The notes under the pieces: model-generated
The model's database searches: none
What the model was told of the DNA's origin: nothing
What the model saw: the letters and a program-made list of their open reading frames with translations, nothing else
Shown here: in pieces, positions 1 through 64,000 of the stretch
Layout: the number at the start of each line of letters is the position of its first letter
How positions within the stretch are numbered: position 1 is the stretch's first letter
Made by a program: the position numbers and the translations under genes
Source of the DNA: an uncultured Planctomycetia bacterium
Lineage (GTDB): Bacteria > Omnitrophota > Gorgyraeia > 2-02-FULL-51-18
Length of the DNA stretch: 64,000 bases
Reading direction: 5' to 3'
Assembly: GCA_964431835.1 (NCBI GenBank)
Contig: CAYSKO010000004.1
Location: 71,519 to 135,518, forward strand

Positions 1-60
1 GGTCGCGCAGCCGGCGGCCAGGAGAACGAGGAAACTTACGAGACCGATTCGGTGAGCCAT
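1..60 (-). CDS. Partial CDS, N-terminus only: putative lipoprotein continuing beyond the window start
   Basis: The reverse complement of 1..60 reads ATG-MAHRIGLVSFLVLLAAGCAT, which is a hydrophobic signal peptide with a LAAGC lipobox. The ORF is open to the window edge. Confidence 0.35.
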   Translation of the reverse strand, partial: MAHRIGLVSFLVLLAAGCAT

Positions 61-350
61 GAGAGGTATTTCCTGGAACCGCGCGCGACGCGGAGCGCCA
101 CGAGCTCCGGGACGTCGTAGGGATGGTTTTTTGAGATGAATTTCTCGAGCGCTGGGAACTTGCGGTCCAGCGTTTTGATCACCAAGAGAGCCTCCCTCGC
201 GCGCTCGATCTTCCCTTTCCAGCGGTAATGCGAAACGGCGCCGGCGGACACCGACACGCAGGCCGCCAGCTTCTCCCGCACAAGGGCCTTCGCGAGGCTG
301 TCGGCGGTCTTCCGGTCGGGCGCGGTCGTCAAAACGACGAGCGCGGGCAC
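36..350 (-). CDS. cutA: Divalent-cation tolerance protein CutA
   Basis: 104-aa ORF of typical CutA1 size carrying the conserved C-terminal HPYDVPE motif. Confidence 0.8.
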   Translation of the reverse strand: MPALVVLTTAPDRKTADSLAKALVREKLAACVSVSAGAVSHYRWKGKIERAREALLVIKTLDRKFPALEKFISKNHPYDVPELVALRVARGSRKYLSWLTESVS

Positions 351-353
351 GCT

Positions 354-554
354 TTAGAAACGAAGTGTGATACGGTAGTCCTCGCCCTCTTGCTCGAGGA
401 TCACGTGGCCTTCACGCGCGAGCCAGCCGAGGCTCATGAGCGTGACGTTGCGGTTCTTGTCGATGGCCTTCACGATCTGGGAAAGCGAGGCGGTTTTCGA
501 CTGGTCGAGGTAATGCCAGATGTCGCCGGCGACGATGCCGATCTCGGTGATCAT
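354..554 (-). CDS. Small winged-helix (DUF2582-like) protein
   Basis: 66-aa ORF with a helix-turn-helix-like core (ASLSQIVKAIDKNRNVTLMSLGWLAREGHV). It abuts cutA with a 3-nt gap. Confidence 0.5.
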   Translation of the reverse strand: MITEIGIVAGDIWHYLDQSKTASLSQIVKAIDKNRNVTLMSLGWLAREGHVILEQEGEDYRITLRF

Positions 555-635
555 GGGGTTCTCCTAGGGAAAGCGGTTACGGATCTTATGATAGTCGAAA
601 GACGCCGGCGAATCAACAGGCGTTCCTATTTCCCG

Positions 636-881
636 TCACACGAGCCGGTCTTCGGGCGCTTTTTTGTTGTAACACTTGCACTGGGGGCACTGCGAGATCT
701 CGTGGTGGGTGGAATCCACGTACGTGTAAGCGCAGATCGAACATTCCCAAACGTCCGCTTCCTCTCGGACGAACTTCGGGAGGACGGCCTTCTTTTCGAA
801 AAAGATCCAAAGGACGAAGACGATCGCCAGGGACGCGGTGAGATAGAGGAAAATCGCGGTCGAAATGTCTACACGGAACAC
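636..881 (-). CDS. Small membrane protein with C-terminal zinc-ribbon (CxxC...CxxC)
   Basis: 81 aa with an N-terminal TM helix (IFLYLTASLAIVFVLWIFF) followed by CSIC...CPQC. It starts 2 nt after the TonB-like gene ends. Confidence 0.5.
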   Translation of the reverse strand: MFRVDISTAIFLYLTASLAIVFVLWIFFEKKAVLPKFVREEADVWECSICAYTYVDSTHHEISQCPQCKCYNKKAPEDRLV

Positions 882-882
882 G

Positions 883-1599
883 TCAGGCCCTCTCCGGGGC
901 TTTCGGCCCCAGGCGGAAACGGAGAGTCCCCAGCTGGTCCGCGGAGCCCGCCGCCGGCTGGAAGCGCCAGTGACGGACGTAACGGAGCCACAGCGCGTCG
1001 ACCGATTCGTTTCCTGAGGAACGGGCGATCTCGGCGCTCTTCACGCCGCCCGAGGCGTCCACGGTGAACTTGATCACGACCTCCGCCCCCTTCAGCGATT
1101 CCGCGAGCGAAAGCATCTGAGGCTCCTCCGGGCGCGAAAGAACCGGGCGGTCCCGCACTTCGCCTTCGAGCCCCTGAATCCCCTCTTCGAACCCCAAATT
1201 GATCCGCGAAACGAACTCGTAATCGGGCGAGGCCTTGTCGCCGTCGACAAGGACCTTCACGGATTCGAGGAAACGCTTACCGAGCGGCACGCTGACGGCG
1301 GTTCCCGGCTCCATGCGTTCGATTTTCTTAGGCGGCGGCTCGAGCGGCCGCGTGAAGTCCGTGACGTCGCGGTAAAAAGCTTCGGAAAGCTGGGGTTTCG
1401 TCTCGACGAGCGTCCGGAAGATGTCATCGTCGAGCACGGCGCCGAGCGAGACGATCCGCGGCGGCGCCTTCTTCCGCTCCTTCTCCGGGCTCACTTCCAC
1501 CACGATCGAGAAGAACCAGAAGAAATGCCAAAGAAGCGAGATGCCCAGCGCCAGCGCGAACGAGCGGTCGCGAAACGACCAGCCGTCGTATTCCCTCAC
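883..1599 (-). CDS. TonB-family energy transducer (N-terminal TM anchor, Pro-rich spacer, TonB C-terminal domain)
   Basis: TM segment ALALGISLLWHFFWFFSIVV, a PP/PPPKK-rich linker, and a C-terminal EVVIKFTVDASGGV...WRFQPA TonB_C-like fold. Its GTG start overlaps the exbD stop as GTGA. Confidence 0.7.
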   Translation of the reverse strand: MREYDGWSFRDRSFALALGISLLWHFFWFFSIVVEVSPEKERKKAPPRIVSLGAVLDDDIFRTLVETKPQLSEAFYRDVTDFTRPLEPPPKKIERMEPGTAVSVPLGKRFLESVKVLVDGDKASPDYEFVSRINLGFEEGIQGLEGEVRDRPVLSRPEEPQMLSLAESLKGAEVVIKFTVDASGGVKSAEIARSSGNESVDALWLRYVRHWRFQPAAGSADQLGTLRFRLGPKAPERA

Positions 1600-2015
1600 T
1601 GCGTTTCTCCCTGCTTCTGCGTCGTGGCGATGTTGATCTGAGGGATGCCGAGTTCGCGGCAGAGGTCCCAGATCTCGACCACGCGCCCGAGAGAAGCGCC
1701 GTTGTCCGCGCGTAGGAGGAGGGTCTTGCCGTCGCGCGCGGCTTCCCGCAGGCGCGCCGTGAGATCCGCGATCGAGATCGGCTGATCGTTCAGAAACACG
1801 AGGTCCTGGGCGGTGACGTTGACCACCATGTTTTCGCCGCCGAGCACTTCGCTCGTGATCGCCTTCGGAAGGCTCACCTTGATTCCCGGCTGCAGCACGA
1901 AGTTCGACGTGAGCATGAAAAAGAGTAGCAAATTGAACATCACGTCGACCATCGGCGCGATGTCGAGCTGCCCCTTCACGATCGACGTGCGTCTTTTGAG
2001 GCGCTTAAACCTCAT
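1596..2015 (-). CDS. exbD: Biopolymer transport protein ExbD/TolR
   Basis: The MVDVMFNLLLFFML signature is typical of ExbD/TolR. I chose the internal ATG at 2015 as the start because the longer track ORF would overlap exbB by 130 nt. Confidence 0.85.
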   Translation of the reverse strand: MRFKRLKRRTSIVKGQLDIAPMVDVMFNLLLFFMLTSNFVLQPGIKVSLPKAITSEVLGGENMVVNVTAQDLVFLNDQPISIADLTARLREAARDGKTLLLRADNGASLGRVVEIWDLCRELGIPQINIATTQKQGETQ

Positions 2016-2637
2016 CTTCGTTCCGCTTCTCGCCGAGGATATTGAGAAGGTCGGTCGCGCTGCGCTCCATGTCGAGCACGAAACCGTCGACGCGCGACAC
2101 GAGGTAGTTGTACGCAACGAACGTCGGGATCGCGACACAGAGGCCGAAGACCGTGGTCAGAAGAGCCTCCCAGATGCCTCCGGCGAGATCGCCCGGGTTG
2201 ATCGGGGTCGTCGCGGACGCCTTCGATTCGATGACCTGGAACGCCGAGACGAGACCCGTCACGGTGCCGAGGAGCCCGAGGAGCGGCGCCACGTGCGCGA
2301 CCGTCGCGAGGACGGGCAGGTTCCGCTCGAGCCGTGGGACTTCGTGGATCGACGCGTCTTCGATGGCTTCACGCACTTCGTTGCGTGGACGGTCGTGCTT
2401 CAGGATACCGGCCTTCAAGATGTTCGCGATGGGACCGCCGGTCCGCTCGCATAGGTCCAGTGCCTCCATGATCTTATTGCGCTTCAGCGACTTCGATATC
2501 TGTTCCATGAATACCCGCGTGTCGATCTGTTCCCGCTTCAGCTTGATCAGGCGTTCGATGACTATCGTGAACGCAAAGATGGAGCAAAGCAGGATCGGCC
2601 ACATGATCGGGCCGCCCTTCTGCATGAATTCCCACAT
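2005..2637 (-). CDS. exbB: MotA/TolQ/ExbB proton-channel protein
   Basis: 210 aa with three TM helices and the conserved C-terminal GLLGTVTGLVSAFQ region of TolQ/ExbB. Confidence 0.85.
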   Translation of the reverse strand: MWEFMQKGGPIMWPILLCSIFAFTIVIERLIKLKREQIDTRVFMEQISKSLKRNKIMEALDLCERTGGPIANILKAGILKHDRPRNEVREAIEDASIHEVPRLERNLPVLATVAHVAPLLGLLGTVTGLVSAFQVIESKASATTPINPGDLAGGIWEALLTTVFGLCVAIPTFVAYNYLVSRVDGFVLDMERSATDLLNILGEKRNEDEV

Positions 2638-2655
2638 CGATCGGTTACCCCCCTG

Positions 2656-4917
2656 TTATGCCGGTTTGAGCTTCGCGGCTTCCTCGCCGCGGCCCATGTC
2701 GGTCAGTACTTCCGCGAGCTCCCGCCGCGCTTCTAGCGCCGCGTCGCCCTTCAAATTTTTGAGCGCCTCTCCGAAATAAAACGCCGATTCACGGAGGAGT
2801 CCCTGGGCCTTCAGGATCTCGGCGAGCTTCTTCTGCGCACGGCCGCGCTCGAGCGGCGACGGCGCCTCGCTGGCGGCACGGACGAGCCCGGCCTTGGCTT
2901 CGTCGATTTTTCCCTGCGGAACGAGGAGCTCGGCCGCTCGCACCGCCGCCTGAGCGCCCCAAGGACCCTTTGGATAATCGCGGGCGATTGCCGTGAAACC
3001 GGCGGCCGCGGCGTTTAAATCGCCCGCGCGCTCGGACTCCACGGCCGCGCGGAAACGCGCGTCGTCGGCGAGGTCGTGGTCCGGAAAGCGCGAAGACAGC
3101 GCGTCAAAGCTCCCGCGCGCGTCGGCGTAGCGTCCGCGTTTGAAATGATATTCGCCGAGGCCGAAGAGCACTTCCGCCGAAGACGGATGCTCCGGGTAAC
3201 GTTCGAGATACGCTTCGAACTCACGGACGCCTTCCTCTTCTTTCTTGAGCGCGAAGAGGCACCGTGCCGCCTGGTAACGCGCGAGACGTCCCGAGTCGCC
3301 ATCGGCGTCGCGTGCGGCAACATCCCGGAAAACTTCGAGCGCCTTCGAGTATTGACGATCGAGAAAAAGACCGTTGCCGAGCTGGAAGTACGCGTTTTCC
3401 CGCAAGGGGCTTTCGGGATGGACGGAAACGAGTCGGCGGAACTGCGCGGCCGCCTCGGCATGGCTGCCCTTTTTCAGGAGCAACGCGCCGAGCCGGTACA
3501 AAGACTCGGCCCGATAACGGCTCGAGGGATAATTCACGAGGAGGCTCCGGTAGCTCAGGATCGCGGCCTCTTCCTTACCGAGCCCAGCAAGAATCGTCGC
3601 TGACTGATACTGGGCGTAATCGGAATAGAAGCTTTTCGGATAGTCCACGAGGACCATATCGTAATACTCCTGCGCGTCCTCCGGAGCCTCTTTCTCCAAG
3701 TAGGTGTCGCCGATGCGGCAAATCGCTGCGACTTTCAGCACCTCGTCGTTCGCTTCCTCGGCGACGATAGTGAAATGCTCGATCGCCTTGTCCTGCTGCC
3801 CAAGGCGCGCGTACGACCAGCCTAGATAGAAATGCGTGTCGTGCACGAGCTCGGTCGCGGGGTAGTCGCGCAAGAGGTTCTCGTAAGCCTCGGCGCTTTC
3901 GCGGTGACGTTCTAACTCGTAGAGCGTTTCCGCGCGCCAGAAACGCGCGTCGTCGGCTAGATCCGACTGCGTGAAATCGCGGATCAAACGGTCGTAGGAT
4001 TCGAGCGCTTCCTCACGACGGTCGAGTTTCGCTAGCGAACGGGCGCGGCCGAGCAGGAACGAATCCGCGAGTGGCGATCCTTTCAGCGTTTCTTCGAACG
4101 GCGTGAAATTACGGAGGCTTTCCTCGTATTTCCCAAGCTGGAAGAAGGTCCAGCCGATTCCGTGCAGCGCCATCGCGACGAACGGCTCCTCCGCCCCGCC
4201 GAGATCGACGCTACGTTTGAACGCGTCGAGCGCGGGCGCGTACTGGCCCAGGTTGTACCGGCATTCGCCGAGGAGGTAGTGCGCAGCGGCTATCCGCGGC
4301 GAGAGCGCGTGGTCTTCGATGAATTTAGAGAGCGCGGCGGCCGACGAGTCGTATTTCCGGGTCTCGTACAAGCACTGTGCAATCTTGTAGCGGGATTCGG
4401 CGGCCAGCGCGTGCGTCGGCCACTCGCGAGAGACATCCTCGAACTCGGCGATCGCGCCCTCGTAATGCTCGAGCTCGGCGTACGCCCACGCGCGCGAATA
4501 ACGCGCGTACACCTGGAAGCGCGAACGCGGGTAGCGTTCGATCACTTCGGCGTAAAACTTCACGGCGGACGCGAAATCTTTCGCCTTGAAGTGCGCCTCG
4601 GCGGTCCAGTAAAGCGCCTCCTCGTGAAAGCGGCCCTGCGAAACCTCCGCGCTCACGTGTTCGAATTCGCCGATCGCCCGCGAAGCCTCGCCGGTGCTTG
4701 CGTACGCCTGGCCGAGCAGGAGCCGGACGTCGTGCCGGTAATCCGAGCGGGGGTGGCTCGAAAGAAAAGCGGACGAGCGCTCCTTGACGGAATCGAAGAG
4801 GCCTTTTTTGAAGGCGTCCTGGATCGGGATGAAATCGCTCTGCTCCTGCGGCGTGGCGGCGAGAGCGCGCGCCGAGAGAAGAAGCGCAGCGGCAAGCCCG
4901 ATGAACGAACGGTTCAT
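2656..4917 (-). CDS. Secreted tetratricopeptide-repeat protein (753 aa, signal peptide + TPR throughout)
   Basis: Signal peptide [21 protein letters not shown]. The whole length shows W/LG/Y/A/F/A/P TPR periodicity. It sits between uvrA and exbB. Confidence 0.8.
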
Positions 4918-7766
4918 CCCTTCAGCGCCTCCTTGAGGAAACGGCCGGTGTGGGACTCCGTCGAACGCGCGACTTCCTCGGGCGTCCCGGAGGCGACGAG
5001 CCAGCCGCCCCGCGCGCCGCCCTCGGGGCCGAGGTCGATCAGATAGTCGGCGGCCTTGATCACGTCCAGATTGTGCTCGATGACGAGAATGCTGTTGCCC
5101 TGGTCCACGAGCGTCTGAAGCACCTGGAGGAGGCGGTCGATGTCTGCGAAATGCAGGCCCGTCGTCGGTTCATCGAGGATGTAGAGCGTACGGCCCGTCG
5201 CGCGGCGCGAGAGCTCGGTCGCGAGCTTCACGCGCTGGGCTTCACCGCCCGAGAGCGTCGTCGCGGCCTGGCCGAGTTCGATGTAGTCGAGCCCCACGTC
5301 GTGCAGCGTCTGGAGCTTCGTGCGCACCATCGGCACGTTTTCGAAAAGAAGCAGCGCCTCCTCCACGCTCATGGAAAGGACGTCGGCAATGGACTTACCT
5401 TTATAGCGGACCTCGAGCGTCTGCTCGTTGAAACGCCTTCCCTTGCAGACTTCGCACTCCACGTAAACGTCCGGAAGGAAATGCATTTCGATCGTCTTCA
5501 CGCCGTCGCCCTCGCAGGCCTCGCAGCGCCCGCCCTTCACGTTGAAACTGAAACGCCCGGGCTCGTAGCCGCGCACGCGCGAGTCGGGCAGGCGGGAGAA
5601 AATGTCGCGGATCGGGCCGAAGAGGCCGGTGTAGGTCGCGGGGTTCGAGCGCGGCGTGCGACCGATCGGCGACTGGTCGATTTCGATGATCTTGTCGATG
5701 TGTTCGGTGCCCAGGATCGCCTCGTGCTTGCCGGGCTTGTCCTTGGATTTATTGAGCTTCCGCGAGAGTCCCTTGAAAAGGATTTCGTCGATGAGCGTGC
5801 TCTTGCCCGATCCCGAGACGCCGGTGACGCAGGTGAAGACGCCGAGTGGGATTTCAACGTCGATCCCCTTCAGGTTGTGCTCCGCGGCTTTCTTGATCAC
5901 GATCTTTTTCCGGCTCTTCCACTCGCGGCGCACTTCGGGCATGCGAATCTTGAGATCGCCCTTCAAGTAGCGGCCCGTGAGCGACTCCGGGTCGTCCATG
6001 ACCTCCTGCGGCGTGCCGGCCGAGACGATCTTTCCCCCGTGCTTGCCGGCGCCGGGGCCGAGATCCACGAGGTAGTCGGCCCGCTTCATGGTCGCGTCGT
6101 CGTGCTCGACGACGATGAGCGTGTTACCGAGGTCGCGTAGCGCGAGGAGCGCCTCGAGGAGCTTCTCGTTGTCGCGCTGATGAAGGCCGATCGAGGGTTC
6201 GTCGAGCACGTAAAGCACTCCCATGAGACCCGCGCCGATCTGCGTCGCCAGGCGGATACGCTGCGCTTCGCCGCCCGAGAGCGTGCCGCTCATGCGGTCG
6301 AGAGAAAGATAGCCGAGGCCGACGTTCGTCATGAAGCCGAGACGCGCACGGACTTCTTTCAGGATCTGATAGGCGATCTTCTCGTCCCTTTCGGTAAGCT
6401 TCAAGTTCCGGAAGAATTGGTCGGCGTCTTCGATGGAGAGCGCGCAGACGTCCATGATGCCTTTGGCGCTCACCATCACGCTGAGCGCTTCGGGCTTCAA
6501 ACGCTTCCCATGGCACACGTCGCAGGGACGCCGGCTCATGTACTTGGCGATTTCGTCCTTCATCCATTCGGATTCGGTGTCCTTGTAACGACGCTCGAGG
6601 TTCGCCACGACGCCTTCGAAAGATTTCCAGCCTTTCTCGCCGGTGCCGTAGAGGATCGTGTCGCGGTCTTTTTTAGAGAGGTCCTTGAATGGGGTGTCGA
6701 GGTCGAAGCCGAGCTCCTCGGAGAGATTCCGGAGGAGCCGCCGGAAGTGGAGAATAATCGATTTGCCCCCGCGGTTCCAGCCGGCGATCGCGCCGTCGCG
6801 GACGGATTTCGTCTTGTCCGGCACGACAAGCTCGGGGTCGATCTCCTGCATCTCGCCGAGTCCGTCGCACGTCGGGCACGCGCCGTAAGGGCTGTTGAAC
6901 GAAAAGAGCCGCGGCTCAAGCGGCTGGAAGCTGACGCCGCAGTGGACACAGGCGTGGAGCTCCGAGAACATCTGCTCGGCCGCGTCGCCGTCGAAGGCGA
7001 TCTTCATGGTCCCCTTGCCAACTTTAAGCGCCGATTCCACCGAGTCCGTGAGGCGCTTCTTCACGTCGTCGCGCAGGACGAGGCGGTCGACGACGATGTC
7101 GATGACGTGCTTCTTTTTCTTGTCGAGCTTGATCGTCTCCGTGAGCTCGTAGGTGCGGCCGTCCACGCGCACGCGGACGAACCCCTCTTTCTGGACGTCC
7201 TTGAAAATCGACTGGTACTCGCCCTTGCGGCCCTCAATGACCGGAGCCAGGATCTGAATGCGGCTTTCCTTCGGGGAACGCAGAATGAGCTCCACAATCT
7301 CCTGCGCGCTCTGTTTGGTGATCGGGTTGCCGCAGGTCGGGCAGTGGGGCGTGCCACACTTGGCGTAAAGGAGGCGGAGGTAGTCGTAGATCTCGGTCGT
7401 GGTACCGACAGTCGAGCGCGGATTCGAGCCCGCGATTCGCTGCTCGATGGAGATCGCCGGCGAAAGGCCCTCGATGTACTCGACGTCCGGCTTCTGCATT
7501 TGGTCCAAGAACTGCCGCGCGTAGGCAGAAAGACTCTCGACGTAGCGGCGCTGGCCCTCGGCGTAGATCGTGTCGAACGCGAGCGAGGATTTGCCCGAGC
7601 CGGAGAGACCCGTAAAAACGACGAGCGCGTCCCGCGGGATCTTGAGGTCGACCCCCTGCAGGTTGTGTTCGCGGGCGTTCTTGACGAAAATGTAGTCGCG
7701 GCCGCGGACCTCGGGTGGGCGCGTCGCTTCCTTTTCTTTTCTACGAGACTGGGTCTGAGTCGTCAT
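4914..7766 (-). CDS. uvrA: Excinuclease ABC subunit A
   Basis: 950 aa with two ABC ATPase modules ([12 protein letters not shown] and [10 protein letters not shown] Walker A motifs) and Zn-finger cysteines. It overlaps the upstream gene as ATGA. Confidence 0.97.
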
Positions 7767-8446
7767 ATTTTCTTCTTCTCGGTGGCGTCTTGTTTGAGGA
7801 TTTCGGGAATGGGCCTCGCATCGATGCGTATCCCGCCGTCATGCTCGATCATGAGCGTGTAGATGGTCCCCGGTACGAACACGGAGCCCGGCGCCTCGAT
7901 CTGCGCGTTCTTAATGCCGATGCGTTTACGCTCATCGGGGTCTAGGGCGAGCTTCCAGAATTTGCCCCACATCTCGCGCTCGAAACCGGACGGAGAGCTC
8001 CCGACCTTGTACCCTTCAGGAACTTCGTGCGCCGCAGTGATCGGGAATTCCTGGGTGTTCTTTCCGGCCAGCACGAACGCCTTCAGGAACAAGTAGACGC
8101 TCTTGCCCTTGAGACGGTGCCCCCGCTCGACGTACCGGTCATCGAAGCGGACGACGAGCGTCTGAAACTGGATCAGATTGCCGTCGAACGTGAAGTATTT
8201 GGGCTTGAGCGCGCGCCCACGGACGTCGTACTCGAGGAACTTGATCGTCGTGCGGTATTTGCGGGTGAACTCGTCGACACTCGACTCCATCACGAGCGCT
8301 TCGGCGATACGGGACTCCGCCCGAAGGTTCCGGACAATCTGGCGGAGCGTCATGAATTCCTGGAACTTGAACCAGCCGACGAAGGCCACGAGGACGACGA
8401 GGAGGAGAACGAACCGGCGAGCGGTCTTCCTGATTCCGTCGAACAT
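7763..8446 (-). CDS. Hypothetical membrane-anchored protein (function unknown)
   Basis: 227 aa with an N-terminal TM helix ([15 protein letters not shown]). Its stop overlaps the uvrA start by 4 nt, which suggests co-translation. No recognisable motif. Confidence 0.55.
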
Positions 8447-8465
8447 TTTTAGTCTTTCGGCGGGA

Positions 8466-9440
8466 CTAGGTCCGGCAGTCGGCCGGTTTTTTGGGCCAGA
8501 TGATCGAAGCCGCGATCGAAGCCGTCAGGATCGCCGCGATCACCAGGAGCGCGACGACGATCGGGAAATGGTAGACGTCCGTCAAAAGCATCTTGGCCCC
8601 GACGAACACGAGGATCGCCGAAAGCCCGTAATGGAGATGATGGAAAACCTGCATGACGCCGGAGAGCGCGAAATACAACGCCCGGAGCCCCAGGATCGCG
8701 AAGACGTTCGACGTGTAGACGATGAACGGGTCGGTCGTGATCGCGAGCACTGCTGGGATGGAATCCACTGCGAAGATCACGTCCGTCGTTTCGACCACCA
8801 AAAGAACGATGAAAAAAGGCGTCGCGTACAGGCGCCCGGCCTTCCGCACGAAGAACTTGCCCTCGACGTTCTCCGTCGTGACCGGCATCACCTTCTTGAA
8901 GAGGCGGATCACGAGGCTCTTTTCAGGATCGAGCTCCTTGTCTTCGTCCTTCTCCTTGCCGAAGGCCATGCGCAGGCCGGTGAAGATCAGGAAAACGCCG
9001 AAAATGTAGATGGTCCAATGGAAGCGCTCGATGAGAGTGATACCCACAAGGATAAAGATGGCGCGCATTACGAGTGCCCCTAAGATACCCCAGAAGAGGA
9101 TCTTGTGCTGGTACACCGGAGAGACGCGGAAGCACTTGAATACGAGGATGAAAACGAAGATATTGTCGACCGAGAGGGACTTCTCGAGAAGGTACCCGGC
9201 CGTGAACTGGAGCGCCTTCTCGGGACCCGAAACCATGTACACGCCCAGGTTGAACAAAAGGGCGAGCGCGATCCAGAACGCGCTGAGAAGCAACGCCTCT
9301 TTGACTTTGACCGCATGCGCCTTCTTTTGGAAGACGCCGAGATCGAGGGCAAGCATCACGAAGACGAACAGGTTAAACGCTATCCAGGGCCAGGCTTGTG
9401 TCATTGGGCTAATATAACACAATCCCCCAGCCGAGCCCAA
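8466..9440 (-). CDS. terC: TerC-family integral membrane protein
   Basis: Multi-pass membrane protein with TerC/Alx-like helices. The probable start is the internal Met (MTQAWPW, around 9404), which would give a 4-nt overlap with rsmA. Confidence 0.8.
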   Translation of the reverse strand: MGSAGGLCYISPMTQAWPWIAFNLFVFVMLALDLGVFQKKAHAVKVKEALLLSAFWIALALLFNLGVYMVSGPEKALQFTAGYLLEKSLSVDNIFVFILVFKCFRVSPVYQHKILFWGILGALVMRAIFILVGITLIERFHWTIYIFGVFLIFTGLRMAFGKEKDEDKELDPEKSLVIRLFKKVMPVTTENVEGKFFVRKAGRLYATPFFIVLLVVETTDVIFAVDSIPAVLAITTDPFIVYTSNVFAILGLRALYFALSGVMQVFHHLHYGLSAILVFVGAKMLLTDVYHFPIVVALLVIAAILTASIAASIIWPKKPADCRT

Positions 9441-10246
9441 TCCGGAATGGAAAGGGTCTCCGGGCGGCGCATGGGGTCGATTCCCGCCCGGGAAAGCGCC
9501 TCGGCGAGCTCGGGCTTACGGAGGCCGGGAACCGTCTCGTCGGCGAGGGCGTTCAGGAGGGTTTTTCGCCGTTTCTGGAAAGCCTTCCGGACGAGATAGA
9601 AAAAGGCTCCCTCGTTCGAGATATTCCAGCGCGATTTCTCGTCAAATTCGAGACGCACCACCGCGGACTCGACCTGGGGTGCCGGAAAAAAGGTGCGGGG
9701 CGGCAGGATCCGGAGAACTTCCACGCGCGCATATACCTGGACGAAGACGCTGAGGGATCCCCATGTCTTTCCGCCCGGCGCCGCCCGTAGGCGGTCGGCG
9801 ACTTCCCTTTGTACCGTGATGACCGCACGGCGAACGGTTCGCCGGTGGTCGATGAGCCATTCGAGAATGGGGCTCGTGATGTTGTACGGGATGTTCCCCG
9901 CGACTTTGAGCGGCGGATGCAGACCGAGCTCCGACGGGTCGACTTCCAAGATATCCTTTTCCACCACGACCAGAGGCCGTTCTCCGGCCGCGTCGCGGAG
10001 CCGGCGCGCCAGGACGAAATCTTTTTCGATCGCAGTCACGCGACCGCCGCGCGCCAGAAGCTCGTCGGTCAGGAAACCGAGTCCGGGACCGATCTCCAGG
10101 ACGGGCTCCCCCGGCGCGAGATCGAGCGAAGCCGCGATAAATCCGAGCGTCTCGGGCCGGATCATGAAATTCTGTCCACGGCGCTTCTCTGGAGCGACGC
10201 CCAGCTCCGCGAGCGCGGCGATGACCGCGCCGGTGAGATCCTTCAA
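9401..10246 (-). CDS. rsmA: 16S rRNA (adenine1518/1519-N6)-dimethyltransferase RsmA/KsgA
   Basis: RGQNFM, LEIGPGLGFLT, NIPYNI motifs. Confidence 0.9.
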   Translation of the reverse strand: MKDLTGAVIAALAELGVAPEKRRGQNFMIRPETLGFIAASLDLAPGEPVLEIGPGLGFLTDELLARGGRVTAIEKDFVLARRLRDAAGERPLVVVEKDILEVDPSELGLHPPLKVAGNIPYNITSPILEWLIDHRRTVRRAVITVQREVADRLRAAPGGKTWGSLSVFVQVYARVEVLRILPPRTFFPAPQVESAVVRLEFDEKSRWNISNEGAFFYLVRKAFQKRRKTLLNALADETVPGLRKPELAEALSRAGIDPMRRPETLSIPDWARLGDCVILAQ

Positions 10247-11250
10247 GCGCGGCGCCGGCGGTTGGAGGCGAGGGTTACGGCGAGATCCAGCGATTCGCGC
10301 ATCGAACCCGCGTCCGCGCGGAATTTACCTGCGATGTCGTAGGCGGTGCCGTGATCGGGAGATGTGCGGACAAACGGGAGCCCCAGCGTAACGTTCACGC
10401 CCGAGCCGCGCGAGACCATCTTGAGCGGAATGAGTCCCTGGTCGTGGTACATGCAGATGACGGCGTCCCAGCGCCCCCCGTAGGCTTCGTGGAAAAGGGC
10501 GTCGGGCGAGAGCGGCCCTTCAAGTGTTCCTAGGACGCGGCGCCGGGCCCTCCGGACCGCAGGAGCGATCACGCGGATCTCCTCGTCCCCGAAGCGCCCG
10601 GACTCTCCCGCGTGGGGATTGAGTCCGCACACGACCAGACGGGGCTTTGCGATTCCGAACGAGCGGCCGAGCTCGGCGGCCGTCGTGACGATTGCCTCCT
10701 CAATGAGCGCCGCCGTGAGTTTCGAGGGGACGTCCCTTAGCGCCATGTGGCGCGTCACGGGGACGACGCGTAACCCGCCGCCAACGAGCATCATTTCGTA
10801 GCGCTTCGTATGCGATAACTCTGCGAGGTACTCGGTGTGCCCAGGCATCGTGAAACCGGCGCGCTGGAGTGCGGCCTTATTGATCGGTGGAGTCGCGACC
10901 GCGTCGGCTTCGCCGGCGAGAGCGAGCTCCGCGCCCAATTCGATCGAGCGAACGGCGAGCGCGGTGTGCGCGCGGTCGGGGCGGCCGGGACGCGCGGCGC
11001 CGGGCCAGACGAAAGGAAAAAAACAGGCGAGCTTCCGGCCCGCGGGCCGCGCGCCGGGATCGTTCACGTCCTCGAACTCTAAACGCAAGCCGAGACGCCG
11101 CGCGAGCGGACGGTAAAGCTCCGAAGGACCCAGAAGAAGCGCGCGAGCGGCCGCGAGCGGACGTACGAGCGCGCGCAGAGCGACCTCGGGGCCGATGCCG
11201 GCCGGATCGCCGAGGGTGACGGCGATCGTAAGTTCGGGGGATTTCTTCAA
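10243..11250 (-). CDS. pdxA: 4-hydroxythreonine-4-phosphate dehydrogenase
   Basis: TLGDPAGIGPE, HTEYLAEL, MYHDQGLIPLK motifs. Confidence 0.9.
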   Translation of the reverse strand: MKKSPELTIAVTLGDPAGIGPEVALRALVRPLAAARALLLGPSELYRPLARRLGLRLEFEDVNDPGARPAGRKLACFFPFVWPGAARPGRPDRAHTALAVRSIELGAELALAGEADAVATPPINKAALQRAGFTMPGHTEYLAELSHTKRYEMMLVGGGLRVVPVTRHMALRDVPSKLTAALIEEAIVTTAAELGRSFGIAKPRLVVCGLNPHAGESGRFGDEEIRVIAPAVRRARRRVLGTLEGPLSPDALFHEAYGGRWDAVICMYHDQGLIPLKMVSRGSGVNVTLGLPFVRTSPDHGTAYDIAGKFRADAGSMRESLDLAVTLASNRRRRA

Positions 11251-12204
11251 CTAGCGGATGGAGACGTACGCGCCTTTTTTGAGGTCGGCGATCCAGGCGC
11301 CCAGCCGTTCGTCGAGCTTCTTGCGGAAAAGCTTGTCGTTGATCTCCTGACGAACGTCGGAGAGAGGCTTGACGGAAGTTTTTTGACGCTCGGCGACGCG
11401 GAAGATATGGTAACCTAGCGAGCTTTTAATCGGGGGCGTGACCCCGCCCTCGGCAAGCGCGAACACCTTTTCGTCGATCTCTCCCATGAGCTGGCCTTTT
11501 TCCATCCAGCCCATTTGACCACCTTCTTTCGCCTCCGCGCCTTCGGAATAAGTGCGCGCCAGCTCGTCAAAAGGCTTTCCTTCGGCGAGTTCGGTGGCGA
11601 TCTTGTCGGCCAGAAGCTTCGATTCTTCTTCGCCGCGCGTGGCGGTGCGGATGAGGATATGCTCGAGACGCGCGCGGTCGCCCTGGACGAACAACGCCTG
11701 ATTGGCCTTGTAATACTCGCTCACCTCGCCCGGAGAGACGGAAACCTTAGACTTCACCTCGTAGGCGACGAGCTTCTGGGTCATGAGCTGATCGCGGAAG
11801 CGGTTCCAAAGCTTTTTTTCTGTGAGCCCCTGTTCTTCGATGGCACGCAGGAACGTCTCCCGGTTCGGAAACTTGTTCCGGACCTCGTTCAGCATCTCGT
11901 CGACTTCCTCGTCCTTGACGATGACCAGGAGGCGCTTGGCTTCGCTTAAGATCAGCTTGTCCTCGATGACCTTGCCGAGGAACTCCTTGCGGGCTTCCTG
12001 AAGCTTTTGGTCGAATTCCTTGCCGGCGTACACCGTCCGGTACTGTGCGATGACGGGGCCCATCGAAACCTGGAGGTCTTGCTCGGTCACGATCTCATCA
12101 TTGACGACCGCGATGATCCTCTCGACCACTTCGGCGGCCGGAACGGCTGCCGCGCTCGCAAAGGCCAGCACGAAGAAAAGGGCGACGCGCGGAAACTTGG
12201 TCAC
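11251..12204 (-). CDS. surA: SurA-like periplasmic chaperone / parvulin PPIase
   Basis: Signal peptide, SurA N-terminal domain and a PPIC domain (GYHIFRV). Its position upstream of pdxA-ksgA matches the conserved surA-pdxA-ksgA order. Confidence 0.8.
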   Translation of the reverse strand: MTKFPRVALFFVLAFASAAAVPAAEVVERIIAVVNDEIVTEQDLQVSMGPVIAQYRTVYAGKEFDQKLQEARKEFLGKVIEDKLILSEAKRLLVIVKDEEVDEMLNEVRNKFPNRETFLRAIEEQGLTEKKLWNRFRDQLMTQKLVAYEVKSKVSVSPGEVSEYYKANQALFVQGDRARLEHILIRTATRGEEESKLLADKIATELAEGKPFDELARTYSEGAEAKEGGQMGWMEKGQLMGEIDEKVFALAEGGVTPPIKSSLGYHIFRVAERQKTSVKPLSDVRQEINDKLFRKKLDERLGAWIADLKKGAYVSIR

Positions 12205-13187
12205 TTGGCGCTCCGGGGAGCTTCGGCGGGCGCGGCCGGTACGGCTCCGCCTGGGGCTTCGGCGGCGGACGCGGGGTTCCGCGCACCGATCTCTTCGAGC
12301 GCGGATTCGTCGATCTTTACGGTCGCGCCGCCTTTCAGACGGTCGACGAACGCGTGGAAAGCGGCAGACCGCTTTTCGTTCAAGAGACGCTCTTCGATCA
12401 GGGGCTTCACCGAAGCGAAATCGCGCAGGGCGGGTTCGCCGCGGTCGGTCAGGCGGATGATATGCCAGCCGAAGCGCGATTTCACGGGGTCGCTCGTCTC
12501 GCCTTTTTTCATCATGAACGCGGCCTGCTCGAACTCGGGGACGAACTGGCCTTTCTGGAAGAAGCCGAGATCGCCGCCGCGGATGGCGGTCTGGTCGACC
12601 GAACGCTTGCGAGCAGTCTCTTCGAAATCGGCCCCGCCGTCGAGCGCCACCTTGACGGCCTGCGCCTCCTCCCCCGTCTTCACGAGAATGTGAGACGCGC
12701 GGAAAAGCTCGGGCGTCATGAACTCGTCCTTGTGGGACTCGTAATAGCGGGAGGCTTCGTCGGGCGCGAGCTCGATCTTCTTGTCGACTTCGGTCTCGAT
12801 GAGGCGCGCGATCAATATCTTTCTGTGGGCGGCCTCGAGCACATCCTTCACTTCGGGGTCGTTTTGGATCTTCCGCTTCTCGGCTTCGCGGAAAAGGTAA
12901 CGCTCGGCGGCCATATCTTCGAGGAAGCGCTTTTTGTTGCGGAGCGCCACTTCGCGAAGCTGGCGCGGCAGGGTTTCGATCTTGGCGCTGAACTCCTTGT
13001 CCGTGATCGTCATGTCATCGAAGCGGGCCACGACTTCGCCTTCGTTCTTCTTGGCACAGCCGGCCAGAACGAGGACCGTGGCGAGCGCGCAGAGCGCGGC
13101 CTTCGAGGGTCTAAAGAATGGCTGTTCGGAGAGAGTCGTTTTATTCACGAGAAACCCGACTATACCACATCTAACCGGGGCTCTCAA
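12201..13187 (-). CDS. Parvulin-type peptidyl-prolyl isomerase lipoprotein (second SurA/PrsA-like)
   Basis: LAGC lipobox and a PPIC-type rotamase domain (RASHILV...GWHIIRL). Confidence 0.75.
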   Translation of the reverse strand: MRAPVRCGIVGFLVNKTTLSEQPFFRPSKAALCALATVLVLAGCAKKNEGEVVARFDDMTITDKEFSAKIETLPRQLREVALRNKKRFLEDMAAERYLFREAEKRKIQNDPEVKDVLEAAHRKILIARLIETEVDKKIELAPDEASRYYESHKDEFMTPELFRASHILVKTGEEAQAVKVALDGGADFEETARKRSVDQTAIRGGDLGFFQKGQFVPEFEQAAFMMKKGETSDPVKSRFGWHIIRLTDRGEPALRDFASVKPLIEERLLNEKRSAAFHAFVDRLKGGATVKIDESALEEIGARNPASAAEAPGGAVPAAPAEAPRSAK

Positions 13188-15111
13188 GTCGATGCGATTC
13201 GAGGCCGGCCGCGCGCTCCGCCTTGAGGTGCGTCACGGCCTCCCTTAAAATCCGGCAGTAGAGATCGAAGCCGACGTGGGAGATGTAGCCGCTCTGCTCG
13301 GTGCCTAGGATGTTTCCGGCACCGCGGATCTCCAGATCCTCCATCGCGACGTTGAAGCCCGACCCCAGGTACGTGAACCGCTCGATCGCCCGCAGGCGCC
13401 GCTCGGATTCTTCGGTCAGCACGACCCCTTTCGGGATGAGGAGATAGGCGTGGGCGCTGCGGTCGAACCGTCCGACACGGCCGCGCAGCTGATAGAGCTC
13501 GGACAAGCCGAAGAGATCGGCGCGGTTGACGATGAGCGTGTTTGCGTTGGGGATATCGATCCCGGATTCAACGATCGTCGTCGAGACGAGGACGTCGAGC
13601 TCCCCTTGGATAAACTTCCGCATCACCTCTTCCAGCGCCTTCGCCGGCATCTGTCCGTGGCCCACGGACACACGCGCCTCCGGGGCGAGCTCCTGCACTT
13701 TTTTCGCGACCTTCTCGATCCCCTGCACGCGGTTGTGAATGAAAAACACCTGCCCTTTCCGGCCCACTTCGCGGCGGATGGCCTCGCGGATGGTCTCATC
13801 GGTCGCTTGCGTGACGATGGTCTCGACGGGCTTGCGGTTCCGGGGTGGCGTATTGATCGTGGACATGTCCTTCGCGCCGACGAGCGACATGTAGAGCGTG
13901 CGCGGGATCGGCGTCGCGGTGAGAGTAAGGACGTCCACTAGGAGCCGCAGACGCTTTAGATGCTCTTTGTGGCGGACGCCGAAGCGCTGTTCCTCGTCGA
14001 TGATCACGAGACCAAGATCCCGGAACGCGACGTCCCTGGAAAGCAGGCGGTGTGTGCCAATTACAATGTCGCAGGTTCCTGCGGCGAGGCACGCGACCGT
14101 GTCCTTCAGTTCCCGGGCGGTCTGGAAGCGCGATAGCAAGTGGACGCGGACGGGGAAATTCTTCATGCGCTTGCGGAACGTCTCGTAATGCTGTTCGGCC
14201 AGGAGTGTCGTCGGAACGAGGATGCCCACCTGCTTCCCGTCCATCACGACCTTGAACGCAGCCCGGAGCGCGACTTCGGTTTTTCCGTACCCAACGTCCC
14301 CGCAGAGGAGCCGGTCCATCGGCTGGGCAGATTCCAAGTCCCTCTTCACCTCTTCGACGGAACGGATCTGGTCTTCGGTCTCGTCGTACGGGAATTCTTC
14401 TTCGAGCTGCTTCTGCCACTCGGTGTCCGGACCGTAGCGATGAGGTTTTTCGAGCGCCTGGCGCTGGGCCTGCAGGTCCAAAAGCTCGCTCGCGAATGAA
14501 AGCACGCCTTTGCGGGCGCGCTCCTTCATCTTCTCCCAGCCCTTCGTACCGAGGTACGAAAGTTCCGGCTTGGACTTGCCGAACGAAACGTAGCGCTGGA
14601 GGAGGTGCAAGTCGCGCGTGGGGACGTAAAGAACGTTCTTCTCGGCGAACTCGAGAACGAAATGGTCTTCGGGGTCGCCCGAGGCGTTCTTGAGGCCCTT
14701 CAGTCCGCGATAAAGCGCGATACCGTGCAGCACGTGCACCACGTAGTCACCGATCTCGATGTCGATGAAAGGATCGACGGGCGATTCGTACTCGAGGAGC
14801 GCGTTCGCGCCGCGGGCGCCGCGCGGCCTCGCCTGCTTGGCGGGCATCACGATAACCATGCGGTGGGGCTCGAGCCGTTTGCCGCTGGAAGGGTCAAAGG
14901 TGTGGATCGATTCGACGGCCTCGTTGGAGAGCTCGATGCGGACCGGGAGAGAAAAGTGAGGCGGGAAAACGTCCACGACGCCGCCGCGCATGGCGAACTC
15001 GCCGTGGCCTCCCACCTGCTCCTGGCGGCGGTAGCCGAATTCGACGAGCCGCTTGGCGATGGATTCCCAGCGGATTTCCTTACCGACGTAAAATTCGAAA
15101 GTCTCGAACAT
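13171..15111 (-). CDS. mfd: Transcription-repair coupling factor Mfd, N-terminally truncated form (646 aa)
   Basis: RNAP-interacting domain (DYVVHVLHGIALYRGL), superfamily-2 translocase motifs (GDVGYGKTEVA, DEEQRFGV) and the TRG motif are present. The protein starts inside the UvrB-homology module. Only 33 nt separate its start from the argS stop. Confidence 0.88.
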   Translation of the reverse strand: MFETFEFYVGKEIRWESIAKRLVEFGYRRQEQVGGHGEFAMRGGVVDVFPPHFSLPVRIELSNEAVESIHTFDPSSGKRLEPHRMVIVMPAKQARPRGARGANALLEYESPVDPFIDIEIGDYVVHVLHGIALYRGLKGLKNASGDPEDHFVLEFAEKNVLYVPTRDLHLLQRYVSFGKSKPELSYLGTKGWEKMKERARKGVLSFASELLDLQAQRQALEKPHRYGPDTEWQKQLEEEFPYDETEDQIRSVEEVKRDLESAQPMDRLLCGDVGYGKTEVALRAAFKVVMDGKQVGILVPTTLLAEQHYETFRKRMKNFPVRVHLLSRFQTARELKDTVACLAAGTCDIVIGTHRLLSRDVAFRDLGLVIIDEEQRFGVRHKEHLKRLRLLVDVLTLTATPIPRTLYMSLVGAKDMSTINTPPRNRKPVETIVTQATDETIREAIRREVGRKGQVFFIHNRVQGIEKVAKKVQELAPEARVSVGHGQMPAKALEEVMRKFIQGELDVLVSTTIVESGIDIPNANTLIVNRADLFGLSELYQLRGRVGRFDRSAHAYLLIPKGVVLTEESERRLRAIERFTYLGSGFNVAMEDLEIRGAGNILGTEQSGYISHVGFDLYCRILREAVTHLKAERAAGLESHRLESPG

Positions 15112-15144
15112 AAGGGATTTAAAAAAGGGCGGGTTCGCCCGGAA

Positions 15145-16821
15145 TTACATCTTAAGAGGCGCGGACACTCCGAGAAGTCCGAGGCCCGAACGGATCACGG
15201 CCTGGAGGGCGTCGCACAGCATGAGCCGGGCCCGCGTCTGCTCTGGATCGTCCCCGAGCACCCGGTTTTCGGCGTAGAAACGGTGAAATTCGGCGGCGAG
15301 GTCCACTAGATAGGAGACCAAGCGGAACGGCTCGAGAGTCGTCTCGGCTCCCTCCAACGCCTCTTCGTAGCGCGCCAGGTGCCTCAACACGCGCAACTCG
15401 CCGGGAGACGTGAGTTTTGCCAAAACGGCGTCGTCCCATTCGAGGCGGGCGCCGCGCTCCGCGCACTGGTTTTTGATGCTCTCGACGCGCGCGTGGGCGT
15501 ACTGGATGTAAAAAACGGGGTTGTCCGGCGTCTGGCTTTTGGCGAGCGCGAGGTCGAAGTCCAGGTGAGCGTCGAACTTGCGCATGAGATAGAAGAAACG
15601 TCCCGCGTCGCGTCCCACTTCGTCCAGAATTTCCCGGAGCGTCACGAACTCGCCGGCGCGCGTGGACATCCTCACCTGCTTGCCGTCTTCGTAAAGGGTC
15701 ACCAGCTGCGCGATCAGGACGTTGATACGCTCCGGATCGTGGCCGAGCGCCGCCTGCGAGGCCTTGAGCCGCGCGATGTAACCGTGGTGGTCGGGGCCCA
15801 GGATGTTGATGAGCAGCTCGAATCCCCGCTCGAATTTGTGGTGGTGATAGGCGATGTCGGGCGTCAGATAAGTGTAGTTCTTGTCGGATTTCACGAGAAC
15901 GCGGTCCTTGTCGTCGCCGTAGTCCGTGGATTTGAGCCACACGGCGCCGTCGTTCTCGTAGACTTTGCCCTTCCCCTTCAGCTCTTCGAGCGTCTTCTCG
16001 ACGCGGCCCGACTTACCCAGCTCTTCTTGGCTGTAGAAACTGTCGAACGCCACTCCGAAATCCAAGAGATCTTTTCGGATGCCTTCCATGATCGTGTCGC
16101 GGGCGTAGCACCGGCACTCGGCGAGATCGGCGTTCGGGCTTTTTTTATGAAGCTCACGGGCGATGTCCGTGAGGTAATCGCCCTGGTAGTAGTTCTCCGG
16201 CATCGGAGGATTCGCTGGAAGCTTGGAGTCGTGCTCGCGGCGCACCTCGTTCAGACGGTACTCGCACGAAAGTCCGAGCGTGTTGATCTGCACGCCCTCG
16301 TCGTTGTTGTAGTACTCCTTCGTGACCTGGTGGCCGCGGAATGCGAGGATCCGGCCCAGGGAGTCGCCGAGCGCGGCTTGGCGGCCGTGCGCCACCGTGA
16401 GGGGTCCCGTAGGATTCGCACTCACGAATTCGAGGAGGATATTTTTCGCTTCGAGCGTCTTCGGCTTGCCGTACGCGGCGCCTTCGGCGCGGATGCGCGC
16501 GAGCACGGAGGCGGCTTCGGTGTCGGAGAAAGTGAAATTGATGAACCCGGCGCCTTCGACCGTGACTTTGGCCACGCGGGGGGCGTCCGGCGAGGCGCCG
16601 AGCGACGCCAGCAGCTCGGCTGCCACTTTGTCAGCCAACGCGCGCGGCGCCGTCTTCGCGGCCTTCGCGGCGCGGAATGCGGCGTTAGTGGCGAGATCAC
16701 CGAACTTCGCGTCGCGCGGGGTCTCGAACGAGGCGAGCGCGTCCGCGGCCGAAACCGGATGACCGGCGCGTTCGAGGGCTCCCGCCAGGTAGGAGGCGAG
16801 TGCGTCCTTCAGCGGCCGCAT
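15145..16821 (-). CDS. argS: Arginine--tRNA ligase
   Basis: 558 aa with a class-I HIGH-region equivalent and a DALR anticodon-binding C-terminus ending in M. Confidence 0.95.
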   Translation of the reverse strand: MRPLKDALASYLAGALERAGHPVSAADALASFETPRDAKFGDLATNAAFRAAKAAKTAPRALADKVAAELLASLGASPDAPRVAKVTVEGAGFINFTFSDTEAASVLARIRAEGAAYGKPKTLEAKNILLEFVSANPTGPLTVAHGRQAALGDSLGRILAFRGHQVTKEYYNNDEGVQINTLGLSCEYRLNEVRREHDSKLPANPPMPENYYQGDYLTDIARELHKKSPNADLAECRCYARDTIMEGIRKDLLDFGVAFDSFYSQEELGKSGRVEKTLEELKGKGKVYENDGAVWLKSTDYGDDKDRVLVKSDKNYTYLTPDIAYHHHKFERGFELLINILGPDHHGYIARLKASQAALGHDPERINVLIAQLVTLYEDGKQVRMSTRAGEFVTLREILDEVGRDAGRFFYLMRKFDAHLDFDLALAKSQTPDNPVFYIQYAHARVESIKNQCAERGARLEWDDAVLAKLTSPGELRVLRHLARYEEALEGAETTLEPFRLVSYLVDLAAEFHRFYAENRVLGDDPEQTRARLMLCDALQAVIRSGLGLLGVSAPLKM

Positions 16822-16828
16822 CGGAAGC

Positions 16829-17182
16829 TCATTGCTCCTTCGCGACGAACGCGGTGCGAGGCGCGTCGCCCCAAAGCGTCTCGAGCGCGTAGAACTTGCG
16901 CGTGTCTTCGTGAAACACGTGCGCGACCACGTCGCCGTAGTCGAGCAGCACCCAAAGGCCGTCTTGGTAGCCTTCCTTGTGGATCACACGCAGCCCCTCC
17001 GCTTCGAGCGCGGTTTCGATCGAGTCGGCGATCGTCTTCACGCGCACCGTGGACGGCGCGCTCGCGAGCACGAAGTGGCTACAGAACGAGGAACGCCTCG
17101 CCATGTCCATAAGGACGATGTCGTCCGCCTTCTTGTCGTGGGCGGCCTCGCAGATGACGTCGATCTTTTCACGTGTTTCGAT
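16829..17182 (-). CDS. rsfS: Ribosome silencing factor RsfS (Iojap); conserved N-terminus lies upstream of the first ATG
   Basis: The track ORF is 16829..17110. Reading the same frame upstream gives VIETREKIDVICEAAHDKKADDIVLMDM, which is the conserved RsfS N-terminus. That frame runs straight back to the nadD stop codon with no ATG, GTG or TTG. A GGAGG Shine-Dalgarno sits 5 nt before an ATC codon at 17182. Confidence 0.75.
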   Translation of the reverse strand: METREKIDVICEAAHDKKADDIVLMDMARRSSFCSHFVLASAPSTVRVKTIADSIETALEAEGLRVIHKEGYQDGLWVLLDYGDVVAHVFHEDTRKFYALETLWGDAPRTAFVAKEQ

Positions 17183-17185
17183 GAC

Positions 17186-17692
17186 TTACCTCCGTTTACG
17201 TAACGCACGCCGAAGCCGCGTCGACGAAACGTCGAGCGCGTCGAACGGCATCGAAAGAACCCCTTCGGGGAGCGGCACCGGCTTCCAGCCCTGACGCGAG
17301 GCGACGACGAAGCGGCACAACCGCCGGATCTCGCCGAACGAACGCCATTTCCGCAAGTCCGTCGCGGCGTCGGCGCCGGTCAGAAAATAAAGCACGGCCG
17401 AAGCGCCGTGCTTCCGTTTGAAATATTTTAACGTATCCACCGTAAAAGATAAGCCTTTTCTTCGAAGCTCGCAGTCGGAAACCTCGAAGTGTGGGCGCGA
17501 GCGGACGGCGCGGCGGACGCGCCCCAGGCGCTGGCGGGCCGAAAAAAGCGGTTCTTTCGCCTTCAAGGGATTCCGGCGGGAGGGCACGAAAACGACCTTG
17601 TCGAGATTGAGCTGGTCGAAGGCCGCGTCGGCGAGCTTCAAATGCCCCTCATGCGGAGGGTCGAACGTGCCCCCGAGGAGGCCGATCCTCAT
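17186..17692 (-). CDS. nadD: Nicotinate-nucleotide adenylyltransferase
   Basis: GGTFDPPHEGH (HxGH) motif in a short-form 168-aa protein. ATGA overlap with proA. Confidence 0.85.
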   Translation of the reverse strand: MRIGLLGGTFDPPHEGHLKLADAAFDQLNLDKVVFVPSRRNPLKAKEPLFSARQRLGRVRRAVRSRPHFEVSDCELRRKGLSFTVDTLKYFKRKHGASAVLYFLTGADAATDLRKWRSFGEIRRLCRFVVASRQGWKPVPLPEGVLSMPFDALDVSSTRLRRALRKRR

Positions 17693-18945
17693 TTACGGAC
17701 CTGGCCGTTCCCGGTCACGACGTATTTGTAGGTTGTCAACTCTTCGAGGCCCATAGGTCCCCGCGCGTGCAGCTTGTCGGTCGAAATACCCATCTCCGCG
17801 CCCATTCCGAACTCTCCTCCATCGTTGAAGCGCGTGGAGCAGTTCACGAACACGCAGGCGCTCTCTACCTTCGAGACGAACGTCGCGGCAGCCTTTTTGT
17901 CGCGCGTGACGATCGCATCGGAATGCATCGAGCCGTATTTGCGGATGTGGGCGATGGCGGCTTCGATATCCGGCACCACGCGGACCGCAAGAACCATGTC
18001 CAAGTACTCGGCGTGCCAGTCTTCCTCGGTCGCGGCCTTGACGCCGGAGACGAGCGCTCGCGTGGACTTGTCCGCACGGATCTCGACACCCTTTTCGGCG
18101 AGCGCGGCGCAGATCCGGGGCAAGAAACTCTTCGCCGCGTCGCGGTGAACCAGGAGCGTCTCGAGCGCGTTGCACGCGGCCGGATTCTGGATTTTGGCGT
18201 TCAGCACGATGCTCTCGGCTTTCGAGAAATCGGCCTTCCTGTCCACGAACACGTGGCAGACGCCCTTGTAGTGCTTGATGACGGGGATGCGCGAATTCTC
18301 GGCAACGTCGCGGATCAGGCCTTCGCCGCCGCGCGGGATCACGAGGTCGATCGTGCCGGTCAGTCCGAGCAAGGTCTTCACGGCTGCGCGATCGCCCGTC
18401 GGAACGAATTCGAATGCGCCGGCCGGAATCCCCTTCTTCCGCGCCGCCTCATCCATCGTGCGGAAAATAGCCCGGTTCGATTCGAACGCTTCGCTGCCGC
18501 CCTTCAGGATCACGGCGTTGCCGGATTTCAGGCAAAGCGCCATGCAGTCGGCGGTCACGTTGGGCCGCGATTCGTAAATGATGAGAATCGTCCCGATCGG
18601 GACGCTGACTTTTCGGATGCGGAGTCCGTTCGGACGCTTCCGCTCGAGGAGCGGACGGCCGACGGGATCGGGAAGCTTTGCGATCTGACGGACGGAATCG
18701 GCCACCTTACGCAGCTTCGCATCGTCCAGCGCGAGCCGCGCGATCAGGCTCGGCTGAAGCCCACGCCCACGGGCGCGCCGGACGTCTTCGGCGTTGGCCT
18801 CGAGGATCATCGCGGCGTTCAGCTCGATCGCCCCGGCCATGGCCTCTAAAGCGCGGTTCTTAGCCCCCGTCTTGAGCGTGCCGAGCACGGAGGAGGCTTC
18901 GCGAGCGCGTTGGGCGAGCCGTTTCACTTCTTTTTCGATCGTCAT
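17689..18945 (-). CDS. proA: Gamma-glutamyl phosphate reductase
   Basis: Aldehyde-dehydrogenase fold ProA signature. I took the internal start MTIEKEV because the long track ORF would run deep into proB. The resulting 4-nt overlap with proB supports this start. Confidence 0.9.
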   Translation of the reverse strand: MTIEKEVKRLAQRAREASSVLGTLKTGAKNRALEAMAGAIELNAAMILEANAEDVRRARGRGLQPSLIARLALDDAKLRKVADSVRQIAKLPDPVGRPLLERKRPNGLRIRKVSVPIGTILIIYESRPNVTADCMALCLKSGNAVILKGGSEAFESNRAIFRTMDEAARKKGIPAGAFEFVPTGDRAAVKTLLGLTGTIDLVIPRGGEGLIRDVAENSRIPVIKHYKGVCHVFVDRKADFSKAESIVLNAKIQNPAACNALETLLVHRDAAKSFLPRICAALAEKGVEIRADKSTRALVSGVKAATEEDWHAEYLDMVLAVRVVPDIEAAIAHIRKYGSMHSDAIVTRDKKAAATFVSKVESACVFVNCSTRFNDGGEFGMGAEMGISTDKLHARGPMGLEELTTYKYVVTGNGQVRK

Positions 18946-19787
18946 CGCTCGATGTGATTCACGTAGTGGCGAATCCAGTTCTGGGGCCGGCGGCCGCCGC
19001 GCCGGGCGGGCGCGAAAAAGGTGCCGACGTCTTCCCCACCGAAGATCCTCTCGAGGACGCGCGGTTGCCGCCCTCCCGCCAGGAACACGGGGATACCCGC
19101 GTCGACGCACATTTGGATCGATTTGAGCTTCGAGGCCATCCCGCCGACGGTGAAGCGCGTCTTCACGTCTTTCACGTGCGCGAAGACCGAATCTCCCATC
19201 CGCTCGACCACCTGGATACGGTTCCTGCGATCGGACCGGTCGCCGCCGGCGTAGAGCCCGTCGGTATCAGAAAGGATCACGAGTACGTCCGCTTCGACGA
19301 GAATCGAAAGAAGGGCCGAAAGGCGGTCGTTGTCGCCGAAACGGATTTCCTCGGTCGCGACCGTGTCATTCTCATTGATGATGGGGACGAGGCCCCAATC
19401 CTGGATCTGCTTGAGCGTCCGCTTGGCGTTGAGGAAACGTTTGCGCACGGCAAGATCGTCCCAGGTCAGGAGGACCTGTGCGGTCGAATAACCCTTTTTG
19501 GAGAACGCATCCTCGTAGCACTGCATGAGGTAGCGCTGGCCGACCGCTGCTGCCCCTTGAAGGCCTTCCATCGTGGTGGGACGGGCTTTGAGTTTCAGGA
19601 TGGTCATGCCGCTCCCGATTGCGCCCGAGCTCACGACGGCGACTCGAATGCCCCTATTGAGGAAAGACGCGACCTGCGTGGTGAGGCCGGCGACGATCGC
19701 ACGGTCGAAACGGCCGTCTTTGGTCAGCACCGAAGTGCCCACTTTGATGACGATACTCTTCATGCCCTTCACGAACGTGCCCCTCAC
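18942..19787 (-). CDS. proB: Glutamate 5-kinase (short form without PUA domain)
   Basis: MKSIVIKVGTSVLT and amino-acid-kinase motifs in a 281-aa protein. ATGA overlap with the obg stop. Confidence 0.9.
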   Translation of the reverse strand: MRGTFVKGMKSIVIKVGTSVLTKDGRFDRAIVAGLTTQVASFLNRGIRVAVVSSGAIGSGMTILKLKARPTTMEGLQGAAAVGQRYLMQCYEDAFSKKGYSTAQVLLTWDDLAVRKRFLNAKRTLKQIQDWGLVPIINENDTVATEEIRFGDNDRLSALLSILVEADVLVILSDTDGLYAGGDRSDRRNRIQVVERMGDSVFAHVKDVKTRFTVGGMASKLKSIQMCVDAGIPVFLAGGRQPRVLERIFGGEDVGTFFAPARRGGRRPQNWIRHYVNHIER

Positions 19788-20740
19788 CGGCCCGCGTTCC
19801 GCAGACGCTGGAGGAGCGCGTCGACTCCTTCGCCGGTGACGGCCGAGATCGGGAAAATTTCCTTCTTCACGGAGCGCTTGAACTTCTTGAGCGCGTCTTT
19901 CGCCTCGGTCACGTCCATTTTATTTGCGACGAGGATCTCCTCTTTCTCGCTCAGCGTGACGGAGTAAGCTTCGAGCTCGGCGCGGAGGGCCTTGTAGTCG
20001 GAGAGGGGATCACGGCCATCCACCGCCGCGAAATCGATGAGATGAACGAGCACCTTCGTGCGTTCGACGTGCTTCAAGAAATCGAGGCCAAGGCCACGAC
20101 CTTCGCTCGCGCCTTCAATGAGGCCGGGAATGTCAGCTACGACGCGCGTGTCTCCTTCGTCGTATTTCACGACGCCCAGGATCGGGCTTTTCGTCGTGAA
20201 AGGATACGCCGCAATCTTCGAGCGCGCGTTCGAAACGCGGGAAATGAACGTGGATTTGCCCGCGTTCGGGAATCCGACGAGACCGATGTCGGCGATGAGC
20301 TTGAGCTTGAGGAGAAGTTCTTTGGCCTCGCCGGGTTCGCCAGGATGCGCGTCGCGCTTCTTGTCGTTACCGTGGCCGCCGATGCCGCCGCGGCAGACGA
20401 CCACGCTCGCGCCGATGCGGTCGAGGTCCTTCAGGAACTCGCCGGTCATGCGGTCGAAGATTTCAGTCCCGGCGGGAACGCCGAGGACGAGATCTTTTCC
20501 GGCATGACCGCGCATATTGGAGGACGAGCCGTGGCCACCGTTCTGGGCTGCGAACTCGCGCTGCATCTGGAAATCGAGGAGGGTTTGAATGTTGGTGCGG
20601 GCTTCAAGAATAACTGAACCGCCCGGACCGCCGTCGCCGCCGTTTGCACGGGGACGTCCGGGGTTCGTGCGGTCCATGCTCGCGCAGCCTTTTCCGCCAT
20701 GACCCGCCGTGCATGAAATGACGGCTTCGTCGACGAACAT
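19784..20740 (-). CDS. obg: GTPase Obg/CgtA (short form lacking C-terminal extension)
   Basis: Gly-rich Obg-fold N-terminus (GGDGGPGG) and G-domain motifs (GFPNAGKST, DIPGLIEGA, NKMD). Confidence 0.9.
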   Translation of the reverse strand: MFVDEAVISCTAGHGGKGCASMDRTNPGRPRANGGDGGPGGSVILEARTNIQTLLDFQMQREFAAQNGGHGSSSNMRGHAGKDLVLGVPAGTEIFDRMTGEFLKDLDRIGASVVVCRGGIGGHGNDKKRDAHPGEPGEAKELLLKLKLIADIGLVGFPNAGKSTFISRVSNARSKIAAYPFTTKSPILGVVKYDEGDTRVVADIPGLIEGASEGRGLGLDFLKHVERTKVLVHLIDFAAVDGRDPLSDYKALRAELEAYSVTLSEKEEILVANKMDVTEAKDALKKFKRSVKKEIFPISAVTGEGVDALLQRLRNAGR

Positions 20741-20765
20741 TACGGGAGAATGAGCCGGGTAAGGC

Positions 20766-21023
20766 TCAGGCTTCTGCGGATTCTTGAGGAACGATGTGGA
20801 CGCGGTTGGACGGCTGGAACTTGACGATCCCGTCCTTCAGGGCGAAGAGCGTAAAATCGCGGCCCAATCCGACGAAATGTCCGGGAAAATACTTGGTGCC
20901 CTTCTGCCGGATGATGATGCTTCCGGCCCTCACGAACTGCCCCGCGTACCGCTTTACACCCAGCCGCTGGGAGTGAGAATCGCGGCCGTTCTTGGAGGAA
21001 CCTAAACCTTTTTTATGTGCCAT
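20766..21023 (-). CDS. rpmA: 50S ribosomal protein L27
   Basis: [16 protein letters not shown]...RQKGTKY signature. Confidence 0.95.
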
Positions 21024-21041
21024 GGCTTAAAACTTTCTTGT

Positions 21042-21359
21042 TTAGGCGCCCGCGTGAACGGACTTGATCTTCACGCGCAGGTATTTCTGGCGGTGGCCGA
21101 TCTTGGTGGCAGCCTTCTCGCGACGGATGTATTTGAACGAAATAGTCTTGGCGGACTTCACCTCGTCGACCAGCTCCGCATCCACGAAGGCACCCTTCAC
21201 GAAGGGCTGACCCACGGTGGCTTTGTCGCCGTCCGCAAGAAGAAGAACCTTGTCCAGCTTCACGCCCTTGGACTTGCTCACCTGGGTGAGCTCGATGTCC
21301 AGCGTGTCGCCAGCCTTGACCTTGTATTGTTTACCGCCTGTTTCGATGATAGCAATCAT
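21042..21359 (-). CDS. rplU: 50S ribosomal protein L21
   Basis: MIAIIETGGKQYKV signature. I used the internal ATG at 21359 because the 30-aa N-terminal extension in the track ORF is unsupported. Confidence 0.93.
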   Translation of the reverse strand: MIAIIETGGKQYKVKAGDTLDIELTQVSKSKGVKLDKVLLLADGDKATVGQPFVKGAFVDAELVDEVKSAKTISFKYIRREKAATKIGHRQKYLRVKIKSVHAGA

Positions 21360-21372
21360 AAGAGTTAGAAAG

Positions 21373-22983
21373 TTACCACAGCCGTTTGCGCTTGTCAAGC
21401 AACCGCTTGAAGCGAACTTCTTCGACGTGTACGTGCGGGTCCCCGACAAGCGTGACGCGATTTTGTCCGACTGCTTCTATCTGGCGGATCATTTTTTTAT
21501 CCTCTCGAGAAAGTACTTCGACGACGTCCGGAGAAGCGTTCACTTCCACCTGCTCGCGCTTCAGCGGCTTGAGATACGCGGTGAGGCGCTGGAGCGCGTC
21601 GGCCGCGACGGTTTCTTTGGAACGCACAATTCCCTTCCCGTGGCAATACGGGCACTGCTGGGACGCCGCGCTTTCGAGCGATTTTCTCATGCGCTGCCGC
21701 GTCATCTCGACGAGGCCGAGCTGGGAAAGATTCAGAACGCTCGTCTTGGCGCGGTCGCGTTTGAGAGACTCCTCGAGGATTTTCAGGACGCTCCGGCGGT
21801 GCTCCGGAATGTCCATATCGATGAAGTCGATGATGATAATGCCGCCCAGGTCGCGCAGGCGGATTTGCTTGGCGATTTCCCGCGCGGCCTCGCAGTTGGT
21901 CTTGAACGCGGTGTCCTCGAGATTGCGCGTGCCGGTGAACTTGCCGGTGTTCACGTCGACCGAGACGAGCGCCTCGGTCTGCTCGATGACGACGTGACCG
22001 CCGCTTTTGAGCGTAGCACGCGGTTCGTAGATTTTGTCGATTTCCCTCTGCACTCCGAAGGCCGTGAAGATGTGCTGCTCCCCCGCGTAAAGCTGGAGCT
22101 TCGGCAGGAGGTTCGGCACAGCCGCCGTCATGAACCGCTCGACTCGCTTAAACTCCTCGCGGTCGTTGACGACGATGCGCTCGAACTGCTCGGTCAGCAC
22201 GTCGCGCACGAGGCGAAGCGTCAGGCCGTACTCCTCATGGACCACCGCGGGAGCGCGACGCGATCCGCAGCGGCGTTGGATGAGCTTCCACTGATGGACC
22301 AGGAACCGGATGTCGCGCTCGAGAACCTTGGCGTCGCAGCCCGAAGCGGCCGTGCGAACGATCAGGCCGGCTTCCTTCGGAAGATCGATGTCCTTGATGA
22401 TCTGGCGGATGCGCTCACGCTCCTTGCGGTCGTCGATGCGTTTGGAGATGCCGATGTGCGGGTGGTGCGGCATAAAGACCACGAAGCGGCCGGCGAGCGA
22501 GATCTGGCAGGTTAAGCGCGCGCCCTTTGTGCCGAACGGCTCTTTGACGACTTGGACGAGCACTTCCTGGTCTTTCTTGAGGACGTCCTGGATGAGAGGG
22601 TCGGGCTCGTGCTTGTGCCCGCGGCCCCTGTGGCCATGACGGCCGCCGCCGCCCTTATGCTGCTCGGGAGCGCGGCCTTCGGTGGGCTTCGCTTCTGCGT
22701 CCTCTTTCTTCGCGTCTTCTTTTTCTTCGTAAACGGCGTCTTCGTCCAGGATCCCCTGGCCGATAACGTCCGTTACGTACAGAAAACCGTTCTTTTCTAG
22801 GCCCAGGTCGACGAACGCCGCACCGATACCCGGCACGATCGAGCTCACCCTGCCCTTGAAGATCGACCCGACGAGCTGGCGATCGGTCTGCCGTTCGACG
22901 TAATATTCCTCGAGATGACCGTCTTCGACGACCGCCACCTTCTTGGACTGGAATTCCATGTTCACTACAATTTCTTTTTTCAT
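21373..22983 (-). CDS. rng: Ribonuclease G/E family endoribonuclease
   Basis: S1 domain (GSIFKGRVSSIVPGIGAAFVDLG), DNase-I-like and Zn-link regions with a CPYCHGKG motif. Confidence 0.85.
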   Translation of the reverse strand: MKKEIVVNMEFQSKKVAVVEDGHLEEYYVERQTDRQLVGSIFKGRVSSIVPGIGAAFVDLGLEKNGFLYVTDVIGQGILDEDAVYEEKEDAKKEDAEAKPTEGRAPEQHKGGGGRHGHRGRGHKHEPDPLIQDVLKKDQEVLVQVVKEPFGTKGARLTCQISLAGRFVVFMPHHPHIGISKRIDDRKERERIRQIIKDIDLPKEAGLIVRTAASGCDAKVLERDIRFLVHQWKLIQRRCGSRRAPAVVHEEYGLTLRLVRDVLTEQFERIVVNDREEFKRVERFMTAAVPNLLPKLQLYAGEQHIFTAFGVQREIDKIYEPRATLKSGGHVVIEQTEALVSVDVNTGKFTGTRNLEDTAFKTNCEAAREIAKQIRLRDLGGIIIIDFIDMDIPEHRRSVLKILEESLKRDRAKTSVLNLSQLGLVEMTRQRMRKSLESAASQQCPYCHGKGIVRSKETVAADALQRLTAYLKPLKREQVEVNASPDVVEVLSREDKKMIRQIEAVGQNRVTLVGDPHVHVEEVRFKRLLDKRKRLW

Positions 22984-23004
22984 TTCGCTCCCTCGTTTGA
23001 TCTT

Positions 23005-23047
23005 TATAAAAAAACACGCGCCGCCCCGATAGCGGCCGGGCGGCGCG
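23005..23047 (-). terminator. Rho-independent terminator downstream of pilQ, upstream of rng
   Basis: Perfect 10-bp GC stem (CGCGCCGCCC / GGGCGGCGCG) with an 11-nt loop. On the transcribed minus strand it is followed by TTTTTTTATAAAG. Confidence 0.7.
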
Positions 23048-23105
23048 AGCTTGGAAATTCATGCGTTTCGACAATGCCGGAGCGCCTCAAGCGCCCCGGA
23101 GACGG

Positions 23106-24692
23106 TCAGATGCGCTGCCCCTGCTGGGCGGCGGCCCCCTGATCGGGGACAATGTTGACCGTCATGAAAAATAACAGGTCCGTTTTCTGGACCGTCTTGT
23201 CGTTATGGCTGAAAAGTTTTTCCAGCAGCGGGATGTCGCCCAAAACCGGGACTTTCGTTCTCGAATCGACTATCGTTTCGCGGATGAGACCTCCGATTGC
23301 GATGGTTTGACCGTTCCTAATACGAACCTGTGTCTTGGCCGACCTCGTAGAGAAACGAGGGGCCTTGACGTCCGGCGTGAGCGTGTCGAAGCCCAGGAGA
23401 CTGGTGATCTCCGGCGCGATGCTGACGACGATCTCGTCGGCGCTATTGATTTGCGGGATCACCGAAAGGCGGATGCCGAGATCGCGGTCCTTGTATCCCG
23501 TGATCTCCATGCGGCCGGTCGTCGAATTTCTTTCGAAGGTGGGAATCGCGATGATTTCACCCACCAGGATCTTCGCCTCTTGGTTGTTCAGCGTGGTGAC
23601 GTGGGGCTCCGATAGGACCTTTGCGTCGTTGCGCTGTTGGATCAGTTCGAGCACCGCCTGGAACTGGGTGAAATCCAGCGTGCCGAATTGGAACTCCGCC
23701 TTGTCCGCCACGGGGAAATTGGCCTCGTGGACGAAATCGGTGGCAGGGAAATCTTGAACTTCGTCCGACGTGGAAGTGCCACCCGCGTCCGACGTGGTGC
23801 TGGTGGTCGCCCCGCGGCCTTCGGGTAAAAGGCTGTTCAGGAAGCGGGGGCCGGACTTGGTCGCGCGGAAAGGCGCGGTCGTCGGACGCGACGAACCAGA
23901 AACAGCCGCGCGAAGATTCCACTGAATGCCCATGCGGTCCGCGCTGCCGAGCGTGGTTTCGATCACCTTCGCCTGAATCGTGACCTGCGGGGTCGTGCGA
24001 TCCAGGCGCTGGATGACTTTCCCGATGCTTTGCAGGGTGGTCGGCATGTCCGTTACGATGATCGCGTTCGAACGGCTGTCCGAGCGGATTTTGCCGCGCT
24101 CGGAGAGAATGTCGCGCAGCGCTTTTTCCACTTCCGCCGCCTGCGCGTAGTTGAGCACGTACACTTCTGTGGAGAGTTCTTCCTTCTTGAGATTTTCGAT
24201 CGTCGTTACGCGGATGATGTTTCCGTCGCGGTCGTAGGCGTAACCGTAAGTCTTAAGAACGACGTCGAGAGCTTTTTCCCACGGCACGTCGACGAGGCGG
24301 ATAGTCACCACTCCGGTGACGTCTTTGCCAGCGACGATGTTCACGCCGCTCTTGAAAGAAAGAATGCGGAGCACGTTCTGGATGTCGGCTTCTTTGAAGT
24401 CTACGGTCACGTTGCCGGGCGAGGTCGTCGATCCTTCGACGACGGTCGAATCCGAGGGTGCCGGAGAATCCGTCTCGTCGGAGGAATAAGCGGGTTCTTC
24501 GGCCGTCGGCTGCGCTTCGGACGCCGTGGAAGCCTGCGACGAGGGTTCTGTCGCGGCGGCGGGGGCGGCGGCTTCTACGGGAGGCTGGTCATCCGCCGCT
24601 TGCAGCGAGGCAAAAGGAACGAAAACCAGGAGCGCAATCGACAAAATGGACTTCGCGAGCGTACGCAAGGTCGTTTTATCGTTCAGTGGCAT
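23106..24692 (-). CDS. pilQ: Type IV pilus secretin PilQ
   Basis: Signal peptide, a Pro/Ala/Ser-rich linker, a secretin-N domain (VDFKEADIQNVLRILS...) and a C-terminal secretin domain (VPVLGDIPLLEKLF). Confidence 0.9.
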   Translation of the reverse strand: MPLNDKTTLRTLAKSILSIALLVFVPFASLQAADDQPPVEAAAPAAATEPSSQASTASEAQPTAEEPAYSSDETDSPAPSDSTVVEGSTTSPGNVTVDFKEADIQNVLRILSFKSGVNIVAGKDVTGVVTIRLVDVPWEKALDVVLKTYGYAYDRDGNIIRVTTIENLKKEELSTEVYVLNYAQAAEVEKALRDILSERGKIRSDSRSNAIIVTDMPTTLQSIGKVIQRLDRTTPQVTIQAKVIETTLGSADRMGIQWNLRAAVSGSSRPTTAPFRATKSGPRFLNSLLPEGRGATTSTTSDAGGTSTSDEVQDFPATDFVHEANFPVADKAEFQFGTLDFTQFQAVLELIQQRNDAKVLSEPHVTTLNNQEAKILVGEIIAIPTFERNSTTGRMEITGYKDRDLGIRLSVIPQINSADEIVVSIAPEITSLLGFDTLTPDVKAPRFSTRSAKTQVRIRNGQTIAIGGLIRETIVDSRTKVPVLGDIPLLEKLFSHNDKTVQKTDLLFFMTVNIVPDQGAAAQQGQRI

Positions 24693-25107
24693 TTTTTCCT
24701 TTGGGTTCGTCCCGGTAAAGCGGTACGTACGTTTCGGTTCCGTTCAACAGGAATCGCGCGCCATTGCGCTCGATCTTCAAGACCTTCATTCCGCCGGTCT
24801 CCTCGCCTTCCTTTAATACGGAGCCGTTCACAACGATCACGGAACCCTTCGGGTCGAACACGATCCCTTCGATCGAAATTTCTTCGGCGGATTCAACCCC
24901 GTACAGACCCGATCCCTGCCTGGAATTAAGCGTCAGGAGTGGAGCGAATGGGTCTCTCTTGCCGCGCGGATCGTACGTCGGCTCGTCCGCTGCCCTAACG
25001 CCGTCGATGATACCAAACGACATCAAAAGAATCCAGAAAAAGAATTTTACTCTCAAATTATGAGCATCGCTAGACTTCTTTCTTAAAGGATCAATTTTTC
25101 TAATCAA
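24676..25107 (-). CDS. pilP: Pilus assembly protein PilP-like
   Basis: 143-aa periplasmic protein with an RDPFAPL motif, located between pilO and pilQ. Confidence 0.65.
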   Translation of the reverse strand: MIRKIDPLRKKSSDAHNLRVKFFFWILLMSFGIIDGVRAADEPTYDPRGKRDPFAPLLTLNSRQGSGLYGVESAEEISIEGIVFDPKGSVIVVNGSVLKEGEETGGMKVLKIERNGARFLLNGTETYVPLYRDEPKGKNATER

Positions 25108-25109
25108 AT

Positions 25110-25745
25110 TTAACTCCTGCGCCGGTACGTTTCGATCTCGAGCTGGATTTCGTGGCGGCGGGCATCACTCGGGTTCTCGACCACGCGGAGGTCGGCTACC
25201 CGGAAGAAGGTGGGACTCGCTTCAAGCCGGCCGAGGAAACGCCCGAGCTCGTGACCGCCCGCTTGCGCGCTGATCCGGATCGGGACTTTCGCGTAGGGGC
25301 CGGCTTCCCCCGCCGTCTGTTCGTCGGGCTTAAGCGAGACGATGCGCAGGCCCGACGCCGACGCGAGCTTCGAAAGGTTCTCAAGAAGCGACGGAACTTC
25401 GTCGGGGGCGATGAAGGCGCTTTCCGATTTATCGAGGCGTTCTTTCGTGCGCGTCCACATCGCCTCGATCTTATCCTTGTTCTTGCGGTCGTCGCGCAGG
25501 CCCTGAAGCTCGGCCTTTTTGGCCGACAGCTCCGCGCCGCCCGAAAACGCGCCGATGATCGGCCGGAGAACGAGGAAATAATCGATCGTAAAAAGAAAGC
25601 ACGCGCCGAAGACAAGGATCATCACCTTCTCGCGGGGGTTGCGGCCGTTCACAAAAGCGGCTATCCGGTCGACGAAAGCCGGGCGCTTCGGGACGAATTT
25701 CGTCAGTGGCTTGAGAAAAGCGAATCCCTCCTGCCCGAGTTTCAT
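25110..25745 (-). CDS. pilO: Pilus assembly protein PilO-like
   Basis: TM helix plus a coiled-coil and a C-terminal domain. Starting at the internal ATG gives an ATGA overlap with pilN. Confidence 0.65.
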   Translation of the reverse strand: MKLGQEGFAFLKPLTKFVPKRPAFVDRIAAFVNGRNPREKVMILVFGACFLFTIDYFLVLRPIIGAFSGGAELSAKKAELQGLRDDRKNKDKIEAMWTRTKERLDKSESAFIAPDEVPSLLENLSKLASASGLRIVSLKPDEQTAGEAGPYAKVPIRISAQAGGHELGRFLGRLEASPTFFRVADLRVVENPSDARRHEIQLEIETYRRRS

Positions 25746-26431
25746 TCGGCCACCGCCGCTTTCTTCTCCTTGCGGAACGTGCAAACGAGCGAGAAGTCGA
25801 ACACGTCGGTCTCGCGGATTTTGCGCTGATTCATGTTCTGGAGCTCGATGGATTCGAAAAGAGTCGAGAGGTACGCGTTTTCCTTCAGGACCTTGATGAA
25901 CTTGCCGACGTACGCGGTCTCCTGTCCCTGCGCGACCACGGTGCCCTCAAGGAGCAGCGCGCGTTTCTTTTCCGTCTTCGCGCCCGCGGCCGCCTCGGCC
26001 GCCCGGCGCTTGCGCGCCGCCGATCCGGTGTCCCCCTTGCCTACGCCGCCGCCCGATTGGACGTCGGTGAGGCTCAGGCCGCGCAGCCAGACGCCTTTGG
26101 TGGTGGAATCCGAAAGCGCGTTGAGGAGTCTCGACCATTGGTACGGACGCGAAGCCACCACGTGCGCGTCCTTCAAGCGTACTTTGAGTCGCTGGATCGC
26201 CTCTTTGCGCTCGAGGATTTCCTTGTTCTGTTCCTTCAGCGAAACGATCGCTGACGACGTTGCCGCCGCGTCGACGCGCCGGAGGATTGCGAGGCACCCG
26301 AAGACAATTTGCAGACCGACGAACGCGGCAAGAAGGATCTTGAGTGTGCGCTTGATCGGAAGCTCGGGTAGGACGAAGGCGACGCTTTCCTTCTTTCGAA
26401 GATCCTCGGGAAGAAGATTGATTTCGATCAT
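25742..26431 (-). CDS. pilN: Pilus assembly protein PilN
   Basis: N-terminal INLLPED motif and a single TM helix. 4-nt overlap with pilM. Confidence 0.75.
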   Translation of the reverse strand: MIEINLLPEDLRKKESVAFVLPELPIKRTLKILLAAFVGLQIVFGCLAILRRVDAAATSSAIVSLKEQNKEILERKEAIQRLKVRLKDAHVVASRPYQWSRLLNALSDSTTKGVWLRGLSLTDVQSGGGVGKGDTGSAARKRRAAEAAAGAKTEKKRALLLEGTVVAQGQETAYVGKFIKVLKENAYLSTLFESIELQNMNQRKIRETDVFDFSLVCTFRKEKKAAVAE

Positions 26432-27447
26432 TTGGAGTTTCCCAGCCCGCGGAGGGCCATCCCGAGCGCGACGTTGAGCTCCGCCGAGTGGCTCGCCAGG
26501 AACTTTTGGTCGAGGTCTCCGAAGACCTGCATCTTTTTCATGTTGTCCCAGAGAGAGACCGTGTGCCCGAGTTCCTCGGTGAGGAGCTCGGGTGCCCCCA
26601 GCGAAAGCGCGCCGCCGCCGCTCATCCAGATCGCTTTCAGCTCCTCGCCGGCTTCGTTCTCGAAGTAGTCGATGGAATGGCGGATCTCGTCGATTAGCGG
26701 TTCGAAACCCTTCTGCGTGGCCGCGCGAAGCGCTTCAGCATCCTCGGGCGCGGCGGCTACTTTGAGTGCATCCGCCTCATCCTCGGTGATTTTGTTCGAG
26801 TCCGCGAGCGCTTTCGTCACTCCCTGCGCGCCCACGGGGATCTCGCGGACGAAAAAAGGCTGTTTGTCGTGGATGATCGCGAAGGAGCTGACGACGTGGC
26901 CGATATTGAGGATTCCGTACGAGCGGGAGTCTGCCTGGCCGTCGGCCAGCACCTCGAAGGCGTTCATCAGACAAAAGATGTCAACGTCGATGAGCTCGGG
27001 CTGGATGCTGATGTCGGAGAGGAGCTTGAGTCGCTCCTGAACGTAATCCTTCTTGGCCGCGACCAGGAGAACGTCCATCGTCTTCTTGGCCGCAGTTTGG
27101 TTCAGGATCTGGAAATCGAGGATGCAGTCGTCGATCGGGAAAGGGATGTGGCTCTCGGCTTCGAAGCGGATCGCGCCTTTTAACTCCGCGTGGGTCATGG
27201 AAGGCAGCGAGATACGGCGGATGAGAAGCGAGGAACCGGAGACGGAGATGCGGATGCGCTTGGAGGCGCCTTCGGCGTCGACGGAATACTGGATGGCCTT
27301 CCGGACGTCCTGCGGCGACATGCCTAGAAGCGGGTAAATGGACACCCGGTTCAGCTTAATTTCCTGCTGGCTTCGGGCGATCTCGACGCATTTCAGCGAA
27401 TAGCTGCCGATGTCGAGACCGACCGCCGCGAAATTTTTGGGTTTCAA
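26428..27447 (-). CDS. pilM: Type IV pilus assembly ATPase-fold protein PilM
   Basis: Actin-like fold with GLDIGSYSLKCVEI start. First gene of the pilMNOPQ block. Confidence 0.9.
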   Translation of the reverse strand: MKPKNFAAVGLDIGSYSLKCVEIARSQQEIKLNRVSIYPLLGMSPQDVRKAIQYSVDAEGASKRIRISVSGSSLLIRRISLPSMTHAELKGAIRFEAESHIPFPIDDCILDFQILNQTAAKKTMDVLLVAAKKDYVQERLKLLSDISIQPELIDVDIFCLMNAFEVLADGQADSRSYGILNIGHVVSSFAIIHDKQPFFVREIPVGAQGVTKALADSNKITEDEADALKVAAAPEDAEALRAATQKGFEPLIDEIRHSIDYFENEAGEELKAIWMSGGGALSLGAPELLTEELGHTVSLWDNMKKMQVFGDLDQKFLASHSAELNVALGMALRGLGNSK

Positions 27448-27502
27448 AGGGGTCGCGCCGTGCCCTTTCTTTTTTTAGCAAAAAATTAGCAAAAGTCGCT
27501 AA

Positions 27503-27531
27503 ACTTCAACAGGATTGTATTATAAATACAG
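27503..27531 (-). promoter_or_regulatory. Consensus sigma70-type promoter upstream of pilM (TTGACA-N17-TACAAT)
   Basis: The minus strand reads TTGACA tcgtgctgtatttataa TACAAT, about 50 nt upstream of the pilM ATG. It lies in the only AT-rich gap of this region. Confidence 0.6.
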
Positions 27532-27538
27532 CACGATG

Positions 27539-29539
27539 TCAAAGAGACGCGGCACGTTCGACGCGGGCGATCTCTTTTTCCAGTAATTTGGGATCTTTTT
27601 CGGACGATTCAAGGATGAGACGCCGCGCGGAGAGAAGCGTCGCGGCGCCTGAGCCGTCCCCCGCCAGGACGCGGGCCGCCAAGGCGTAACCCAGAGCCTC
27701 TTTTTCGTAGGCAGGGTAACGCGTCCGAACGAGTGTTTCGTAATCGCCGGCCGGCATCCGCCCGAGCATCGCGCGAGCCATGTCCCCGTACCACCCTTCC
27801 CCGCCCTCCGCCAACAAGACCTCGAGCTCCTGCCTCGTCTCGGTGTCCCGGCCATCGCGGTACAACGACAGCGAACGCGCGGCGCGGAGGATCGAACGCA
27901 GTTTCGGCTTTCCCTCGAAGGCCCGAAGCCCTTCGTCGGTCCAGCGCAGACCCAAGTCGAGTTTGCCGTCGAGTTCGTACGCAAGGAGAAGGTTCACGTA
28001 TAGACGCAGCTCTTCGGGCTGCATGCGCCAGGCAGCTTCGAAGGCTCCCGCCGCGTCCGCGTAGCGGCCCATCCCCATGAGCGCGACTCCAGCGTTCGTG
28101 AGCGCCGCCGAATCGGGGCCGTCCAGCGCGTACGCCTTCTTGAAATAGGGATAGGCGTCGGCGTAACGCTTCGTCTTAAGGAAATAAGCGCCCATGTTGA
28201 ACTGGTTCACCTCCGAAGTGGGATCGATGGCGAGCGCCGTGCGGAAATAAACCGCCGCCTTCCCCAGATCGCCGTTCTGAAAATAAATTCGCCCCAGGTT
28301 GAGGTGGCCGTAATAAGCATAGGGCGTATCGGACTTCGAGAGCGTGTCGTAAAACCGCTCGTTGTCGGAGTAGAACGTATTCCGCTGGTAGGTGCGGAGG
28401 GCGAAAAACGAGGAAAAAGCGAACGCCGCCGCGAACGCCGCGATCGCACAGGCCCGAGGAGCGGCGAGCGCTCGCGCGAGGCCGGCCGCCAAAACGAACG
28501 CGAATCCGATCGACGGAAAAAGGAAGTAATGCTCGGCCCACTGAGGATAAAACGGCACGATTTGGAGATAGGGGCCGAAAGAAAGCGCCGCCAGCGTGAG
28601 CCCGAAGAACGCCGCGCCGCGCCGCCGGAGCGCCATGATCCAGAGCGTAAGATAAGAGCCCACCACCGCGAGAGTGGCCGCGACACGCGGATCGGCGAAC
28701 GTCTTCACGAAAGCGATGGAATCGCAATATTTGAAGGGCTCGGGAAAAAGGAGGGCTCGGACGTAGCGGAGGTACGGGTCCCCCATCGAAAGAAGCCGGA
28801 GCGCGGCACCTTTCGCGTCTGTCACCGGCGGAGCCAGCGGCACCGCGCAGCCGAATTTACGAAAAAGAAGGAAAGCCGCTCCGACGGCCGCGTACGGCAC
28901 GAGCCTCCGGACGAGATCTTTGAAGGACGATCGCACGAACGCGACATCCAGCACGATAACGTAGAGCGGCAGAAGAATGCAGCTTTCCTTCGCGAAAAGG
29001 GAGATCGCGTACGCCGCGAGCGCGCCCGTCCGCTCTCCGCGCCAGTAAAGGAGGAGGGCCGAGAGCGTGAAAGCCGCGCCCAGAAGATCCCCACGGCTGG
29101 CGATATACGTGACCGACTCGGTGTGAATCGTGTTCACCGCGAACGCGAGCGCCGCGACGAAGGCCGCGCCCACATTTCCGGTCGCCCTGAAAAGAAGCCT
29201 GAGGAGAAGGAGCGCGATCCCGCAGTGGAGCGCGAGATTCGTCAGGTTGTATCCGAGCGGATTCAGTTTCCAGAAGCTGTAGTCGAGCGCGAACGTGACC
29301 GACGTGAGCGGCCGGTAGTACTGGGTCCAAGAGAGCGTGCGGTCCGTCTTGTAGAAAAAGCCGGTGGCGAAGAGTTCGGGCACGGAGGAAAGCTCGCGGA
29401 GAAGGGAGTTCTCCATGATGATCGATTCCTCGTCGAAAAGAAAGTTGTGCCCGAGAGAGGCGCTGTACAAAAGAACCAGCGCCGCGCAAAGGACGAAGCC
29501 GGCAAGAAAGACGGGGTGGCGGAAACGGTGAGTTCTCAA
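27539..29539 (-). CDS. TMTC-like GT-C-fold membrane glycosyltransferase with C-terminal TPR repeats (DUF1736-type)
   Basis: About 11 TM helices carrying an FLFDEES acidic loop motif, followed by TPR repeats (YGHLNLGRIYFQNGDLGKAAVYF...). TTG start. The gene sits between pilA and pilM. Confidence 0.7.
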   Translation of the reverse strand: MRTHRFRHPVFLAGFVLCAALVLLYSASLGHNFLFDEESIIMENSLLRELSSVPELFATGFFYKTDRTLSWTQYYRPLTSVTFALDYSFWKLNPLGYNLTNLALHCGIALLLLRLLFRATGNVGAAFVAALAFAVNTIHTESVTYIASRGDLLGAAFTLSALLLYWRGERTGALAAYAISLFAKESCILLPLYVIVLDVAFVRSSFKDLVRRLVPYAAVGAAFLLFRKFGCAVPLAPPVTDAKGAALRLLSMGDPYLRYVRALLFPEPFKYCDSIAFVKTFADPRVAATLAVVGSYLTLWIMALRRRGAAFFGLTLAALSFGPYLQIVPFYPQWAEHYFLFPSIGFAFVLAAGLARALAAPRACAIAAFAAAFAFSSFFALRTYQRNTFYSDNERFYDTLSKSDTPYAYYGHLNLGRIYFQNGDLGKAAVYFRTALAIDPTSEVNQFNMGAYFLKTKRYADAYPYFKKAYALDGPDSAALTNAGVALMGMGRYADAAGAFEAAWRMQPEELRLYVNLLLAYELDGKLDLGLRWTDEGLRAFEGKPKLRSILRAARSLSLYRDGRDTETRQELEVLLAEGGEGWYGDMARAMLGRMPAGDYETLVRTRYPAYEKEALGYALAARVLAGDGSGAATLLSARRLILESSEKDPKLLEKEIARVERAASL

Positions 29540-29545
29540 AAGAGT

Positions 29546-29583
29546 ATAAAAAACCCCCGCCGTTTTCCGGCGGGGGTTTTTCT
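29546..29583. terminator. Bidirectional-looking intrinsic terminator immediately downstream of pilA
   Basis: AAAAAA-CCCCCGCCG-tttt-CGGCGGGGG-TTTTTT hairpin with a 9-bp GC stem flanked by A and T tracts. Confidence 0.75.
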
Positions 29584-29598
29584 TCGATTCTTCTTACG

Positions 29599-29961
29599 TT
29601 ACGGCAGAACGTGCAGGTTCGTGCCGGCCGAGTTCGCGCAGACCGGGTTGATGCTGATCGCGCCGACCGTGTACGTCGAGGACGCGCCCGAGATCGGCTC
29701 TTCCGGAACCGCTCCGCCCTTGAGATACGCAGACATCTGCGCGGTCGTCGGGGTGGCGGTTTCGTCGAGCGGAACTTCCAGCGCGGCCTGGTCCTTCGCG
29801 GACGAGATGAGACGCATGTTGTTGATACACGTGTTGCGGCGAGCGGTCACGCGGGCCTGGACGAAGTTCGGCACCGCGATCGCGGCCAGAAGGCCGATGA
29901 TCGCCACGACGATCATGATTTCGACGAGCGTGAAGCCCATCGTATTTTTACGGATGATCAT
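29599..29961 (-). CDS. pilA: Type IVa major pilin (prepilin)
   Basis: MIIRKNTMG|FTLVEIMIVVAIIGLLAAIAVP is a class-III leader followed by the G/F cleavage site, Glu5 and the hydrophobic alpha1 helix. The C-terminal part has two Cys. I used the internal start because the 54-aa upstream extension in the track ORF is unsupported. Confidence 0.9.
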   Translation of the reverse strand: MIIRKNTMGFTLVEIMIVVAIIGLLAAIAVPNFVQARVTARRNTCINNMRLISSAKDQAALEVPLDETATPTTAQMSAYLKGGAVPEEPISGASSTYTVGAISINPVCANSAGTNLHVLP

Positions 29962-30154
29962 AGAAACACCCCTTTGTTCCCTCTCCGAACCGGAGAAGCC
30001 GTTCGAAGGGAGCTGTCCCGATAATCGAGGGGCCGGAAGTTTAGTAGGATGGCGGTTTCCGTCTTGCGCCCTCGCCTTACAATCTATTATCAGGATTCCC
30101 TTCCTTTGATCAAAGCATAACACTAGCTAACTGATTTGTCAATGGCCTTTCCAC

Positions 30155-31369
30155 TTAGTTCTGGACCAGGGTCGAGAGCTTGAAGATCGGCATGAACATA
30201 CAAATGACGATGCCGCCAATCACGATGCCTAAGAAAGCGATGACAAGGGGCTCGATGAGGCTCGTCAGAGCCGAAACGGAGGCGTCGACCTGGTCGTCGT
30301 AGAAATCGGCGATTTTGGTGAGCATCTTTTCGAGCTCGCCCGTCTGCTCGCCGACGGAGATCATGCGGACGACCAGCGGCGGGAACACCTTGCTGCGCAT
30401 GAGCGGGGTCGTGATGTTTTCGCCGTCCCGGATCGACTGCCTTACCTTCTCGATGGCGTTCTCGATGATGACGTTCCCCGAGGTCTTGCCGACGATCTCG
30501 AGCGCCTGGAGGATGGGGACGCCGGATTTGACGAGGGTCGCGAGCGTCCGGGTGAACTTGGAGACGGCCACCTTACGCAGCAGGATGCCGAAGATCGGCA
30601 TGCGGAGCTTCTGTGCGTCGAAGAAGAGCCTGCCCTTCTCGGTCTTTGCGAAGCGCTTGAGGAGCACGATGCCACCGAACGCGCCGCCCACCCAGATGAC
30701 GAAGCTCGCCAGAAGAAAGTCGCTGATGTTGATCAGGATCTGCGTCGGGAGAGGCAGCTCTCCGCCGAAATCCGCGAAGATGGATTTAAAGACCGGCACG
30801 ACCTTGAGCATGAGGACGAGCGTGATCGCCATCGCCATACAGACGACGACGGTCGGATAAACCATCGCGGATTTCACCTTGCGCACGAGATGGTCGGTCT
30901 TTTCGAGGTACGACGCCAGACGTTCCATGATGTCGTCGAGAGCACCCGAGGATTCGCCCGCTTTGACCATGTTCACGAAAAGCGGAGAGAACGCGCGCGG
31001 GTGCTTGCCGAGCGCTTCGTTGAAGCTCGAGCCGGTGGCGACGTCCTTCTTCACCTCGGCGACGATCGCCTTGAAACCCTTGTTGTCGATCTGTTCGGTC
31101 AGGATCTCGAGCGCCTGCATGAGCGGGATGCCCGAATCGATCATGGTGGCCAGCTGGCGCGAGAAAAGAACGAGTTCTTGAAGCTTGATCTTGCCGCCGC
31201 CCTTCGCCGCCTTTCCGATCTTCGCCTTCTGCTTGTCGGGCTTGAGCGTGATGACGACGAGTTCCTGTTTGCGCAGGATTTCGAGCATCGAGCGTTCGTC
31301 ATTGGCCTCCATGACCCCGGCAACCGAACGGCCGGAGCGGTCCTTGGCGGTGTAACGGTATGCGCTCAT
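30155..31369 (-). CDS. pilC: Type IV pilus platform protein PilC (GspF family)
   Basis: Two GspF repeats and three TM helices. Internal start MSAYRY. Confidence 0.9.
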   Translation of the reverse strand: MSAYRYTAKDRSGRSVAGVMEANDERSMLEILRKQELVVITLKPDKQKAKIGKAAKGGGKIKLQELVLFSRQLATMIDSGIPLMQALEILTEQIDNKGFKAIVAEVKKDVATGSSFNEALGKHPRAFSPLFVNMVKAGESSGALDDIMERLASYLEKTDHLVRKVKSAMVYPTVVVCMAMAITLVLMLKVVPVFKSIFADFGGELPLPTQILINISDFLLASFVIWVGGAFGGIVLLKRFAKTEKGRLFFDAQKLRMPIFGILLRKVAVSKFTRTLATLVKSGVPILQALEIVGKTSGNVIIENAIEKVRQSIRDGENITTPLMRSKVFPPLVVRMISVGEQTGELEKMLTKIADFYDDQVDASVSALTSLIEPLVIAFLGIVIGGIVICMFMPIFKLSTLVQN

Positions 31370-31371
31370 AA

Positions 31372-33090
31372 TTATTCGTCCTCCGAAGTGATGCGCAGGA
31401 CCTCGTCGAGCGTAGTGAGTCCCTGCGCGCATTTTCTCAGCGCGTCGTCCCGCAGGCTGGTCATACCGTTCTTCGCCGCGTGCTCGCGGATCTCGGCGGC
31501 GGAGGCCTTGCGCACGATCATGTCACGCATCGCGTCGTCGACGGTGAGCGCCTCGAGCACGCTCATGCGGCCGAAGTAACCGGTCTGATTGCATTTTTCG
31601 CACCCCTTCCCCTTCAGGAAGTTCCGCTTGGCGGGATCAGGGGCGAGTCTGTCGATGTTCACGTTCAGTCTTTCGAATACTTCCTTCGGCACTTCGATCT
31701 TCTCCTTGCAGTTCGGGCAAACCTTACGACAGAGGCGCTGGGCGCCGACCAGGACCACCGAGGAGGCGATCAGGAAGGGCTCCACGCCCATGTCCATGAG
31801 ACGCGTCATCGCGCCCGCGGCGTCATTGGTGTGGAGCGTGGATAGAACGAGCTGGCCCGTGAGCGAGGCCTTGATCGCGATGTCGGCGGTCTCGCCGTCG
31901 CGGATTTCGCCGACCATGACAACGTCGGGGCTTTGGCGAAGAATCGCTCGGAGACCGCTCGCGAAATCGAGCCCGATCTCGGCGCGCGCCTGGATCTGCG
32001 TGATGCCGCGCACCTGATATTCGATGGGGTCCTCGATCGTGATCACGTTCCTCTCCGGCGTATTGAGCTGGGAGAGGATCGAGTAAAGGGTCGTGGACTT
32101 GCCGCTTCCGGTTGGGCCGGTGATCAGGATCATACCGAAAGGCTTGGCGACCGCCTCCTGGAAGGCCTTCAGGGTGTCCGGAAAGAAGCCAAGATTCTCG
32201 AGGCCGAAGCTGAGCGCGCCCTTGTCGAGCACGCGCATGACGACCTTCGAGCCGAAATACACCGGCAGGATCGAGACGCGGAAATCGACCTCCTTCGCGG
32301 CAAGCTTCACCTTGAAACGGCCGTCTTGCGGCACGCGGTTCTCGGTGATGTCGAGTTTGGACATGATCTTGAGGCGTGTGAGGACGGCGTTCTGATTTTT
32401 CTTGGGGATCGTGAGTGCCTCTTCCAAACCGCCGTCGATGCGGTAACGCACGCGCACCGCTTTCTCGAACGGCTCGATGTGGATGTCGCTCGCACGGCGG
32501 CGCAGCGCCTCTTTCAGAATGAGATCCACGATCTTGACGACCGGGGCTTCCGAAGTCTGGGAACCGCCGCCCTCTTCGTCCCCCTTCACGACCTCCACGC
32601 TGCCGGAACCTCCGGAGGCGGCTTCCGCGATGGCGTTCATCGATTCGCCCGTGTCGCCGTAGAGCCGCTGAAGCGAGTCCGTGATGTCCTTTTCGATGCT
32701 AATGACGGCCTCGACCTTGCGGCGCGTGCAGATGGCGATGTCGTCGATGGCGAACACGTTGAACGGGTCGGACATCGCGATCGTAAGCGCGTTCCCGATC
32801 TCGGAGATCGGAACGATCTGGTGCTTGCGCGCGAGCTTCTCGGGCACGAGCCTTGAGAGCTCGGGATTGATCTTAATCTTGTTCAAATTGAGGAACGGAA
32901 TCTTGAGCTCCACCGAAACGAGCGAGAGGAGCTCGCGCTCGCTGATGAGACCCATCTTCACGAAGACGTCGCGGAGCTTGCCGCCTTCCTCCTTCGAATA
33001 CTGCGCGAGCGCGCGCTGGATGTCGGCCTCGCTGACCTTGCCCGTCTCTTTGAGGAGCTCGATGACCCGTTCCGAGAGATTCCGGCTCAC
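31372..33090 (-). CDS. pilB: Type IV pilus assembly ATPase PilB paralog 2 (GspE family, MshEN-type N-domain)
   Basis: Walker A GPTGSGKST, Asp/His boxes and a tetracysteine CxxC...CxxC. The N-terminus carries two MshEN-like 24-mer motifs. Its GTG start overlaps the stop of paralog 1 as GTGA. Confidence 0.9.
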   Translation of the reverse strand: MSRNLSERVIELLKETGKVSEADIQRALAQYSKEEGGKLRDVFVKMGLISERELLSLVSVELKIPFLNLNKIKINPELSRLVPEKLARKHQIVPISEIGNALTIAMSDPFNVFAIDDIAICTRRKVEAVISIEKDITDSLQRLYGDTGESMNAIAEAASGGSGSVEVVKGDEEGGGSQTSEAPVVKIVDLILKEALRRRASDIHIEPFEKAVRVRYRIDGGLEEALTIPKKNQNAVLTRLKIMSKLDITENRVPQDGRFKVKLAAKEVDFRVSILPVYFGSKVVMRVLDKGALSFGLENLGFFPDTLKAFQEAVAKPFGMILITGPTGSGKSTTLYSILSQLNTPERNVITIEDPIEYQVRGITQIQARAEIGLDFASGLRAILRQSPDVVMVGEIRDGETADIAIKASLTGQLVLSTLHTNDAAGAMTRLMDMGVEPFLIASSVVLVGAQRLCRKVCPNCKEKIEVPKEVFERLNVNIDRLAPDPAKRNFLKGKGCEKCNQTGYFGRMSVLEALTVDDAMRDMIVRKASAAEIREHAAKNGMTSLRDDALRKCAQGLTTLDEVLRITSEDE

Positions 33091-34853
33091 GAAAGCACCT
33101 CGTCGCGCACGGTCACGCGCATAACTTCCTCGGGAGTGGTGACGCCGGCGAAAATCTTGGCGATCCCGTTCTCGCGGAGCGTCTTCATCCCCTCGCGGCG
33201 ACCGACTTCCTTTATCTGGTATTCCTGCGCCCCTTTTAGAATGAGGGCACGAACGTCGGGAGAAAGAACGAGCGCCTCGAGGAGCACCGCGCGGCCCGAA
33301 TAACCTTTTTTTCCGCACGCGTCGCAACCGCGCCCCTTGTAGATGAGCGGCTTCTCGACTCTTTTCAATTCTTCGGGCGTGACGCCCAGCTGTTTCAGAA
33401 GCTCGGGCGACGGTTCGTAGCTTTCCTTGCAGGCGTTGCAAATCTTTCGAACGAGGCGCTGGGAACCGGCGAGCAGCACCGAGGAGGTGATGAGGAAAGG
33501 CTCGATCCCCATGTTCACAAAACGAGTGACCGCTCCGGCGGCGGTCGTCGCGTGGAGCGTGGAGAGAACCAGATGCCCGGTGAGTGCCGCCTTGATCGCA
33601 ACGTCAGCCGTTTCGCCGTCGCGGATCTCGCCAACCATGATGATGTCGGGGTCCTGGCGGAGGATCGAGCGAAGAGCGGCGGCGAACGTGAGTTTCACCT
33701 CGGAACGAATCGCGACCTGGTTGATACCTTCGATTTGAAATTCCACGGGGTCTTCCACCGTGATGATATTTTTATCGGGCGAGTCGACGAGCTTGAGAAC
33801 CGAATAGAGAGTGGTCGTTTTGCCGGCGCCGGTCGGGCCGCAGACGACGATCATGCCGTGCGGATGCTTGGACGCGTCGCGCAGCGCCTGGAGCGGCTCG
33901 GGTTCGAAGCCGAGTTTCGTGAGGTCGAGAATGGCCTGGCTCTTGTCGAGCACGCGCAGAACCACCTTCTCTCCCCAGTAGGTCGGGAGCACCGACACGC
34001 GGAAATCGACGTACTTGTCGTTCACCTTGATCTTGAAACGGCCGTCCTGGGGCACGCGGTGCTCGGCGATATCCAAATTCGACATGACCTTGATGCGCGA
34101 AACGACGCCGGAGTGCATGACTCGGTTGGTGGTGACGCCCTCCTGCAGCATGCCGTCCACGCGAAAACGCACGCGCATGCTCTTTTCCTCGGGCTCGATG
34201 AAGATGTCGCTCGCCCGACGACGGACCGCCTCGAACATGATCGAGTTCGTGAGCTTGACGACGGGCTCCTCGTCCATGAGCCGCATGAGTTCCTGCGCCG
34301 AACCCTCCTGGCTCGCGGAAGCCTCGGCTAGCTCGATAGAATCCCCACCTGCCTCCATGTCCTTGACGGCGTCCTGAAGGCTCTGCGAGACGTTTTCGCC
34401 GTGGTACTGTTCGATCGCTTCGCGGATCTCCTTCTCCCCCGCGAGCACGGGGCGGATCTGGAGCTTCGTTGCACGGCGCACATCGTCGATCGCCTGGACG
34501 TTGAGAGGGTCGGCCATCGCGAGCGTCAGGGAATCGCCAGAGCGCGAGACGGGTAGGATGCAGTAAAGATCGACGAGTTTTTTGGGCACGAGCTTCACGA
34601 TATCCGGCTCAAGCTTCATCTTCGACGGGCGCACGATGGGAACATCGAGTTCGGCCGAGAGGACTTCGAGCAGGTTCTCGCGCGAGATGTATCCGAGGCG
34701 AACGAGAATGTCCCCGATCTTTTCCTTTTTGTCCTTCTGAATCTTCAGCGCCTCTTCGAGCTTCTCCGGCGTGATGAGCCCCTTTTTAAGGAGCACGCTC
34801 CCCAGGCGCTCTTTGAGGGTGATCCGTTTGGGACCGTCGCCGTCTTTGGTCAT
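33087..34853 (-). CDS. pilB: Type IV pilus assembly ATPase PilB paralog 1 (GspE family, MshEN-type N-domain)
   Basis: Walker A GPTGAGKTT, tetracysteine, and N-terminal RLGSVLLKKGLITPEKLEEALKIQ / KIGDILVRLGYISRENLLEVL motifs. ATGA overlap with the upstream gene. Confidence 0.9.
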   Translation of the reverse strand: MTKDGDGPKRITLKERLGSVLLKKGLITPEKLEEALKIQKDKKEKIGDILVRLGYISRENLLEVLSAELDVPIVRPSKMKLEPDIVKLVPKKLVDLYCILPVSRSGDSLTLAMADPLNVQAIDDVRRATKLQIRPVLAGEKEIREAIEQYHGENVSQSLQDAVKDMEAGGDSIELAEASASQEGSAQELMRLMDEEPVVKLTNSIMFEAVRRRASDIFIEPEEKSMRVRFRVDGMLQEGVTTNRVMHSGVVSRIKVMSNLDIAEHRVPQDGRFKIKVNDKYVDFRVSVLPTYWGEKVVLRVLDKSQAILDLTKLGFEPEPLQALRDASKHPHGMIVVCGPTGAGKTTTLYSVLKLVDSPDKNIITVEDPVEFQIEGINQVAIRSEVKLTFAAALRSILRQDPDIIMVGEIRDGETADVAIKAALTGHLVLSTLHATTAAGAVTRFVNMGIEPFLITSSVLLAGSQRLVRKICNACKESYEPSPELLKQLGVTPEELKRVEKPLIYKGRGCDACGKKGYSGRAVLLEALVLSPDVRALILKGAQEYQIKEVGRREGMKTLRENGIAKIFAGVTTPEEVMRVTVRDEVLS

Positions 34854-35287
34854 GACTTGTAGCAACGCTTGATCGCCTCGTTTACGTCTGTCGCCGTGGA
34901 CACGAAAACCTGTACCTTGAGATGCGTGACCGTCTCGACGTCCTCGATCGCCGGCGCGTTGAGAGGGTTCGACATCGCGATGGTCACGACCCCGCCAATG
35001 CGGTCGACCGCGATGAGCCCGTACTGCTTGGCGACGTTCTCCGGAATCAGCTTCGCGACGTCGGTCTCGATGTCATATCCGGATAGCGGCAGAAAAGGGA
35101 AGCCGTACTGCGCCGTCAGCGCCTGCGCGATCGCTTCCTCCGTCGTGTGCCCCAGCGCCACGAGGATCTGGCCGATCAGCCCGCCCTTCTCCTTCTGGAC
35201 CCCGAGCGCTTCCGTCAAATTCTCGGGCGTGATCAACTTGCTGTCGATCAAAAGTTCCCCGAGTTGTTTCTGTATGATCTTTTTCAT
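34850..35287 (-). CDS. Stand-alone MshEN / GspE-N-terminal domain protein (putative c-di-GMP receptor)
   Basis: 145 aa with no ATPase domain. It contains the tandem motifs LGELLIDSKLITPENLTEALGVQ and LIGQILVALGHTTEEAIAQALTAQ, which match the MshEN c-di-GMP-binding consensus, plus the T2SSE_N fold remainder. Confidence 0.7.
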   Translation of the reverse strand: MKKIIQKQLGELLIDSKLITPENLTEALGVQKEKGGLIGQILVALGHTTEEAIAQALTAQYGFPFLPLSGYDIETDVAKLIPENVAKQYGLIAVDRIGGVVTIAMSNPLNAPAIEDVETVTHLKVQVFVSTATDVNEAIKRCYKS

Positions 35288-35305
35288 TCGATTCCATCGA
35301 AAGCT

Positions 35306-36412
35306 TTACCGGAACAGTGATTTTTTTGCGGGCTCCTGAGAGGTCGTCGGCTGCAGGAGACGCTCGAGTTCCTGGACGTCCGAAGAGCGGCTGTAAGCGG
35401 ACTCTCGCGTGATCTTGCCGGTGTTCACGAGCTCCGCGAGGCTCATATTGAGCGTCTTCATGCCCTCCTTCTGTCCCATCTGAATCGCCGAATAGATTTG
35501 GTGCGATTTCGAATCGCGGATCAGCGTGCGCACGGCGTTGTTCGCGAGGAGGATCTCCGGCGCAAGCGCGAGGCCCCCGCCGATCTTGCCGATCAGCTGC
35601 TGCGAGATGACCGCCTGGAGCACGAAGGACACCTGCACGCGAACCTGTTGCTGCTGATGCGCCGGGAACACGTCGATGATACGGTTGATCGACTGCACCG
35701 CGTCCGGCGTGTGCAGCGTCGCGAACACCAAGTGACCGGTTTCCGCGACGGTGAGCGCGATCTCGATCGTTTCCAAATCGCGCATTTCTCCGATCAGGAT
35801 GACGTCGGGATCCTGACGTAGGACATGCTTGAGCGCCTGGTTGAACGAATGTGTATCGGAGCCGACCTCACGCTGATTGATCGTCGCCTTCTTGTTCTTG
35901 AAGATGAACTCGATGGGATCCTCGACCGTGACGATGTGGACCTCCTGCGTCGAGTTGATGTGGTCGATCATCGCCGCGAGAGTGGTGGTCTTGCCGCTGC
36001 CGGTCGCGCCCGTGACGAGCACGAGCCCCGACGGACGGTCGGTCAGCTGTTGGGCGACATGGAGCGGGAATCCGATCTGCTCGAACGTCTTCGGATCGAA
36101 CGGCAGCGCGCGGATGGCCGCGGCGATCGCGCCTCTCTGGAAGAAGAGGTTTACGCGGAACCGGCCAAGACCGTTCACGCCGAACGAATAGTCGAGTTCG
36201 CGCTCCCGTTCGAAAATCTTGAACCGTTCCTCGGAAAGGTGCTGACGGATCAGCCGCACCATGTAGTCGTGGTTGAAGAGGTCGGGAGAAATCTCGACGA
36301 GATCCCCGTCCACGCGCATCGTCGGTTTCACGCCGTCGCCGATATGAAGATCGGAGGCGCGGCTCTTGACGGCGAATTCAAGCAGTTCTGCGAGCGTCTT
36401 TTCGGAAGCCAT
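35306..36412 (-). CDS. pilT: Twitching-motility retraction ATPase PilT
   Basis: 368 aa with Walker A GATGSGKTT, a conserved AIRALP-type motif and the PilT C-terminal region. No MshEN domain or tetracysteine. Confidence 0.92.
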   Translation of the reverse strand: MASEKTLAELLEFAVKSRASDLHIGDGVKPTMRVDGDLVEISPDLFNHDYMVRLIRQHLSEERFKIFERERELDYSFGVNGLGRFRVNLFFQRGAIAAAIRALPFDPKTFEQIGFPLHVAQQLTDRPSGLVLVTGATGSGKTTTLAAMIDHINSTQEVHIVTVEDPIEFIFKNKKATINQREVGSDTHSFNQALKHVLRQDPDVILIGEMRDLETIEIALTVAETGHLVFATLHTPDAVQSINRIIDVFPAHQQQQVRVQVSFVLQAVISQQLIGKIGGGLALAPEILLANNAVRTLIRDSKSHQIYSAIQMGQKEGMKTLNMSLAELVNTGKITRESAYSRSSDVQELERLLQPTTSQEPAKKSLFR

Positions 36413-36448
36413 CGTGTGTCCCTCTCCTTTACGGTTGTCTTCGAATCC

Positions 36449-37324
36449 TTACGCGAAGGCCTCGATGAGGTCCCCGCCCTTGCGGCGCGCCTCGGCGGCA
36501 CGGTCCCTCGCCTTGATGAAAAGCTCCTGACCGCTCACGCCATCGAGAGGATTTTCGCTGAGCCCTATCGAGAGCGACAGGCGCTCCTCCGCCGGCTCGG
36601 AGCGGAACGTCTCGGCCTTGGCGAGATCCGTCCTGATCGCCTCCAGAATCGAGATCGCCTTCTTTTTATTCTTGTCCGGAAGGATCACGGCAAATTCGTC
36701 GTTCGAGATGCGCGCCGCGCGGTCGAATTCCGCGGTGTGGCGACGCAGGATGTCGGCGATGTCCTTCAGCGTCTTTTCGGCTACCGCTTCCCCCAGCGCA
36801 TTTCGGTGCGCGTCAAAATTGAGGATGGAGAGATAAGCGAACGAGCACGGACGCTGGAAGTGGATCGCGCGCTCGATCTCTTCGTTCAGCCTCTCCCGGA
36901 TATAGGAGGCGTTGTGGAGTCCGGTTAGCTTGTCCTTCAGCGAAAGTTTTTCGACGCGGTCCAAGAGTTCGCGCGCGTTGAGCGAGATCGTACGGAGGCT
37001 CTTCGAAAGCTCCTCGATCTCGTCGTTACCCTTCATCGCGGGAACCTCGACTGAACGGCCGTCCGCCAGCTTCCTCGCGGTCGCGGCGACCGCCGCGATC
37101 GGAGTCACCATCTGTTTGGTGATCTGGTAGCCGAGGAAAGCCAGGAAACCGCTAACCCCCATGATGATGCTCACGAGCGTCAGGTCGTTGCTTTCGAACG
37201 GCCACCGGATGAAGAGCGAGGCCACGTACAAGCCCACGAGAAGCGGCAGCACCGACATGAGGCTGAAGGCCACGGCCAGCTGATATCTGATCTTCGTGGG
37301 CATGATATGGAAACCACGGGACAT
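36449..37324 (-). CDS. Membrane HAMP-GGDEF protein with degenerate active site (SNDEF)
   Basis: Two TM helices, a HAMP domain and a GGDEF fold in which GG(D/E)EF is replaced by RISNDEF. It is immediately upstream of pilT with a 36-nt gap. Confidence 0.8.
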   Translation of the reverse strand: MSRGFHIMPTKIRYQLAVAFSLMSVLPLLVGLYVASLFIRWPFESNDLTLVSIIMGVSGFLAFLGYQITKQMVTPIAAVAATARKLADGRSVEVPAMKGNDEIEELSKSLRTISLNARELLDRVEKLSLKDKLTGLHNASYIRERLNEEIERAIHFQRPCSFAYLSILNFDAHRNALGEAVAEKTLKDIADILRRHTAEFDRAARISNDEFAVILPDKNKKKAISILEAIRTDLAKAETFRSEPAEERLSLSIGLSENPLDGVSGQELFIKARDRAAEARRKGGDLIEAFA

Positions 37325-37347
37325 AGTTTTGTCCTTTCTTGATTAAA

Positions 37348-37376
37348 ATAATATACTATATGTTAAAATTAGTCAA
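37348..37376 (-). promoter_or_regulatory. sigma70-type promoter for the GGDEF-pilT-pilB-pilC transcription unit (TTGACT-N17-TATTAT)
   Basis: AT-rich 84-nt gap. The minus strand reads TTGACT aattttaacatatagta TATTAT, followed by an AGGA RBS 8 nt before the ATG. Confidence 0.5.
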
Positions 37377-37407
37377 TATCGTTTAAAAAGATAGGAAACG
37401 GGGCTGT

Positions 37408-38526
37408 TTAGAAGAGGGGGCGGTGCATTTTGACGTTGAGGAGGATGGAGACGGAAAACATCGTCACGAGGACCGACGTTCCTCCGTAACTCACGAGAGG
37501 CAAAGGAACTCCGACGACTGGCAGGAGGCCCATCGTCATGCCGAGATTGATCACCGCCTGGCTGCCGATCAGCGTCGTGATGCCGCACGCGAGTTGGCTT
37601 CCGAAACGGTCCGGCGTTTCCCCGGCGATGTCGTAGCCTTTCTTGACGAGCAGTCCGAAAAGAAAGATGAGAGCGACCGAAGCGATAAAGCCGCCCTCCT
37701 CCCCCACTACCCCGAAGATGAAATCCGTGTGACGCTCGGGAAGGAACGCCAGGCGGTTCTGGGTGCCTCCCATAAATCCTTTGCCGAAGAAACCCCCCGA
37801 GCCGATCGCGATTTTCGACTGGTTGATCGTGTAGCCCGCGCCGAGAGGGTCCGCATTCGGATTCACGAACACCATGAGCCTCGCCTTCTGATAATCCTTC
37901 AGCGTGTGAAAAAGGATTGGCGTCATGAGAAGGCCTGCGCCGATGATGATCGCGAGATATTTTTTACGGAAACCCCAGAGGTAAAGCATCGAAAAAAGGG
38001 CGGGCAGGAGCAGAAGGCCGGTTCCGAGATCCGGCTGTTTCAAAATGAGGAGGAACGGCACGCCGACGATGGCGAACGGAGCGAAGAGTTTTCTCTTCGA
38101 TAGATATTCCGGCCGGTTCGCGGCGAAAAAGCGTGCCAAGACCAGAATGACGCCGATTTTCGCGATCTCGGATGGCTGGATGTTGAACCCGCCGAAACCG
38201 ATCCAGCGCCGCGCTCCCAGACGCGCCGGCATGAAGAACACCGCAACCAGGAGAACAAGGCTCCCGAGATAAATCGGCCACGCGACGTCCTGGAGCTTGA
38301 AGTAGTCCGTCCGGAGCGCCAGAAATGCGACCAGGATTCCGACGCCCATCCACATCACCTGCTTCATCGCCAGGGTCTGGTCGAACGTCTGATTCGTCTT
38401 GAACGAGGCGCTGTAGATGGAAAGGATACCTATCAAGAAAATCGCAATCGGCGCGAAGAAGAGCATTTTGTCGAAATGCCTTAAATCGAAGCGCTTTCTC
38501 ACAGGTATCCGGCTCCCTTCAGCCAT
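37408..38526 (-). CDS. rodA: Rod shape-determining protein RodA (SEDS family)
   Basis: 10-TM FtsW/RodA/SpoVE signature with PLPLVSYGGTS near the C-terminus. Confidence 0.9.
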   Translation of the reverse strand: MAEGSRIPVRKRFDLRHFDKMLFFAPIAIFLIGILSIYSASFKTNQTFDQTLAMKQVMWMGVGILVAFLALRTDYFKLQDVAWPIYLGSLVLLVAVFFMPARLGARRWIGFGGFNIQPSEIAKIGVILVLARFFAANRPEYLSKRKLFAPFAIVGVPFLLILKQPDLGTGLLLLPALFSMLYLWGFRKKYLAIIIGAGLLMTPILFHTLKDYQKARLMVFVNPNADPLGAGYTINQSKIAIGSGGFFGKGFMGGTQNRLAFLPERHTDFIFGVVGEEGGFIASVALIFLFGLLVKKGYDIAGETPDRFGSQLACGITTLIGSQAVINLGMTMGLLPVVGVPLPLVSYGGTSVLVTMFSVSILLNVKMHRPLF

Positions 38527-40241
38527 TCGAGAACATCCTGAACGATCGGCGCCGCCGCCACGCCTCCGCGGCCGCCGCCTTCGAGGAAGACCGCGACCGC
38601 GACCTTCGGCTTTTCGGCCGGTGCGTAGGCGACGAACCAGGCGTGCGTCTCACGCTGGCCAGACTGGGCGGTTCCGCTCTTTCCGGCTACGCGCACCCCG
38701 TCCAGGCGCGCGAGCCTGCCGGTGCCTGTGTCCGAGTGAACGACGGCCTCGAGACCCCTCTTCACCGCGGCAAGGTCCGCCGGGTCGGCGTCGAGCGGCT
38801 TGGTGTAGCGCTCCGAGACCTTTACGCCGTTGATTTTCTCGATCACGTGCGGCTGGAGTTTTTCACCTCCGGTCGCCACCGCCGCGGTCATCGCCATGGC
38901 CTGGATCGGCGTGACCTGCAGGTAGCCCTGGCCGATCGAGAGATTCGCAGTCTCCCCATCGTACCATCCCTGACCCGTCGTCTTCTTCTTCCATTCCCGG
39001 GTCGGGATGAATCCCCGGCGCTCGCCCGGCAAGTCGATCCCGCTCAGCTCCCCGAAACCGAAAGCGGCGTTCCGTTCGAGGATCGCATCCAAACCGGCCG
39101 AGAGGCCCGCGGAATAAAAGTAGGCGTTACACGAATGCGCGAACGCTTCCTCGAGATCCTGCGATCCGTGCCCTTCCTTCTTCCAGCATGGGAAGCGGCG
39201 GCCGCCGACTAGGAGCCACCCCGGGCAGTTCACTCGGGTCGAGGGCGACATCTTGCGGCGTTTGAGCGACGCCATCGAAGTGACGATCTTGTAGATCGAA
39301 CCCGGCGGGTACGCGCCGCGTATCGCGCGGTTCAGCATCGGGGCGCGCGGGTCGGTGAGGTAGCGTCCGACGCGACGGCGGCCCTGGGACGTCGCGAACA
39401 GATTCGGATCAAACGACGGCGAGCTATTGAGAGAAAGGATGCCGCCCTCGGCGAGATCCATCACGACGACCGCGCCTTTCGCTCCGCCAAGCTTCGTATG
39501 GACGAGGCTCTGCAGACGCGCGTCGACGGTGAGCTGGATGTTCTTGCCGTCCTTGGGCTCCTTCACGCCGAGCGGTTTCACGATGCGGCCGCGGCTGTTG
39601 ATCTCTATTTGAAGGCCGCCCGAGCGGCCGCGCAGGAACGCTTCGTAGCCCTTCTCGATGCCGTCGCGGCCGACCCAGTCGGAGGCGGCGTACTCGTAGA
39701 GGTCGCGGTCCTCCGCTTCTTCCCGCGTCTGCGAACCGATGTAGCCGGTCACGTGGGCGGCTGCTTCGGCGAGCGGGTATTGTCTTTGCGGGCGCGTCTC
39801 GATCACGAATCCGGGAAGGCGGTCGAGCCGCTCCTCGATCGCGATGGCGGCTTCCTGTGGAATGTCTTCCGCGAGGACCACAGAGTTGAACGACGAGCCG
39901 GCACGGCGTTTCTCGAATCGCTTCTCGAGTTCTTCCGGTTCGACTCCGAGGATGGGGGCTACGATACGGCAGCTCTTATGGAGCTTCGACGCGGCTTCGC
40001 GCGGCACGACGGAGCAATTGAAACTGAGGCGGTTCGTGACCAGCGTAAGACCGTTGCGATCGACGATCTTGCCCCGGGGACCTTCGAGATAGATGACGCG
40101 GATACGGTTCTTCTCGGAGAGCGTCTTGTAGCGCGGTCCCTCGAAGATCTGCATGCGCGCGGCGTTCACGAGAAGAAGCGCGAAGCACGTGAGGACGACG
40201 AGCTGGAGCCGGCGCGCCTTTTCGTCGCCGCGATGGAACAC
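38499..40241 (-). CDS. mrdA: Penicillin-binding protein 2 (elongasome transpeptidase)
   Basis: PBP dimerisation domain plus a transpeptidase domain with the SxxK (PGSIYK), SxN and KSGT motifs. Confidence 0.9.
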   Translation of the reverse strand: MFHRGDEKARRLQLVVLTCFALLLVNAARMQIFEGPRYKTLSEKNRIRVIYLEGPRGKIVDRNGLTLVTNRLSFNCSVVPREAASKLHKSCRIVAPILGVEPEELEKRFEKRRAGSSFNSVVLAEDIPQEAAIAIEERLDRLPGFVIETRPQRQYPLAEAAAHVTGYIGSQTREEAEDRDLYEYAASDWVGRDGIEKGYEAFLRGRSGGLQIEINSRGRIVKPLGVKEPKDGKNIQLTVDARLQSLVHTKLGGAKGAVVVMDLAEGGILSLNSSPSFDPNLFATSQGRRRVGRYLTDPRAPMLNRAIRGAYPPGSIYKIVTSMASLKRRKMSPSTRVNCPGWLLVGGRRFPCWKKEGHGSQDLEEAFAHSCNAYFYSAGLSAGLDAILERNAAFGFGELSGIDLPGERRGFIPTREWKKKTTGQGWYDGETANLSIGQGYLQVTPIQAMAMTAAVATGGEKLQPHVIEKINGVKVSERYTKPLDADPADLAAVKRGLEAVVHSDTGTGRLARLDGVRVAGKSGTAQSGQRETHAWFVAYAPAEKPKVAVAVFLEGGGRGGVAAAPIVQDVLEWLKGAGYL

Positions 40242-40247
40242 TCTTTC

Positions 40248-40754
40248 CTATCTCCAGACGGCCGCGCGGGCCGGACGCACGTCCGAGACGCGCTTGAGGA
40301 ACGGGAAAATAATGGGTCCGGTCATCGCCGCGAGGAACGCCTGCGGCCAGGAGAACGCCTCAAAAAAGATTCCCCACCCGAGCGCCTCGCCGCCGCGTAG
40401 CGACGACTGGAAAACGAGAAGGCTCAAGATCGACGCGAGATAATTGCAAAGCGGCGGAAGGAGGATCTGGGTGAGCAGTCCTTCGCGGAAAAGTTTCGTG
40501 GAAAGGGAGCCCGCGGCGATTCCCACGAGGCCGAGCGTGATCATCTGCCAGCCGATGCGGCCCGCTGAAAAAAGCTCGAGGAACACTCCGGCGAAGCAAC
40601 CGGCCGCGAGGCCCGCGACGGGCCCGCCCGAAAGACCGTAAAACACCACGCCCACGAGGAGGAGCGGAGGCGTGTTGCGCAGGAAGACGTAATGCAGCGC
40701 GTTCTGCGCGAGAAAGAGCACGAAGAGCCAGAGGAAGGCGCGGTTATTCGACAA
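40248..40754 (-). CDS. mreD: Rod shape-determining protein MreD
   Basis: 168-aa polytopic membrane protein located between mreC and mrdA. Confidence 0.8.
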   Translation of the reverse strand: MSNNRAFLWLFVLFLAQNALHYVFLRNTPPLLLVGVVFYGLSGGPVAGLAAGCFAGVFLELFSAGRIGWQMITLGLVGIAAGSLSTKLFREGLLTQILLPPLCNYLASILSLLVFQSSLRGGEALGWGIFFEAFSWPQAFLAAMTGPIIFPFLKRVSDVRPARAAVWR

Positions 40755-41520
40755 CGAGCACCTCTTCGAGCCGGTTCAAGTCCGCGAACGGCTTCACGTC
40801 GGCGACCTGATAAATTTGCCCCGGCTCCTTCCACACGCGCTGGATGGTGCCGACGAGCAGCCCCTTCGCCGCGGAAGCGCCGACGCCGCCCGTTTCGACG
40901 AGATCCCCTTTCTTCACCTCGTGATCCACGGAGAGGTATTTGATGCGACATCCGCCCGACAAAGTGCCGAAAAGGATGCCCGGCTGGCGCGTCCGCTGGA
41001 CGAGCGCACCCACGCGGGAATTGGGGTCGGTGACGAGGAGGACGAGCGAGACGTTCGGCCACGATTCGGCGACACGACCCGCGAGCGCGCGCTCGGCGAG
41101 TACGCCCATGCCGGGGCGGATGCCGTCCTTCGATCCCTTGTCGATCAGGAACACGCGGTTCCACGTGGACGGCGAGCGGCCGATGACGCGGCAAACGACG
41201 GCTTTTTTAAGCGGGGGCGGGATGGACTGCTTGATGTCCAGGAGCTTCGTCAAACGGCGGTTCTCCGAGAGCGCTTCGCGCGTCTGAAACCGCACCTCGC
41301 GCGATTCGCCGAGCGCGTGGCGCAGAAGGCGGTTCTCCTTCGCGTTGCGGCGGAAGTACCAGAGGTCGAGCGTCCAGCCGGCGGCGGCGCGCGAGACGGC
41401 CACGGGGCCTCGGACAAAAGCGTACAGGAAATTTTTGAGGGGAGTGGTTGCGGAGAGAGGAAGAGCGGTCAAGACCAAAAGAACGAGAAAGACTGCGAGA
41501 ATCGTGCGCTTCTTCAGCAC
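40744..41520 (-). CDS. mreC: Rod shape-determining protein MreC
   Basis: N-terminal TM helix, coiled coil and C-terminal beta domains. Confidence 0.85.
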   Translation of the reverse strand: MLKKRTILAVFLVLLVLTALPLSATTPLKNFLYAFVRGPVAVSRAAAGWTLDLWYFRRNAKENRLLRHALGESREVRFQTREALSENRRLTKLLDIKQSIPPPLKKAVVCRVIGRSPSTWNRVFLIDKGSKDGIRPGMGVLAERALAGRVAESWPNVSLVLLVTDPNSRVGALVQRTRQPGILFGTLSGGCRIKYLSVDHEVKKGDLVETGGVGASAAKGLLVGTIQRVWKEPGQIYQVADVKPFADLNRLEEVLVVE

Positions 41521-41533
41521 ACTGAAGCCCTTC

Positions 41534-42607
41534 TTAGCTTTCGATCGTGCGGTTCGCCGAGACCGTGACGCGTTTCAAGTATTGAAGTTCGCTGAGGATC
41601 TTGCCGGTGCCCATCGCGACGCCGATGAGTGGGTTCTCGGCGAGATGGACCGGCAGGCCGGTTTCCTCGGAGATGAGCTTGTCGAGACCGCGCAGGAGCG
41701 AGCTGCCGCCGGCCATCACGATGCCGCGGTCGATCAAATCAGCGCAAAGTTCCGGCGGCGTGCGCTCGAGCGTGACGCGGACGGCTTCGATGATGAGCTG
41801 CACCGGCTCGGCCAGCGCCTCGCGCACTTCCTCGGACGAGATCTTCACCATTTTCGGCAAGCCGGAAACGAGATCGCGGCCGCGGATTTCCATCGAAAGT
41901 TCCTCGTCGAGAGGGTATGCGGATCCGATCTTGATCTTGATTTCCTCGGAGGTTCGCTCGCCGATCATGAGGTTGTAGGTCTTCTTCACGTGCTCGACGA
42001 TCGCTTCGTCGAATTCGTCGCCGCCGACGCGCACGCTCTTCGAGAACACGATCCCCGAGAGCGAAATAACGGCCATCTCCGCGGTGCCGCCACCGATGTC
42101 GATGATCATCGAACCGGCCGGCTCCTGGATGGGAAGGCCAACGCCGATGGCAGCCGCCATCGGCTCTTCCACGAGATAAACTTCGCGGGCGCCCGCATGG
42201 AGGGCGGAGTCGCGGACCGCGCGCTTCTCGACTTCGGTGATGCCTGAGGGGATCGCGATGACCATGCGGGGGCGCACGAAGCGCTTGCGCTTGTGGACCT
42301 TGTTGATGAAATAGCGGAGCATGCTTTCGGTGATTTCGAAGTCGGCGATGACGCCGTCCTTCATCGGACGGATCGCGACGATGGAACCGGGAGTGCGGCC
42401 GAGCATGCGCTTGGCTTCGTCGCCGACGGCGAGAACCTCATGCGTTCCCTTACGGATGGCAACCACGGAGGGTTCGCACAGGACGATCCCCTGCCCCTTG
42501 ACGTTGACGAGGGTACTCGCGGTGCCCAAGTCGATCCCCATGTCGTTGGAGAAGAACCCGAGGAACCAATCGGAAAATTTTTGAAAGACGGCCAGGATTT
42601 GCTTCAA
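41534..42607 (-). CDS. mreB: Actin homolog MreB
   Basis: [33 protein letters not shown] and the actin fold. Confidence 0.95.
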
Positions 42608-42649
42608 GAGTATGTAAGTCTAAAATTGGTAATGCAATGCCGCAATTTC

Positions 42650-42678
42650 TGAACGGTCAATTATAGCAACCGACCTAG
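42650..42678 (-). promoter_or_regulatory. Perfect consensus sigma70 promoter upstream of mreB (TTGACA-N17-TATAAT)
   Basis: The minus strand reads TTGACA ccccctaggtcggttgc TATAAT in the 95-nt gap between aroA and mreB. Confidence 0.65.
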
Positions 42679-42702
42679 GGGGTGTCAAACCTTATAGGGC
42701 CG

Positions 42703-44010
42703 TCAGTCCAGATGAAAAACGGCTCCGGTTTGCCGGAGAAGTTCGAAGAAAGTAGGGAAGGACGTGTTGATGCATTCGACGTCCTCGACAACGGTCTCCC
42801 CTTCGGCGATGAGGCCCGCGATGACGGCGGACATCGCGATCCGGTGGTCTTTCTTCGAGTTCACGCGGGCGCCTTTCAAGGGCGTGGGGCCCCCGACGAT
42901 GAGCGTGTCTCCAAGCACCTCCATCTTCGCGCCCATGGGGCGAAGAGCCTGGAGAATGGACTCGATGCGGTCACTCTCCTTCACGCGAAGTTCGGAGGCG
43001 TCGTGGACGACGCTCCGGCCCTCGGCCTGCGTGGCGAGGACGGCGAGGATAGGCACTTCGTCGATCAGGGCCGGCAGTTCCGAATGAGGGATCTCGAACG
43101 CGCGGAGATTTTGCGTGCCCAGGGGAAAGTCGACCACGGGCTCAGGGCCGGAGACGGCGCTCGGCGATTCCTTTAGCTCCGCACCCATGCGCCGGATGAC
43201 CTCGAGGACGCCAGTGCGCGTCGGATTAGCGAGGACCGAACGGAATTCGAGGCGCGAGCCCGGAACGAGAAGTGCGGCGGCGGCGAAGAACGCGGCACTC
43301 GAGATGTCGCCCGCGACGTCGAAGCTGCGCGCCCGGAGCTTTTGCCCGCCGCGCACCGACGCCGTAAGGCCGTTCACTTCAACCCGGCCGCCGAAATAAT
43401 CGAGGAAACGCTCCGTGTGATCGCGGGATTTCTCGGGTTCGGAGACGGACGTCTTTCCTTCCGCGCGGAGGCCCGCCAGGAGGATCGCCGACTTCACCTG
43501 CGCGCTCGAGACGGCGAGCGTCGCGTCGATGGCCTTTAAATTTCCGCCGGTGACGGTGATCGGAGCGTAATTGCCGTCCTCGCGGCCTTCGATGCGCGCG
43601 CCCATCTGGCGCAGGTACGTTGTGACGCGTTTCATCGGACGCGAGGAAAGCGAGTGGTCTCCCGTGAGAGTCGCCGCGAAGGGCTGGCCGGCGAGGATAC
43701 CCAGGAGAATGCGCATCGAGGTGCCGGAATTTCCGAGCCAAAGATCCTTCGAGGGAGCGGTCAGACCGTCCAGGCCTTTTCCGTGGACGCGGATGCGGCC
43801 GGGGCCCAGGTGCTCGATTTTCACGCCCATCGCCTGGAAAGCCTCGCGCGTGCAGACGCAGTCTTCTCCTTCCAACACGTTCGTGAATTCAGAGACGCCT
43901 TCGGAAAGCGAGCCGAACATGATGGCGCGGTGGGAGAGCGATTTGTCGCCGGGGAACGAGAGCGAGCCTTTCAGGTTCCTTTGGCCGCCAGGAATGCGGA
44001 CGGTTTTCAC
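42703..44010 (-). CDS. aroA: 3-phosphoshikimate 1-carboxyvinyltransferase (EPSP synthase)
   Basis: LPGDKSLSHR motif. I took the GTG start at 44010, which overlaps the rluD stop as GTGA. The longer track ORF would run 111 nt into rluD. Confidence 0.88.
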   Translation of the reverse strand: MKTVRIPGGQRNLKGSLSFPGDKSLSHRAIMFGSLSEGVSEFTNVLEGEDCVCTREAFQAMGVKIEHLGPGRIRVHGKGLDGLTAPSKDLWLGNSGTSMRILLGILAGQPFAATLTGDHSLSSRPMKRVTTYLRQMGARIEGREDGNYAPITVTGGNLKAIDATLAVSSAQVKSAILLAGLRAEGKTSVSEPEKSRDHTERFLDYFGGRVEVNGLTASVRGGQKLRARSFDVAGDISSAAFFAAAALLVPGSRLEFRSVLANPTRTGVLEVIRRMGAELKESPSAVSGPEPVVDFPLGTQNLRAFEIPHSELPALIDEVPILAVLATQAEGRSVVHDASELRVKESDRIESILQALRPMGAKMEVLGDTLIVGGPTPLKGARVNSKKDHRIAMSAVIAGLIAEGETVVEDVECINTSFPTFFELLRQTGAVFHLD

Positions 44011-44918
44011 TTTTTCTTCGTTCTCCACTCTTCGATGAGCGCCTGAAGCTCTTTGGGGACGGGGCTTTCGAATTCCATGCGCTCGCCCGTCTTCGGGTGG
44101 TCGAACTCGATTTTCCACGCGTGAAGACCGAGCCGCGAACCCTCGGTGCCGTAGATCTTGTCGCCCACGACCGGATGGCCTTCGTGCTCCATGTGCACGC
44201 GGATCTGATGCGTACGGCCGGTGCGGATCTTCACTTCGAGGAGGGTCGAGCCCGGGAAGCGCTCCATCACCCGGTACCGGCTGAACGCCTCGCGCGCATC
44301 GTCGCGTACGGAGACGGCCATCTTGTGCCGGACCTTCGGATGACGGCCGATCGCGCCTTCCAGGCGGCCCTCTTCGAACCGCACGTGGCCCTTCACGAGC
44401 GCGAGGTAGGTCTTCGAAAGCGTGCGCGATTCGAACTGAGACTGCAGCTTCTTGTGCGCGGAGTTGTTCTTCGCCACGAGCATGACCCCGGAGGTTTCCT
44501 TGTCGAGCCGGTGCACGATGCCGGGTCGATCGCCGCCGCCGGAGGAAGAAAGAGGGCCGCCGCGGCCGAGGAGCGCGTGGACGAGCGTGCCCGTCTTGTT
44601 GCCGGCGCCGGGGTGGACGACAAGACCCGAGGGTTTGTCGATCACGAGGAGGTCGTCGTCTTCATGAAGGACGGACAGCGGAATAGATTCGGGCACGATA
44701 GAGGTGGAAATCGTCGGGGCGATCTCGCCTTCGATCTTGTCCCCTTCCTTCACGGTAAGCCCGGGACGGGCGATCTTGCCGTTCAAACGGACGAGTCCCG
44801 CATCGAGGGCGGCCTTCACCTGGGCGCGCGAATGGCTCCCTCCGAGCGCTTCGGCCAGGAACGCGTCGAGACGCTTCGTCACGTACAGAAAAGGAACGGT
44901 CACTTCGATCTTTTCCAT
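44007..44918 (-). CDS. rluD: RluA-family 23S rRNA pseudouridine synthase (RluD-like)
   Basis: S4 domain plus an HRLDKETSGVMLVAKN catalytic motif. Confidence 0.85.
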   Translation of the reverse strand: MEKIEVTVPFLYVTKRLDAFLAEALGGSHSRAQVKAALDAGLVRLNGKIARPGLTVKEGDKIEGEIAPTISTSIVPESIPLSVLHEDDDLLVIDKPSGLVVHPGAGNKTGTLVHALLGRGGPLSSSGGGDRPGIVHRLDKETSGVMLVAKNNSAHKKLQSQFESRTLSKTYLALVKGHVRFEEGRLEGAIGRHPKVRHKMAVSVRDDAREAFSRYRVMERFPGSTLLEVKIRTGRTHQIRVHMEHEGHPVVGDKIYGTEGSRLGLHAWKIEFDHPKTGERMEFESPVPKELQALIEEWRTKKK

Positions 44919-45661
44919 CAGTGCCCGCTCCCGCGACGGCGGATCGACAGATAAAGGAAGACCGCGCCCGCCGCGAACGCAAGGCTAGTCCACTGCGGCA
45001 GCGTGAGACCCGCGTACGGCATCTGATCGCCCCGCAGGAATTCAAGACCGAAGCGGACGGCGGCGTACGCGCCGAGGTACGCGGTGAAGGTCGACCCTTC
45101 GCGGCGGCCGGGGCGCGTCGAGAGACGGTCGAGCCAGAGCGCGAGCGCGAAGAGCGCTCCCGCTTCGTAGAGCTGGACGGGATGGCGGGCGAATTCCTCC
45201 CCAGGGAAAAGGACGCCCCAACTGGAATCCGTCACGCGGCCCCAGCAGCAGCCGTTCAAGAAGCAACCGAGACGGCCGACGCCGTGCGCGAGAGCGGCGA
45301 GCGGAGAGAAAAGATCGCAGAGCTTCAGGAGCGGCCAGCGGCGGACCACGGCGTAAGCGGATCCGAACGTCGCGGCGGCGATGAATCCGCCGTACCAGAC
45401 GAGGCCGCCTTCGCGGAGAGAAAGGATGTCGAGCGGCCGGCCGGCGTAATCGTCGAAATGCTGGAGCACGAAAAGGGCGCGCGCGCCCAGGATACCGGCC
45501 ACGAAAAGAAAGAAAAGCATGTCCATCGCCACGGGAAGCGGGACGCCGGCGCGCGCGGCCCGCGAAGGAAGCATCATGAAAACCGTGAGCATGCCCGCGG
45601 CCGCCAGGACGCCGTACGTGTACACCGCGTAGGGACCGATATGGAAAAGGACAGGGGTCAC
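44918..45661 (-). CDS. lgt: Prolipoprotein diacylglyceryl transferase
   Basis: Lgt signature GRLGCFLNGCCWG. Confidence 0.9.
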   Translation of the reverse strand: MTPVLFHIGPYAVYTYGVLAAAGMLTVFMMLPSRAARAGVPLPVAMDMLFFLFVAGILGARALFVLQHFDDYAGRPLDILSLREGGLVWYGGFIAAATFGSAYAVVRRWPLLKLCDLFSPLAALAHGVGRLGCFLNGCCWGRVTDSSWGVLFPGEEFARHPVQLYEAGALFALALWLDRLSTRPGRREGSTFTAYLGAYAAVRFGLEFLRGDQMPYAGLTLPQWTSLAFAAGAVFLYLSIRRRGSGH

Positions 45662-46089
45662 GCGCGCACTTCTCCGCGGTTTTTAAGCAGATAGAGCACC
45701 GCGAGCGCGGCGCCCGCCGTGATCGCAACGTCGGCGAGATTGAACACCGGCCAGACGCGGAAATCGAGGTAATCGACCACGTGGCCGAAGCGCAGGCGGT
45801 CGTAAAGATTCCCGAGAGCGCCGCCGAGAACGAGAGAAAAAACAGCGGCAAGGTAAGGCGGCGTGCCGCGGCTCAGGACAAACTTAAAAAGAAAAGCGAC
45901 GCAGACGAGGGAGAAAAGGACGAGTAGCCCCACCGAACCGGAGAGAAACCCGAACGCGGCGCCGGTGTTTTCGACGCGCGTCAGATGAAAAACCCCCGGA
46001 ATCACGGCAAGGCTCTCGCCCACTTCGAACCGGGCGACGAAAACGGCTTTAACGACACGATCCGCGATGAAAACGAGGGGGGGTATCAA
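45658..46089 (-). CDS. lspA: Lipoprotein signal peptidase II
   Basis: NTGAAFG, NLADVAI motifs. TTG start with no obvious Shine-Dalgarno. Confidence 0.85.
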   Translation of the reverse strand: MIPPLVFIADRVVKAVFVARFEVGESLAVIPGVFHLTRVENTGAAFGFLSGSVGLLVLFSLVCVAFLFKFVLSRGTPPYLAAVFSLVLGGALGNLYDRLRFGHVVDYLDFRVWPVFNLADVAITAGAALAVLYLLKNRGEVRA

Positions 46090-46154
46090 AAGGAGGAGGG
46101 GCCTGATCGTGTCCGAATTCCACGCACCGCGGGCGGGCGAAAGACGGCTCTTTG

Positions 46155-46538
46155 TCAGCGACGCTTCTTTTCTTGCTGCTCTTGGCAGGGAACGCAGTAC
46201 TCGACGTACGGGACGACTTTGAGACGGGCCTTCGCGATCTTCTTTCCGCAGGCTTCGCAGTCCCCATAAACGCCGGTGCCCGCGTCGATTTTCTCAACGG
46301 CCGCGTCGATGCGGTGCATGACTTTCTGTTCGTTCTCGGCGAGGTTCAGCGCGAATTCGCGGTCGTAATTGTCCGTGGCCATGTCCGCCATATGCAGGCT
46401 GTAGGCGGAGAGGTCGCCGCCGGCGTCGCGGCCGGAAGCCTTGAGCGTGTCGTTGGCGATGTGCTCGATGCCGCGCGCAAGCTCGGCCTTCTTCTTGAGG
46501 AGCATCTCGCGGTAAACTTTCATGTCTTTCTTTTCCAT
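46155..46538 (-). CDS. dksA: DksA/TraR-family C4 zinc-finger regulator
   Basis: Coiled-coil region plus CEACGKKI...CVPC. Confidence 0.8.
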   Translation of the reverse strand: MEKKDMKVYREMLLKKKAELARGIEHIANDTLKASGRDAGGDLSAYSLHMADMATDNYDREFALNLAENEQKVMHRIDAAVEKIDAGTGVYGDCEACGKKIAKARLKVVPYVEYCVPCQEQQEKKRR

Positions 46539-46539
46539 T

Positions 46540-49308
46540 TCAAGCTCCTTTTACGACTTCTGCGCAGCGCCTGCAAAGAGTGGGATGCTCATGATCTTTT
46601 CCGACGGTTTCGCGGCGGTTCCAGCAGCGCTCGCACTTCGGAAAGGCCGCCTTCCCGACGACCACTCGCGGACCCTCGCCAGCTCCTGCGTCTTCGCGAA
46701 GTTCGACGCGTGAAACCAGGAGCAGCGAGGCCAGGTCGTCGCCGAAACTCGACAGAAATTCGCGGTCTTCCCGCCGAAGGAGCGTCAATTCTACCTCAGC
46801 CTCCAGCGAATTGCCAATTTCTTTTTTCTCGCGTTTCTCCTCGATGGCTTTCAGCACCGTTTCCCGGAAATCCATGAATCGGGACCACCGGAGCTCGAGC
46901 GTCACGTCCCGGACACCCTGCCTAACCTTAGGCCATGCCTCAAGATGCACACTTTGCTTCGCCCCGGTCGCCTGCCAGACTTCCTCGCAGGTGAACGAAA
47001 GCACCGGAGCGAGCACCCGGGCGAGCACCGTCAGGATCTCATGAAGCGCGGTGCGCGCCGAGCGGCCGGAAACCGACCCCCGGGCGTCGGTGTACAGCCG
47101 GTCCTTGAGGACGTCCAAGTAGAAGGACGACATCTCCCTCACGCAGAAATTATACACGAGATGGTAGAGCCTGTGGAGCTGGCCGGTCTCGTAGGCGGCC
47201 GAAGCCTCGTCCTTCAGGAGCTCGAGCTTGGAGGTAGCCCAACGGTCGACCTCAAGGAGATCCTCGTTCTTCAAGGAGTCCCGGGCGGGGTCGAAGCCGT
47301 TCAGGTTCCCAAGGAGGTAGCGGAAGGTGTTCCGGATCTTGCGGTAGCCCTCGGCGAGGCGCTGGAGGCCGTCCGGGGACATCCGGATGTCGTCCGAGAA
47401 GTCGCTCGAGGCGACCCAGAGGCGGAGGATGTCCGCGCCGTACTGTTTCATGACGTCGAAGGGCGAAATCACGTTCCCTTGAGACTTGGACATCTTCTTT
47501 CCCTCGCCGTCCACGATGAAGCCGTGCGTGAGGACCGTCTTGAACGGCGCGATGCCCGACATCCCACAGGAAACCAGAAGCGAGCTCTGGAACCAGCCGC
47601 GGTGCTGATCCGATCCTTCGAGGTAAAGATCAGCCGGAAACGCCAGACGGTCGCCTTCCAAGAGGACGGAGACGTGGCTCGCGCCGGATTCAAACCAGAC
47701 ATCGAGGATGTCCTCGCCCTTTTTCAGATCCTTGCGGCCGCATTTGGGGCACGGGAATTTTCCGCCAGTGAGATCCATCGCCGACTTCGTGAACCAAGCG
47801 TCGGAGCCTTCCGCGCGGAACAAGTCGCGGACGTGGCGCAGGAGCGACGGGTCGAGCACGACCTCGTCGCAGGACGTGCACGAGAGCGCGGGGATCGGGA
47901 TACCCCAATAGCGCTGGCGTGAGAGACACCAGTCGGGGCGCGTCTCGAGCATTCCCGAAATACGGTTCTGGCCGACCTCTGGAATCCACTTCGCCTTGCC
48001 GACGGCTTCGAGCGCTTTTTTGCGGAGGTCGTTCTTATCGACGGACATGAACCACTGCCTGGTCGCGCGCGTGAGGACCGAGTTCTTGCAGCGCCAGCAG
48101 GTCGGATAAGAGTGCGTGATCTGCCCGGCTTTCACGAGGCGGCCGCTGGATTCGAGCTTGGCGACGACTTCGGGATTCGCCTTCAGGATGTACTTGCCCT
48201 TGAATTCGCCCGCCTCTTCCTTGAACTTCCCCTTTTCGTCGACGGGCATGAGGGTCGGCAGGCCGTACTTCACGCCGGTGCGATAATCCTCGATCCCGTG
48301 GCCGGGCGCGGTGTGGACGCAGCCCGTGCCGTCGCCGCTCGAAACGTAATCGGCGAGGACGACGCGGGATTCGCGGTCGAGGAAAGGGTGGCGCGCGCGG
48401 AGGTTCTCGAATTTTTTGCCGGGCAGCGTGGCGACGGTCGCGCGGGCGTCTTCTTCGTCCAACCCCCATTCGGCCGCGAGTGCGGGCACGCGGTCGGCGA
48501 GGGTCACGAGAAGGCCGTGTTGCTTCGAGCGCCACACCGCGTATTCGAAATCGGGATGGAGCGCGACGGCGACGTTCGCGAGGAGGGTCCAGGGAGTGGT
48601 CGTCCAGATCACGAAGTAAGCGTCCTCGTCGACGCCGGCCTTTTTCATCTCTTCGCGCGGAACGGGGAACTTGACGAAGATCGACGGCGACACGTGCTTC
48701 TCGTCGTACTCGAGCTCGGCCTCGGCGAGCGCCGTTTCGCAGCTCGCGCACCAGTGCACCGGCTTCAAGCTCTGGTAGACGAAACCCTTCTCGACCAGGC
48801 GGGTGAACGCTTCGATAGTGGCGGCCTCATACTCCGGCGCGAGCGTGAGATAAGGATTCTCCCAGTCGGCGAAAACGCCGATGCGTTTGAACTGCTCGCG
48901 CTGCTTGTCGACGAAAGCCATCGCGTAGGCGTGCGCCTTCTTGCGGAATGCCGCGGCGTCGATCTCGTGCTTGGTGATCTTCAGTTCTTTGAAAAGCTGG
49001 TGTTCGACCGGCAGGCCGTGGCAGTCCCATCCCGGCACGTAAGGCGCGTCGAAGCCCTTCATCGTCTTGTATTTCACGAACGCGTCCTTCAGGACCTTGT
49101 TGAGGACGTGGCCCATGTGGATATCGCCGTTGGCGTAGGGCGGGCCGTCGTGGAGCACCCACTTCTTCCGGCCGGCCGAAGCCTCGCGGATGCGGGCGTA
49201 GATTCCCTCTTTCGCCCATTTCTCGAGCAGGACCGGCTCCCTCTGTGGGAGGTCGGCCTTCATGGGAAAATCCGTGACCGGCAGGTTGACGGTGGTCTTA
49301 TAGTCCAT
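46540..49308 (-). CDS. ileS: Isoleucine--tRNA ligase
   Basis: 922 aa with [12 protein letters not shown] (HIGH) and KMSKS motifs and a C-terminal Zn-binding Cys cluster. Confidence 0.97.
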
Positions 49309-49315
49309 CGGTAGG

Positions 49316-49615
49316 CTAACGGAGATTCGCGGCGATTTGGAACAACGTCTTGACCGCGAATAGCTTGAGGAAGTAGATGAAAAGGCTCGCGAGGATCGGC
49401 GAGAGGTCGATTCCGATCTTGTAGCTCGGCACGAGCTGGCGGAACGGCGCGAGTAGCGGCTCGGTCGTTCGCTCGATGAACTGGACGATCGGCGAGCTCG
49501 GATCCGGATTCACCCACGAAAGGAGGGCCCGGATGACCACGAGCCACATAAGGATCGTGAGCACATAATCCAGGATGACCGCGAACGCCTGCAGGAAATT
49601 GGCCAGAACGAACAT
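49316..49615 (-). CDS. yggT: YggT-family membrane protein
   Basis: 99 aa with two TM helices, adjacent to proC-yggS. Confidence 0.8.
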
Positions 49616-50446
49616 TTATTTACCTCCGCTGAGTTCTTTGGAGCGGCGATGCGCCGCCTTGACCGCGTCTTGGACGATTTTGCCGAATCCCAGGCGCTTG
49701 TACACTTTGAGCGCGGCTTCGGTCGTGCCGCCCTTGGAGGCCACGCGCTCGATCAGGACCTCCGGATCATCCCCGCTCTCGGCGAGCACGCGGCCGGAGC
49801 CGAGCGCAGTCTGGTAGACGAGCTTTTTAGCGACGTCCACCTTCATTCCCATCTCGTGCGCCGCCTCAATCATTTTCTCCGCGAGGAGGAAGAAATACGC
49901 GGGGCCCGAGCCGCTCACCGCCGTCACGAGATCGAGCGATTTCTCGGGGACCGCGACGGCTTCTCCGAACGAACCGAGCACCGCTTCGGCGATCTTCTTG
50001 TGGCGCGCGTTGGCGTGGCGGCCGGCGGCGAACGCCGACATCCCGCAGCCGACGAGAGCCGGCATATTGGGCATCGCCCGCACGAGCGCGACGGGCCGCT
50101 TGAACCAGGCTTCGAGATTCGCGATCGTGACGCCTGCGGCGATCGAAAGAACGAGCGCGTCGCGGTCGACGGCGCCCGAGATGTCGGCCACCACGTCGGG
50201 AAGCGTCTGGGGCTTCACCGCGAGGATCACGACGTCCGCGAGCGATACGCACTGGCGGCCGGATTTTTCCGCGCGGGTCTTCGTTTCCTTCGCGAGGGCG
50301 CCGAGTTTTTTGGGGTCGACGTCGTAAACGCGGATGTTCTGGGGATAGACCGATTTCTCGACGAGGCCGCGGACCAGCGCGCCGCCCATGTTGCCGGCAC
50401 CGATGACCGCGATACGGAGGCCCGAAAGGGCGTTCTTCTGTGTCAT
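49616..50446 (-). CDS. proC: Pyrroline-5-carboxylate reductase
   Basis: IAVIGAGNMGGAL Rossmann motif. Internal start MTQKNAL with an ATGA overlap to yggS. The 152-aa extension in the track ORF is spurious. Confidence 0.9.
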   Translation of the reverse strand: MTQKNALSGLRIAVIGAGNMGGALVRGLVEKSVYPQNIRVYDVDPKKLGALAKETKTRAEKSGRQCVSLADVVILAVKPQTLPDVVADISGAVDRDALVLSIAAGVTIANLEAWFKRPVALVRAMPNMPALVGCGMSAFAAGRHANARHKKIAEAVLGSFGEAVAVPEKSLDLVTAVSGSGPAYFFLLAEKMIEAAHEMGMKVDVAKKLVYQTALGSGRVLAESGDDPEVLIERVASKGGTTEAALKVYKRLGFGKIVQDAVKAAHRRSKELSGGK

Positions 50447-51114
50447 GAAAAAAGCGCCCGGCCGATCCGCACCATGCTGGAACCCTCCTCGATCGCGGCT
50501 TCGAAATCTCCGCTCATGCCCATCGACAAATGCTTCATCTCGTACCGAACGTCCTTTTGCGCAGCGAGCGCATCCCGTAAGGTCCGCAGCTTCGCGAACG
50601 CTTCCCGCGCGGCGCGTTCCCCGCCTTCGAGCGGCGCCATTCCCATGAGCCCTCGCACGCGGATTCCAGGCAGATCGAACAGCGGTTCGAGTTCGGCCGG
50701 CAAGCGGGCGAGGTCGAAGCCGTGTTTCGCGGCGTCGCCCGAAACGTTCACCTCGATCAGCACGTCCAGCCTTCGCCCCTCGGCGAGCGCGGCCCCGCTG
50801 AGAGCCCGGACCAACCGTTCCGAATCCACCGATTGGACGAGCCGGAAAAGTGGAAGAGCAGCCTTCACCTTGTTCGTCTGCAAATGGCCGATCAGGTGCC
50901 ACTCGGCATCGAGCGCGGGTGCTTTCGAAAGAGCTTCCTGCACGCGGTTCTCGCCGAAGATTCGTAGACCCGCTTCGAATGCCTCGCGAACACCGTCAAG
51001 GTCCGTCCCCTTCGTGACCGCGACGAGAGTCACGTCTTCGGGCCGGCGCCCCGACCGAGCGGCGGCACGCGAAACGCGCGCACGAACCTCCTCGAGACGG
51101 TCTTTAAAAGTCAT
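50443..51114 (-). CDS. yggS: YggS-family PLP homeostasis protein
   Basis: Alanine-racemase-N-like fold with LVAVTK (PLP lysine) and IGHLQTNK motifs. Confidence 0.9.
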   Translation of the reverse strand: MTFKDRLEEVRARVSRAAARSGRRPEDVTLVAVTKGTDLDGVREAFEAGLRIFGENRVQEALSKAPALDAEWHLIGHLQTNKVKAALPLFRLVQSVDSERLVRALSGAALAEGRRLDVLIEVNVSGDAAKHGFDLARLPAELEPLFDLPGIRVRGLMGMAPLEGGERAAREAFAKLRTLRDALAAQKDVRYEMKHLSMGMSGDFEAAIEEGSSMVRIGRALFS

Positions 51115-51185
51115 TTAGGCCCTTGATTCTACAAGATTAAGGATGGAAGCGCAAGACGAGGCGGGGACCCGTAAAGGCCCGAAGA

Positions 51186-51599
51186 TCAGTACTGCTCTTC
51201 GTAGCGCTTCATGTCCGCGCGGGACGGGCGCGGAGTCCAGTAAGAAGGAGGCGAGCCTTTGGTACCCATGAAATCTTTGCCCGTCATCCGCGTGATAAGG
51301 CCGATCGGCGTGAGAATGAGATAAAAGAGAGCGCCAAGGAGGACGCGCGTCATGACCCAGCCCATCGCGAGCGCGAGAGCCATCCACGCTTTCTGAACCG
51401 GACGCAGGGCGCGCGGAGCGACGAAGCCGAGGATCGCGAGCGCCGCGCCGGGCCACAGGAAATACGGCGCGTGCGCTTTTCCTTTCCACAGGAAGAAGAC
51501 GCCGAGCGCGAAGAAAACGCCGCCGACCACGTGCCCGAAGGAACGCAGCTCCCGATCGCCGCTTTTGATGGTACGAATGTCGGAAAGGAAGGACATCTT
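51186..51599 (-). CDS. SxtJ-family small membrane protein
   Basis: Its two TM helices and the conserved LILTPIGLITRMTGKDFM...PSYW region match the SxtJ family. It sits directly downstream of a carbamoyltransferase. I used the internal ATG to avoid a 140-nt overlap. Confidence 0.6.
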   Translation of the reverse strand, partial: KMSFLSDIRTIKSGDRELRSFGHVVGGVFFALGVFFLWKGKAHAPYFLWPGAALAILGFVAPRALRPVQKAWMALALAMGWVMTRVLLGALFYLILTPIGLITRMTGKDFMGTKGSPPSYWTPRPSRADMKRYEEQY

Positions 51600-51601
51600 T
51601 T

Positions 51602-53422
51602 TTAATCCAGCTCGAATTGCTTTTGCCAGGCCGCGTCCTTCTCGAGCGGCTTCTGCTTTTTCTTGTCGATCACGTAATTCCCGAGAACGAGATAATCCAT
51701 TTCGGTGCGCATGAAGCAGACGTACGCTTCTTCCGGCGTACAAACCAGCGGCTCGCCGCGGACGTTGAACGACGTGTTCACGATGACGCCGCAGGAATGG
51801 TGCGCGTAGAACTCGGAGAGAAGCGCGTGGTAAAGCGGGTTCGTGTCCTTATCCACCGTCTGGACGCGCGCCGAGAAATCGACGTGCGTGACGGCGGGGA
51901 TCGACGAGCGGACGACGTTCAGCTTCTCGATTCCGAAAAGCGTCTCCTCGACGGCCGTGACCGCGCGGCGCTGGCACTCTTTCACGGGCGCCACGAGCAG
52001 CATGTAAGGGCTGTCGTGCTCGAGATCGAAGTAGTCCCCCACCCTTTCCTTCAAAACGGACGGCGCGAAAGGCCGGAAGCTCTCGCGGTATTTGATTTTG
52101 AGGTTCATCACCGACTGCATCTTCGGCGAACGGGCGTCGCCGATGATCGAGCGGGCGCCGAGCGCGCGCGGCCCGAATTCCATGCGGCCTTGGAACCATC
52201 CGACGACGTTTTCGGCGGCGAGGAGATCCGCCGTCCGACGCGGAAGCTCGGCCGCCGGCACGTGTTCGTGCGGGATCGCGTTCCGAGTGAGGTAGTCTTC
52301 GATCGCGCGGTCGCCGTATTCGGGGCCGAGATAGGAGCCTTTCAGCGTGTCGCGGCGGCCGTCGGCTTTCCGTGGGTTATCCAGGCAATGATGCCAAGCG
52401 AAGAGCGCCGCGCCGAGCGCGCCGCCTGCATCTCCGGCCGCCGGCTGGATCCAGATCTTCTCGAAAGCGCCGTCGCGAAGGACTTTGCCGTTGCCCACGC
52501 AGTTGAGCGCGACGCCGCCGGCGAGACAGAGGTTTTTCATGCCGGTTTCCTTGCGAACGTGGCGCGCCATGCGGAGCATCACTTCCTCGGTCACGTCCTG
52601 CACCGAACGCGCGAGATCCATCTCCCGCTGGGTGAGCTTCGATTCGGGCTTCCGGGGTTCGCCGCCGAAGAGCTTGTGGAAAAGCGGACCGGTCATCGTT
52701 AGGCCCGCGGGGTAATTGAAATATTTCATGTTCAGGCGGAAAGAGCCGTCTTCTTTCAAGTCGATCAGCTCGCGCAGGATAAGATCCTTGAAGCGGGGCT
52801 CGCCATACGGGGCGAGGCCCATCACCTTGTACTCACCGGAATTCACCCGGAATCCCGTGTAATACGTGAACGCCGAATAAAGAAGCCCAAGGGAATGAGG
52901 AAAGCGGATCTCTTTGAGGAGCTCAAGCTTGTTCCCGCGGCCGACCCCGACGCTTGAGGTCGCCCACTCGCCGACACCGTCCATCGTGATGACGGCGGCT
53001 TCCTCGAACGGCGAAGGAAAGAAAGCCGAGGCCGCGTGCGACTCGTGGTGTTCGGTAAAAAGCATGCGGCCTTCCCATCCGCCGAGATCCTCGCGGATCT
53101 GGTCCTTGATCCACAGCTTCTGTTTGATCCACACCGGCATGGCTTTCAGGAAGGAACGGATCCCAAACGGTGCGTACGCGAGGTAGGTTTCGAGGAGACG
53201 CTCGAATTTGAGAAAAGGCTTTTCGTAGAAGACGACGAGATCGACGTCCTTCTTGGATATGCCGCCCGCTTCGAGGCAGTAGTCGATCGCGCGCGCCGGA
53301 AAAGACTGGTCGTGTTTTTTGCGGGTGAAGCGCTCCTCCTGGGCGGCGGCGACGATCTCGCCGTCTCGGACGAGGCAGGCGGCGCTGTCGTGGTAGAACG
53401 CAGAGATTCCAAGGATGTTCAT
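51602..53422 (-). CDS. NodU/CmcH-family carbamoyltransferase
   Basis: MNILGISAFYHDSAACLV N-terminal carbamoyltransferase motif and the YrdC-like C-domain. 606 aa. Confidence 0.9.
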   Translation of the reverse strand: MNILGISAFYHDSAACLVRDGEIVAAAQEERFTRKKHDQSFPARAIDYCLEAGGISKKDVDLVVFYEKPFLKFERLLETYLAYAPFGIRSFLKAMPVWIKQKLWIKDQIREDLGGWEGRMLFTEHHESHAASAFFPSPFEEAAVITMDGVGEWATSSVGVGRGNKLELLKEIRFPHSLGLLYSAFTYYTGFRVNSGEYKVMGLAPYGEPRFKDLILRELIDLKEDGSFRLNMKYFNYPAGLTMTGPLFHKLFGGEPRKPESKLTQREMDLARSVQDVTEEVMLRMARHVRKETGMKNLCLAGGVALNCVGNGKVLRDGAFEKIWIQPAAGDAGGALGAALFAWHHCLDNPRKADGRRDTLKGSYLGPEYGDRAIEDYLTRNAIPHEHVPAAELPRRTADLLAAENVVGWFQGRMEFGPRALGARSIIGDARSPKMQSVMNLKIKYRESFRPFAPSVLKERVGDYFDLEHDSPYMLLVAPVKECQRRAVTAVEETLFGIEKLNVVRSSIPAVTHVDFSARVQTVDKDTNPLYHALLSEFYAHHSCGVIVNTSFNVRGEPLVCTPEEAYVCFMRTEMDYLVLGNYVIDKKKQKPLEKDAAWQKQFELD

Positions 53423-53504
53423 GAGGAATAAACTACCACAAAAAAGAAGAAGGCGTCACCGGGAAGAGACGGCTTCCCCAGCGACGCCTTCGTGTCTTCG
53501 AGCG

Positions 53505-54290
53505 TCAGGCCGCCGCTCGCGGCGAGGCGGGACTCCAGCGAACCGCGTCCGCGCGGTAACGCAGGAGGAGCCAGAAAAAGCGCATGTCGTCGACGAGGTA
53601 GCGCTTCCAAAGCCTCGCCGGCTCCATGAGGAGCCTCCAGAACCACTCGAGGCCCGCTTTTTGCATCCAGCCCGGGGCGCGTTTCACCATGCCGGCGACG
53701 AACTCGAACGTCACGCCAATTCCGAGCGACACGGGAACGCCGAGCGCGTCCTTGTGGCGGTGGATCCATTTTTCCTGTTTGGGGGCGCCGAGGCCGACGA
53801 AAAGGATGTCCGCCCGTGAATCCCGGACCGTCTTCACGATCTTGTCATTTTCGGTCGCGTTCTTCTCGAAGCCCATCGGCGGACAATACGTTCCGGCGAT
53901 CTCAAGACGCGGAAAACGCGTCTTCATCACCTTCGCCGCGCCGTCGGCCGCGCCGGGACGGCCGCCCATAAAGAACACGCGGTAGCCCTTCTCGGCCGCC
54001 AGCGCGCAGACTTCCGGAAAAAGGTCGGACCCGGAGACTTTTTCGCGGAGAGGCGTGCCGATCCATTTCGCCGCCCAGAGGAGCGGCATCCCGTCTGCGA
54101 GGACGAGGCCCGCGCTGTCGTACACACGGCGGAATTCCTCATCGTCCTGTAATTTGACCAAATGGTCCACGTTGGGCGTCACCACCGAGGCGGGCGTCTT
54201 CGCGCGCACGAGCGCGTCGATTTCAAAGACGGCCTCGCCCATCGTGACGTCGTCTATTTCGGTGCCGAGAATGCGGATTCGCTTGGGCAT
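53505..54290 (-). CDS. WecB/TagA/CpsF-family glycosyltransferase (GT26)
   Basis: Family signature PNVDHLV...ADGMPLLWAAK...FFMGG...ILFVGLGAPKQEKW. Internal ATG start. Confidence 0.85.
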   Translation of the reverse strand: MPKRIRILGTEIDDVTMGEAVFEIDALVRAKTPASVVTPNVDHLVKLQDDEEFRRVYDSAGLVLADGMPLLWAAKWIGTPLREKVSGSDLFPEVCALAAEKGYRVFFMGGRPGAADGAAKVMKTRFPRLEIAGTYCPPMGFEKNATENDKIVKTVRDSRADILFVGLGAPKQEKWIHRHKDALGVPVSLGIGVTFEFVAGMVKRAPGWMQKAGLEWFWRLLMEPARLWKRYLVDDMRFFWLLLRYRADAVRWSPASPRAAA

Positions 54291-54310
54291 CGCTTCCAGT
54301 TCCCCTTTCG

Positions 54311-56428
54311 TCAGTTTTTGAGTTTGATGCGGTACACGGAACCCGCGTACCGCGAGATATAAAGATGGGCGCCGTCCCTCGAGAAAGCCATCGCGGCCGC
54401 GCCGGCCCCATTCGGAAGGTCGGAGGTGATGTCGTTCCAGCTCCGGCCGGCGTCTTCGCTGAGGAAAATGCGACCGCCCGTCGAACCGTCCCACTTCACG
54501 GCGGTCACCGCGACGCGTTCGGGATTATTCGGATCGATAGTGATCGCCTCGCACGAGCCGGTTCCTTCGAATTGCTTAAGGAGCGTCCAGTTCGCGCCGA
54601 AATCGGACGAGAAATAGACCGCGGGGCCGCCCGAGTCAGTCGCGGCGTAGACCTTACCGTCGCTCGAGACCGCCAGGTCGAAAACCCAGCCCGTGGCCGA
54701 GAACACCTTCGTCCAGGTGAGACCGCGGTTCTCAGACCGGTAAATACCACCGTTGGCGCTCGTCCCGGCCGTTCCCCAGTAAATGCGGTTCGGATTCGCC
54801 GGGTCGACGGCGAGGCCGTTATAGACGCGCAGCGAGCCGGGTTGGCCGTCTGGACGCGTCCACGAATAGCCGCCATCGGTCGAAAAGAAGAATCCGCCGC
54901 CGTCGTCGCCGTCGATGCCGAGATAAAAACGTTTCGGATCGGAGGGGTCGACGGCGAGCGCGCGGGCGTATCCTTTATCCCAGACCGTGTTCACCTTCGG
55001 GTACGTGAGCGGAAGGCCGGTGCGCGTCTTCTTGAACGCGACGCCGCCGTCCTCGCTGATGAGCACCTGGTTGGAGGTGACGTCCCACGGAGAACTCGTC
55101 GCGACCACGTGTTTGCCGAGCGGGCCGGCGGCGATCACGCGCCAAACATGGCCCTTCACGCTGTTGTCGACGGTGTCGACGGGGCACAGCGACTTGTAGC
55201 TTACGCCGCCGTCCGAGGATTTCATGAGACCGTTGTCCATCGTGGCGACGAGGATCGCGCCGTCCGGCGCGACGGTGATGTCGGATCCCACGGTGTTCGC
55301 CGCGCCCTTGATCCGCTCAACCCAGCTTTCGCCGTTGTCGTCCGAGCGCCAAACGCCCCAAAAATCGGTGAAGTAGAGCGTATTCGCCTCGAATGGATCG
55401 AACGAGACCGAGAGCGGCCAGCCGAAGCCTTGCGCCCACACGCGAGTCGGGTTGAGAAGGACGTCGTGCGAAAGGTTCTTTTCAATGTCTTTCCAGGTCT
55501 TCCCGGTATCAGGGCTCAGATACACCCCGCCGCCCCAGCCGTCGCGCCAGGCAGCGAGAAGCTTCGTCGTGCCGGCGCGGTCGCTCCGCACGGAGATGCG
55601 GTTGACGTGCGCGGTCTCCGAAGAACTGGGGATTGGCTCGGAATACTGCCACGTCGCGCCGTTGTCGGAGCTCCAGCCCACCCGTTTCTCGGCCGTGATG
55701 AAAAGCGTTTCCTTCCAGAGATAGGAGACCATGTCGAGGACCCGCGTCCCCTTCGCGACGTCGAGCCGCATCCACGCCCCGGCCGGGCCAGCCGAGAGGT
55801 CGTAGCGGATGAGGCCGAAGGTCGAGCCCGCGAAAAGCCAGCGGCCGTCGCGCGTCAGGTGAAGCGCGCTGATGGGCGTGGGCTGACCGAACGGATTCGG
55901 TGCGGCGCCCAGACGCGCGAACGACTCGCCTCCGTCGTTCGTAAACCAGACCTGACCGTCCTTCGTGCCCGCGTAAACCTTGTTGTGGTCGAGCTTGTCG
56001 ATCGCGATCGAGCGGTAATTGTCGGGGCGGCGGAAAAGAACTTTGTCTTTCGTTGAAGCGAGGTAGCGCCACGTCATCCCGGCATCGTCCGACCGCAGCA
56101 TACCGGTCTTCGTGCCGATGTAGAGCACGTTCGAGTTCGACTTCGCGACCGCGAGCGCCACGACGTGGAGCGTCGTGAGCCCCTGATTGCGGAACATCCA
56201 GACGCCGCCGCGCGTGTCGCTTCGCCAGACGCCCGAGACGTCCGAAATGAGATATACGCGGCCGTAGACGTTTCCATCCAGCACGACGCCCGGATACGCG
56301 CCGCCGCCGCACCATCCGGCGAATTCCCACTTGAGCATGGTATTGATCGCGCCCGCCGCGCGCGGAAGAGGATCCAGGAAAGCGAAGACGGCTGCTGCGA
56401 GGACGAGCGCTGTGCGAAGCTTTTTCAT
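54311..56428 (-). CDS. Secreted BNR/Asp-box repeat protein (about 12 SxDxGxTW repeats; twin beta-propeller, GH74/sialidase-like)
   Basis: Signal peptide MKKLRTALVLAAAVFA. Repeats include SDDAGMTW, TNDGGESF, SSDNGATW, SPDTGKTW, SDDNGESW, STDGGYSW, SSDFGANW and SEDAGRSW. Internal start with an ATGA overlap to the upstream GT2. Confidence 0.8.
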   Translation of the reverse strand: MKKLRTALVLAAAVFAFLDPLPRAAGAINTMLKWEFAGWCGGGAYPGVVLDGNVYGRVYLISDVSGVWRSDTRGGVWMFRNQGLTTLHVVALAVAKSNSNVLYIGTKTGMLRSDDAGMTWRYLASTKDKVLFRRPDNYRSIAIDKLDHNKVYAGTKDGQVWFTNDGGESFARLGAAPNPFGQPTPISALHLTRDGRWLFAGSTFGLIRYDLSAGPAGAWMRLDVAKGTRVLDMVSYLWKETLFITAEKRVGWSSDNGATWQYSEPIPSSSETAHVNRISVRSDRAGTTKLLAAWRDGWGGGVYLSPDTGKTWKDIEKNLSHDVLLNPTRVWAQGFGWPLSVSFDPFEANTLYFTDFWGVWRSDDNGESWVERIKGAANTVGSDITVAPDGAILVATMDNGLMKSSDGGVSYKSLCPVDTVDNSVKGHVWRVIAAGPLGKHVVATSSPWDVTSNQVLISEDGGVAFKKTRTGLPLTYPKVNTVWDKGYARALAVDPSDPKRFYLGIDGDDGGGFFFSTDGGYSWTRPDGQPGSLRVYNGLAVDPANPNRIYWGTAGTSANGGIYRSENRGLTWTKVFSATGWVFDLAVSSDGKVYAATDSGGPAVYFSSDFGANWTLLKQFEGTGSCEAITIDPNNPERVAVTAVKWDGSTGGRIFLSEDAGRSWNDITSDLPNGAGAAAMAFSRDGAHLYISRYAGSVYRIKLKN

Positions 56429-57396
56429 CGGGCGGCGCCTCCGGGGGTAGGGTTCGAAACGGGATGGGAAAAAGAAGGCCCGGCGGGAACCGCGCGCGCG
56501 GGCTCGAAACCGTCCCGCGAGAGCGCCGCCTTGGCGAATCCGGCCGCCCAGGCGCCGAGACCGAGCAGAAACGCCGGGAGCGAGCCAAGGAAAGCCGTGA
56601 AATAGGCGGGTTTCGCGAAAAGAATGCGTGCGGCGATGCGCGCGAACTTGGCGCCGAGGAAAAGCGGAAGCAGGAGCGTCGCGGCCAGCGGAGAGTACAG
56701 CGCAGAACGCGAACGCATGCGCCGGTACACGAGAACGTAGCGGCCAAGCAGCACCTGGTTTTTCAGGAATGCGCCCCACTCCTCGCGGAAAATATGGTAA
56801 ACCTTCGCGTCCGGAACGAACCAGAACGGCGTACGTGCGGAGACCTTGAGGCCGAAGAGCACGTCCTCGGACGCGCGGATCTCCGGAAAGCCGCCGACCT
56901 CGCGAAAGAGCGCTGTTTCGCAGTAGAGGTTGCAGGACGGGGCGAACGGCTTCGTTTTGGGCCCGCCGGCGTCCATGAATTCGTTGAATTGGAGGAAATA
57001 CTGCGCCCAGGCGATCGCCTTGCTTTTCTGAAAATACGGTAGCGCAATCGAGCCGCCGCCGACGCGGCGTCCGGCGCCGGCGTGCGCCGCGATTCGCTCG
57101 AGGCAGTCGTTGGCCATGAACGCGTCGGAGTCCACGAAAACCAGAAGATCGCCGGCCGCCTCGCGCGCGCCGATGTTGCGACCGACGGCCGGCATGACCC
57201 TCTCGCCCGCACGGATGACCCGCACCTTCCCGCCCTCTCGGGCGGCCAGGAAAGCGGGCGTGACGCCGTCGGTCGAGGAGTCGACCACGATCGCCTCGCA
57301 GAGAAGATCTTCGCGCGTCTGAAGCTTCAACGCGTCGAGCGTTTTGCCGATCGTTTTGTGCGAATTAAACGACGGGACGACGACGGAGATGCGCAT
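56425..57396 (-). CDS. Family-2 glycosyltransferase with C-terminal membrane segments
   Basis: VVVPSFN...VVDSSTD...VFVDSDA GT-A DxD region. Confidence 0.85.
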   Translation of the reverse strand: MRISVVVPSFNSHKTIGKTLDALKLQTREDLLCEAIVVDSSTDGVTPAFLAAREGGKVRVIRAGERVMPAVGRNIGAREAAGDLLVFVDSDAFMANDCLERIAAHAGAGRRVGGGSIALPYFQKSKAIAWAQYFLQFNEFMDAGGPKTKPFAPSCNLYCETALFREVGGFPEIRASEDVLFGLKVSARTPFWFVPDAKVYHIFREEWGAFLKNQVLLGRYVLVYRRMRSRSALYSPLAATLLLPLFLGAKFARIAARILFAKPAYFTAFLGSLPAFLLGLGAWAAGFAKAALSRDGFEPARAVPAGPSFSHPVSNPTPGGAAR

Positions 57397-58783
57397 GGGG
57401 GCTGGCCTGTTGGGGTTGGGGACTACGGGGGTTGAGGACCGCGTGGAAACGCATGGCCTTGAGCATGACGCCGATCAGGAACCAGAAATACCAGTTGAGC
57501 GCGAGGTAGTAGAACATGTTGTCCGCGACCGAGCTCAAGAGATACGTGATCACGTACGAGAGGACGACCGCGTATTCCGCCGAGAGCTTCGGCAGGCCCG
57601 CTCGCACGCGCGAAAAGAACGCGCGGATGATGCCGATATAGATCGCGACGTACGCGAGAAGCCCCGCGATGCCGGTCTCGAAGAGGATCTGCACGTAGGT
57701 ATTGTGCGCGTCCACCCCGACCTTGCGCTCGAGCAGGAAGAAGCTGCGGGAATACTGGCTGAACGTCGAAAGACCGTAACCGAAGAAAAAGCGCTCTTTG
57801 ATCCACGGCATCGCGCTTTTCCAGAGCTCCACGCGCCATTCTAACGAGTTCATGCGCTGAGAAGAACCACCGCCGAGATCCCCGGCGCGGTCCGCAATCT
57901 GAGGCAGCGCCATGCCTGCCACGACCGCCAGGAGCGAGATGACGAGATACTTCCTCTCTTTGATGAGCCCGTAGATGAAGAAAAGAAGCCAGCATGAGAT
58001 CCAGGCGTTGCGCGTCTTCGTTCCCAGGAGAAGAAAGAAGAGGTTCGCCATGTAGAGCAGGATCACGGCTTTCCTCCAGCCCGTCACGCGGAAATGCGCG
58101 GACTTCAGGATATAGAAGAAGAGCGCGATCGCGAAGACGAGATAGAACGCGAGGATGTTCGGATGCGTGAACGTGCCCAGGATGCGGCTGCCCGCGTCCT
58201 CGAACGTGCGGCCGCCACGCACGAGATCCACGTTGGCGAAGATCACCGGCAGGACGGATGACCAGGCAAGGACCTTGATCCAGCGCTTTTTGTCGTTCAC
58301 GTGGGAATCGATCAGGAACGGCAAAAGCGCCATGCAAAGATAGCTCGTCAGATTGAAGAAAAACCGGATCGCCGTAAACGGCGCCGGCGAATAGAACACG
58401 GCGACAAGGCACACCACCAGGAACGGCAGCCAGCTCTTGAAAAGACGGTTGTTGCGAAGTTCGCCGATGTGACGGAAACCAAGCGCGAACGTGAGCATGA
58501 GGACGAAGAGGTTCAGAACCGCGCCGAACCCGAGCCCGCCGCTTTCCCCTTTTGTCATATTGAGCACCGGGTCGAGCAGCGCACGGGAGAAAAGGATCAG
58601 CGTAACCATGAGCCGGATGTCCAGCGCGACGATGAGGAAAAGAAGGCAGACGAACGGAAGCGCGAAAAGGAATACCGGCTTCTCTATCGCCATCGGCAAG
58701 ATTTTAATGAGGCCGAGGCCGAGCGCACCCCCGAAAACCAGGGCGGCCCAGACGTTCAGCCTATGCGCGGGCGAGCTCAGCAT
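57365..58783 (-). CDS. O-antigen ligase/Wzy-family polytopic membrane protein
   Basis: About 12 TM helices and a large periplasmic loop carrying the Wzy_C-type HNTYVQILFETG motif. Start chosen at an internal Met. Confidence 0.7.
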   Translation of the reverse strand: MLSSPAHRLNVWAALVFGGALGLGLIKILPMAIEKPVFLFALPFVCLLFLIVALDIRLMVTLILFSRALLDPVLNMTKGESGGLGFGAVLNLFVLMLTFALGFRHIGELRNNRLFKSWLPFLVVCLVAVFYSPAPFTAIRFFFNLTSYLCMALLPFLIDSHVNDKKRWIKVLAWSSVLPVIFANVDLVRGGRTFEDAGSRILGTFTHPNILAFYLVFAIALFFYILKSAHFRVTGWRKAVILLYMANLFFLLLGTKTRNAWISCWLLFFIYGLIKERKYLVISLLAVVAGMALPQIADRAGDLGGGSSQRMNSLEWRVELWKSAMPWIKERFFFGYGLSTFSQYSRSFFLLERKVGVDAHNTYVQILFETGIAGLLAYVAIYIGIIRAFFSRVRAGLPKLSAEYAVVLSYVITYLLSSVADNMFYYLALNWYFWFLIGVMLKAMRFHAVLNPRSPQPQQASPHAHLRRRPVV

Positions 58784-59903
58784 ACACGCTCTCCTTTTGT
58801 TTGGCGACGACACGGATGTCGAAACGGTCGCGGCAGGTTTCGTAGCCGCGCCGTCCGACACGGACGCGCAAGGCCTCGTCCTCGAGGAGCCGCGTGACGG
58901 CTGAAGCCCAGCCCGCGGCCGAAAACGGATCGAGGAGGACGCCGCTTTCCCAGTCGGCGAGAAATTCGTCGTTGCAGCCCACACCGGAAGAAACGACCAC
59001 CGGCACCGCCATGCTCATGGCCTCGAGGATCGAAATGGAGTGCAGTTCGAGGAAAGACGGCAGGAGGAAAACGTCGGCGAACGCCAGGAGCTTCATCGGA
59101 TCGGGATGAAAACCAATGAAACGGACCCCCTCTTCGAGCCCTTCGCGGCGGACCCGGGCTTTCAGGTCTTCGAAAAGCGGGCCGTCTCCTGAGATCACAA
59201 ACACGGCGTTCGGCACGCGCTTTAGAACCTCCGGCGCGACGTCCAAGATCAGCTCCACGTTCTTTTCGGGCGCCATGCGGCAGGTCGTAAGGATGACACG
59301 CGCGTTCTCGGGAAGCCCCAGAGCGCGCTTGGCGGAGGGGTCCGGCGTACGCTCGCGCATCGGGATGCCGTTTTGGATCTCCACGATGCGGGGCGCCGCG
59401 CACAGGCCGTTCCGGACTAGATACTCGCGGTTCTGGCGCGTGAGTACGATCACGCGGTCCGAGAAGCCTTTTAGGTATTTGACGTAGCTGTACTGCGCGT
59501 TCTCACCGCGGCGGCGGCGGAACTCCTCTGGGTCGAGATAGCGGAAATCATGCACGTGCTCGACCACCTTCGCGCCGGCGAGCTTCGCTGCGAGCGTTCC
59601 CCAGACGTGGGAGTTGAAGTTGTGGGTGTGGACGATTTGGATCCTGTTCCGCCGGATGTACCGCGCCAGGCGCCAGACGATCCCGAGCGTGGCAGCGCTT
59701 TTGACCCGGTGGCTTTTCTCCGCGTACTTGAAAAGACGGACGCCGCCCTCACGGAAGCGCTGCTCGATCTCCCCACCGTAGGAGAAACCGACGTGGATCT
59801 CGAAGCGCTCGGGATCGGTGGCGCGCACGAGGTTGAACAGGTTCGTCTCGGCGCCGCCCAGGCTGAGCGTCTTAATGAGATGAAGGACGCGTATCTTATC
59901 CAT
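58761..59903 (-). CDS. Family-4 (GT-B) glycosyltransferase
   Basis: N-terminal LSLGGAETN and the C-terminal EGFG-like region of GT4 enzymes. Internal start MDKIRVLH. Confidence 0.85.
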
Positions 59904-60483
59904 AGGAGCCGGTCCTTTTCGTGGCGAAGCGAATCGGAGCGGCGTTGCCGTCGCGCATCTTGAGAACTTTCGCGGGAACTCCGCCCACGATCGCGTAAGC
60001 CGGCACGTACCCGACGACCACGGAGCCGGCGGCGACGATCGCGCCGTCACCGATCCGAACGCCCTTGACGATCGTTGCCTTCGCGCCGATCCAGACGTTA
60101 TTGCCGACCTCGATCGGCTTCGAGACGTATCCTTGCTCGCGAATCAGGACGTTCACGTCGTCCGCGCGGTGGTCGTGGTCGTAAAAATGCACCGAGTCCG
60201 CTATGAGACAGTCGTCGCCGATCGTCACTCGCTCGAAGCAGACGACTTTCACGTTCTTGTTGAAGTAATTACGGTCCCCCACCTCGAACAAGCCGCCTTT
60301 GACGTCGACGTCGTAGCCGCGCTGGAACACATTGCCCTGACCGAGGCGCATGCGGCCGCCGCCGTGCAGGATCAGCTTGCCGAACCAGAGGTAATTGCGA
60401 CCCTCGGACCGGAGCTTCCCTAGGAATTGAAGACAGAGAGACCAGTGGACGAACTGCGCGACGATCCGCATCCATCTACTCAT
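59896..60483 (-). CDS. Hexapeptide-repeat O-acetyltransferase (left-handed beta-helix)
   Basis: [18 protein letters not shown]...[31 protein letters not shown] hexapeptide repeats. Internal start with an ATGA overlap to the GT2. Confidence 0.8.
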
Positions 60484-61412
60484 GCACGGCTCCTCCCGAG
60501 AATCATCGAGAAGGTGGAGCCGACACTCGCCATTAGCTTGTCGAATTTCACGGCCTTGCGGTTGAAGAGGAATTCCAGAAGGTCGATCAGCATGAGACCG
60601 AAGAGCGAATAGGCGAACAGGAACTTTGCGACCGGACCGTTCCCTTTGTATTTCTTGAACAGATGGTGGAAGTTCCTCATTTCCATCTGCTTGAGCTCGG
60701 CCTGGTTCAGACGGTTCGAAGTCGAGTAGTTGTGGTGCAGCTTCGCGTCGGGGATCATGACCGCGTTCGATCCGCGTGCGATCCTGTAGGAGAAATCTGC
60801 GTCTTCGCGGAAGCTGTAGCCGGTGAACCATTCGTCGAATTTTTCGTCGCCGATCGAAGTGCGCCGGTAGTTCATGTTGCAGCCGGGCAGAAACTCTACT
60901 TGGATCCTCCGGTCGATTTCGCGCTCGTAGATCGGATACCCAAAGCCCGAGAGCGTCATACGGCCGTCGAAGTTCGAAATCAGGAAAAGCCGCATAATGG
61001 CCTTCCGAAGCGCCCATTTGAGACCGGAGGACTTGTCTTTCACGAACGTGTTGCCGCTCACCGCGCCGAGGGCGGAATCCGCCTCGAAGCACGCGACGAC
61101 TTTTTCGAAATAGTCCGGATAGAGCACGATGTCATCGTCGAGGAAGCTCACGATGTCGCCTTCGACGAGTGAAAGCCCGCGGTTGCGCGCCTTCACGAGG
61201 CTCTTCTCCTCCTGCTCGAAGTAGCGGAAACGCGACGGGCACTGGGGATTCGCGAGTTTCGTCTCGGAAACCACGATCTTCGACTCATTGTTCGTGCTCT
61301 GGTCGACGATGATGATCTCGTACGGCGGACGAGTCTGGATCATCAGCGAGTCGAGCGCCTTTTTGAGATCCGCCGCTCTGTTCATCGTAGGGATGACGAC
61401 GCTGACTTTCAT
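60480..61412 (-). CDS. Family-2 glycosyltransferase
   Basis: VVIPTMNRA...IIVDQST...SFLDDD motifs. Confidence 0.85.
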
Positions 61413-62356
61413 CGGCTGTTCCTTTCGTAGGAGTTTGACATGGAAGAATCAAGACGTTCAACGGGCTCAACGGAAGGATTCATCCTCAGGTATTCACGGC
61501 ACCCTTCGAGATAGCCCAGCCGCGACACGCGCATCAGATAACGGAAATAGGATTCCTTGCCGCCGCCGGCCCGCCACCGCAAGAGCCACGACGACGAGGC
61601 TAGGCGCGTCAATGCGATTTTGCCCGCCAGTACGGCGCGGCTCTGGGCCGGAACGCTCTGGAAGCGTCCGGAGTATTTGTGGTTTAAAAGGCAGGCGCCG
61701 ATCACGTTCTTATGGCTCTGAAGATAGAGGCCTCGCGGCGAGGAGCGGTGATGATGGAAGACGGTCGCGTCCTCGGCGTACGTGAGCCTGAACGAACCGT
61801 CGAGCTGCATCCGCCAGGAAAAATCCGCGTCTCCGCCGGAGACCCATCCGGCTTCGAAAAGACCCGCCGCTTCGAAGACGCAGCGCTTGTAGAAGGCGTT
61901 CGCGGTCTGCGCGTACGGAAGGTACGGGTGCTTGAATGCGGCGCTCTGCGAGAGCATGCCTACGGATACCTGGAATTCCTCGACGAGCGAGCGCGGCTCG
62001 AGCGCGCGGATCGAACCGGCCGCACCGTCCGCCGCCACGAGCCAGCGCACGCCGTTCTTTACCCAGTCACGGTCGACGATGCAGTCCGCGTCCGTGAAAG
62101 CGAATATCTCTCCCGACGCGGCCCGAATCGCGGCGTTCCGAGCGGCGTAGGATCCCCGGCGTGCTTTTTCCTCGATGACGCGGATCGAAGGAAAACGCCG
62201 GACGATCGACGCCGAATCGTCGGTCGAACCGTTGTCCACGAAGAGGATCTCTAGGCGGTCGTTCGGGTAATCGAGCGCGGCGATCGATTCCGCGCACGCC
62301 CGGATCGTGGAGGCACCGTTGTAGAACGGCACGACGACGGTAACGAAAGGATTCAT
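61409..62356 (-). CDS. Family-2 glycosyltransferase
   Basis: VVVPFYNGA...LFVDNGSTD...AFTDAD motifs. Confidence 0.85.
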   Translation of the reverse strand: MNPFVTVVVPFYNGASTIRACAESIAALDYPNDRLEILFVDNGSTDDSASIVRRFPSIRVIEEKARRGSYAARNAAIRAASGEIFAFTDADCIVDRDWVKNGVRWLVAADGAAGSIRALEPRSLVEEFQVSVGMLSQSAAFKHPYLPYAQTANAFYKRCVFEAAGLFEAGWVSGGDADFSWRMQLDGSFRLTYAEDATVFHHHRSSPRGLYLQSHKNVIGACLLNHKYSGRFQSVPAQSRAVLAGKIALTRLASSSWLLRWRAGGGKESYFRYLMRVSRLGYLEGCREYLRMNPSVEPVERLDSSMSNSYERNSR

Positions 62357-63588
62357 CGCGGGGCCTTTTCCGGGGCGGCGCCGTTCAGCACGCCCTCGAT
62401 CAACGCTTGGTGGGTTTCGAGCATCTCTTTTTTTCGGGAGATGAGGGACCGTCTCAGATCCTCGCGCTCGGCGAAGGTGCGAGCGAGGAGCGACGCCAAG
62501 TCGGCGAGCTCGTCGAGCGGTAGAACACGGTCCTCAAAACCGAACTTCTGGAAAAGCCCGTGGATCTTTCGGAGATAGTATTCGTTTTGGTAGAAACCCA
62601 CCGTGGGTACCCCCGCCGAGAGCGCGAAAACGAGGCTGTGAAGACGCATGCCCGCGAAGAGGTCGAGCCGGCTGATGAGGTAGTACGTCTGCTCGACCGA
62701 AAGCTTCTCGGTGACGACCTCGTAGTCAAGAGCAGGAGACAGATGCCGCGCCAGCTCCCGACCCTCGTCGCGGTCGTCGCAGTGGCCGCTCGTCTCCATC
62801 GGGACGAAGAGCACCCGAACGCGCCCACCTTCGAGCGAGGTGACGAAGATCTCAATCGCCTCGGCGATACGCGCGTAATAGTTTCTCGAACCGTCCCAAT
62901 CGCGCAGATTCACGCCCAGATGAACGACGCCTTCGCCTTCCGAGAAGTAGCGGTCGACGGCGCCGCGTTCGGAAGCCGCGAGCCGGGGCTCGAAAGCCAC
63001 CGCGTCGTCGATGCCGTGAAGCACCTTGGCGCCGAAAGACGCCACTTCCTGGGTCGAATGCGTTTCGCGAAGCACGATCTTATCCGCGGCTTCGAATATC
63101 TCGCGGGCCATTTGCGCGTGGTGGGGCTTCCGGAACGGTCCGAGGGTTTGGCCGAGAAGGTACAGCGGCTTGCCGTTCGCGACGGCGGCCGAGGCGATGA
63201 GGTTCATCTCGGGGAGGTTGTAATCGCTGTTCAGGTACCCCCCGCCAACGAGGATCGCCTTGTCGAAGCCGGCGAGCGCCTCTCGGACGCGTTTGTTGCG
63301 GAGGGACAGGGCGAGGGCCAAGCGCTTCGAGAACGGGAAGAAATCGATGTAAAGTTTGGTCAGAAGGCGCGCGGAGAAGGACTTCCCCTTCAGCCACGCG
63401 AGCGGGTTCCAGCAGAACACCTGATGACGCACGCCGCGGTCGAACTGGATTGAGAAAGCCGGGTCATCCGCCCAAACGAGGAACTCCGCGTGCGGAAACA
63501 GGCGGTCGAGACGGGAAACGGTCGCCTTCAGGATCGCTTCGTCGCCGGGATTCCCCCCGGAATAACCTCCGACTAAAAGAATCTTCAT
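62353..63588 (-). CDS. Polysaccharide pyruvyl transferase (CsaB/WcaK family)
   Basis: PS_pyruv_trans-like start MKILLVGGYSGGNPGDEAI and an internal GG motif. ATG at 63588 with ATGA overlaps on both sides. Confidence 0.75.
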   Translation of the reverse strand: MKILLVGGYSGGNPGDEAILKATVSRLDRLFPHAEFLVWADDPAFSIQFDRGVRHQVFCWNPLAWLKGKSFSARLLTKLYIDFFPFSKRLALALSLRNKRVREALAGFDKAILVGGGYLNSDYNLPEMNLIASAAVANGKPLYLLGQTLGPFRKPHHAQMAREIFEAADKIVLRETHSTQEVASFGAKVLHGIDDAVAFEPRLAASERGAVDRYFSEGEGVVHLGVNLRDWDGSRNYYARIAEAIEIFVTSLEGGRVRVLFVPMETSGHCDDRDEGRELARHLSPALDYEVVTEKLSVEQTYYLISRLDLFAGMRLHSLVFALSAGVPTVGFYQNEYYLRKIHGLFQKFGFEDRVLPLDELADLASLLARTFAEREDLRRSLISRKKEMLETHQALIEGVLNGAAPEKAPR

Positions 63589-64000
63589 ATGCCGGCCCTC
63601 AAGGGGGTCGTCTTGTGAGAGGCGACCTCGAGCTCGTGAAGGCGTTTGGCGAGCGCGCGGACGGGCCGCACCGCTTTTCCCGCGGCCGAACGAAGATCGC
63701 TGAGAGCCGCGTAGCTTTTTTGGATGGCCGGGTTCAGCGGCTTGCGGATGCGCGTGAAGCCGGCGAACCACCGGAAGAATTCCTTGGAGCCGTACAAGTC
63801 TTCGAGGCTCTCCGTGTCGAGCGCGTCCTGGATCGACCGCCAGAAATCGAGCGTCCCTTCGCTGCGAAACAGCGAGTAGTAGCCCAGCGTCATGCGGCGC
63901 TTCAGCTCCGGCAGCGTGCGGGCGTCCATGTTGAAGTTGCATTCCGCGGGGTCGACGTTGTTCACGAGAAGCTCGCAGATGGTGCGTAGGCACTTTTCGC
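63585..64000 (-). CDS. Partial CDS (C-terminal part) of unknown function, continues beyond window end
   Basis: The reading frame is open to the window edge. Its stop overlaps the pyruvyl-transferase start as ATGA, so it belongs to the same operon. Confidence 0.4.
   Translation of the reverse strand, partial: EKCLRTICELLVNNVDPAECNFNMDARTLPELKRRMTLGYYSLFRSEGTLDFWRSIQDALDTESLEDLYGSKEFFRWFAGFTRIRKPLNPAIQKSYAALSDLRSAAGKAVRPVRALAKRLHELEVASHKTTPLRAGI

Follow-up and report, generated by a model that had tools for sequence, protein, structure and literature searches.

[quoted passage not shown] This protein of 646 aa, encoded immediately 3′ of pilA, begins in the cytoplasm and spans the membrane with 11 TM helices; its GT-C domain bears a DDX motif in the first periplasmic loop, a large TPR domain lies in the periplasm, and the enzyme glycosylates Ser/Thr residues of the pilin (bioRxiv 10.1101/2020.04.19.049825). 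The corresponding slot after pilA can also hold tfpO, whose product (TfpO/PilO) likewise glycosylates pilin Ser/Thr in the periplasm; TfpO and PglL belong to the Wzy_C family, and TfpO moves a whole O-unit, preassembled on undecaprenyl-PP, in one step. The eukaryotic protein O-mannosyltransferases TMTC1-4 of the GT-C/PMT clan, which use dolichyl-phosphate mannose as donor and cadherins as acceptors, join 11 TM helices to an extracytoplasmic TPR domain. They share seven motifs, M1 to M7: DD, SHKSYRP, RxD, KE(T/Q)xxT, DW, PxxP and ERxxY (PMC7801869). TPR domains are also encoded in or near pilus clusters as the pilotins PilF, PilW and Tgl, lipoproteins of about 250 aa without a membrane enzyme domain. 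Here, we describe an Omnitrophota pilus locus in which a candidate GT-C/TPR glycosyltransferase gene occupies the slot after pilA.

A candidate glycosyltransferase gene between pilA and pilMNOPQ

The window, by which we mean the whole 64-kb stretch of DNA analysed, carries all features described here on its minus strand. The candidate glycosyltransferase is encoded by an ORF of 666 aa with a TTG start (27539..29539), and the window ORFs and Pfam annotation confirmed it as the single gene separating pilA from pilM. A sequence-only reading of this DNA had reported this position, a TTG start and no Shine-Dalgarno sequence, and we indeed found no Shine-Dalgarno-like purine run before the TTG. No in-frame start was found 5′ of this codon, and the following in-frame start is a TTG within TM1. 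Since the N-terminal segment LYSxSxGHNFLFDEE is kept across 39 homologues, we consider the first TTG the correct start and the public annotation (625 aa, from M42) too short.

On one side of the gene, public gene calls and Pfam annotation identified pilM (26428-27447, with a PilM_2 match), pilN (25742-26431), pilO (25110-25784), a pilP-like gene (24676-25107) and the pilQ secretin gene (23106-24692), a block spanning 23106..27447 whose gene order is the same in related loci. On the far side of pilA, the region 30155..36412 contains pilC (30155-31432), two pilB-type ATPase genes (about 31372-33441 and approximately 33087-34865), a gene for an MshEN-domain protein (34850-35287) and pilT (35306-36412).

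The pilA gene (29599..29961) encodes a prepilin of 120 aa with Pfam N_methyl and NCBIfam pilin N-terminal matches, and it is the only ORF with a prepilin motif in the 64-kb window. Its leader is MIIRKNTMG, the mature protein begins FTLVEIM, and it contains two Cys. The Thr/Ser-rich pilin stretch previously pointed out was substantiated by composition: Ser and Thr make up 22% of the globular part of PilA versus 10% for 16 further proteins of the window (binomial P = 0.005), with the Ser/Thr-rich parts being the alpha-beta loop ETATPTTAQMS and the segment SGASSTYTV. Moreover, PilA orthologues (55-89% identical) are all Ser/Thr-rich at the corresponding place; their globular parts contain 25-36% Ser+Thr, and the Thr/Ser cluster directly after helix alpha-1 is conserved.

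Between the two genes lies an intrinsic terminator or attenuator hairpin (29548..29582; CCCCCGCCG-GAAAA-CGGCGGGGG followed by TTTTTT), whose perfect GC stem of 9 bp encloses a GAAAA loop and is followed by a T6 run. In total, 15 pairs were counted in the hairpin, 9 of them G-C, and the fold of the intergenic region amounts to -37 kcal/mol. With the last T of the tract at 29548 and the TTG at 29539, the spacing of 8 nt noted earlier is reproduced. A GC hairpin with a T-run is present between the two genes in the window and in 11 of 13 orthologous loci, or 12 of 14 loci altogether, and a consensus scan of this interval revealed no promoter-like site. Outside the interval, consensus matching picked out a sigma-70-like site 5′ of pilA (30114..30142; TTGACA-17-TATGCT with TG, 10/12 positions) and a weaker second match before pilA (30113-30086). 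A further sigma-70-like match precedes pilM by about 60 nt (27514..27542; TTGACA-17-TACAAT, 11/12 positions), and its -35 hexamer shares bases with the stop codon of the glycosyltransferase. This consensus match suggests that pilMNOPQ can be transcribed independently, in which case the glycosyltransferase would be tied to the pilA transcript.

The membrane domain adopts a predicted GT-C fold with TMTC-like motifs

The protein divides into a membrane domain of about 11 TM helices (residues 1-392; 28364..29539; supported by model, hhalign and hydropathy) and a soluble, all-helical C-terminal TPR domain (residues 393-666; 27542..28363; Pfam, model and hydropathy), an architecture that matches the one initially proposed. 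All of the 10-11 hydrophobic segments detected by hydropathy analysis lie within the first 382 residues, and the AlphaFold model showed 11 membrane helices together with loop helices. Searching the PDB by Foldseek with a TM-only model (pLDDT 82, pTM 0.87) returned GT-C enzymes as 27 of the 28 top matches, including ArnT, STT3/PglB, Pmt4, DPY19, ALG9, EmbA/B/C and Pmt1/2, with ArnT (5f15) the best structural match; query-normalised TM-scores were mostly 0.40-0.53, down to 0.31 for lower-ranked PMT matches, and probabilities were 0.97-1.0 at E-values of only 1e-3 to 1e-1. The structure prediction that had been suggested as a check on the fold thus pointed to GT-C, and the model places the membrane domain in the GT-C fold superfamily (ArnT/STT3/PMT-like). 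Wzy_C gave no match on the membrane domain even at E <= 10 which, together with the GT-C fold, rules out a TfpO/PglL-type enzyme; the sole Wzy_C gene of the window lies 28 kb off in a polysaccharide cluster.

Profile comparison by hhalign established homology to the TMTC membrane domain: the TM-only profile aligned with a eukaryotic (fish) TMTC, P0061, at a probability of 99.3% and E 5e-20 across 382 columns, and a bacterial PMT_2/TPR protein aligned with it at E 5e-36. In pairwise comparison, family members are on average 49% identical in the membrane domain, where 38 columns are invariant, versus 36% and 4 in the TPR domain, and this far stronger conservation of the membrane domain is evidence that the protein is an enzyme.

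With 3 Arg in the N-terminus and an abundance of Lys/Arg in the short cytoplasmic loops, the charge distribution places loop 1 outside. The N-terminus is therefore probably cytoplasmic and loop 1 periplasmic, and with 11 segments the C-terminus would also lie outside. Loop 1 contains the motif GHNFLFDEE (residues 30-38; 29426..29452), within which the acidic stretch FLFDEES (residues 33-39), already singled out from the sequence, includes the putative catalytic pair D36-E37. D36 is invariant in 40/40 homologues and E37 is kept in 39/40, and the motif aligns with the TMTC DD motif, M1 (hhalign; PMC7801869). R149 and D151, equivalent to the RxD of M3, are invariant in 40/40 homologues. K184-E185-S186 (28982..28990) corresponds to the KE(T/Q) motif M4, which serves phosphate and metal binding in TMTCs (PMC7801869); it was aligned by hhalign to a TMTC "KEQ", and its Lys and Glu are present in 40/40. 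A335-E336-H337 (28529..28537) is the equivalent of the ERxxY motif M7, with E336 invariant in 40/40 and an invariant His in place of the Arg that is strictly conserved in TMTCs. The TMTC positions aligned with K184/E185 and E336/H337 bind phosphate and metal (PMC7801869), an indirect indication that the donor may be a polyprenyl-phosphate-linked sugar.

Two further motifs are partly kept, M2 as YRP only and M6 as SxxP. The alignment offered no equivalent of M5 (its DW falls in a gap), of the M2 His-Lys, which is not conserved here, or of the M7 Arg (His337), and M1 is DE rather than DD; with the M2, M5 and M7 residues lost, the chemistry may differ from that of known relatives. DUF1736 (PF08409) matched below threshold (E 0.043, 14.2 bits versus a cut-off of 27), and PF08409 gave no match at E <= 0.01 on the full-length protein. 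Of the original assignment to a TMTC-like, DUF1736-type family, homology of the membrane domain therefore stands, whereas Pfam membership does not. By these sequence criteria, namely the sub-threshold DUF1736 match, the missing DW and the His in place of the ERxxY Arg, the glycosyltransferase represents a divergent clade relative to TMTC.

The TPR domain contains Pfam TPR_1/2/8/16/19 matches at residues 410-545, and its model continues as a helical repeat to residue 665. Hydropathy analysis found no hydrophobic segments in it, and its Foldseek matches were TPR proteins, including the TPR domain of OGT and PilF. From the topology above, it would lie on the periplasmic side, as the TPR domain of TMTCs is extracytoplasmic.

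The pilin linkage is conserved among Omnitrophota relatives

The survey of relatives that had been called for did not find pilA adjacency wanting: a pilin gene lies directly 5′ of the glycosyltransferase in about 33 of the 37 Omnitrophota loci that were informative, and a terminator hairpin usually separates the two genes. These pilA-adjacent loci comprise 13 species-level genomes and 20 metagenome contigs, and the linkage is conserved across loci with only 36-50% identity. In every locus whose contig extends far enough, pilM is found downstream of the glycosyltransferase. As the pilBCA-MNOPQ order is conserved as a whole among related loci, the position of the glycosyltransferase could be partly inherited rather than selected.

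Copy number and context vary. The transferase is present in 2-4 tandem copies in some loci, and locus L039 carries two pilin-glycosyltransferase cassettes in succession. In L010 and L039, paralogues adjoin other pilin genes away from pilQ, and in a second pilus locus of one MAG a paralogue has a pilC-like gene on one side and three pilin-like genes on the other. One subclade of the family (L011, L017 and L068) has no adjoining pilus genes, and the divergent subclade and remoter relatives are mostly without pilus linkage. The superfamily as a whole is very large, with 97,814 cluster representatives recovered at E <= 1e-3 by exhaustive search. A distant relative, P0148, has Arn-like surroundings that include a formyltransferase, an epimerase and a PMT_2 protein.

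The cassette resembles that of TfpW

The closest counterpart in design is TfpW, with which we compared the protein by published description only. Both follow pilA immediately in a pilin-terminator-accessory cassette, a placement shared here by about 33 related loci, and both are predicted to have 11 TM helices, a cytoplasmic N-terminus, an acidic loop-1 motif and, at the C-terminus, a large TPR domain in the periplasm, at 646 and 666 aa, respectively. ArnT is the best template for the GT-C fold of each, and the pilin that TfpW modifies has Ser/Thr clusters, as does the proposed acceptor here. In contrast, the loop-1 motif is DDX in TfpW and DE here, and a regular-expression search for the TfpW motif YX6PFX7P found it in 0/40 family members. 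Among the window genes scanned, none was recognised as a D-Araf gene (DprE1, DprE2 or DPPR synthase). TfpW belongs to Proteobacteria, whereas the present gene belongs to Omnitrophota, is embedded between pilA and pilMNOPQ and can amplify in tandem. The sequence-only reading had set TfpW apart from a TMTC-type enzyme and proposed a new class; this was overstated, given that TfpW itself joins GT-C and TPR domains directly after pilA. Most likely, as judged from this comparison, the glycosyltransferase is a new variant of the TfpW-like design rather than a new class.

Alternative acceptors and functions

An active GT-C enzyme could have a main acceptor other than the pilin, most plausibly the N-terminal Ser/Thr/Pro/Ala-rich linker of PilQ, or it could act on many periplasmic proteins. 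PilQ residues 34-105 contain 26% Ser+Thr and 57% Ser/Thr/Pro/Ala in a linker even longer than the Ser/Thr-rich loop of the pilin, and the glycosyltransferase gene, with no terminator after it, is as near to pilMNOPQ as to pilA. The family members without an adjoining pilin show that the enzyme can evidently work without a linked pilin gene, and eukaryotic TMTCs modify multiple substrates (PMC7801869), TMTC and PMT enzymes alike acting on substrate sets. We nonetheless consider this unlikely, because the 5′ adjacency in about 33 loci is specifically to the pilin gene, the L010 and L039 paralogues stand by other pilin genes and not near pilQ, the promoter-like site before pilM parts the glycosyltransferase from pilMNOPQ, and the characterised transferases of the post-pilA slot, TfpO and TfpW, all modify pilin. 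Transfer of a sugar to something other than protein, for instance lipid A, LPS or a surface polysaccharide, with the place in the pilus cluster being incidental, would accord with ArnT as top structural match, with the Arn-like context of P0148 and with a superfamily so large as to be certainly of mixed function. It is very improbable, however, in view of a pilin linkage that persists at 36-50% identity, of the protein acceptors that accompany TPR domains on GT-C enzymes (TMTC, TfpW) and of the lack of LPS or lipid A modification genes nearby.

The TPR domain raises the further question of a non-catalytic role, in which it would assist secretin or pilus-machine assembly in the manner of PilF, PilW or Tgl and the polytopic domain would be a mere anchor. 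The best NCBIfam match of the TPR region is PilW (TIGR02521, E 1.7e-11), with Tgl and GltE also listed; the TPR regions are structurally similar, P. aeruginosa PilF (2fi7, 2ho1) being matched by Foldseek at a target-normalised TM-score of 0.65; and the pilus cluster lacks a separate gene for a PilF/Tgl-like TPR lipoprotein. A PilF/PilW/Tgl pilotin as such is ruled out by the scores, 44 bits for TIGR02521 versus a cut-off of 154 and 18.8 for Tgl versus 225, and generic TPR proteins score equally well or better; this 666-aa protein is, moreover, a polytopic membrane protein. An assembly factor in the wider sense is also very improbable, since it is the membrane domain and not the TPR domain that is conserved, with invariant GT-C catalytic-type residues, an anchor needs no 390-residue GT-C fold, and arrays of 2-4 tandem copies fit enzyme diversification better than a pilotin.

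We therefore favour as probable a pilin-cassette O-glycosyltransferase that uses a polyprenyl-phosphate sugar to modify PilA. In this scheme, the inner-membrane GT-C enzyme and pilA would form a pilin-accessory cassette transcribed from the pilA promoter, most transcripts ending at the pilA terminator hairpin. Read-through by a minority would yield little enzyme, and the TTG start without a Shine-Dalgarno sequence would lower the yield further. Once inserted with its N-terminus in the cytoplasm and its 11 helices in the membrane, the enzyme would present, on its periplasmic side, D36-E37 of loop 1, R149/D151, K184/E185 and E336/H337, residues that may bind a sugar linked to a bacterial polyprenyl phosphate, in place of the dolichyl-phosphate mannose of TMTCs, and catalyse its transfer. 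The periplasmic TPR domain would grip the acceptor protein, most likely unassembled, membrane-anchored PilA in place of a cadherin, and the ETATPTTAQMS loop and SSTYT segment would be O-glycosylated prior to pilus assembly, as TfpW does with group IV pilin. Beside the pilus cluster, neither a synthase nor a flippase gene for polyprenyl-phosphate sugars was recognisable; the only GT2 in the window, 32 kb away in a polysaccharide cluster, resembles neither GtrB nor DPM1 by NCBIfam.

Implications

Bacterial TMTC homologues are extremely numerous, and the literature searched assigns no substrate to any of them. The Omnitrophota clade has an obvious candidate in PilA, encoded one terminator away, which makes the question testable by co-expression of two genes. 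If PilA is the acceptor, it would be the first natural substrate for the bacterial TMTC-like/TPR GT-C superfamily of about 10^5 clusters, and pilin-cassette glycosylation, described for TfpO and TfpW, would extend to an uncultured phylum; a plain TfpW homologue would merely broaden the distribution of a known system. Members of this phylum are believed to rely on cell-to-cell contact. It is possible, if doubtful, that their pili carry an O-glycan added by a dedicated TMTC-type clade independent of TfpW, with His in place of Arg, arrays of 2-4 paralogues and alternative pilins together producing a diversifying coat. Tandem enzyme arrays would then indicate diversification of the pilus surface, for example against pilus-specific phages or in contact with host cells.

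Genomic setting and extent of the transferase gene

The pilus-region genes of the window all lie on the minus strand and are read in the order pilT (35306-36412, -), a small stand-alone MshEN-domain gene (34850-35287, -), two tandem PilB-type ATPase genes, pilC (30155-31432, -) and pilA (29599-29961, -). The last encodes a 120-aa prepilin (peptides LDETATPTTAQMSAYLK and ISGASSTYTVGAISINPVCANSAGTNLHVLP), and no other ORF in the 64-kb window carries a prepilin cleavage motif. The transferase gene (27539-29539, -) separates pilA from pilM (26428-27447, -), which is followed by pilN, pilO, a pilP-like gene and the gene for the pilQ secretin (23106-24692, -). At the other end of the region, a HAMP-GGDEF diguanylate cyclase gene (36449-37324, -) lies near pilT, such that the PilB-type ATPase pair, the MshEN protein and the cyclase flank pilT within 31372-37324 (-). 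The MshEN and HAMP-GGDEF genes around pilT suggest c-di-GMP input to the pilus motor.

The transferase ORF of 666 codons opens with TTG at 29539, 8 nt beyond the T-tract of the pilA terminator; no other in-frame start was found upstream of this TTG, nor any purine-rich ribosome-binding sequence before it. The public gene model of the same protein (P0001, JGI Ga0163151_10000275) has 625 aa and starts at the ATG of M42. Because all 39 aligned homologues share the segment LYSxSxGHNFLFDEE, which lies upstream of M42, we conclude that the TTG is the true start and that the 625-aa database model is truncated. The part missing from that model (29416-29539, -) comprises TM1 and the invariant GHNFLFDE putative catalytic loop. 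Gene, terminator, TTG start and spacing thus agree with the factual description of the locus in the sequence-only reading. Several long antisense ORFs also occur here, including one of 601 aa (28304-30109, +) that spans the transferase N-terminus and pilA. These were rejected as real genes because homologues, a confidently predicted fold and a GC3 of 0.76 all speak for the minus-strand frame; they look like artefacts of the region's 61% GC, without independent support.

Fold and topology of the membrane domain

Pfam and NCBIfam recognised only TPR repeats in the protein (residues 410-545), and the membrane part matched Pfam TMTC_DUF1736 below threshold (E 0.043, 14 bits versus a cut-off of 27). 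Among the PADLOC defence models there was no meaningful match (E 0.0088, within the TPR region). The full-length AlphaFold model was confident (pLDDT 88.9, pTM 0.80); in searches of this model with Foldseek against the PDB, and of the full-length profile against PDB sequences, TPR matches swamped the results and left the membrane domain uninformed. Since TPR proteins dominated these searches, we built a separate alignment and AlphaFold model from residues 1-404 alone (pLDDT 82, pTM 0.87). GT-C glycosyltransferases accounted for 27 of the 28 top Foldseek PDB matches of this TM-only model, among them ArnT, STT3/PglB, Pmt4, DPY19, ALG9, EmbA/B/C and Pmt1-Pmt2, with query-normalised TM-scores mostly between 0.40 and 0.53 and modest E-values (1e-3 to 1e-1). 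The TM-only profile had no match among PDB sequences even at E <= 10, so sequence alone does not reach the solved GT-C structures. The GT-C fold proposed from the sequence is thereby upheld by structure comparison, and the protein is very probably a GT-C glycosyltransferase. An enzyme of the Wzy_C/TfpO type was considered and rejected, as the transferase has no Wzy_C domain.

Hydropathy analysis placed 10-11 hydrophobic segments ahead of residue 382 and found none beyond it, with Arg and Lys enriched in the N-terminus and in the short odd-numbered loops. This distribution fits the 11-TM, N-in/C-out topology established for the eukaryotic TMTC O-mannosyltransferases (PMC7801869), which would put the DE loop as well as the TPR domain on the periplasmic side.

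Relationship to the TMTC enzymes

Free of TPR residues, the TM-only profile aligned across 382 columns with a fish TMTC (probability 99.3%, E 5e-20), and also with an Armatimonadota PMT_2/TPR protein (E 5e-36). We then compared the 40 family members, comprising the window protein and 39 homologues, with the TMTC motifs M1-M7 as published (PMC7801869, Table 4). The DD of M1 corresponds to D36-E37 (D in 40/40, E in 39/40), the RxD of M3 to R149 and D151, and the KE(T/Q)xxT of M4 to K184 and E185 (40/40); all three are kept. Two others are partly kept, with only YRP remaining of SHKSYRP (M2) and SxxP in place of PxxP (M6). In ERxxY (M7) the Glu is retained as E336 and the Arg is lost, being His337 in 40/40, while the DW of M5, within the DUF1736 loop, aligns to a gap. 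The family's VHTIHTEAV segment is equivalent to the HPIHTEAV segment of TMTCs; its residue 136 (29132-29134, -) is His in 39/40 and Asn in the window protein. Judged on these alignments, the family is genuinely homologous to TMTC-type enzymes yet forms a clade of its own, which accounts for the failed Pfam DUF1736 match. The original TMTC-like/DUF1736 assignment therefore stands for the homology of the membrane domain and not for membership by the Pfam threshold.

Searched exhaustively as an HMM, the TM-only profile matched 97,814 cluster representatives at E <= 1e-3, of which only some 23 reach the score level of the transferase clade. Within the family, mean pairwise identity is 49% in the membrane domain versus 36% in the TPR domain, and invariant columns number 38 versus 4, as would be expected of an enzyme whose acceptor-binding module varies.

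Pilin adjacency in related genomes

All close relatives (36-50% identity) belong to Omnitrophota MAGs, and the records of some of these MAGs carry the label 'Planctomycetia' or 'Eisenbacteria'. A pilin orthologue lies directly upstream of the transferase in 13 species-representative genomes, with pilB-pilB-pilC upstream and pilMNOPQ downstream wherever the contig is long enough, and this arrangement recurs in a further 20 metagenome contigs. The adjacency to pilA that the sequence-only reading had wished to see surveyed in relatives is thus widespread. Variations on the order were observed among the loci: pilA-GT-pilA-pilM (L004, L005, L038, L048), two pilins followed by the transferase (L002, L016, L036, L042, L051, L056), and tandem arrays of two, three or at least four transferase genes between pilA and pilM (L003, L041, L047, L046), with a gene of the YfhO family, also GT-C-type, after the two copies of L003. 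In L039 two pilin-transferase cassettes follow each other, and the enzyme of the first is divergent and 530 aa long (DD motif, AEH motif). At L010, the second pilus locus of one MAG, a paralogue is flanked by a pilC-like gene on one side and three pilin-like genes on the other.

Three close-relative loci are not pilus-linked: two of the most divergent subclade, one of them by metH, and L068, whose homologue adjoins enolase. Pilin adjacency as a general trait of the superfamily was rejected, since the pilus link is missing from all three inspected loci of the next-closest clade, from the loci of distant genomes (23-30% identity) and from two of three others inspected. The exception is P0043 (Armatimonadota, PMT_2 + TPR; L033:376-3424), which in the first search was the best match from beyond the Omnitrophota clade; a prepilin-like DUF1559 (N_methyl + SBP_bac_10) gene is located 386 nt upstream of it. 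Either a pilin-like gene and a GT-C/TPR gene may have been paired here a second time, independently, or the arrangement may be due to chance, as such genes abound in that genome.

Expression signals

Downstream of the pilA stop codon lies a perfect 9-bp GC stem with a GAAAA loop and six T (29582-29548), and in 12 of the 14 loci inspected a strong GC hairpin with a T-run behind it separates pilA from the transferase. By consensus matching only, sigma-70-like sequences were found in the window upstream of pilA and at the transferase stop codon, upstream of pilM; the same search found none between pilA and the transferase. The match before pilM, TTGACA-17-TACAAT (27514-27542, -; 11/12 positions), lies about 60 nt ahead of the pilM start, its -35 hexamer sharing bases with the transferase stop codon, and this consensus match implies that pilMNOPQ may have its own promoter. 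Cassettes of pilin, Rho-independent terminator and accessory gene are known in P. aeruginosa and other bacteria, where the terminator attenuates accessory-gene expression and sets stoichiometry (PMC11841053). The pilA-terminator-transferase layout is this known cassette, and expression by read-through of the pilA terminator, as originally proposed, is therefore the most economical reading.

Candidate acceptors and donor genes

In the pilin orthologues, Thr and Ser cluster directly behind the N-terminal helix (ETATPTTAQMS, ETATPTTTQMS, SGTATTSAD and the like) and again around SGTYT. Ser+Thr make up 22-36% of the globular parts of these pilins, compared with 10% in other window proteins (P = 0.005 for the window pilin). 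A plausible alternative is O-glycosylation of the PilQ secretin instead, in its N-terminal linker of about 70 residues (residues 34-105; 24380-24595, -), which is rich in Ser, Thr, Pro and Ala (26% Ser+Thr, 57% S/T/P/A). We lean towards the adjacent pilin as the acceptor.

A search of the window for donor-synthesis genes (GtrB/DPM1-like, DprE, UbiA-like) yielded only a GT2 gene (61409-62356, -), 32 kb away and not GtrB-like. It belongs to a surface-polysaccharide cluster (51602-63993, -) that also encodes a carbamoyltransferase, a BNR/sortilin-repeat protein, a hexapeptide acyltransferase, a pyruvyl transferase and a Wzy_C (O-antigen ligase/polymerase-like) protein (57365-58984, -). This Wzy_C protein shares its superfamily with the TfpO/PglL pilin O-oligosaccharyltransferases, but its gene is 28 kb away from pilA.

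Comparison with TfpW

TfpW, the pilin arabinosyltransferase of Pseudomonas aeruginosa, is described as a protein of 646 aa with its N-terminus in the cytoplasm, 11 predicted TM helices and a large TPR domain in the periplasm; a DDX motif in its periplasmic loop 1 is essential, ArnT is its best structural template, its gene lies immediately downstream of pilA, and its targets are multiple pilin Ser/Thr (bioRxiv 10.1101/2020.04.19.049825). Compared by this published description only, TfpW and the transferase are alike in architecture, gene position and proposed mechanism. They differ in phylum and surrounding operon, the TfpW motif YX6PFX7P is absent from 40/40 family members, and no TfpW-associated D-Araf pathway genes were found in the window. 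Neither the full protein nor the TM-only profile had Pseudomonas, Acinetobacter or Kingella among the best 120 matches listed, which is no evidence of non-homology to TfpW because closer relatives fill those places. In the literature searched, we found no link between a TMTC-like enzyme and a pilin, nor such an arrangement in Omnitrophota.

The sequence-only reading had set the transferase apart from TfpW as a new class, a contrast that falls away because TfpW itself combines GT-C and TPR domains downstream of pilA. Its functional proposal of a pilin-modifying enzyme is reasonable and draws support from the fold, from homology, from the conservation of residues and from wide synteny, with the identity of the acceptor as its less certain part. 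Collectively, the transferase is a pilin-cassette glycosyltransferase with GT-C and TPR domains, a variant of a known design rather than a new class.

Follow-up and report, generated by a model that had tools for sequence, protein, structure and literature searches.

The six genes at positions 30155–37324 of the 64-kb window (the whole stretch of DNA analyzed, on which all coordinates are counted) form the core motor operon of an Omnitrophota type IVa pilus, in which, somewhat more likely than not, a 145-aa protein, a free-standing MshEN domain, acts as a c-di-GMP receptor in trans. The genes run head to tail, as a sequence-only reading of this DNA had described; all lie on the minus strand and encode in order a HAMP-GGDEF protein, PilT, the MshEN-only protein, two PilB paralogs (PilB1 and PilB2) and PilC, with intergenic gaps of 36, 18, -4, -4 and 2 nt. 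The GTGA overlap reported to join pilB1 and pilB2 is read directly at 33090–33087, and an ATGA overlap is also present between the stop of the MshEN-only gene and the start of pilB1. The identity of the string as a type IV pilus motor module is supported, and so is its departure from the canonical pilB-pilT-pilC layout. The gene string is far beyond chance, because it was found again in every related locus examined. The single promoter proposed for the string we grade as only plausible: one sigma-70-like candidate (TTGACT-17-TATTAT, 37348–37376, minus strand), matching 10/12 consensus positions and a consensus match only, sits upstream of the GGDEF gene in the 83-nt spacer between it and rodA, but rodA lies upstream on the same strand, and read-through from mre/rodA into the pilus operon is a possible alternative to an own promoter.

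The MshEN-only protein (145 aa, 34850–35287, minus strand) is made from an independent ORF, which has a start and a stop codon to itself, and consists essentially of a complete MshEN domain with both subdomains, as had been claimed: a four-helix bundle with the tandem motifs, followed by an alpha/beta subdomain. The AF2 model (pLDDT 86.9) has four helices and then three strands with helices. The best Foldseek match to this model is 5HTL, with a TM of 0.78–0.81 over 138 columns, and the PilF GSPII domains come next. By sequence it matches the N-domains of PilF, PilB and MshE, PilF being the best match in the PDB (E 4e-46). The two motifs, QLG...Q and LIG...Q, are separated by a 5-residue spacer and retain all ligand-contact positions. 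However, motif I has Gln at position 1 (not Arg, Lys or Leu) and Lys at position 10 (not Gly), and at these two positions the protein departs from the relaxed pattern of Wang et al. taken literally, which is defined as two 24-residue motifs, (R/K/L)LGxx(LVI)(LVI)xxG(LVI)(LVI)xxxxLxxxLxxQ, with a 5-residue spacer.

Among 81 orthologs of the MshEN-only protein, both Gly3 and Gln24 are found in 81/81 sequences in motif I and in 79/81 in motif II, and the hydrophobic residue at position 2, mostly Leu, is near-invariant in both motifs. Position 1 of motif II is Leu in 79/81; in PilF GSPII-B, a Leu at the start of motif II goes with an affinity of 6 nM (PMC11731258). The alpha/beta subdomain has near-invariant motifs of its own, QYGFPxLPL and NPLN. 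This is the best-conserved protein of the module (57–82% identity vs. 47–73% for the PilBs), with a dN/dS of about 0.08, and its gene is separated from pilB1 by a median of 2 nt (30 nt or less in 59/71 loci).

PilB1 (588 aa, 33087–34853, minus strand) and PilB2 (572 aa, GTG start, 31372–33090, minus strand) are the full-length PilB-type extension ATPases they had been taken for, covering positions 3–370 and 2–370 of the 370 in the T2SSE model (456.9 and 454.7 bits). The best-scoring family of each is PilB, at 650.5 and 634.6 bits, just under the TIGR02538 equivalog cut-off of 675.65. The GspE scores of 601 and 614 bits are also under their cut-off (630.25), and TfpB (NF053534, cut-off 850) is not matched, with 432.6 bits for PilB1 and 478.6 for PilB2. 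Membership in the PilB family is supported by the genomic context with pilC, pilM/N/O/Q, a pilin gene and pilT. Each paralog has a single MshEN domain, rather than the two or more fused in cis of PilF-type ATPases. The Walker A motif, Asp box, Walker B motif, His box and the four cysteines of the zinc motif are kept in PilB1 (72 orthologs) and PilB2 (69 orthologs), with TGQ instead of TGH at the first His-box position of PilB2, and judged by these motifs both look catalytically competent. The duplication is old: the PilB tree splits cleanly into groups of 72 and 69. The two genes are nearly always adjacent, often with overlapping start and stop, at a median gap of 4 nt. The platform protein PilC (404 aa, 30155–31369, minus strand), which starts 2 nt after pilB2, has two T2SSF domains, and its best NCBIfam models are PilC (451 bits).

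Do all three MshEN domains carry the c-di-GMP motif? The sequence-only reading had placed the tandem motif in both PilBs and in the stand-alone protein, and this stands for motif I of PilB1 and, largely, for the MshEN-only protein, but not for PilB2. All three N-termini pass PF05157 (65, 72.8 and 82.2 bits for MshEN-only, PilB1 and PilB2; gathering cut-off 23.1), a model that spans the alpha/beta subdomain, not the ligand-binding helices. Against NF053729, a 53-residue model of the c-di-GMP motif with a curated cut-off of 38 bits, the MshEN-only protein and PilB1 pass, but PilB2, at 30.5 bits, fails. Motif I of PilB1 is perfect (RLG...Q), and its motif II (KIG...E) ends in Glu, not Gln. Both PilB2 motifs are degenerate (RVI... 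and KLR...E), with Gly3 replaced by Ile in motif I and by Arg in motif II, which again ends in Glu; despite this, the PilB2 N-domain retains the MshEN fold. In this genome PilB1 outscores the MshEN-only protein on NF053729 (66.4 vs. 56.7 bits), and because of this higher score PilB1 may itself sense c-di-GMP here.

Across the orthologs, 76/81 MshEN-only proteins have the tandem core motif, against 2/72 PilB1 and 0/69 PilB2, while NF053729 is passed, at about its cut-off, by 81/81, 69/72 and 34/69. The loss of the motif in PilB1 is therefore one of a few key residues and not of profile score: only 14/72 and 19/72 orthologs still have the motif glycines, and just 3/72 the Gln of motif II. PilB2 orthologs never retain the motif I glycine. 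Replacements seen in the PilBs include Val or Ile for Gly3 and Glu for Gln24, and changes at these positions reportedly reduce or eliminate binding in XpsE and PilF (PMC5013675, PMC11731258).

The arrangement is the norm for the phylum Omnitrophota and not peculiar to this locus, which lies on a metagenome contig from an uncultivated member of that phylum. The free-standing MshEN protein is encoded in at least 582 species genomes. Locus counts were drawn from the best 80 loci, and in those long enough for co-occurrence to be judged, the pairing of an MshEN-only gene with a double pilB, which the earlier reading had suggested looking for, recurred throughout: the MshEN-only, PilB1, PilB2 and PilC genes occur together in 67/67 and 51/51 loci, and form the invariant part of the module. 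Some genomes do without the GGDEF gene and pilT at this position, and many related loci have two pilin genes downstream. The layout of a detached MshEN domain with two PilBs was not found in the literature searched; other organisms have fused forms, the MshEN-MshEN-T2SSE and 4xMshEN-T2SSE ATPases. The apparent wiring to c-di-GMP is supported by the sequence signatures that link the module to this nucleotide and by c-di-GMP enzyme-type genes that relatives carry in the same operon: one locus (L088) has a GGDEF of canonical sequence together with an RxxD I-site, and another (L090) an HD-GYP protein. Within the 64-kb window itself, no gene for an active cyclase or phosphodiesterase was found.

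The first gene of the string encodes a membrane-anchored HAMP protein with a degenerate GGDEF domain (291 aa, 36449–37324, minus strand; GGDEF 90 bits). Its N-terminus has two hydrophobic segments and a marginal HAMP match of 26.4 bits (cut-off 25), and its active-site signature, at residues 207–211, is SNDEF, as had been read, in place of GG(D/E)EF. At the same operon position, canonical GGDEF is found in only 8/66 aligned sequences and AGDEF in 2/66. The I-site position, five residues upstream of the signature, is AEFD and not RxxD, and the I-site Arg is present in 4/66 aligned sequences and missing in 62/66. With so variable a signature among orthologs, and no arginine at the I-site, the protein in this genome is, by its residues, neither a cyclase nor an I-site receptor, which makes the receptor role once suggested for it unlikely. 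Most likely it would be a decayed local signalling or scaffold component. The retraction ATPase PilT (368 aa, 35306–36412, minus strand; TIGR01420 456.2 bits, cut-off 319.1) has a T2SSE domain only and, as claimed, no MshEN domain.

In the reading we favor, the MshEN-only protein would take up a single c-di-GMP in the four-helix bundle and work in trans on an extension motor of two paralogs, PilB1 and PilB2, doing the job that extra MshEN/GSPII domains do when fused in cis in PilF-type ATPases elsewhere. Its effect could be to gate the activity of the ATPase ring, or to control whether the ring docks on the PilM/PilC base. Sensing would be handed over to the detached domain, and appears to be so delegated because PilB2, and in most of the phylum PilB1 too, lacks the binding signature. 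That the protein binds c-di-GMP and associates physically with the PilBs, and in which direction it regulates them, is what we infer from sequence; if true, the module would correspond to a multi-MshEN ATPase, such as PilF, divided into separate subunits. The earlier guess that the PilBs differ in motif quality was correct, and it had led to a model of two c-di-GMP-sensing ATPases: each PilB would sense at its own affinity, yielding two motors tuned to different levels. The MshEN-only protein would in that case be a buffer that titrates c-di-GMP. This genome fits such a model, with a perfect motif I and 66.4–70.5 bits on NF053729 in PilB1 and a degenerate PilB2, and MshEN-type domains within the PilF motor are known to differ about 50-fold in affinity or not to bind (PMC11731258). 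However, with the key glycines and second Gln of PilB1 usually lost across the phylum, and the motif I glycine of PilB2 always, the conserved design does not rely on PilB sensing, so the two-affinity model suits this genome but not the phylum. A pure sponge would also need neither the near-invariant alpha/beta motifs nor translational coupling to pilB1, and we consider this model unlikely.

The same alpha/beta motifs bear on whether the small protein could be a decoy or brake, competing with the PilB N-domains for docking on PilM/PilN/PilC and inhibiting extension, with c-di-GMP perhaps relieving or strengthening the block, a role like that of CpiA, a small inhibitor of PilB in Acinetobacter baylyi. 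The alpha/beta subdomain of the GspE/EpsE N-domain binds the PilM paralog GspL/EpsL (PMC8389850), the MshEN-only protein retains this subdomain with its invariant surface motifs, and A. baylyi provides a precedent for selective inhibition by a small protein where two motors are present (PMC8213720, PMC11656802). This is nevertheless quite improbable: an inhibitor is not expected to be the best-conserved protein, never lost and co-translated with the ATPase it blocks, the fused MshEN-MshEN-ATPase forms argue for a working part of the motor and not an antagonist, and there is no sequence relation to CpiA. We give as little credence to a purely structural ring subunit that binds no nucleotide, or holds c-di-GMP as a permanent structural cofactor. 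The Gln and Lys at positions 1 and 10 of motif I would suit it, the fold persists without binding in XpsE and Xanthomonas PilB (PMC5013675, PMC8389850), and the PilF authors raise c-di-GMP as a structural component for very tight binders (PMC11731258). But the invariant positions are the c-di-GMP contacts in 5HTL (the position-2 hydrophobic residue, Gly3, the Leu triads and both Gln), and in the two PilB N-domains, which have the same fold and come from the same genomes, they drift freely. Finally, PilB1 and PilB2 might be separate homohexamers that engage one PilC for different tasks (priming vs. processive extension, two pilins, or pilus vs. DNA uptake or secretion), the MshEN protein selecting which engages. 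All catalytic motifs are kept in both paralogs over a deep split, PilB and TfpB of A. baylyi both extend one pilus (PMC8213720), the PilF GSPII domains separate twitching from DNA uptake (PMC11731258), and the paired pilin genes of many related loci would fit. Against this, the cluster in this window has a single pilin gene, neither paralog matches TfpB, and the adjacency and overlap of pilB1 and pilB2 point to equal co-production, a better fit to a joint complex; we regard such a division of labor as rather unlikely.

How does the module compare with known systems? With Vibrio cholerae MshE (5HTL; PMC5013675) the detached protein shares the 145-residue two-subdomain fold, the tandem 24-residue motifs with a 5-residue spacer, and the tie to a type IVa pilus extension ATPase. 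In MshE, however, the domain is the N-terminus of the ATPase, whereas here it is made as a protein of its own, from a gene directly upstream of those for two ATPases, each of which has an MshEN domain as well, though a largely decayed one; the two motifs begin with Gln and Leu here vs. Arg and Arg in MshE. Thermus thermophilus PilF (PMC11731258; 6F8L, 8PDK, 9G1W) also has three MshEN-type domains per motor with unequal competence: one GSPII domain is a non-binder, another, whose motif II begins with Leu, is a very tight binder, and the third is a moderate one (PMC11731258). Judged by motifs, a parallel may exist, with PilB2 apparently non-binding, the MshEN-only protein having the motif II Leu, and PilB1 intermediate. 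Unlike in PilF, where the three domains lie in cis on one ATPase, here they are divided among three proteins, two of them complete ATPases.

Acinetobacter baylyi likewise has two PilB-family ATPases, PilB and TfpB, in one pilus machine, with a small motor-associated regulator, the PilB-binding inhibitor CpiA (PMC8213720; PMC11656802). In contrast, the Omnitrophota paralogs are not TfpB orthologs and are adjacent and translationally coupled, and the MshEN-only protein is not related to CpiA. In the FimX-PilZ-PilB complex of Xanthomonas and Pseudomonas (PMC8389850), a c-di-GMP receptor works in trans, as proposed for the module here, and its PilB target has an N-domain without the binding motif; a degenerate GGDEF protein is part of the circuit there and present here. 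The receptor there is the EAL domain of FimX, with PilZ as a bridge, whereas the candidate receptor here is an MshEN domain; the Omnitrophota six-gene module has no EAL or PilZ protein.

The surroundings of the module are those of a type IVa pilus locus, all on the minus strand. The only pilin gene of the pilus cluster in the window (29599–29961) encodes 120 aa with an N-terminal methylation motif, and has its own promoter-like site (30142–30114) and a strong terminator (29582–29548). The rest of the cluster (23106–29416) comprises a TPR protein gene (27539–29416), pilM (26428–27447), pilN (25742–26431), pilO (25110–25745), a small gene given no family (about 24676–25023) and the pilQ secretin gene (23106–24692). 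Upstream of the module and co-oriented with it is a cell-shape cluster of mreB, mreC, an mreD-like gene and the genes for PBP2 and rodA (37408–42607). The same neighbors recur in other genomes, this cluster being tied to the pilus operon in many Omnitrophota, and among the best 80 loci rodA lies within 5.9 kb upstream of the module in 46.

The six genes that the sequence-only reading had assigned to a type IV pilus motor operon lie on the minus strand where it had placed them. They encode a HAMP-GGDEF protein (36449–37324, 291 aa), PilT (35306–36412, 368 aa), a free-standing protein that is one complete MshEN domain and is here called MshEN-only (34850–35287, 145 aa), two full-length PilB-type extension ATPases, PilB1 (33087–34853, 588 aa) and PilB2 (31372–33090, 572 aa, with a GTG start), and PilC (30155–31369, 404 aa). 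These positions agree with the source-contig gene calls (compared in JGI metagenome 3300020057, contig Ga0163151_10000275, 92.6 kb, where the six operon genes match), and every domain named from the sequence was borne out by Pfam and NCBIfam. The intergenic distances, in operon order, are 36, 18, −4 (ATGA), −4 (GTGA) and 2 nt, and no obvious Shine-Dalgarno sequence precedes pilB1 or pilB2, which fits translational coupling. A sigma-70-like site with 10/12 consensus positions, at 37376–37348 upstream of the GGDEF gene, is the one candidate for the single promoter that had been proposed; rodA, however, is encoded on the same strand and ends just 83 nt before that gene, which leaves a single promoter plausible and no more.

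The operon belongs to a complete type IVa pilus cluster in the window. A pilin gene (29599–29961) is flanked by a promoter-like site of its own and by a strong terminator, and the rest of the cluster, reaching down to 23106, comprises a TPR protein, pilM (26428–27447, encoding the cytoplasmic protein PilM), pilN, pilO, a small gene and the pilQ secretin. The small gene, between pilO and pilQ (24676–25023, minus strand, about 115 aa), matches nothing in Pfam but, from where it lies, may encode a PilP-like lipoprotein. A 601-aa ORF on the plus strand (28304–30109), antisense to the TPR and pilin genes and with no Pfam hit, is in all likelihood one of the spurious long ORFs that are common in 60% G+C DNA. 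Directly upstream of the motor operon, and co-oriented with it, is a rod-shape cluster of mreB, mreC, an mreD-like gene, PBP2 and rodA (37408–42607, minus strand). In the best 80 loci with MshEN-only relatives, rodA is found at most 5.9 kb upstream of the module in 46, and rod-shape linkage is also seen in distant Omnitrophota; cell-wall growth and pilus assembly could be co-regulated.

MshEN-only matches the N-domains of PilF (E = 4e-46), of Geobacter and Myxococcus PilB, and of MshE (5HTL, E = 5e-14). In its AlphaFold2 model (mean pLDDT 86.9), a three-stranded alpha/beta unit comes after four helices; the closest structural match is the crystal structure of MshE with c-di-GMP (TM 0.78–0.81 over 138 columns), and the PilF GSPII domains come next. 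Its length is that of the crystallised MshEN(1–145) construct. Across loci it is the most conserved member of the module, at 57–82% identity versus 47–73% for the ATPases, and over the first 80 residues its mean column identity is 69%, versus 48% and 51% for the PilBs. A pseudogene or the leftover of a third pilB was ruled out by a length of 144–155 aa in 81 orthologs and a dN/dS of about 0.08 (against the closest relatives, dN is 0.12–0.14 and dS at least 1.4), and by the ORF being more conserved than its neighbours. By these measures, MshEN-only is clearly translated and under strong constraint. Its second subdomain is invariant (QYGFPxLPL and NPLN motifs); in GspE/EpsE, this is the part of the domain that binds the PilM paralog GspL/EpsL (PMC8389850).

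The tandem 24-residue c-di-GMP motif (motifs I and II) had been reported in all three MshEN domains. MshEN-only carries QLGELLIDSKLITPENLTEALGVQ as motif I and LIGQILVALGHTTEEAIAQALTAQ as motif II, with a 5-residue spacer between them, and scores 56.7 bits against the NCBIfam model NF053729 (curated cut-off, 38 bits); PilB1 carries RLGSVLLKKGLITPEKLEEALKIQ and KIGDILVRLGYISRENLLEVLSAE and scores 66.4 bits. The assignment stands for these two but not for PilB2 (RVIELL... and KLRDVF...E), which at 30.5 bits falls below the cut-off. In PilB2, neither motif keeps the Gly at position 3; motif I has its final position shifted, and motif II ends in Glu. For XpsE, Wang et al. (PMC5013675) put the loss of binding down to several changes, among them Gly-to-Val and Gly-to-Leu at position 3 of the motif and a substituted final Gln, and in PilF a single Gln-to-Glu substitution lowers affinity ~80-fold while two abolish binding (PMC11731258). 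With such changes known to hurt binding, PilB2 is predicted not to bind c-di-GMP, and PilB1 to bind it more weakly than an ideal motif would.

Motif conservation was counted over 81 MshEN-only, 72 PilB1 and 69 PilB2 orthologs. The motif I Gly3 is kept in 81/81, 14/72 and 0/69 of these, respectively, and that of motif II in 79/81, 19/72 and 38/69. Gln24 is kept in 81/81, 65/72 and 24/69 for motif I and in 79/81, 3/72 and 15/69 for motif II, and the tandem core motif is present in 76/81, 2/72 and 0/69. At about the 38-bit cut-off of NF053729, 81/81 MshEN-only, 69/72 PilB1 and 34/69 PilB2 sequences pass. Since the residue counts are stricter than this curated HMM, the gradient is robust; where the motif seems lost in PilB1, it is particular key residues that show it and not the HMM profile. 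The hydrophobic motif positions are conserved in MshEN-only orthologs as well, and motif II begins with Leu in 79/81, a feature linked to very tight binding in PilF GSPII-B (PMC11731258).

PilB1 and PilB2 are 45.5% identical. In a neighbour-joining tree of 141 sequences, a single branch separates 72/72 first-position from 69/69 second-position PilBs; the pilB duplication is therefore older than the divergence of the sampled genomes, and a recent tandem duplication is ruled out by this clean split together with that level of identity. Decay of one copy was likewise rejected: both are full-length T2SSE proteins, and the Walker A, Asp box, Walker B and His box motifs and the four zinc-binding Cys are kept throughout both paralogs, in ~70 orthologs each (72 and 69). 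The His box of PilB2 (residues about 411–420) starts with TGQ in 69/69 orthologs, while PilB1, PilT and other family members have TGH, and the alignment marks this as a fixed, paralog-specific change in a catalytic motif. For both proteins the PilB model is the best NCBIfam match (650.5 bits for PilB1 and 634.6 for PilB2, just below the equivalog cut-off of 675.65), and neither qualifies as a GspE or TfpB equivalog among the NCBIfam models. Since one pilC and one pilMNOQ set accompany the two PilBs, both ATPases presumably serve one platform.

A search with MshEN-only returned 1681 homologs at E ≤ 1e-3. The top 120 are 70–100% identical and nearly all 144–150 aa long, and all named homologs, even at 38–45% identity, are labelled Candidatus Omnitrophica/Omnitrophota; among these named homologs, no free-standing MshEN family was found outside Omnitrophota. 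A scan with one genome per GTDB species placed relatives in at least 582 genomes, where some MAGs are titled 'uncultured Planctomycetia' and one 'Eisenbacteria' (names as titled). Synteny was assessed in the best 80 of these at least 582 loci, and so describes the closer part of the family. Within this sample, the co-occurrence of MshEN-only with a double pilB is complete: PilB1 and PilB2 come next after the gene in 67/67 loci that extend at least 3.7 kb downstream, and PilC follows in 51/51 that extend at least 5.2 kb. Median gaps are 2 nt (MshEN-only/PilB1), 4 nt (PilB1/PilB2) and 3 nt (PilB2/PilC), and loss of the MshEN-only gene was seen in none of the loci examined. Upstream, a GGDEF-type gene is found in 53/69 loci and pilT in 55/69; in L027, L032 and L047, the gene directly preceding MshEN-only is rodA. 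At two loci, 1.6–2.3 kb are inserted between pilB1 and pilB2 (L081:10104–12287 and L051:10852–12450), encoding a ~540-aa protein with an N-terminal hydrophobic segment, to which L081 adds a single-domain receiver protein.

Single-domain relatives further away (38–45% identity) are encoded in operons of a similar make-up, with variations. A one-PilB form exists further out in the family, at L088:7090–11374 (GCA_029263055.1), where the order is GGDEF, MshEN-only, a single PilB, PilC and a PilS/PilR-like two-component pair; this may be either the state before duplication or a secondary loss of one pilB. The GGDEF protein of this locus has a canonical RYGGDEF, with RxxD five residues upstream of the signature. 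L090 (GCA_053996315.1) has no GGDEF gene upstream and encodes MshEN-only, two PilBs, an HD...HHE...GYP protein and PilC; the fourth of these (L090:11821–12861, 346 aa) is of the HD-GYP c-di-GMP phosphodiesterase type by its motifs, with an N-terminus that resembles a receiver domain. In L091 the upstream slot is occupied by a single-domain receiver protein, and the protein of L092 has a GAF-like C-terminal domain in place of GGDEF. What stays constant is a core of MshEN-only, PilB(s) and PilC; lineages differ in which c-di-GMP or two-component protein they place in the adjoining signalling slot, and the GGDEF protein is a non-obligate part of the module.

In the window genome, the GGDEF protein has SNDEF as its signature and AEFD at the RxxD inhibitory-site position. 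When the window protein was aligned with 65 orthologs from the equivalent position (66 sequences in all), the signature read GGDEF in 8 and AGDEF in 2, the others including GRGEF, TSDKF, ADDEF, TKEEF and many singletons, and the I-site Arg is present in 4/66. The rest of the fold is conserved (LTGLxN, RP, R205, F211, SEN.xDG). Judged from these residues and the variable signature, the protein is not a cyclase and is unlikely to be an I-site receptor, and both roles were discarded for the window genome; what remains is a possible role as a scaffold or in residual signalling. The window ORFs scanned, which are housekeeping and polysaccharide genes, include no other c-di-GMP genes. No c-di-GMP riboswitch or known RNA element matched at gathering score in the whole window, and an RNA-element search of 29.4–38.7 kb gave just weak chance matches, on the pilin terminator.

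How might the detached domain act? A sponge or a remnant fits its features less well than a working motor subunit does, because its ligand-contact residues are near-invariant, its second subdomain is invariant, it is co-translated with pilB1 and its gene is lost in none of the loci examined. In other organisms, two to four MshEN domains are fused in cis to the ATPase, as in PilF, in P0133, P0178, P0205 and P0241 (MshEN-MshEN-T2SSE) and in P0121 (4xMshEN-T2SSE), a pattern that, by the usual logic of fused versus split genes, points to physical cooperation between the detached domain and the ATPase ring. We infer that the 145-aa protein would bind c-di-GMP and would associate, depending on the ligand, with the PilB1/PilB2 motor or with a PilM/PilC docking site; this association would gate pilus extension, positively or negatively, against PilT-driven retraction.

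The two ATPases could form one mixed hexamer or two alternating homohexamers, and we lean towards a joint complex because of their tight coupling and strict co-retention. The most specific version of a joint complex, an obligate three-protein motor in which a mixed hexamer of translationally coupled, equally produced PilB1 and PilB2 works with a split-off, reversibly binding c-di-GMP-sensing subunit, is a tentative proposal that we consider rather unlikely to hold. If true, c-di-GMP would control extension by recruiting or releasing a detachable sensor, not by allostery within one ATPase chain; the motor would be the first PilB motor that is heteromeric, and its sensor the first MshEN receptor to work in trans.

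As in MshE and PilF, where MshEN-type domains tied to an extension ATPase sense c-di-GMP, sensing is predicted here; unlike in those proteins, the competent domain is a separate protein. The FimX-PilZ-PilB system is similar in logic, in that a receptor in trans acts on a PilB whose N-domain is dead, but its parts differ, and Acinetobacter baylyi PilB, TfpB and the small regulator CpiA make up a similar two-motor system without orthology. A 2024 review of PilB cofactors names as open questions the need of some bacteria for more than one PilB homolog and the existence of mixed oligomers, calls the catalytic role of the MshEN/N1 domain poorly understood, and has no free-standing MshEN among its cofactors (PMC11656802). 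The module looks like a natural dissection of this question: two ATPase paralogs are retained side by side phylum-wide, and the sensor domain, as a separate 145-aa protein, should express easily. Omnitrophota are ultra-small, probably host-dependent or predatory bacteria with near-universal type IVa pili that probably serve host attachment (PMC10066038); a pilus motor switched by c-di-GMP would thus offer a candidate point at which attachment is controlled. In the Omnitrophota papers, type IVa pili are mentioned but PilB, its duplication, GGDEF and c-di-GMP are not, and no description of a free-standing MshEN with a double pilB was found in the literature searched. For censuses of c-di-GMP receptors it is relevant that MshEN also forms a single-domain protein family of its own, widespread and present in at least 582 species genomes.

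Other arrangements of the domain were also seen. P0183 (723 aa) combines MshEN, PilZ and DUF7305, and so has two different c-di-GMP receptor domains in one chain, and P0123 (297 aa) has two MshEN domains and no ATPase. Elsewhere in the window, a polysaccharide biosynthesis cluster (51602–63993, minus strand) encodes a carbamoyltransferase, a WecG/TagA-type transferase, a BNR/sortilin-repeat protein, several GT2 and GT4 glycosyltransferases, a Wzy-type polymerase/ligase and a hexapeptide acyltransferase.

Follow-up and report, generated by a model that had tools for sequence, protein, structure and literature searches.

Does the run of twelve contiguous minus-strand genes at one end of a 64,000-nucleotide stretch of bacterial DNA (the window) encode a single pathway to a carbamoylated, acetylated and pyruvylated glycan, as a sequence-only reading had proposed? 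The genes are present where that reading placed them, with matching independent calls on a public contig (L001; 11,648 bases in common with the window, identical throughout), and Pfam backs each of the domain identities it named (Table 1), the three GT2 matches in the window lying between 1e-20 and 1e-28. It is likely, in our judgement, that the region consists of two independent units, a polysaccharide island and a carbamoyltransferase cassette, in a host that is probably an uncultivated bacterium of the Omnitrophota.

Table 1. Island and cassette features of the window, from gene 12 downstream; L006 is a contig bearing a related island.
Feature	Position	Strand	Length	Matches and remarks
Gene 12	63585..64000	(-)	C-terminal 137 codons of a 433-aa protein	Start beyond the window; first island gene visible
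Polysaccharide pyruvyl transferase	62353..63588	(-)	411 aa	Pfam PS_pyruv_trans 8.2e-34
GT2 glycosyltransferase	61409..62356	(-)	315 aa	Pfam Glycos_transf_2 1.4e-28
GT2 glycosyltransferase	60480..61412	(-)	310 aa	Pfam Glycos_transf_2 6e-24; 51% identity to L006 orthologue
Left-handed beta-helix (LbH, hexapeptide) acetyltransferase	59896..60483	(-)	195 aa	Pfam Hexapep 2.4e-11; top NCBIfam models WbbJ-like, maltose and WcaF O-acetyltransferases, each under its cut-off
GT4 glycosyltransferase	58761..59903	(-)	380 aa	Pfam Glycos_transf_1 8.9e-35, Glyco_transf_4 3.5e-19
Wzy-type polymerase	57365..58783	(-)	472 aa	Multi-pass membrane protein; Pfam Wzy_C 3.5e-21; L006 orthologue 49% identical
GT2 glycosyltransferase	56425..57396	(-)	323 aa	Pfam Glycos_transf_2 1.2e-20
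Secreted twin beta-propeller (BNR) protein	54311..56428	(-)	705 aa	Pfam Sortilin-Vps10/BNR 3.6e-29
GT26 (WecG/TagA/CpsF family) glycosyltransferase	53505..54290	(-)	261 aa	Pfam Glyco_tran_WecG 2e-66; last island gene
Intrinsic-terminator-like element	53440..53491	(-)		17-bp stem (3 G-U pairs), 9-nt loop, then UUCUUUUUUG
NodU/CmcH/TobZ-family carbamoyltransferase	51602..53422	(-)	606 aa	Carbam_trans_N 1.5e-103, Carbam_trans_C 9.5e-73
SxtJ-family small membrane protein	51186..51596	(-)	136 aa	About three hydrophobic helices; Pfam SxtJ 7.8e-15, above cut-off

The polysaccharide island and its continuation

Coupling by many 4-nt overlaps had been noted, and five such junctions were counted (at 56425, 60480, 61409, 62353 and 63585), the pyruvyl transferase gene overlapping each neighbour in this way. 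Longer overlaps of 8 nt (59896-59903), 23 nt (58761-58783) and 32 nt (57365-57396) also occur, and gaps of 20, 82 and 5 nt separate the BNR and GT26, GT26 and carbamoyltransferase, and carbamoyltransferase and SxtJ genes, respectively. The left border of the region is real: beyond SxtJ come yggS, proC and ileS. The named closest relatives of the IleS encoded there are almost all Omnitrophica/Omnitrophota.

The expectation that the locus runs past 64000, and that the window itself lacks a flippase and a chain-length regulator, proved correct. Homologues of these two, of an exporter and of a priming transferase were searched for in the rest of the window and none was found; on L001 the island continues with the remainder of gene 12, a Wzx flippase (Polysacc_synt_3), GalE (TIGR01179 1.2e-128, above cut-off), a chain-length regulator in which a Wzz domain is joined to a degenerate tyrosine-kinase-like domain without the Walker A lysine, a short Wza-type exporter (216 aa, Poly_export/SLBB), a priming phosphoglycosyl transferase (Bac_transf; TIGR03025 6e-113, above cut-off) and an outer-membrane beta-barrel (TIGR03016 2e-21, below cut-off). 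The barrel gene comes first, behind a near-consensus promoter (TTGACT-17-TATAAT). The island extends from 53440 to 64000 in the window and some 8.5 kb beyond it, 19,061 bp in total.

A pathway may be proposed in which the priming transferase, of the hexose-1-phosphate type, would begin a lipid-linked repeat unit, to be lengthened by the GT26, three GT2 and one GT4 enzymes, acting on substrates and in an order that we infer, with GalE supplying a 4-epimerised UDP-sugar. The unit would be decorated by the LbH acetyltransferase and the pyruvyl transferase and, more speculatively, by a further ATP-dependent modification tied to pyruvylation and carried out by gene 12. It would then be flipped by Wzx and polymerised by Wzy, with a chain-length regulator carrying an apparently inactive kinase domain; the polymer would leave by way of the beta-barrel and the short Wza-type protein of the periplasm, and might be trimmed or processed by the secreted BNR protein. 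The pairing of a short OPX protein with a beta-barrel is an established type of translocon (PMC9601211, PMC9603273). The island appears to be a fairly ordinary locus for a secreted or capsular, acetylated and pyruvylated polymer made by a Wzx/Wzy-dependent route.

It seems very improbable that the polymer is instead bound to the cell wall, either as an O-antigen or as a pyruvylated ManNAc secondary cell-wall polymer of the TagA plus CsaB type that anchors SLH-domain proteins. The co-occurrence of GT26 and pyruvyl transferase genes would suit such a polymer, as would the Wzy_C domain, common to O-antigen ligases. CsaB is indeed the top NCBIfam model for the pyruvyl transferase, but at 90.6 bits against a cut-off of 213, and the WcaK model likewise matches with a score far under its cut-off. 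The GT26 enzyme passes the cut-off of the NCBIfam superfamily model but not those of the TarA/WecG equivalogs, nor that of its top equivalog, Myxococcus EpsA (2e-64); some members of the family, GumM among them, are glucosyltransferases. The priming enzyme belongs to the hexose-1-phosphate exopolysaccharide type and is not WecA/TagO-like, and the presence within the island of an OPX protein, a chain-length regulator and an outer-membrane barrel is typical of secreted or capsular polymers (PMC9601211).

The carbamoyltransferase cassette

The acetyl and pyruvyl parts of the predicted decoration are supported, both enzymes being encoded in the island; the carbamoyl part is not, nor is the membership of the carbamoyltransferase and SxtJ genes (51186-53422) in that locus. 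That all twelve genes and their continuation form one locus, in which the repeat unit that is acetylated and pyruvylated is also O-carbamoylated by the carbamoyltransferase, assisted at the membrane by SxtJ, has in its favour the common strand, the mere 82 nt behind GT26, and an intact enzyme of the TobZ/NovN O-carbamoyltransferase type, which matches solved carbamoyltransferases over its full length (8e-97). Carbamoylated envelope glycans are also known, among them the LPS core of Pseudomonas, whose 7-O-carbamoyl heptose is ascribed to WapO (PMC8005017). We nonetheless regard this arrangement as unlikely. The 82-nt gap contains a strong terminator-like element, whose RNA hairpin folds at -35.9 kcal/mol and is followed by a U-run (z = -4.69; 0/200 shuffles as stable), and which would close the island after GT26 and so mark its 3' end; with its 9-nt loop the element escaped a simple scanner that allows loops of at most 8 nt. 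Since terminators can leak and all the genes lie on one strand, some degree of read-through into the carbamoyltransferase gene is possible.

Two relatives separate the units further. Contig L089 is collinear with the window (PP2C, CoA-binding, carbamoyltransferase, SxtJ, YggS, ProC, YggT, IleS, DksA, LspA, Lgt, RluD, AroA) and has the cassette at the same backbone position, yet the whole island is absent; the carbamoyltransferase is 80% identical between the two and IleS 69%, so that the former is the more conserved in this genome pair. Conversely, 11 island genes have orthologues in L006 (33-68% identical), where no carbamoyltransferase or SxtJ gene lies within 10 kb of the island. Each relative is represented by one contig, and its genome may hold the missing partner at another site.

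More widely, the carbamoyltransferase-SxtJ(-DUF5989) cassette was found at 80 loci, from 80 genomes, in many phyla, with 61-71% identity and variable neighbours, and carbamoyltransferase homologues of 70-80% identity occur in several phyla; identity of 61-80% across phyla is far above that of enzymes tailored to variable polysaccharides. An SxtJ homologue lies directly downstream at 75 of the 80 loci by ORF clustering (64-66 by tblastn), and DUF5989 is present at 52 by ORF clustering, checked against Pfam; in the window SxtK/DUF5989 was sought and is absent. Island-gene homologues are rare around these loci (GT26 and Wzy at 2/80 each), and none has a pyruvyl transferase, gene 12 or BNR homologue nearby (0/80). 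The cassette thus appears to be one copy of a very widespread and very conserved unit, often accompanied by DUF5989/SxtK and sometimes by a GDSL-like gene, and the pair would seem to belong to the conserved chromosomal backbone, with no genomic tie to the island's polymer. Despite this genomic independence, the enzyme might act on that polymer in trans.

Our best guess for the substrate is an envelope glycan or lipid-linked sugar. Some glycosyltransferase-type gene lies within 10 kb of the cassette at 27 of the 80 loci (a raw count, with no background rate), which makes a glycan substrate plausible in general. It is conceivable, if on balance doubtful, that the cassette adjoins the island by chance alone and acts on a conserved envelope glycolipid such as the LPS core, the role proposed for Pseudomonas WapO (PMC8005017). 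In the Omnitrophica genome L090 the cassette is set within an LPS-core/O-antigen-like cluster of four GT9 heptosyltransferase-type genes, PMT_2, Bac_transf and a Wzy_C ligase-type gene, a placement among glycosyltransferases that would equally suit a single locus here; GT9 homologues occur near 5 of the 80 cassettes, and SxtJ and DUF5989, as small membrane proteins, would fit a membrane-associated substrate. Most cassette loci, however, have no glycan genes nearby, and near-identical cassettes are found in MAGs of Paceibacterota and other Patescibacteria, which are not expected to make LPS.

Gene 12 and the secreted twin-propeller protein

Gene 12, complete on L001 (8703-10004), gave no sequence match in Pfam, NCBIfam or PDB. 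Its 165 homologues, none with an assigned name, share the consensus SGGLDS (SSGLDS in the window copy), a loop that follows a beta-strand, and an invariant C-x8-C-x2-C-x2-C. The AF2 model (pLDDT 96.4) has as its top fold matches PP-loop enzymes, weak and non-significant; within the family, weak Pfam matches to QueC cover the C-terminal, Cys-rich part of that model, and those to Asn_synthase, likewise weak, cover the loop. From these motifs and sub-threshold sequence and fold matches the family bears a faint resemblance to PP-loop/QueC enzymes, sharing the SGGxDS-type loop and Cys cluster with QueC, asparagine synthetase B, carbapenam synthetase and TtuA. No match reaches a family threshold. 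The protein is twice as large as QueC (7-cyano-7-deazaguanine synthase), with extra N- and C-terminal domains, and its gene is partnered not by queuosine genes but by a pyruvyl transferase gene. In L001 and L006 these two stand side by side, and in L007 a single gene separates them; among 38 metagenomic gene-12 loci with sequence on both flanks, a pyruvyl transferase, from one of three sequence clusters, is present in 26 and directly adjoining in 20. As gene 12 lies beside pyruvyl transferases, and one homologue is fused to PS_pyruv_trans, its product may be an additional enzyme of glycan decoration, something that the sequence-only reading was in no position to see.

The BNR protein, with an N-terminal signal-peptide-like sequence, is predicted to be a GH74-fold glycanase acting on the island's polymer. 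For its AF2 model (pLDDT 93.8) the best 25 Foldseek matches are all GH74 enzymes (TM 0.72-0.76, E 1e-27 to 1e-32), and a profile of the family reaches 1e-40 against GH74 chains. The residue aligned with the catalytic Asp mutated in 2cn3 is D63, so at least the first catalytic Asp is kept. In L006 its orthologue (51%) stands immediately before the gene-12 homologue and pyruvyl transferase.

Comparison with known systems

For a carbamoylated polymer the best precedent, by analogy, appears to be WapO (PA5005), a putative Pseudomonas LPS-core heptose carbamoyltransferase of the NodU/CmcH family to which envelope-glycan O-carbamoylation is credited (PMC8005017). WapO is encoded within a core-oligosaccharide cluster, whereas the enzyme described here lies outside the island, behind a terminator; the comparison is one of family and putative role. 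The cyanobacterial sxtI-sxtJ-sxtK(-sxtL) block has the same order, carbamoyltransferase then SxtJ-family protein (PF19588), extended in most other cassette genomes by a DUF5989/SxtK-like protein and sometimes a GDSL-like gene. SxtI, acting together with SxtJ and SxtK, is the proposed carbamoyltransferase for decarbamoyl-saxitoxin (PMC2679770). The window cassette, unlike saxitoxin clusters, is accompanied by no other sxt genes, and because cassettes occur in many phyla without known saxitoxin production, the ancestral substrate must be another.

The exopolysaccharide system of Myxococcus xanthus is Wzx/Wzy-dependent like the island, and its short, periplasmic-only OPX protein is encoded with an outer-membrane beta-barrel, forming the composite EpsY/EpsX translocon (PMC9601211, PMC9603273, PMC7484181); a tyrosine pseudokinase is also known there (PMC12004946). 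The models EpsZ, EpsA, EpsD and EpsY are the top NCBIfam equivalogs for several island proteins, all below cut-off, and the Eps models scoring here include no counterpart of the pyruvyl transferase, gene 12 or GH74-fold protein. Because no island protein reaches an equivalog cut-off, the resemblance would be one of analogues or distant homologues, not orthologues.

The succinoglycan (exo) cluster of Sinorhizobium meliloti, in which ExoF is the OPX protein, has the same functional parts list as the island. It encodes ExoY for priming, the Wzx/Wzy-type ExoT/ExoQ, the chain-length regulator ExoP with a kinase domain, the UDP-glucose 4-epimerase ExoB, several glycosyltransferases, the acetyl- and pyruvyltransferases ExoZ and ExoV, and the endoglycanase ExoK (PMC1403797). 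ExoK resembles secreted endo-beta-1,3-1,4-glucanases, whereas the predicted glycanase of the island has a GH74 fold; the island also differs in exporting through a short OPX protein and beta-barrel and in a kinase domain without the Walker A lysine. With its transferases for acetyl, succinyl and pyruvyl groups (PMC1403797), this cluster shows that a locus specifying three non-sugar decorations is not exceptional, and the claim that such a combination is unusual is weak. The third decoration of succinoglycan is succinyl, added by ExoH; in the island the candidate for a third is gene 12.

Gene content and extent of the polysaccharide locus

Listing of open reading frames, combined with inspection of start sites, places twelve genes on the minus strand between 51186 and 64000 of the window, as set out in the table below. 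The sequence-only reading had named the same twelve genes and their domains; each is borne out by a strong Pfam E-value, all of its checkable details are accurate, and the 4-nt overlaps it described are found at five junctions. To the left of these genes lie yggS, proC and ileS, so that this border of the locus is real; the best named relatives of the encoded IleS (53–68% identity) come nearly all from Candidatus Omnitrophica/Omnitrophota, which makes a high-GC bacterium of this uncultivated phylum the probable source of the window. The GT26 protein scores 223 bits against a Pfam cut-off of 27, and 155 bits against 69 for TIGR00696, which places it in the GT26 (WecG/TagA/CpsF) family. The Wzy-type protein matches Wzy_C at 3.5e-21; sequence does not separate polymerase from ligase.

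The sequence of the pyruvyl transferase is also encoded on public contigs, one of which, JGI Ga0163151_10000275 (L001), is identical to the window over 11,648 of 11,648 shared bases. In order of transcription, L001 encodes a beta-barrel protein, a priming glycosylphosphotransferase, an OPX exporter, a chain-length regulator, GalE, a flippase and the full 433-residue product of gene 12, the gene that runs off the window edge; CoA-binding and PP2C genes, unrelated to this island of polysaccharide genes, precede the beta-barrel gene. The expectation that the locus would continue past 64000 with wzx-, wzz- and wza-type genes was thus correct, all three being present on L001, and no flippase, chain-length regulator, exporter or priming function is encoded elsewhere in the 64-kb window. 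The whole parts list most likely serves a Wzx/Wzy-dependent pathway to a secreted or capsular polysaccharide, membership of this pathway being indicated by the sequences of the priming transferase, flippase, Wzy protein, chain-length regulator and OPX protein. The priming transferase and five further glycosyltransferases would, with GalE, flippase, polymerase, chain-length regulator and exporter, build the polymer, and would allow about six sugars at most in each repeat unit.

Genes of the locus in the window and on contig L001
Feature	Location	Strand	Length	Model matches
SxtJ-like	51186-51596	-	136 aa	
Carbamoyltransferase	51602-53422	-	606 aa	
GT26	53505-54290	-	261 aa	
BNR/Sortilin protein	54311-56428	-	705 aa	
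GT2	56425-57396	-	323 aa	
Wzy_C	57365-58783	-	472 aa	
GT4	58761-59903	-	380 aa	
LbH acetyltransferase	59896-60483	-	195 aa	
GT2	60480-61412	-	310 aa	
GT2	61409-62356	-	315 aa	
Pyruvyl transferase	62353-63588	-	411 aa	
Gene 12, truncated by window edge	63585 onwards	-	partial	
Priming transferase	L001 2566-3552			Pfam Bac_transf; TIGR03025 EPS_sugtrans 6.1e-113, 378 bits vs cut-off 296
OPX exporter	L001 3601-4251		216 aa	Poly_export + SLBB, residues 52-216
Chain-length regulator (PCP)	L001 4262-5992			weak Wzz; TIGR01007 127 bits vs cut-off 108
GalE	L001			TIGR01179 1.2e-128
Wzx-type flippase	L001 6966-8582		538 aa	Pfam Polysacc_synt_3; 45% identity to flippase of related island (L006)

The length of the OPX protein and the extent of its domains fit a short OPX. 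Two genes upstream of it is encoded a candidate beta-barrel protein of 380 residues, with a weak match to Pfam BBP2_2, a match to TIGR03016 (2e-21) that lies below the cut-off, and weak matches to PEP-CTERM-associated and EpsL-type models; its orthologue (42%) on L006, a contig carrying a related island, adjoins the OPX gene. A gene for a putative short OPX, preceded at this distance by one for a candidate barrel, would fit the composite OPX/beta-barrel translocon known from Myxococcus and widespread elsewhere (PMC9601211, PMC9603273). In the chain-length regulator, the Walker A position of the kinase domain is RAEGAST, lacking the lysine of the expected GxxxxGK[ST], and the C-terminus has a single tyrosine and no tyrosine cluster, a combination that does not fit a BY-kinase and makes this domain probably a pseudokinase; EcpK, a described tyrosine pseudokinase (PMC12004946), offers a comparison.

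All of the roughly 58 genes predicted in the window and in L001 1–9588 lie on the minus strand, and plus-strand GC skew is positive in 27 of 32 2-kb bins, with a minimum not below -0.011. It follows that for at least 73 kb the coding strand is rich in C, and such a pairing of strand bias with skew is unusual.

The carbamoyltransferase pair and its separation from the island

By sequence, the carbamoyltransferase is an intact O-carbamoyltransferase of the TobZ/NovN/GdmN type. It is of full length with both domains present (Pfam Kae1-like N-terminal domain, 1.5e-103; YrdC-like C-terminal domain, 9.5e-73), it can be aligned over its whole length with 7xb6, a carbamoyltransferase of solved structure (8e-97), and in this alignment the HHxxH, DG.GE and GDxG segments are conserved; against the NodU equivalog model it scores 133 bits, the cut-off being 1000. 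The SxtJ-like protein encoded directly downstream scores 55.9 bits against a PF19588 cut-off of 24.4. The locus had been predicted to make a carbamoylated, O-acetylated and pyruvylated glycan. The last two substituents are upheld by the enzyme sequences, but the first is not, for four independent results, namely a terminator, the gene order in a collinear relative, a related island and the autonomy of the carbamoyltransferase cassette, agree that the carbamoyltransferase pair is outside the island.

The 82-nt gap between the GT26 and carbamoyltransferase genes contains a 17-bp hairpin followed by UUCUUUUUUG. The hairpin has a folding energy of -35.9 kcal/mol (z = -4.7), a stability that 0 of 200 shuffled sequences reach; it was found by reading and folding the sequence, since the promoter/terminator scanner has a loop limit of 8 nt and hence returned no match in this gap. 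At the opposite end, the 110-nt gap ahead of the barrel gene, the first of the island, holds a near-consensus sigma-70-type promoter (TTGACT, 17 nt, TATAAT; L001 1144–1172, or about 72,417–72,445 if window numbering is continued). With this promoter before the barrel gene and the terminator after GT26, the island would have both a promoter and a terminator to itself.

On L089, the contig that carries the nearest relative of the carbamoyltransferase (80% identity), the gene order is Thiamine_BP, PP2C, CoA-binding, carbamoyltransferase, SxtJ, YggS, ProC, YggT, IleS, DksA, LspA, Lgt, RluD, AroA. All of these except Thiamine_BP occur in the same order in the window and L001, at 51–80% identity, and L089 is without the 19,061 bp that span the beta-barrel gene to the terminator. 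The alignment thus places the island between the CoA-binding and carbamoyltransferase genes, and makes carbamoyltransferase-SxtJ part of the backbone. Between window and L089 the carbamoyltransferases are 80% identical, against 69% for IleS. A stretch of about 22 nt immediately before the carbamoyltransferase start codon is kept in both (window 53423–53445; L089 8876–8900; TTTGTGGTAGwkTATyCCyC-ATG), and a Shine-Dalgarno sequence is absent from this stretch in window and L089 alike; the conservation hints weakly that it may be the carbamoyltransferase's own promoter, giving a leaderless or near-leaderless transcript.

The related island on L006 has orthologues of eleven island genes at 33–68% identity (those for the BNR protein, gene 12, pyruvyl transferase, Wzx, two GT2, barrel, OPX, PCP, Wzy and GT4), and neither carbamoyltransferase nor SxtJ occurs within 10 kb of it. 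The island was also considered as a mobile element, a reading rejected for want of evidence: no repeats of 8 nt or more occur at its junctions and its GC content (0.609) agrees with that of the flanks.

The pair, moreover, recurs on its own. Its enzyme is unusually well conserved: full-length carbamoyltransferase homologues of 70–80% identity occur in Omnitrophica, Nitrospirae, Brocadia, Acidobacteria, Deferribacteres and Levybacteria, and carbamoyltransferase copies of 61–71% identity in 80 representative genomes that include Paceibacterota, Bryobacterales, Planctomycetes, cyanobacteria and a Rickettsiaceae MAG. Clustering of the flanking reading frames in these 80 loci places SxtJ directly downstream in 75, followed by a 52-residue DUF5989/SxtK-like protein in 52, with a GDSL-like protein nearby in 19. 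Homologues of island genes are rare beside the cassette (GT26 in 2 loci, Wzy in 2, GT4 in 6), and those of the pyruvyl transferase, gene 12 and the BNR protein occur in none of the 80. With a wider query set, a glycosyltransferase-type gene lies within 10 kb in 27 of 80 loci, a count that without a background rate is no evidence of enrichment. In the window and L001, a motif search found no SxtK/DUF5989 after SxtJ, where the 71-nt gap to yggS is too short to hold one.

No consistent acceptor for the carbamoyl group emerges from cassette context across the 80 loci. The gene set of carbamoyltransferase, SxtJ, DUF5989 and sometimes GDSL-like mirrors sxtI-J-K-L; for the SxtI of saxitoxin clusters, joint action with SxtJ and SxtK has been proposed (PMC2679770). 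In the Omnitrophica genome GCA_016197155.1 (L090 1–21818), carbamoyltransferase-SxtJ-DUF5989 stands among four GT9 heptosyltransferase-type genes, GT2, GT4, PMT_2, Bac_transf and Wzy_C, surroundings that form an LPS-core/O-antigen-like cluster and recall WapO, a putative carbamoyltransferase of the Pseudomonas LPS core (PMC8005017). From the SxtI precedent, L090 and WapO, it is a reasonable guess that the substrate of the cassette is a glycan of the envelope or a lipid-linked sugar; that Patescibacteria carry the cassette speaks against LPS being its sole substrate. The carbamoyltransferase may act on this island's polymer all the same, but no genomic evidence speaks for such action, and the prediction of carbamoylation should be dropped unless chemistry shows otherwise. 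Adjacency on the same strand is thus too little ground for counting a tailoring enzyme as part of a glycan locus. The carbamoyltransferase-SxtJ-DUF5989 set, until now known mainly from saxitoxin clusters, is a highly conserved module in many phyla.

Gene 12 and its association with pyruvyl transferases

The 433-residue gene 12 protein has no match in Pfam, NCBIfam or PDB sequences, and its 165 homologues are all unnamed. The family consensus contains LFSGGLDS with an invariant Asp (SSGLDS in the island copy) and the invariant cysteines C284, C293, C296 and C299. The AlphaFold model is very confident (pLDDT 96.4), and Foldseek gave no significant full-length PDB fold match (best E 0.04); the weak best matches, carbapenam synthetase, asparagine synthetase B, GMP synthase and TtuA, are all PP-loop proteins. 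In Pfam, the family has matches below threshold to the Cys-rich end of QueC (16 of 60 members have a QueC match, the best at E 0.003), to the part of Asn_synthase that holds the PP-loop, and to DUF6395, and PDB profile matches are to asparagine synthetase and QatC (E 0.45–0.9).

The evidence from neighbourhood is stronger than these fold and sequence matches. Gene 12 adjoins the pyruvyl transferase gene in L001 and L006 and is one gene apart from it in L007, another contig with a homologue. In 38 metagenomic loci the sequence extends 1.3 kb or more to either side of the gene 12 homologue, and 26 of these have a PF04230 gene, directly adjacent in 20 and nearly always on the same strand, and the pyruvyl transferases concerned belong to three different sequence clusters, each confirmed as PF04230. 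Left out of this count, having merged the two families in clustering, was a fusion protein of 735 residues (P0077, L004 3314–5521), which joins an N-terminal gene 12 part (AFSGGVDS, NCGRCEKCLRT) to a C-terminal PS_pyruv_trans domain. A tblastn count of only 5 of 80 is an undercount, because the pyruvyl transferase family is too diverse for tblastn. Distant homologues of gene 12 in Rhodococcus and beside PKS-NRPS genes are not in polysaccharide loci, so the association is not superfamily-wide. On L008 (10001–11377) a distant homologue (33%) overlaps the end of an NRPS gene that itself follows a PKS gene, a context which implies that the wider family is not restricted to glycans.

As a hypothesis drawn from PP-loop chemistry alone, gene 12 would carry out ATP-dependent activation of a carboxylate, either that of the pyruvate ketal itself or of a uronate, leading to an amide. 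In its fullest form the proposal has two separate parts: gene 12 would represent an undescribed PP-loop/QueC-like family that, with pyruvyl transferases, activates the ketal carboxylate or a neighbouring uronate with ATP to give an amide or other derivative, and the carbamoyltransferase cassette would modify a conserved envelope component. Taken together we consider this unlikely to hold. If true, the chemistry of gene 12 would be a glycan decoration not yet described, and a search of the accessible literature found no paper linking pyruvyl transferases with PP-loop proteins. An unannotated family with so confident a model, repeatedly beside pyruvyl transferases and once fused to one, is a testable lead to a new glycan-modifying activity.

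Predicted polymer processing and decoration, and known systems

The AlphaFold model of the BNR protein (41 homologues; pLDDT 93.8, pTM 0.91) has two seven-bladed beta-propellers forming a cleft, consistent with the GH74 fold, and its best 25 Foldseek matches in the PDB are all GH74 xyloglucanases (TM 0.72–0.76). The family profile reaches GH74 sequences at up to 1e-40, with sequence identity of only 17–20%. D63, nearly invariant in the family, aligns with the Asp of ARADIGG in 2cn2, probably the catalytic Asp of the Clostridium thermocellum enzyme since the mutant 2cn3 has Ala there. The invariant D398 (MDNG) aligns with GDQG of the GH74 enzyme 6p2m, a segment that we take to hold the second catalytic Asp, the catalytic acid, of GH74. 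GH74 enzymes cut substituted beta-1,4-glucans, from which one might speculate that the polymer has a branched beta-glucan backbone. The BNR protein begins with a signal-peptide-like sequence, and there is a 4-nt overlap between its gene and the GT2 gene before it. Comparison with ExoK, a cluster-encoded glycanase (PMC1403797), makes it probable that the protein processes the island polymer as a glycanase. In L006 (7932–12462) the genes for the GH74-fold protein, the gene 12 homologue and the pyruvyl transferase follow one another and overlap, an order which suggests that the three act on one structural feature of the polymer.

The decorations predicted from the island's own enzymes are an O-acetyl group, from the WbbJ/WcaF-like LbH enzyme, and a pyruvate ketal. 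The pyruvyl transferase scores 118 bits for PF04230 (cut-off 25.3) over 277 of 280 model positions, so its earlier CsaB/WcaK-type label is sound at superfamily level but not as an orthologue of either, the equivalog scores lying below cut-off (CsaB 90.6 against 213; WcaK 81 against 399 and 74 against 727). The predicted chemistry is accordingly corrected to acetylated and pyruvylated, with carbamoylation unsupported, and little else changes. What is worth following is the gene 12 family as partner of pyruvyl transferases, and the role of the widespread carbamoyltransferase cassette. Three decorating enzymes in one cluster, earlier held to be unusual, have a precedent in succinoglycan, which bears acetyl, succinyl and pyruvyl groups (PMC1403797). 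The island belongs to an ordinary class of exopolysaccharide loci, here in a lineage without cultivated members; in function it comes closest to the succinoglycan cluster and the Myxococcus EPS pathway.
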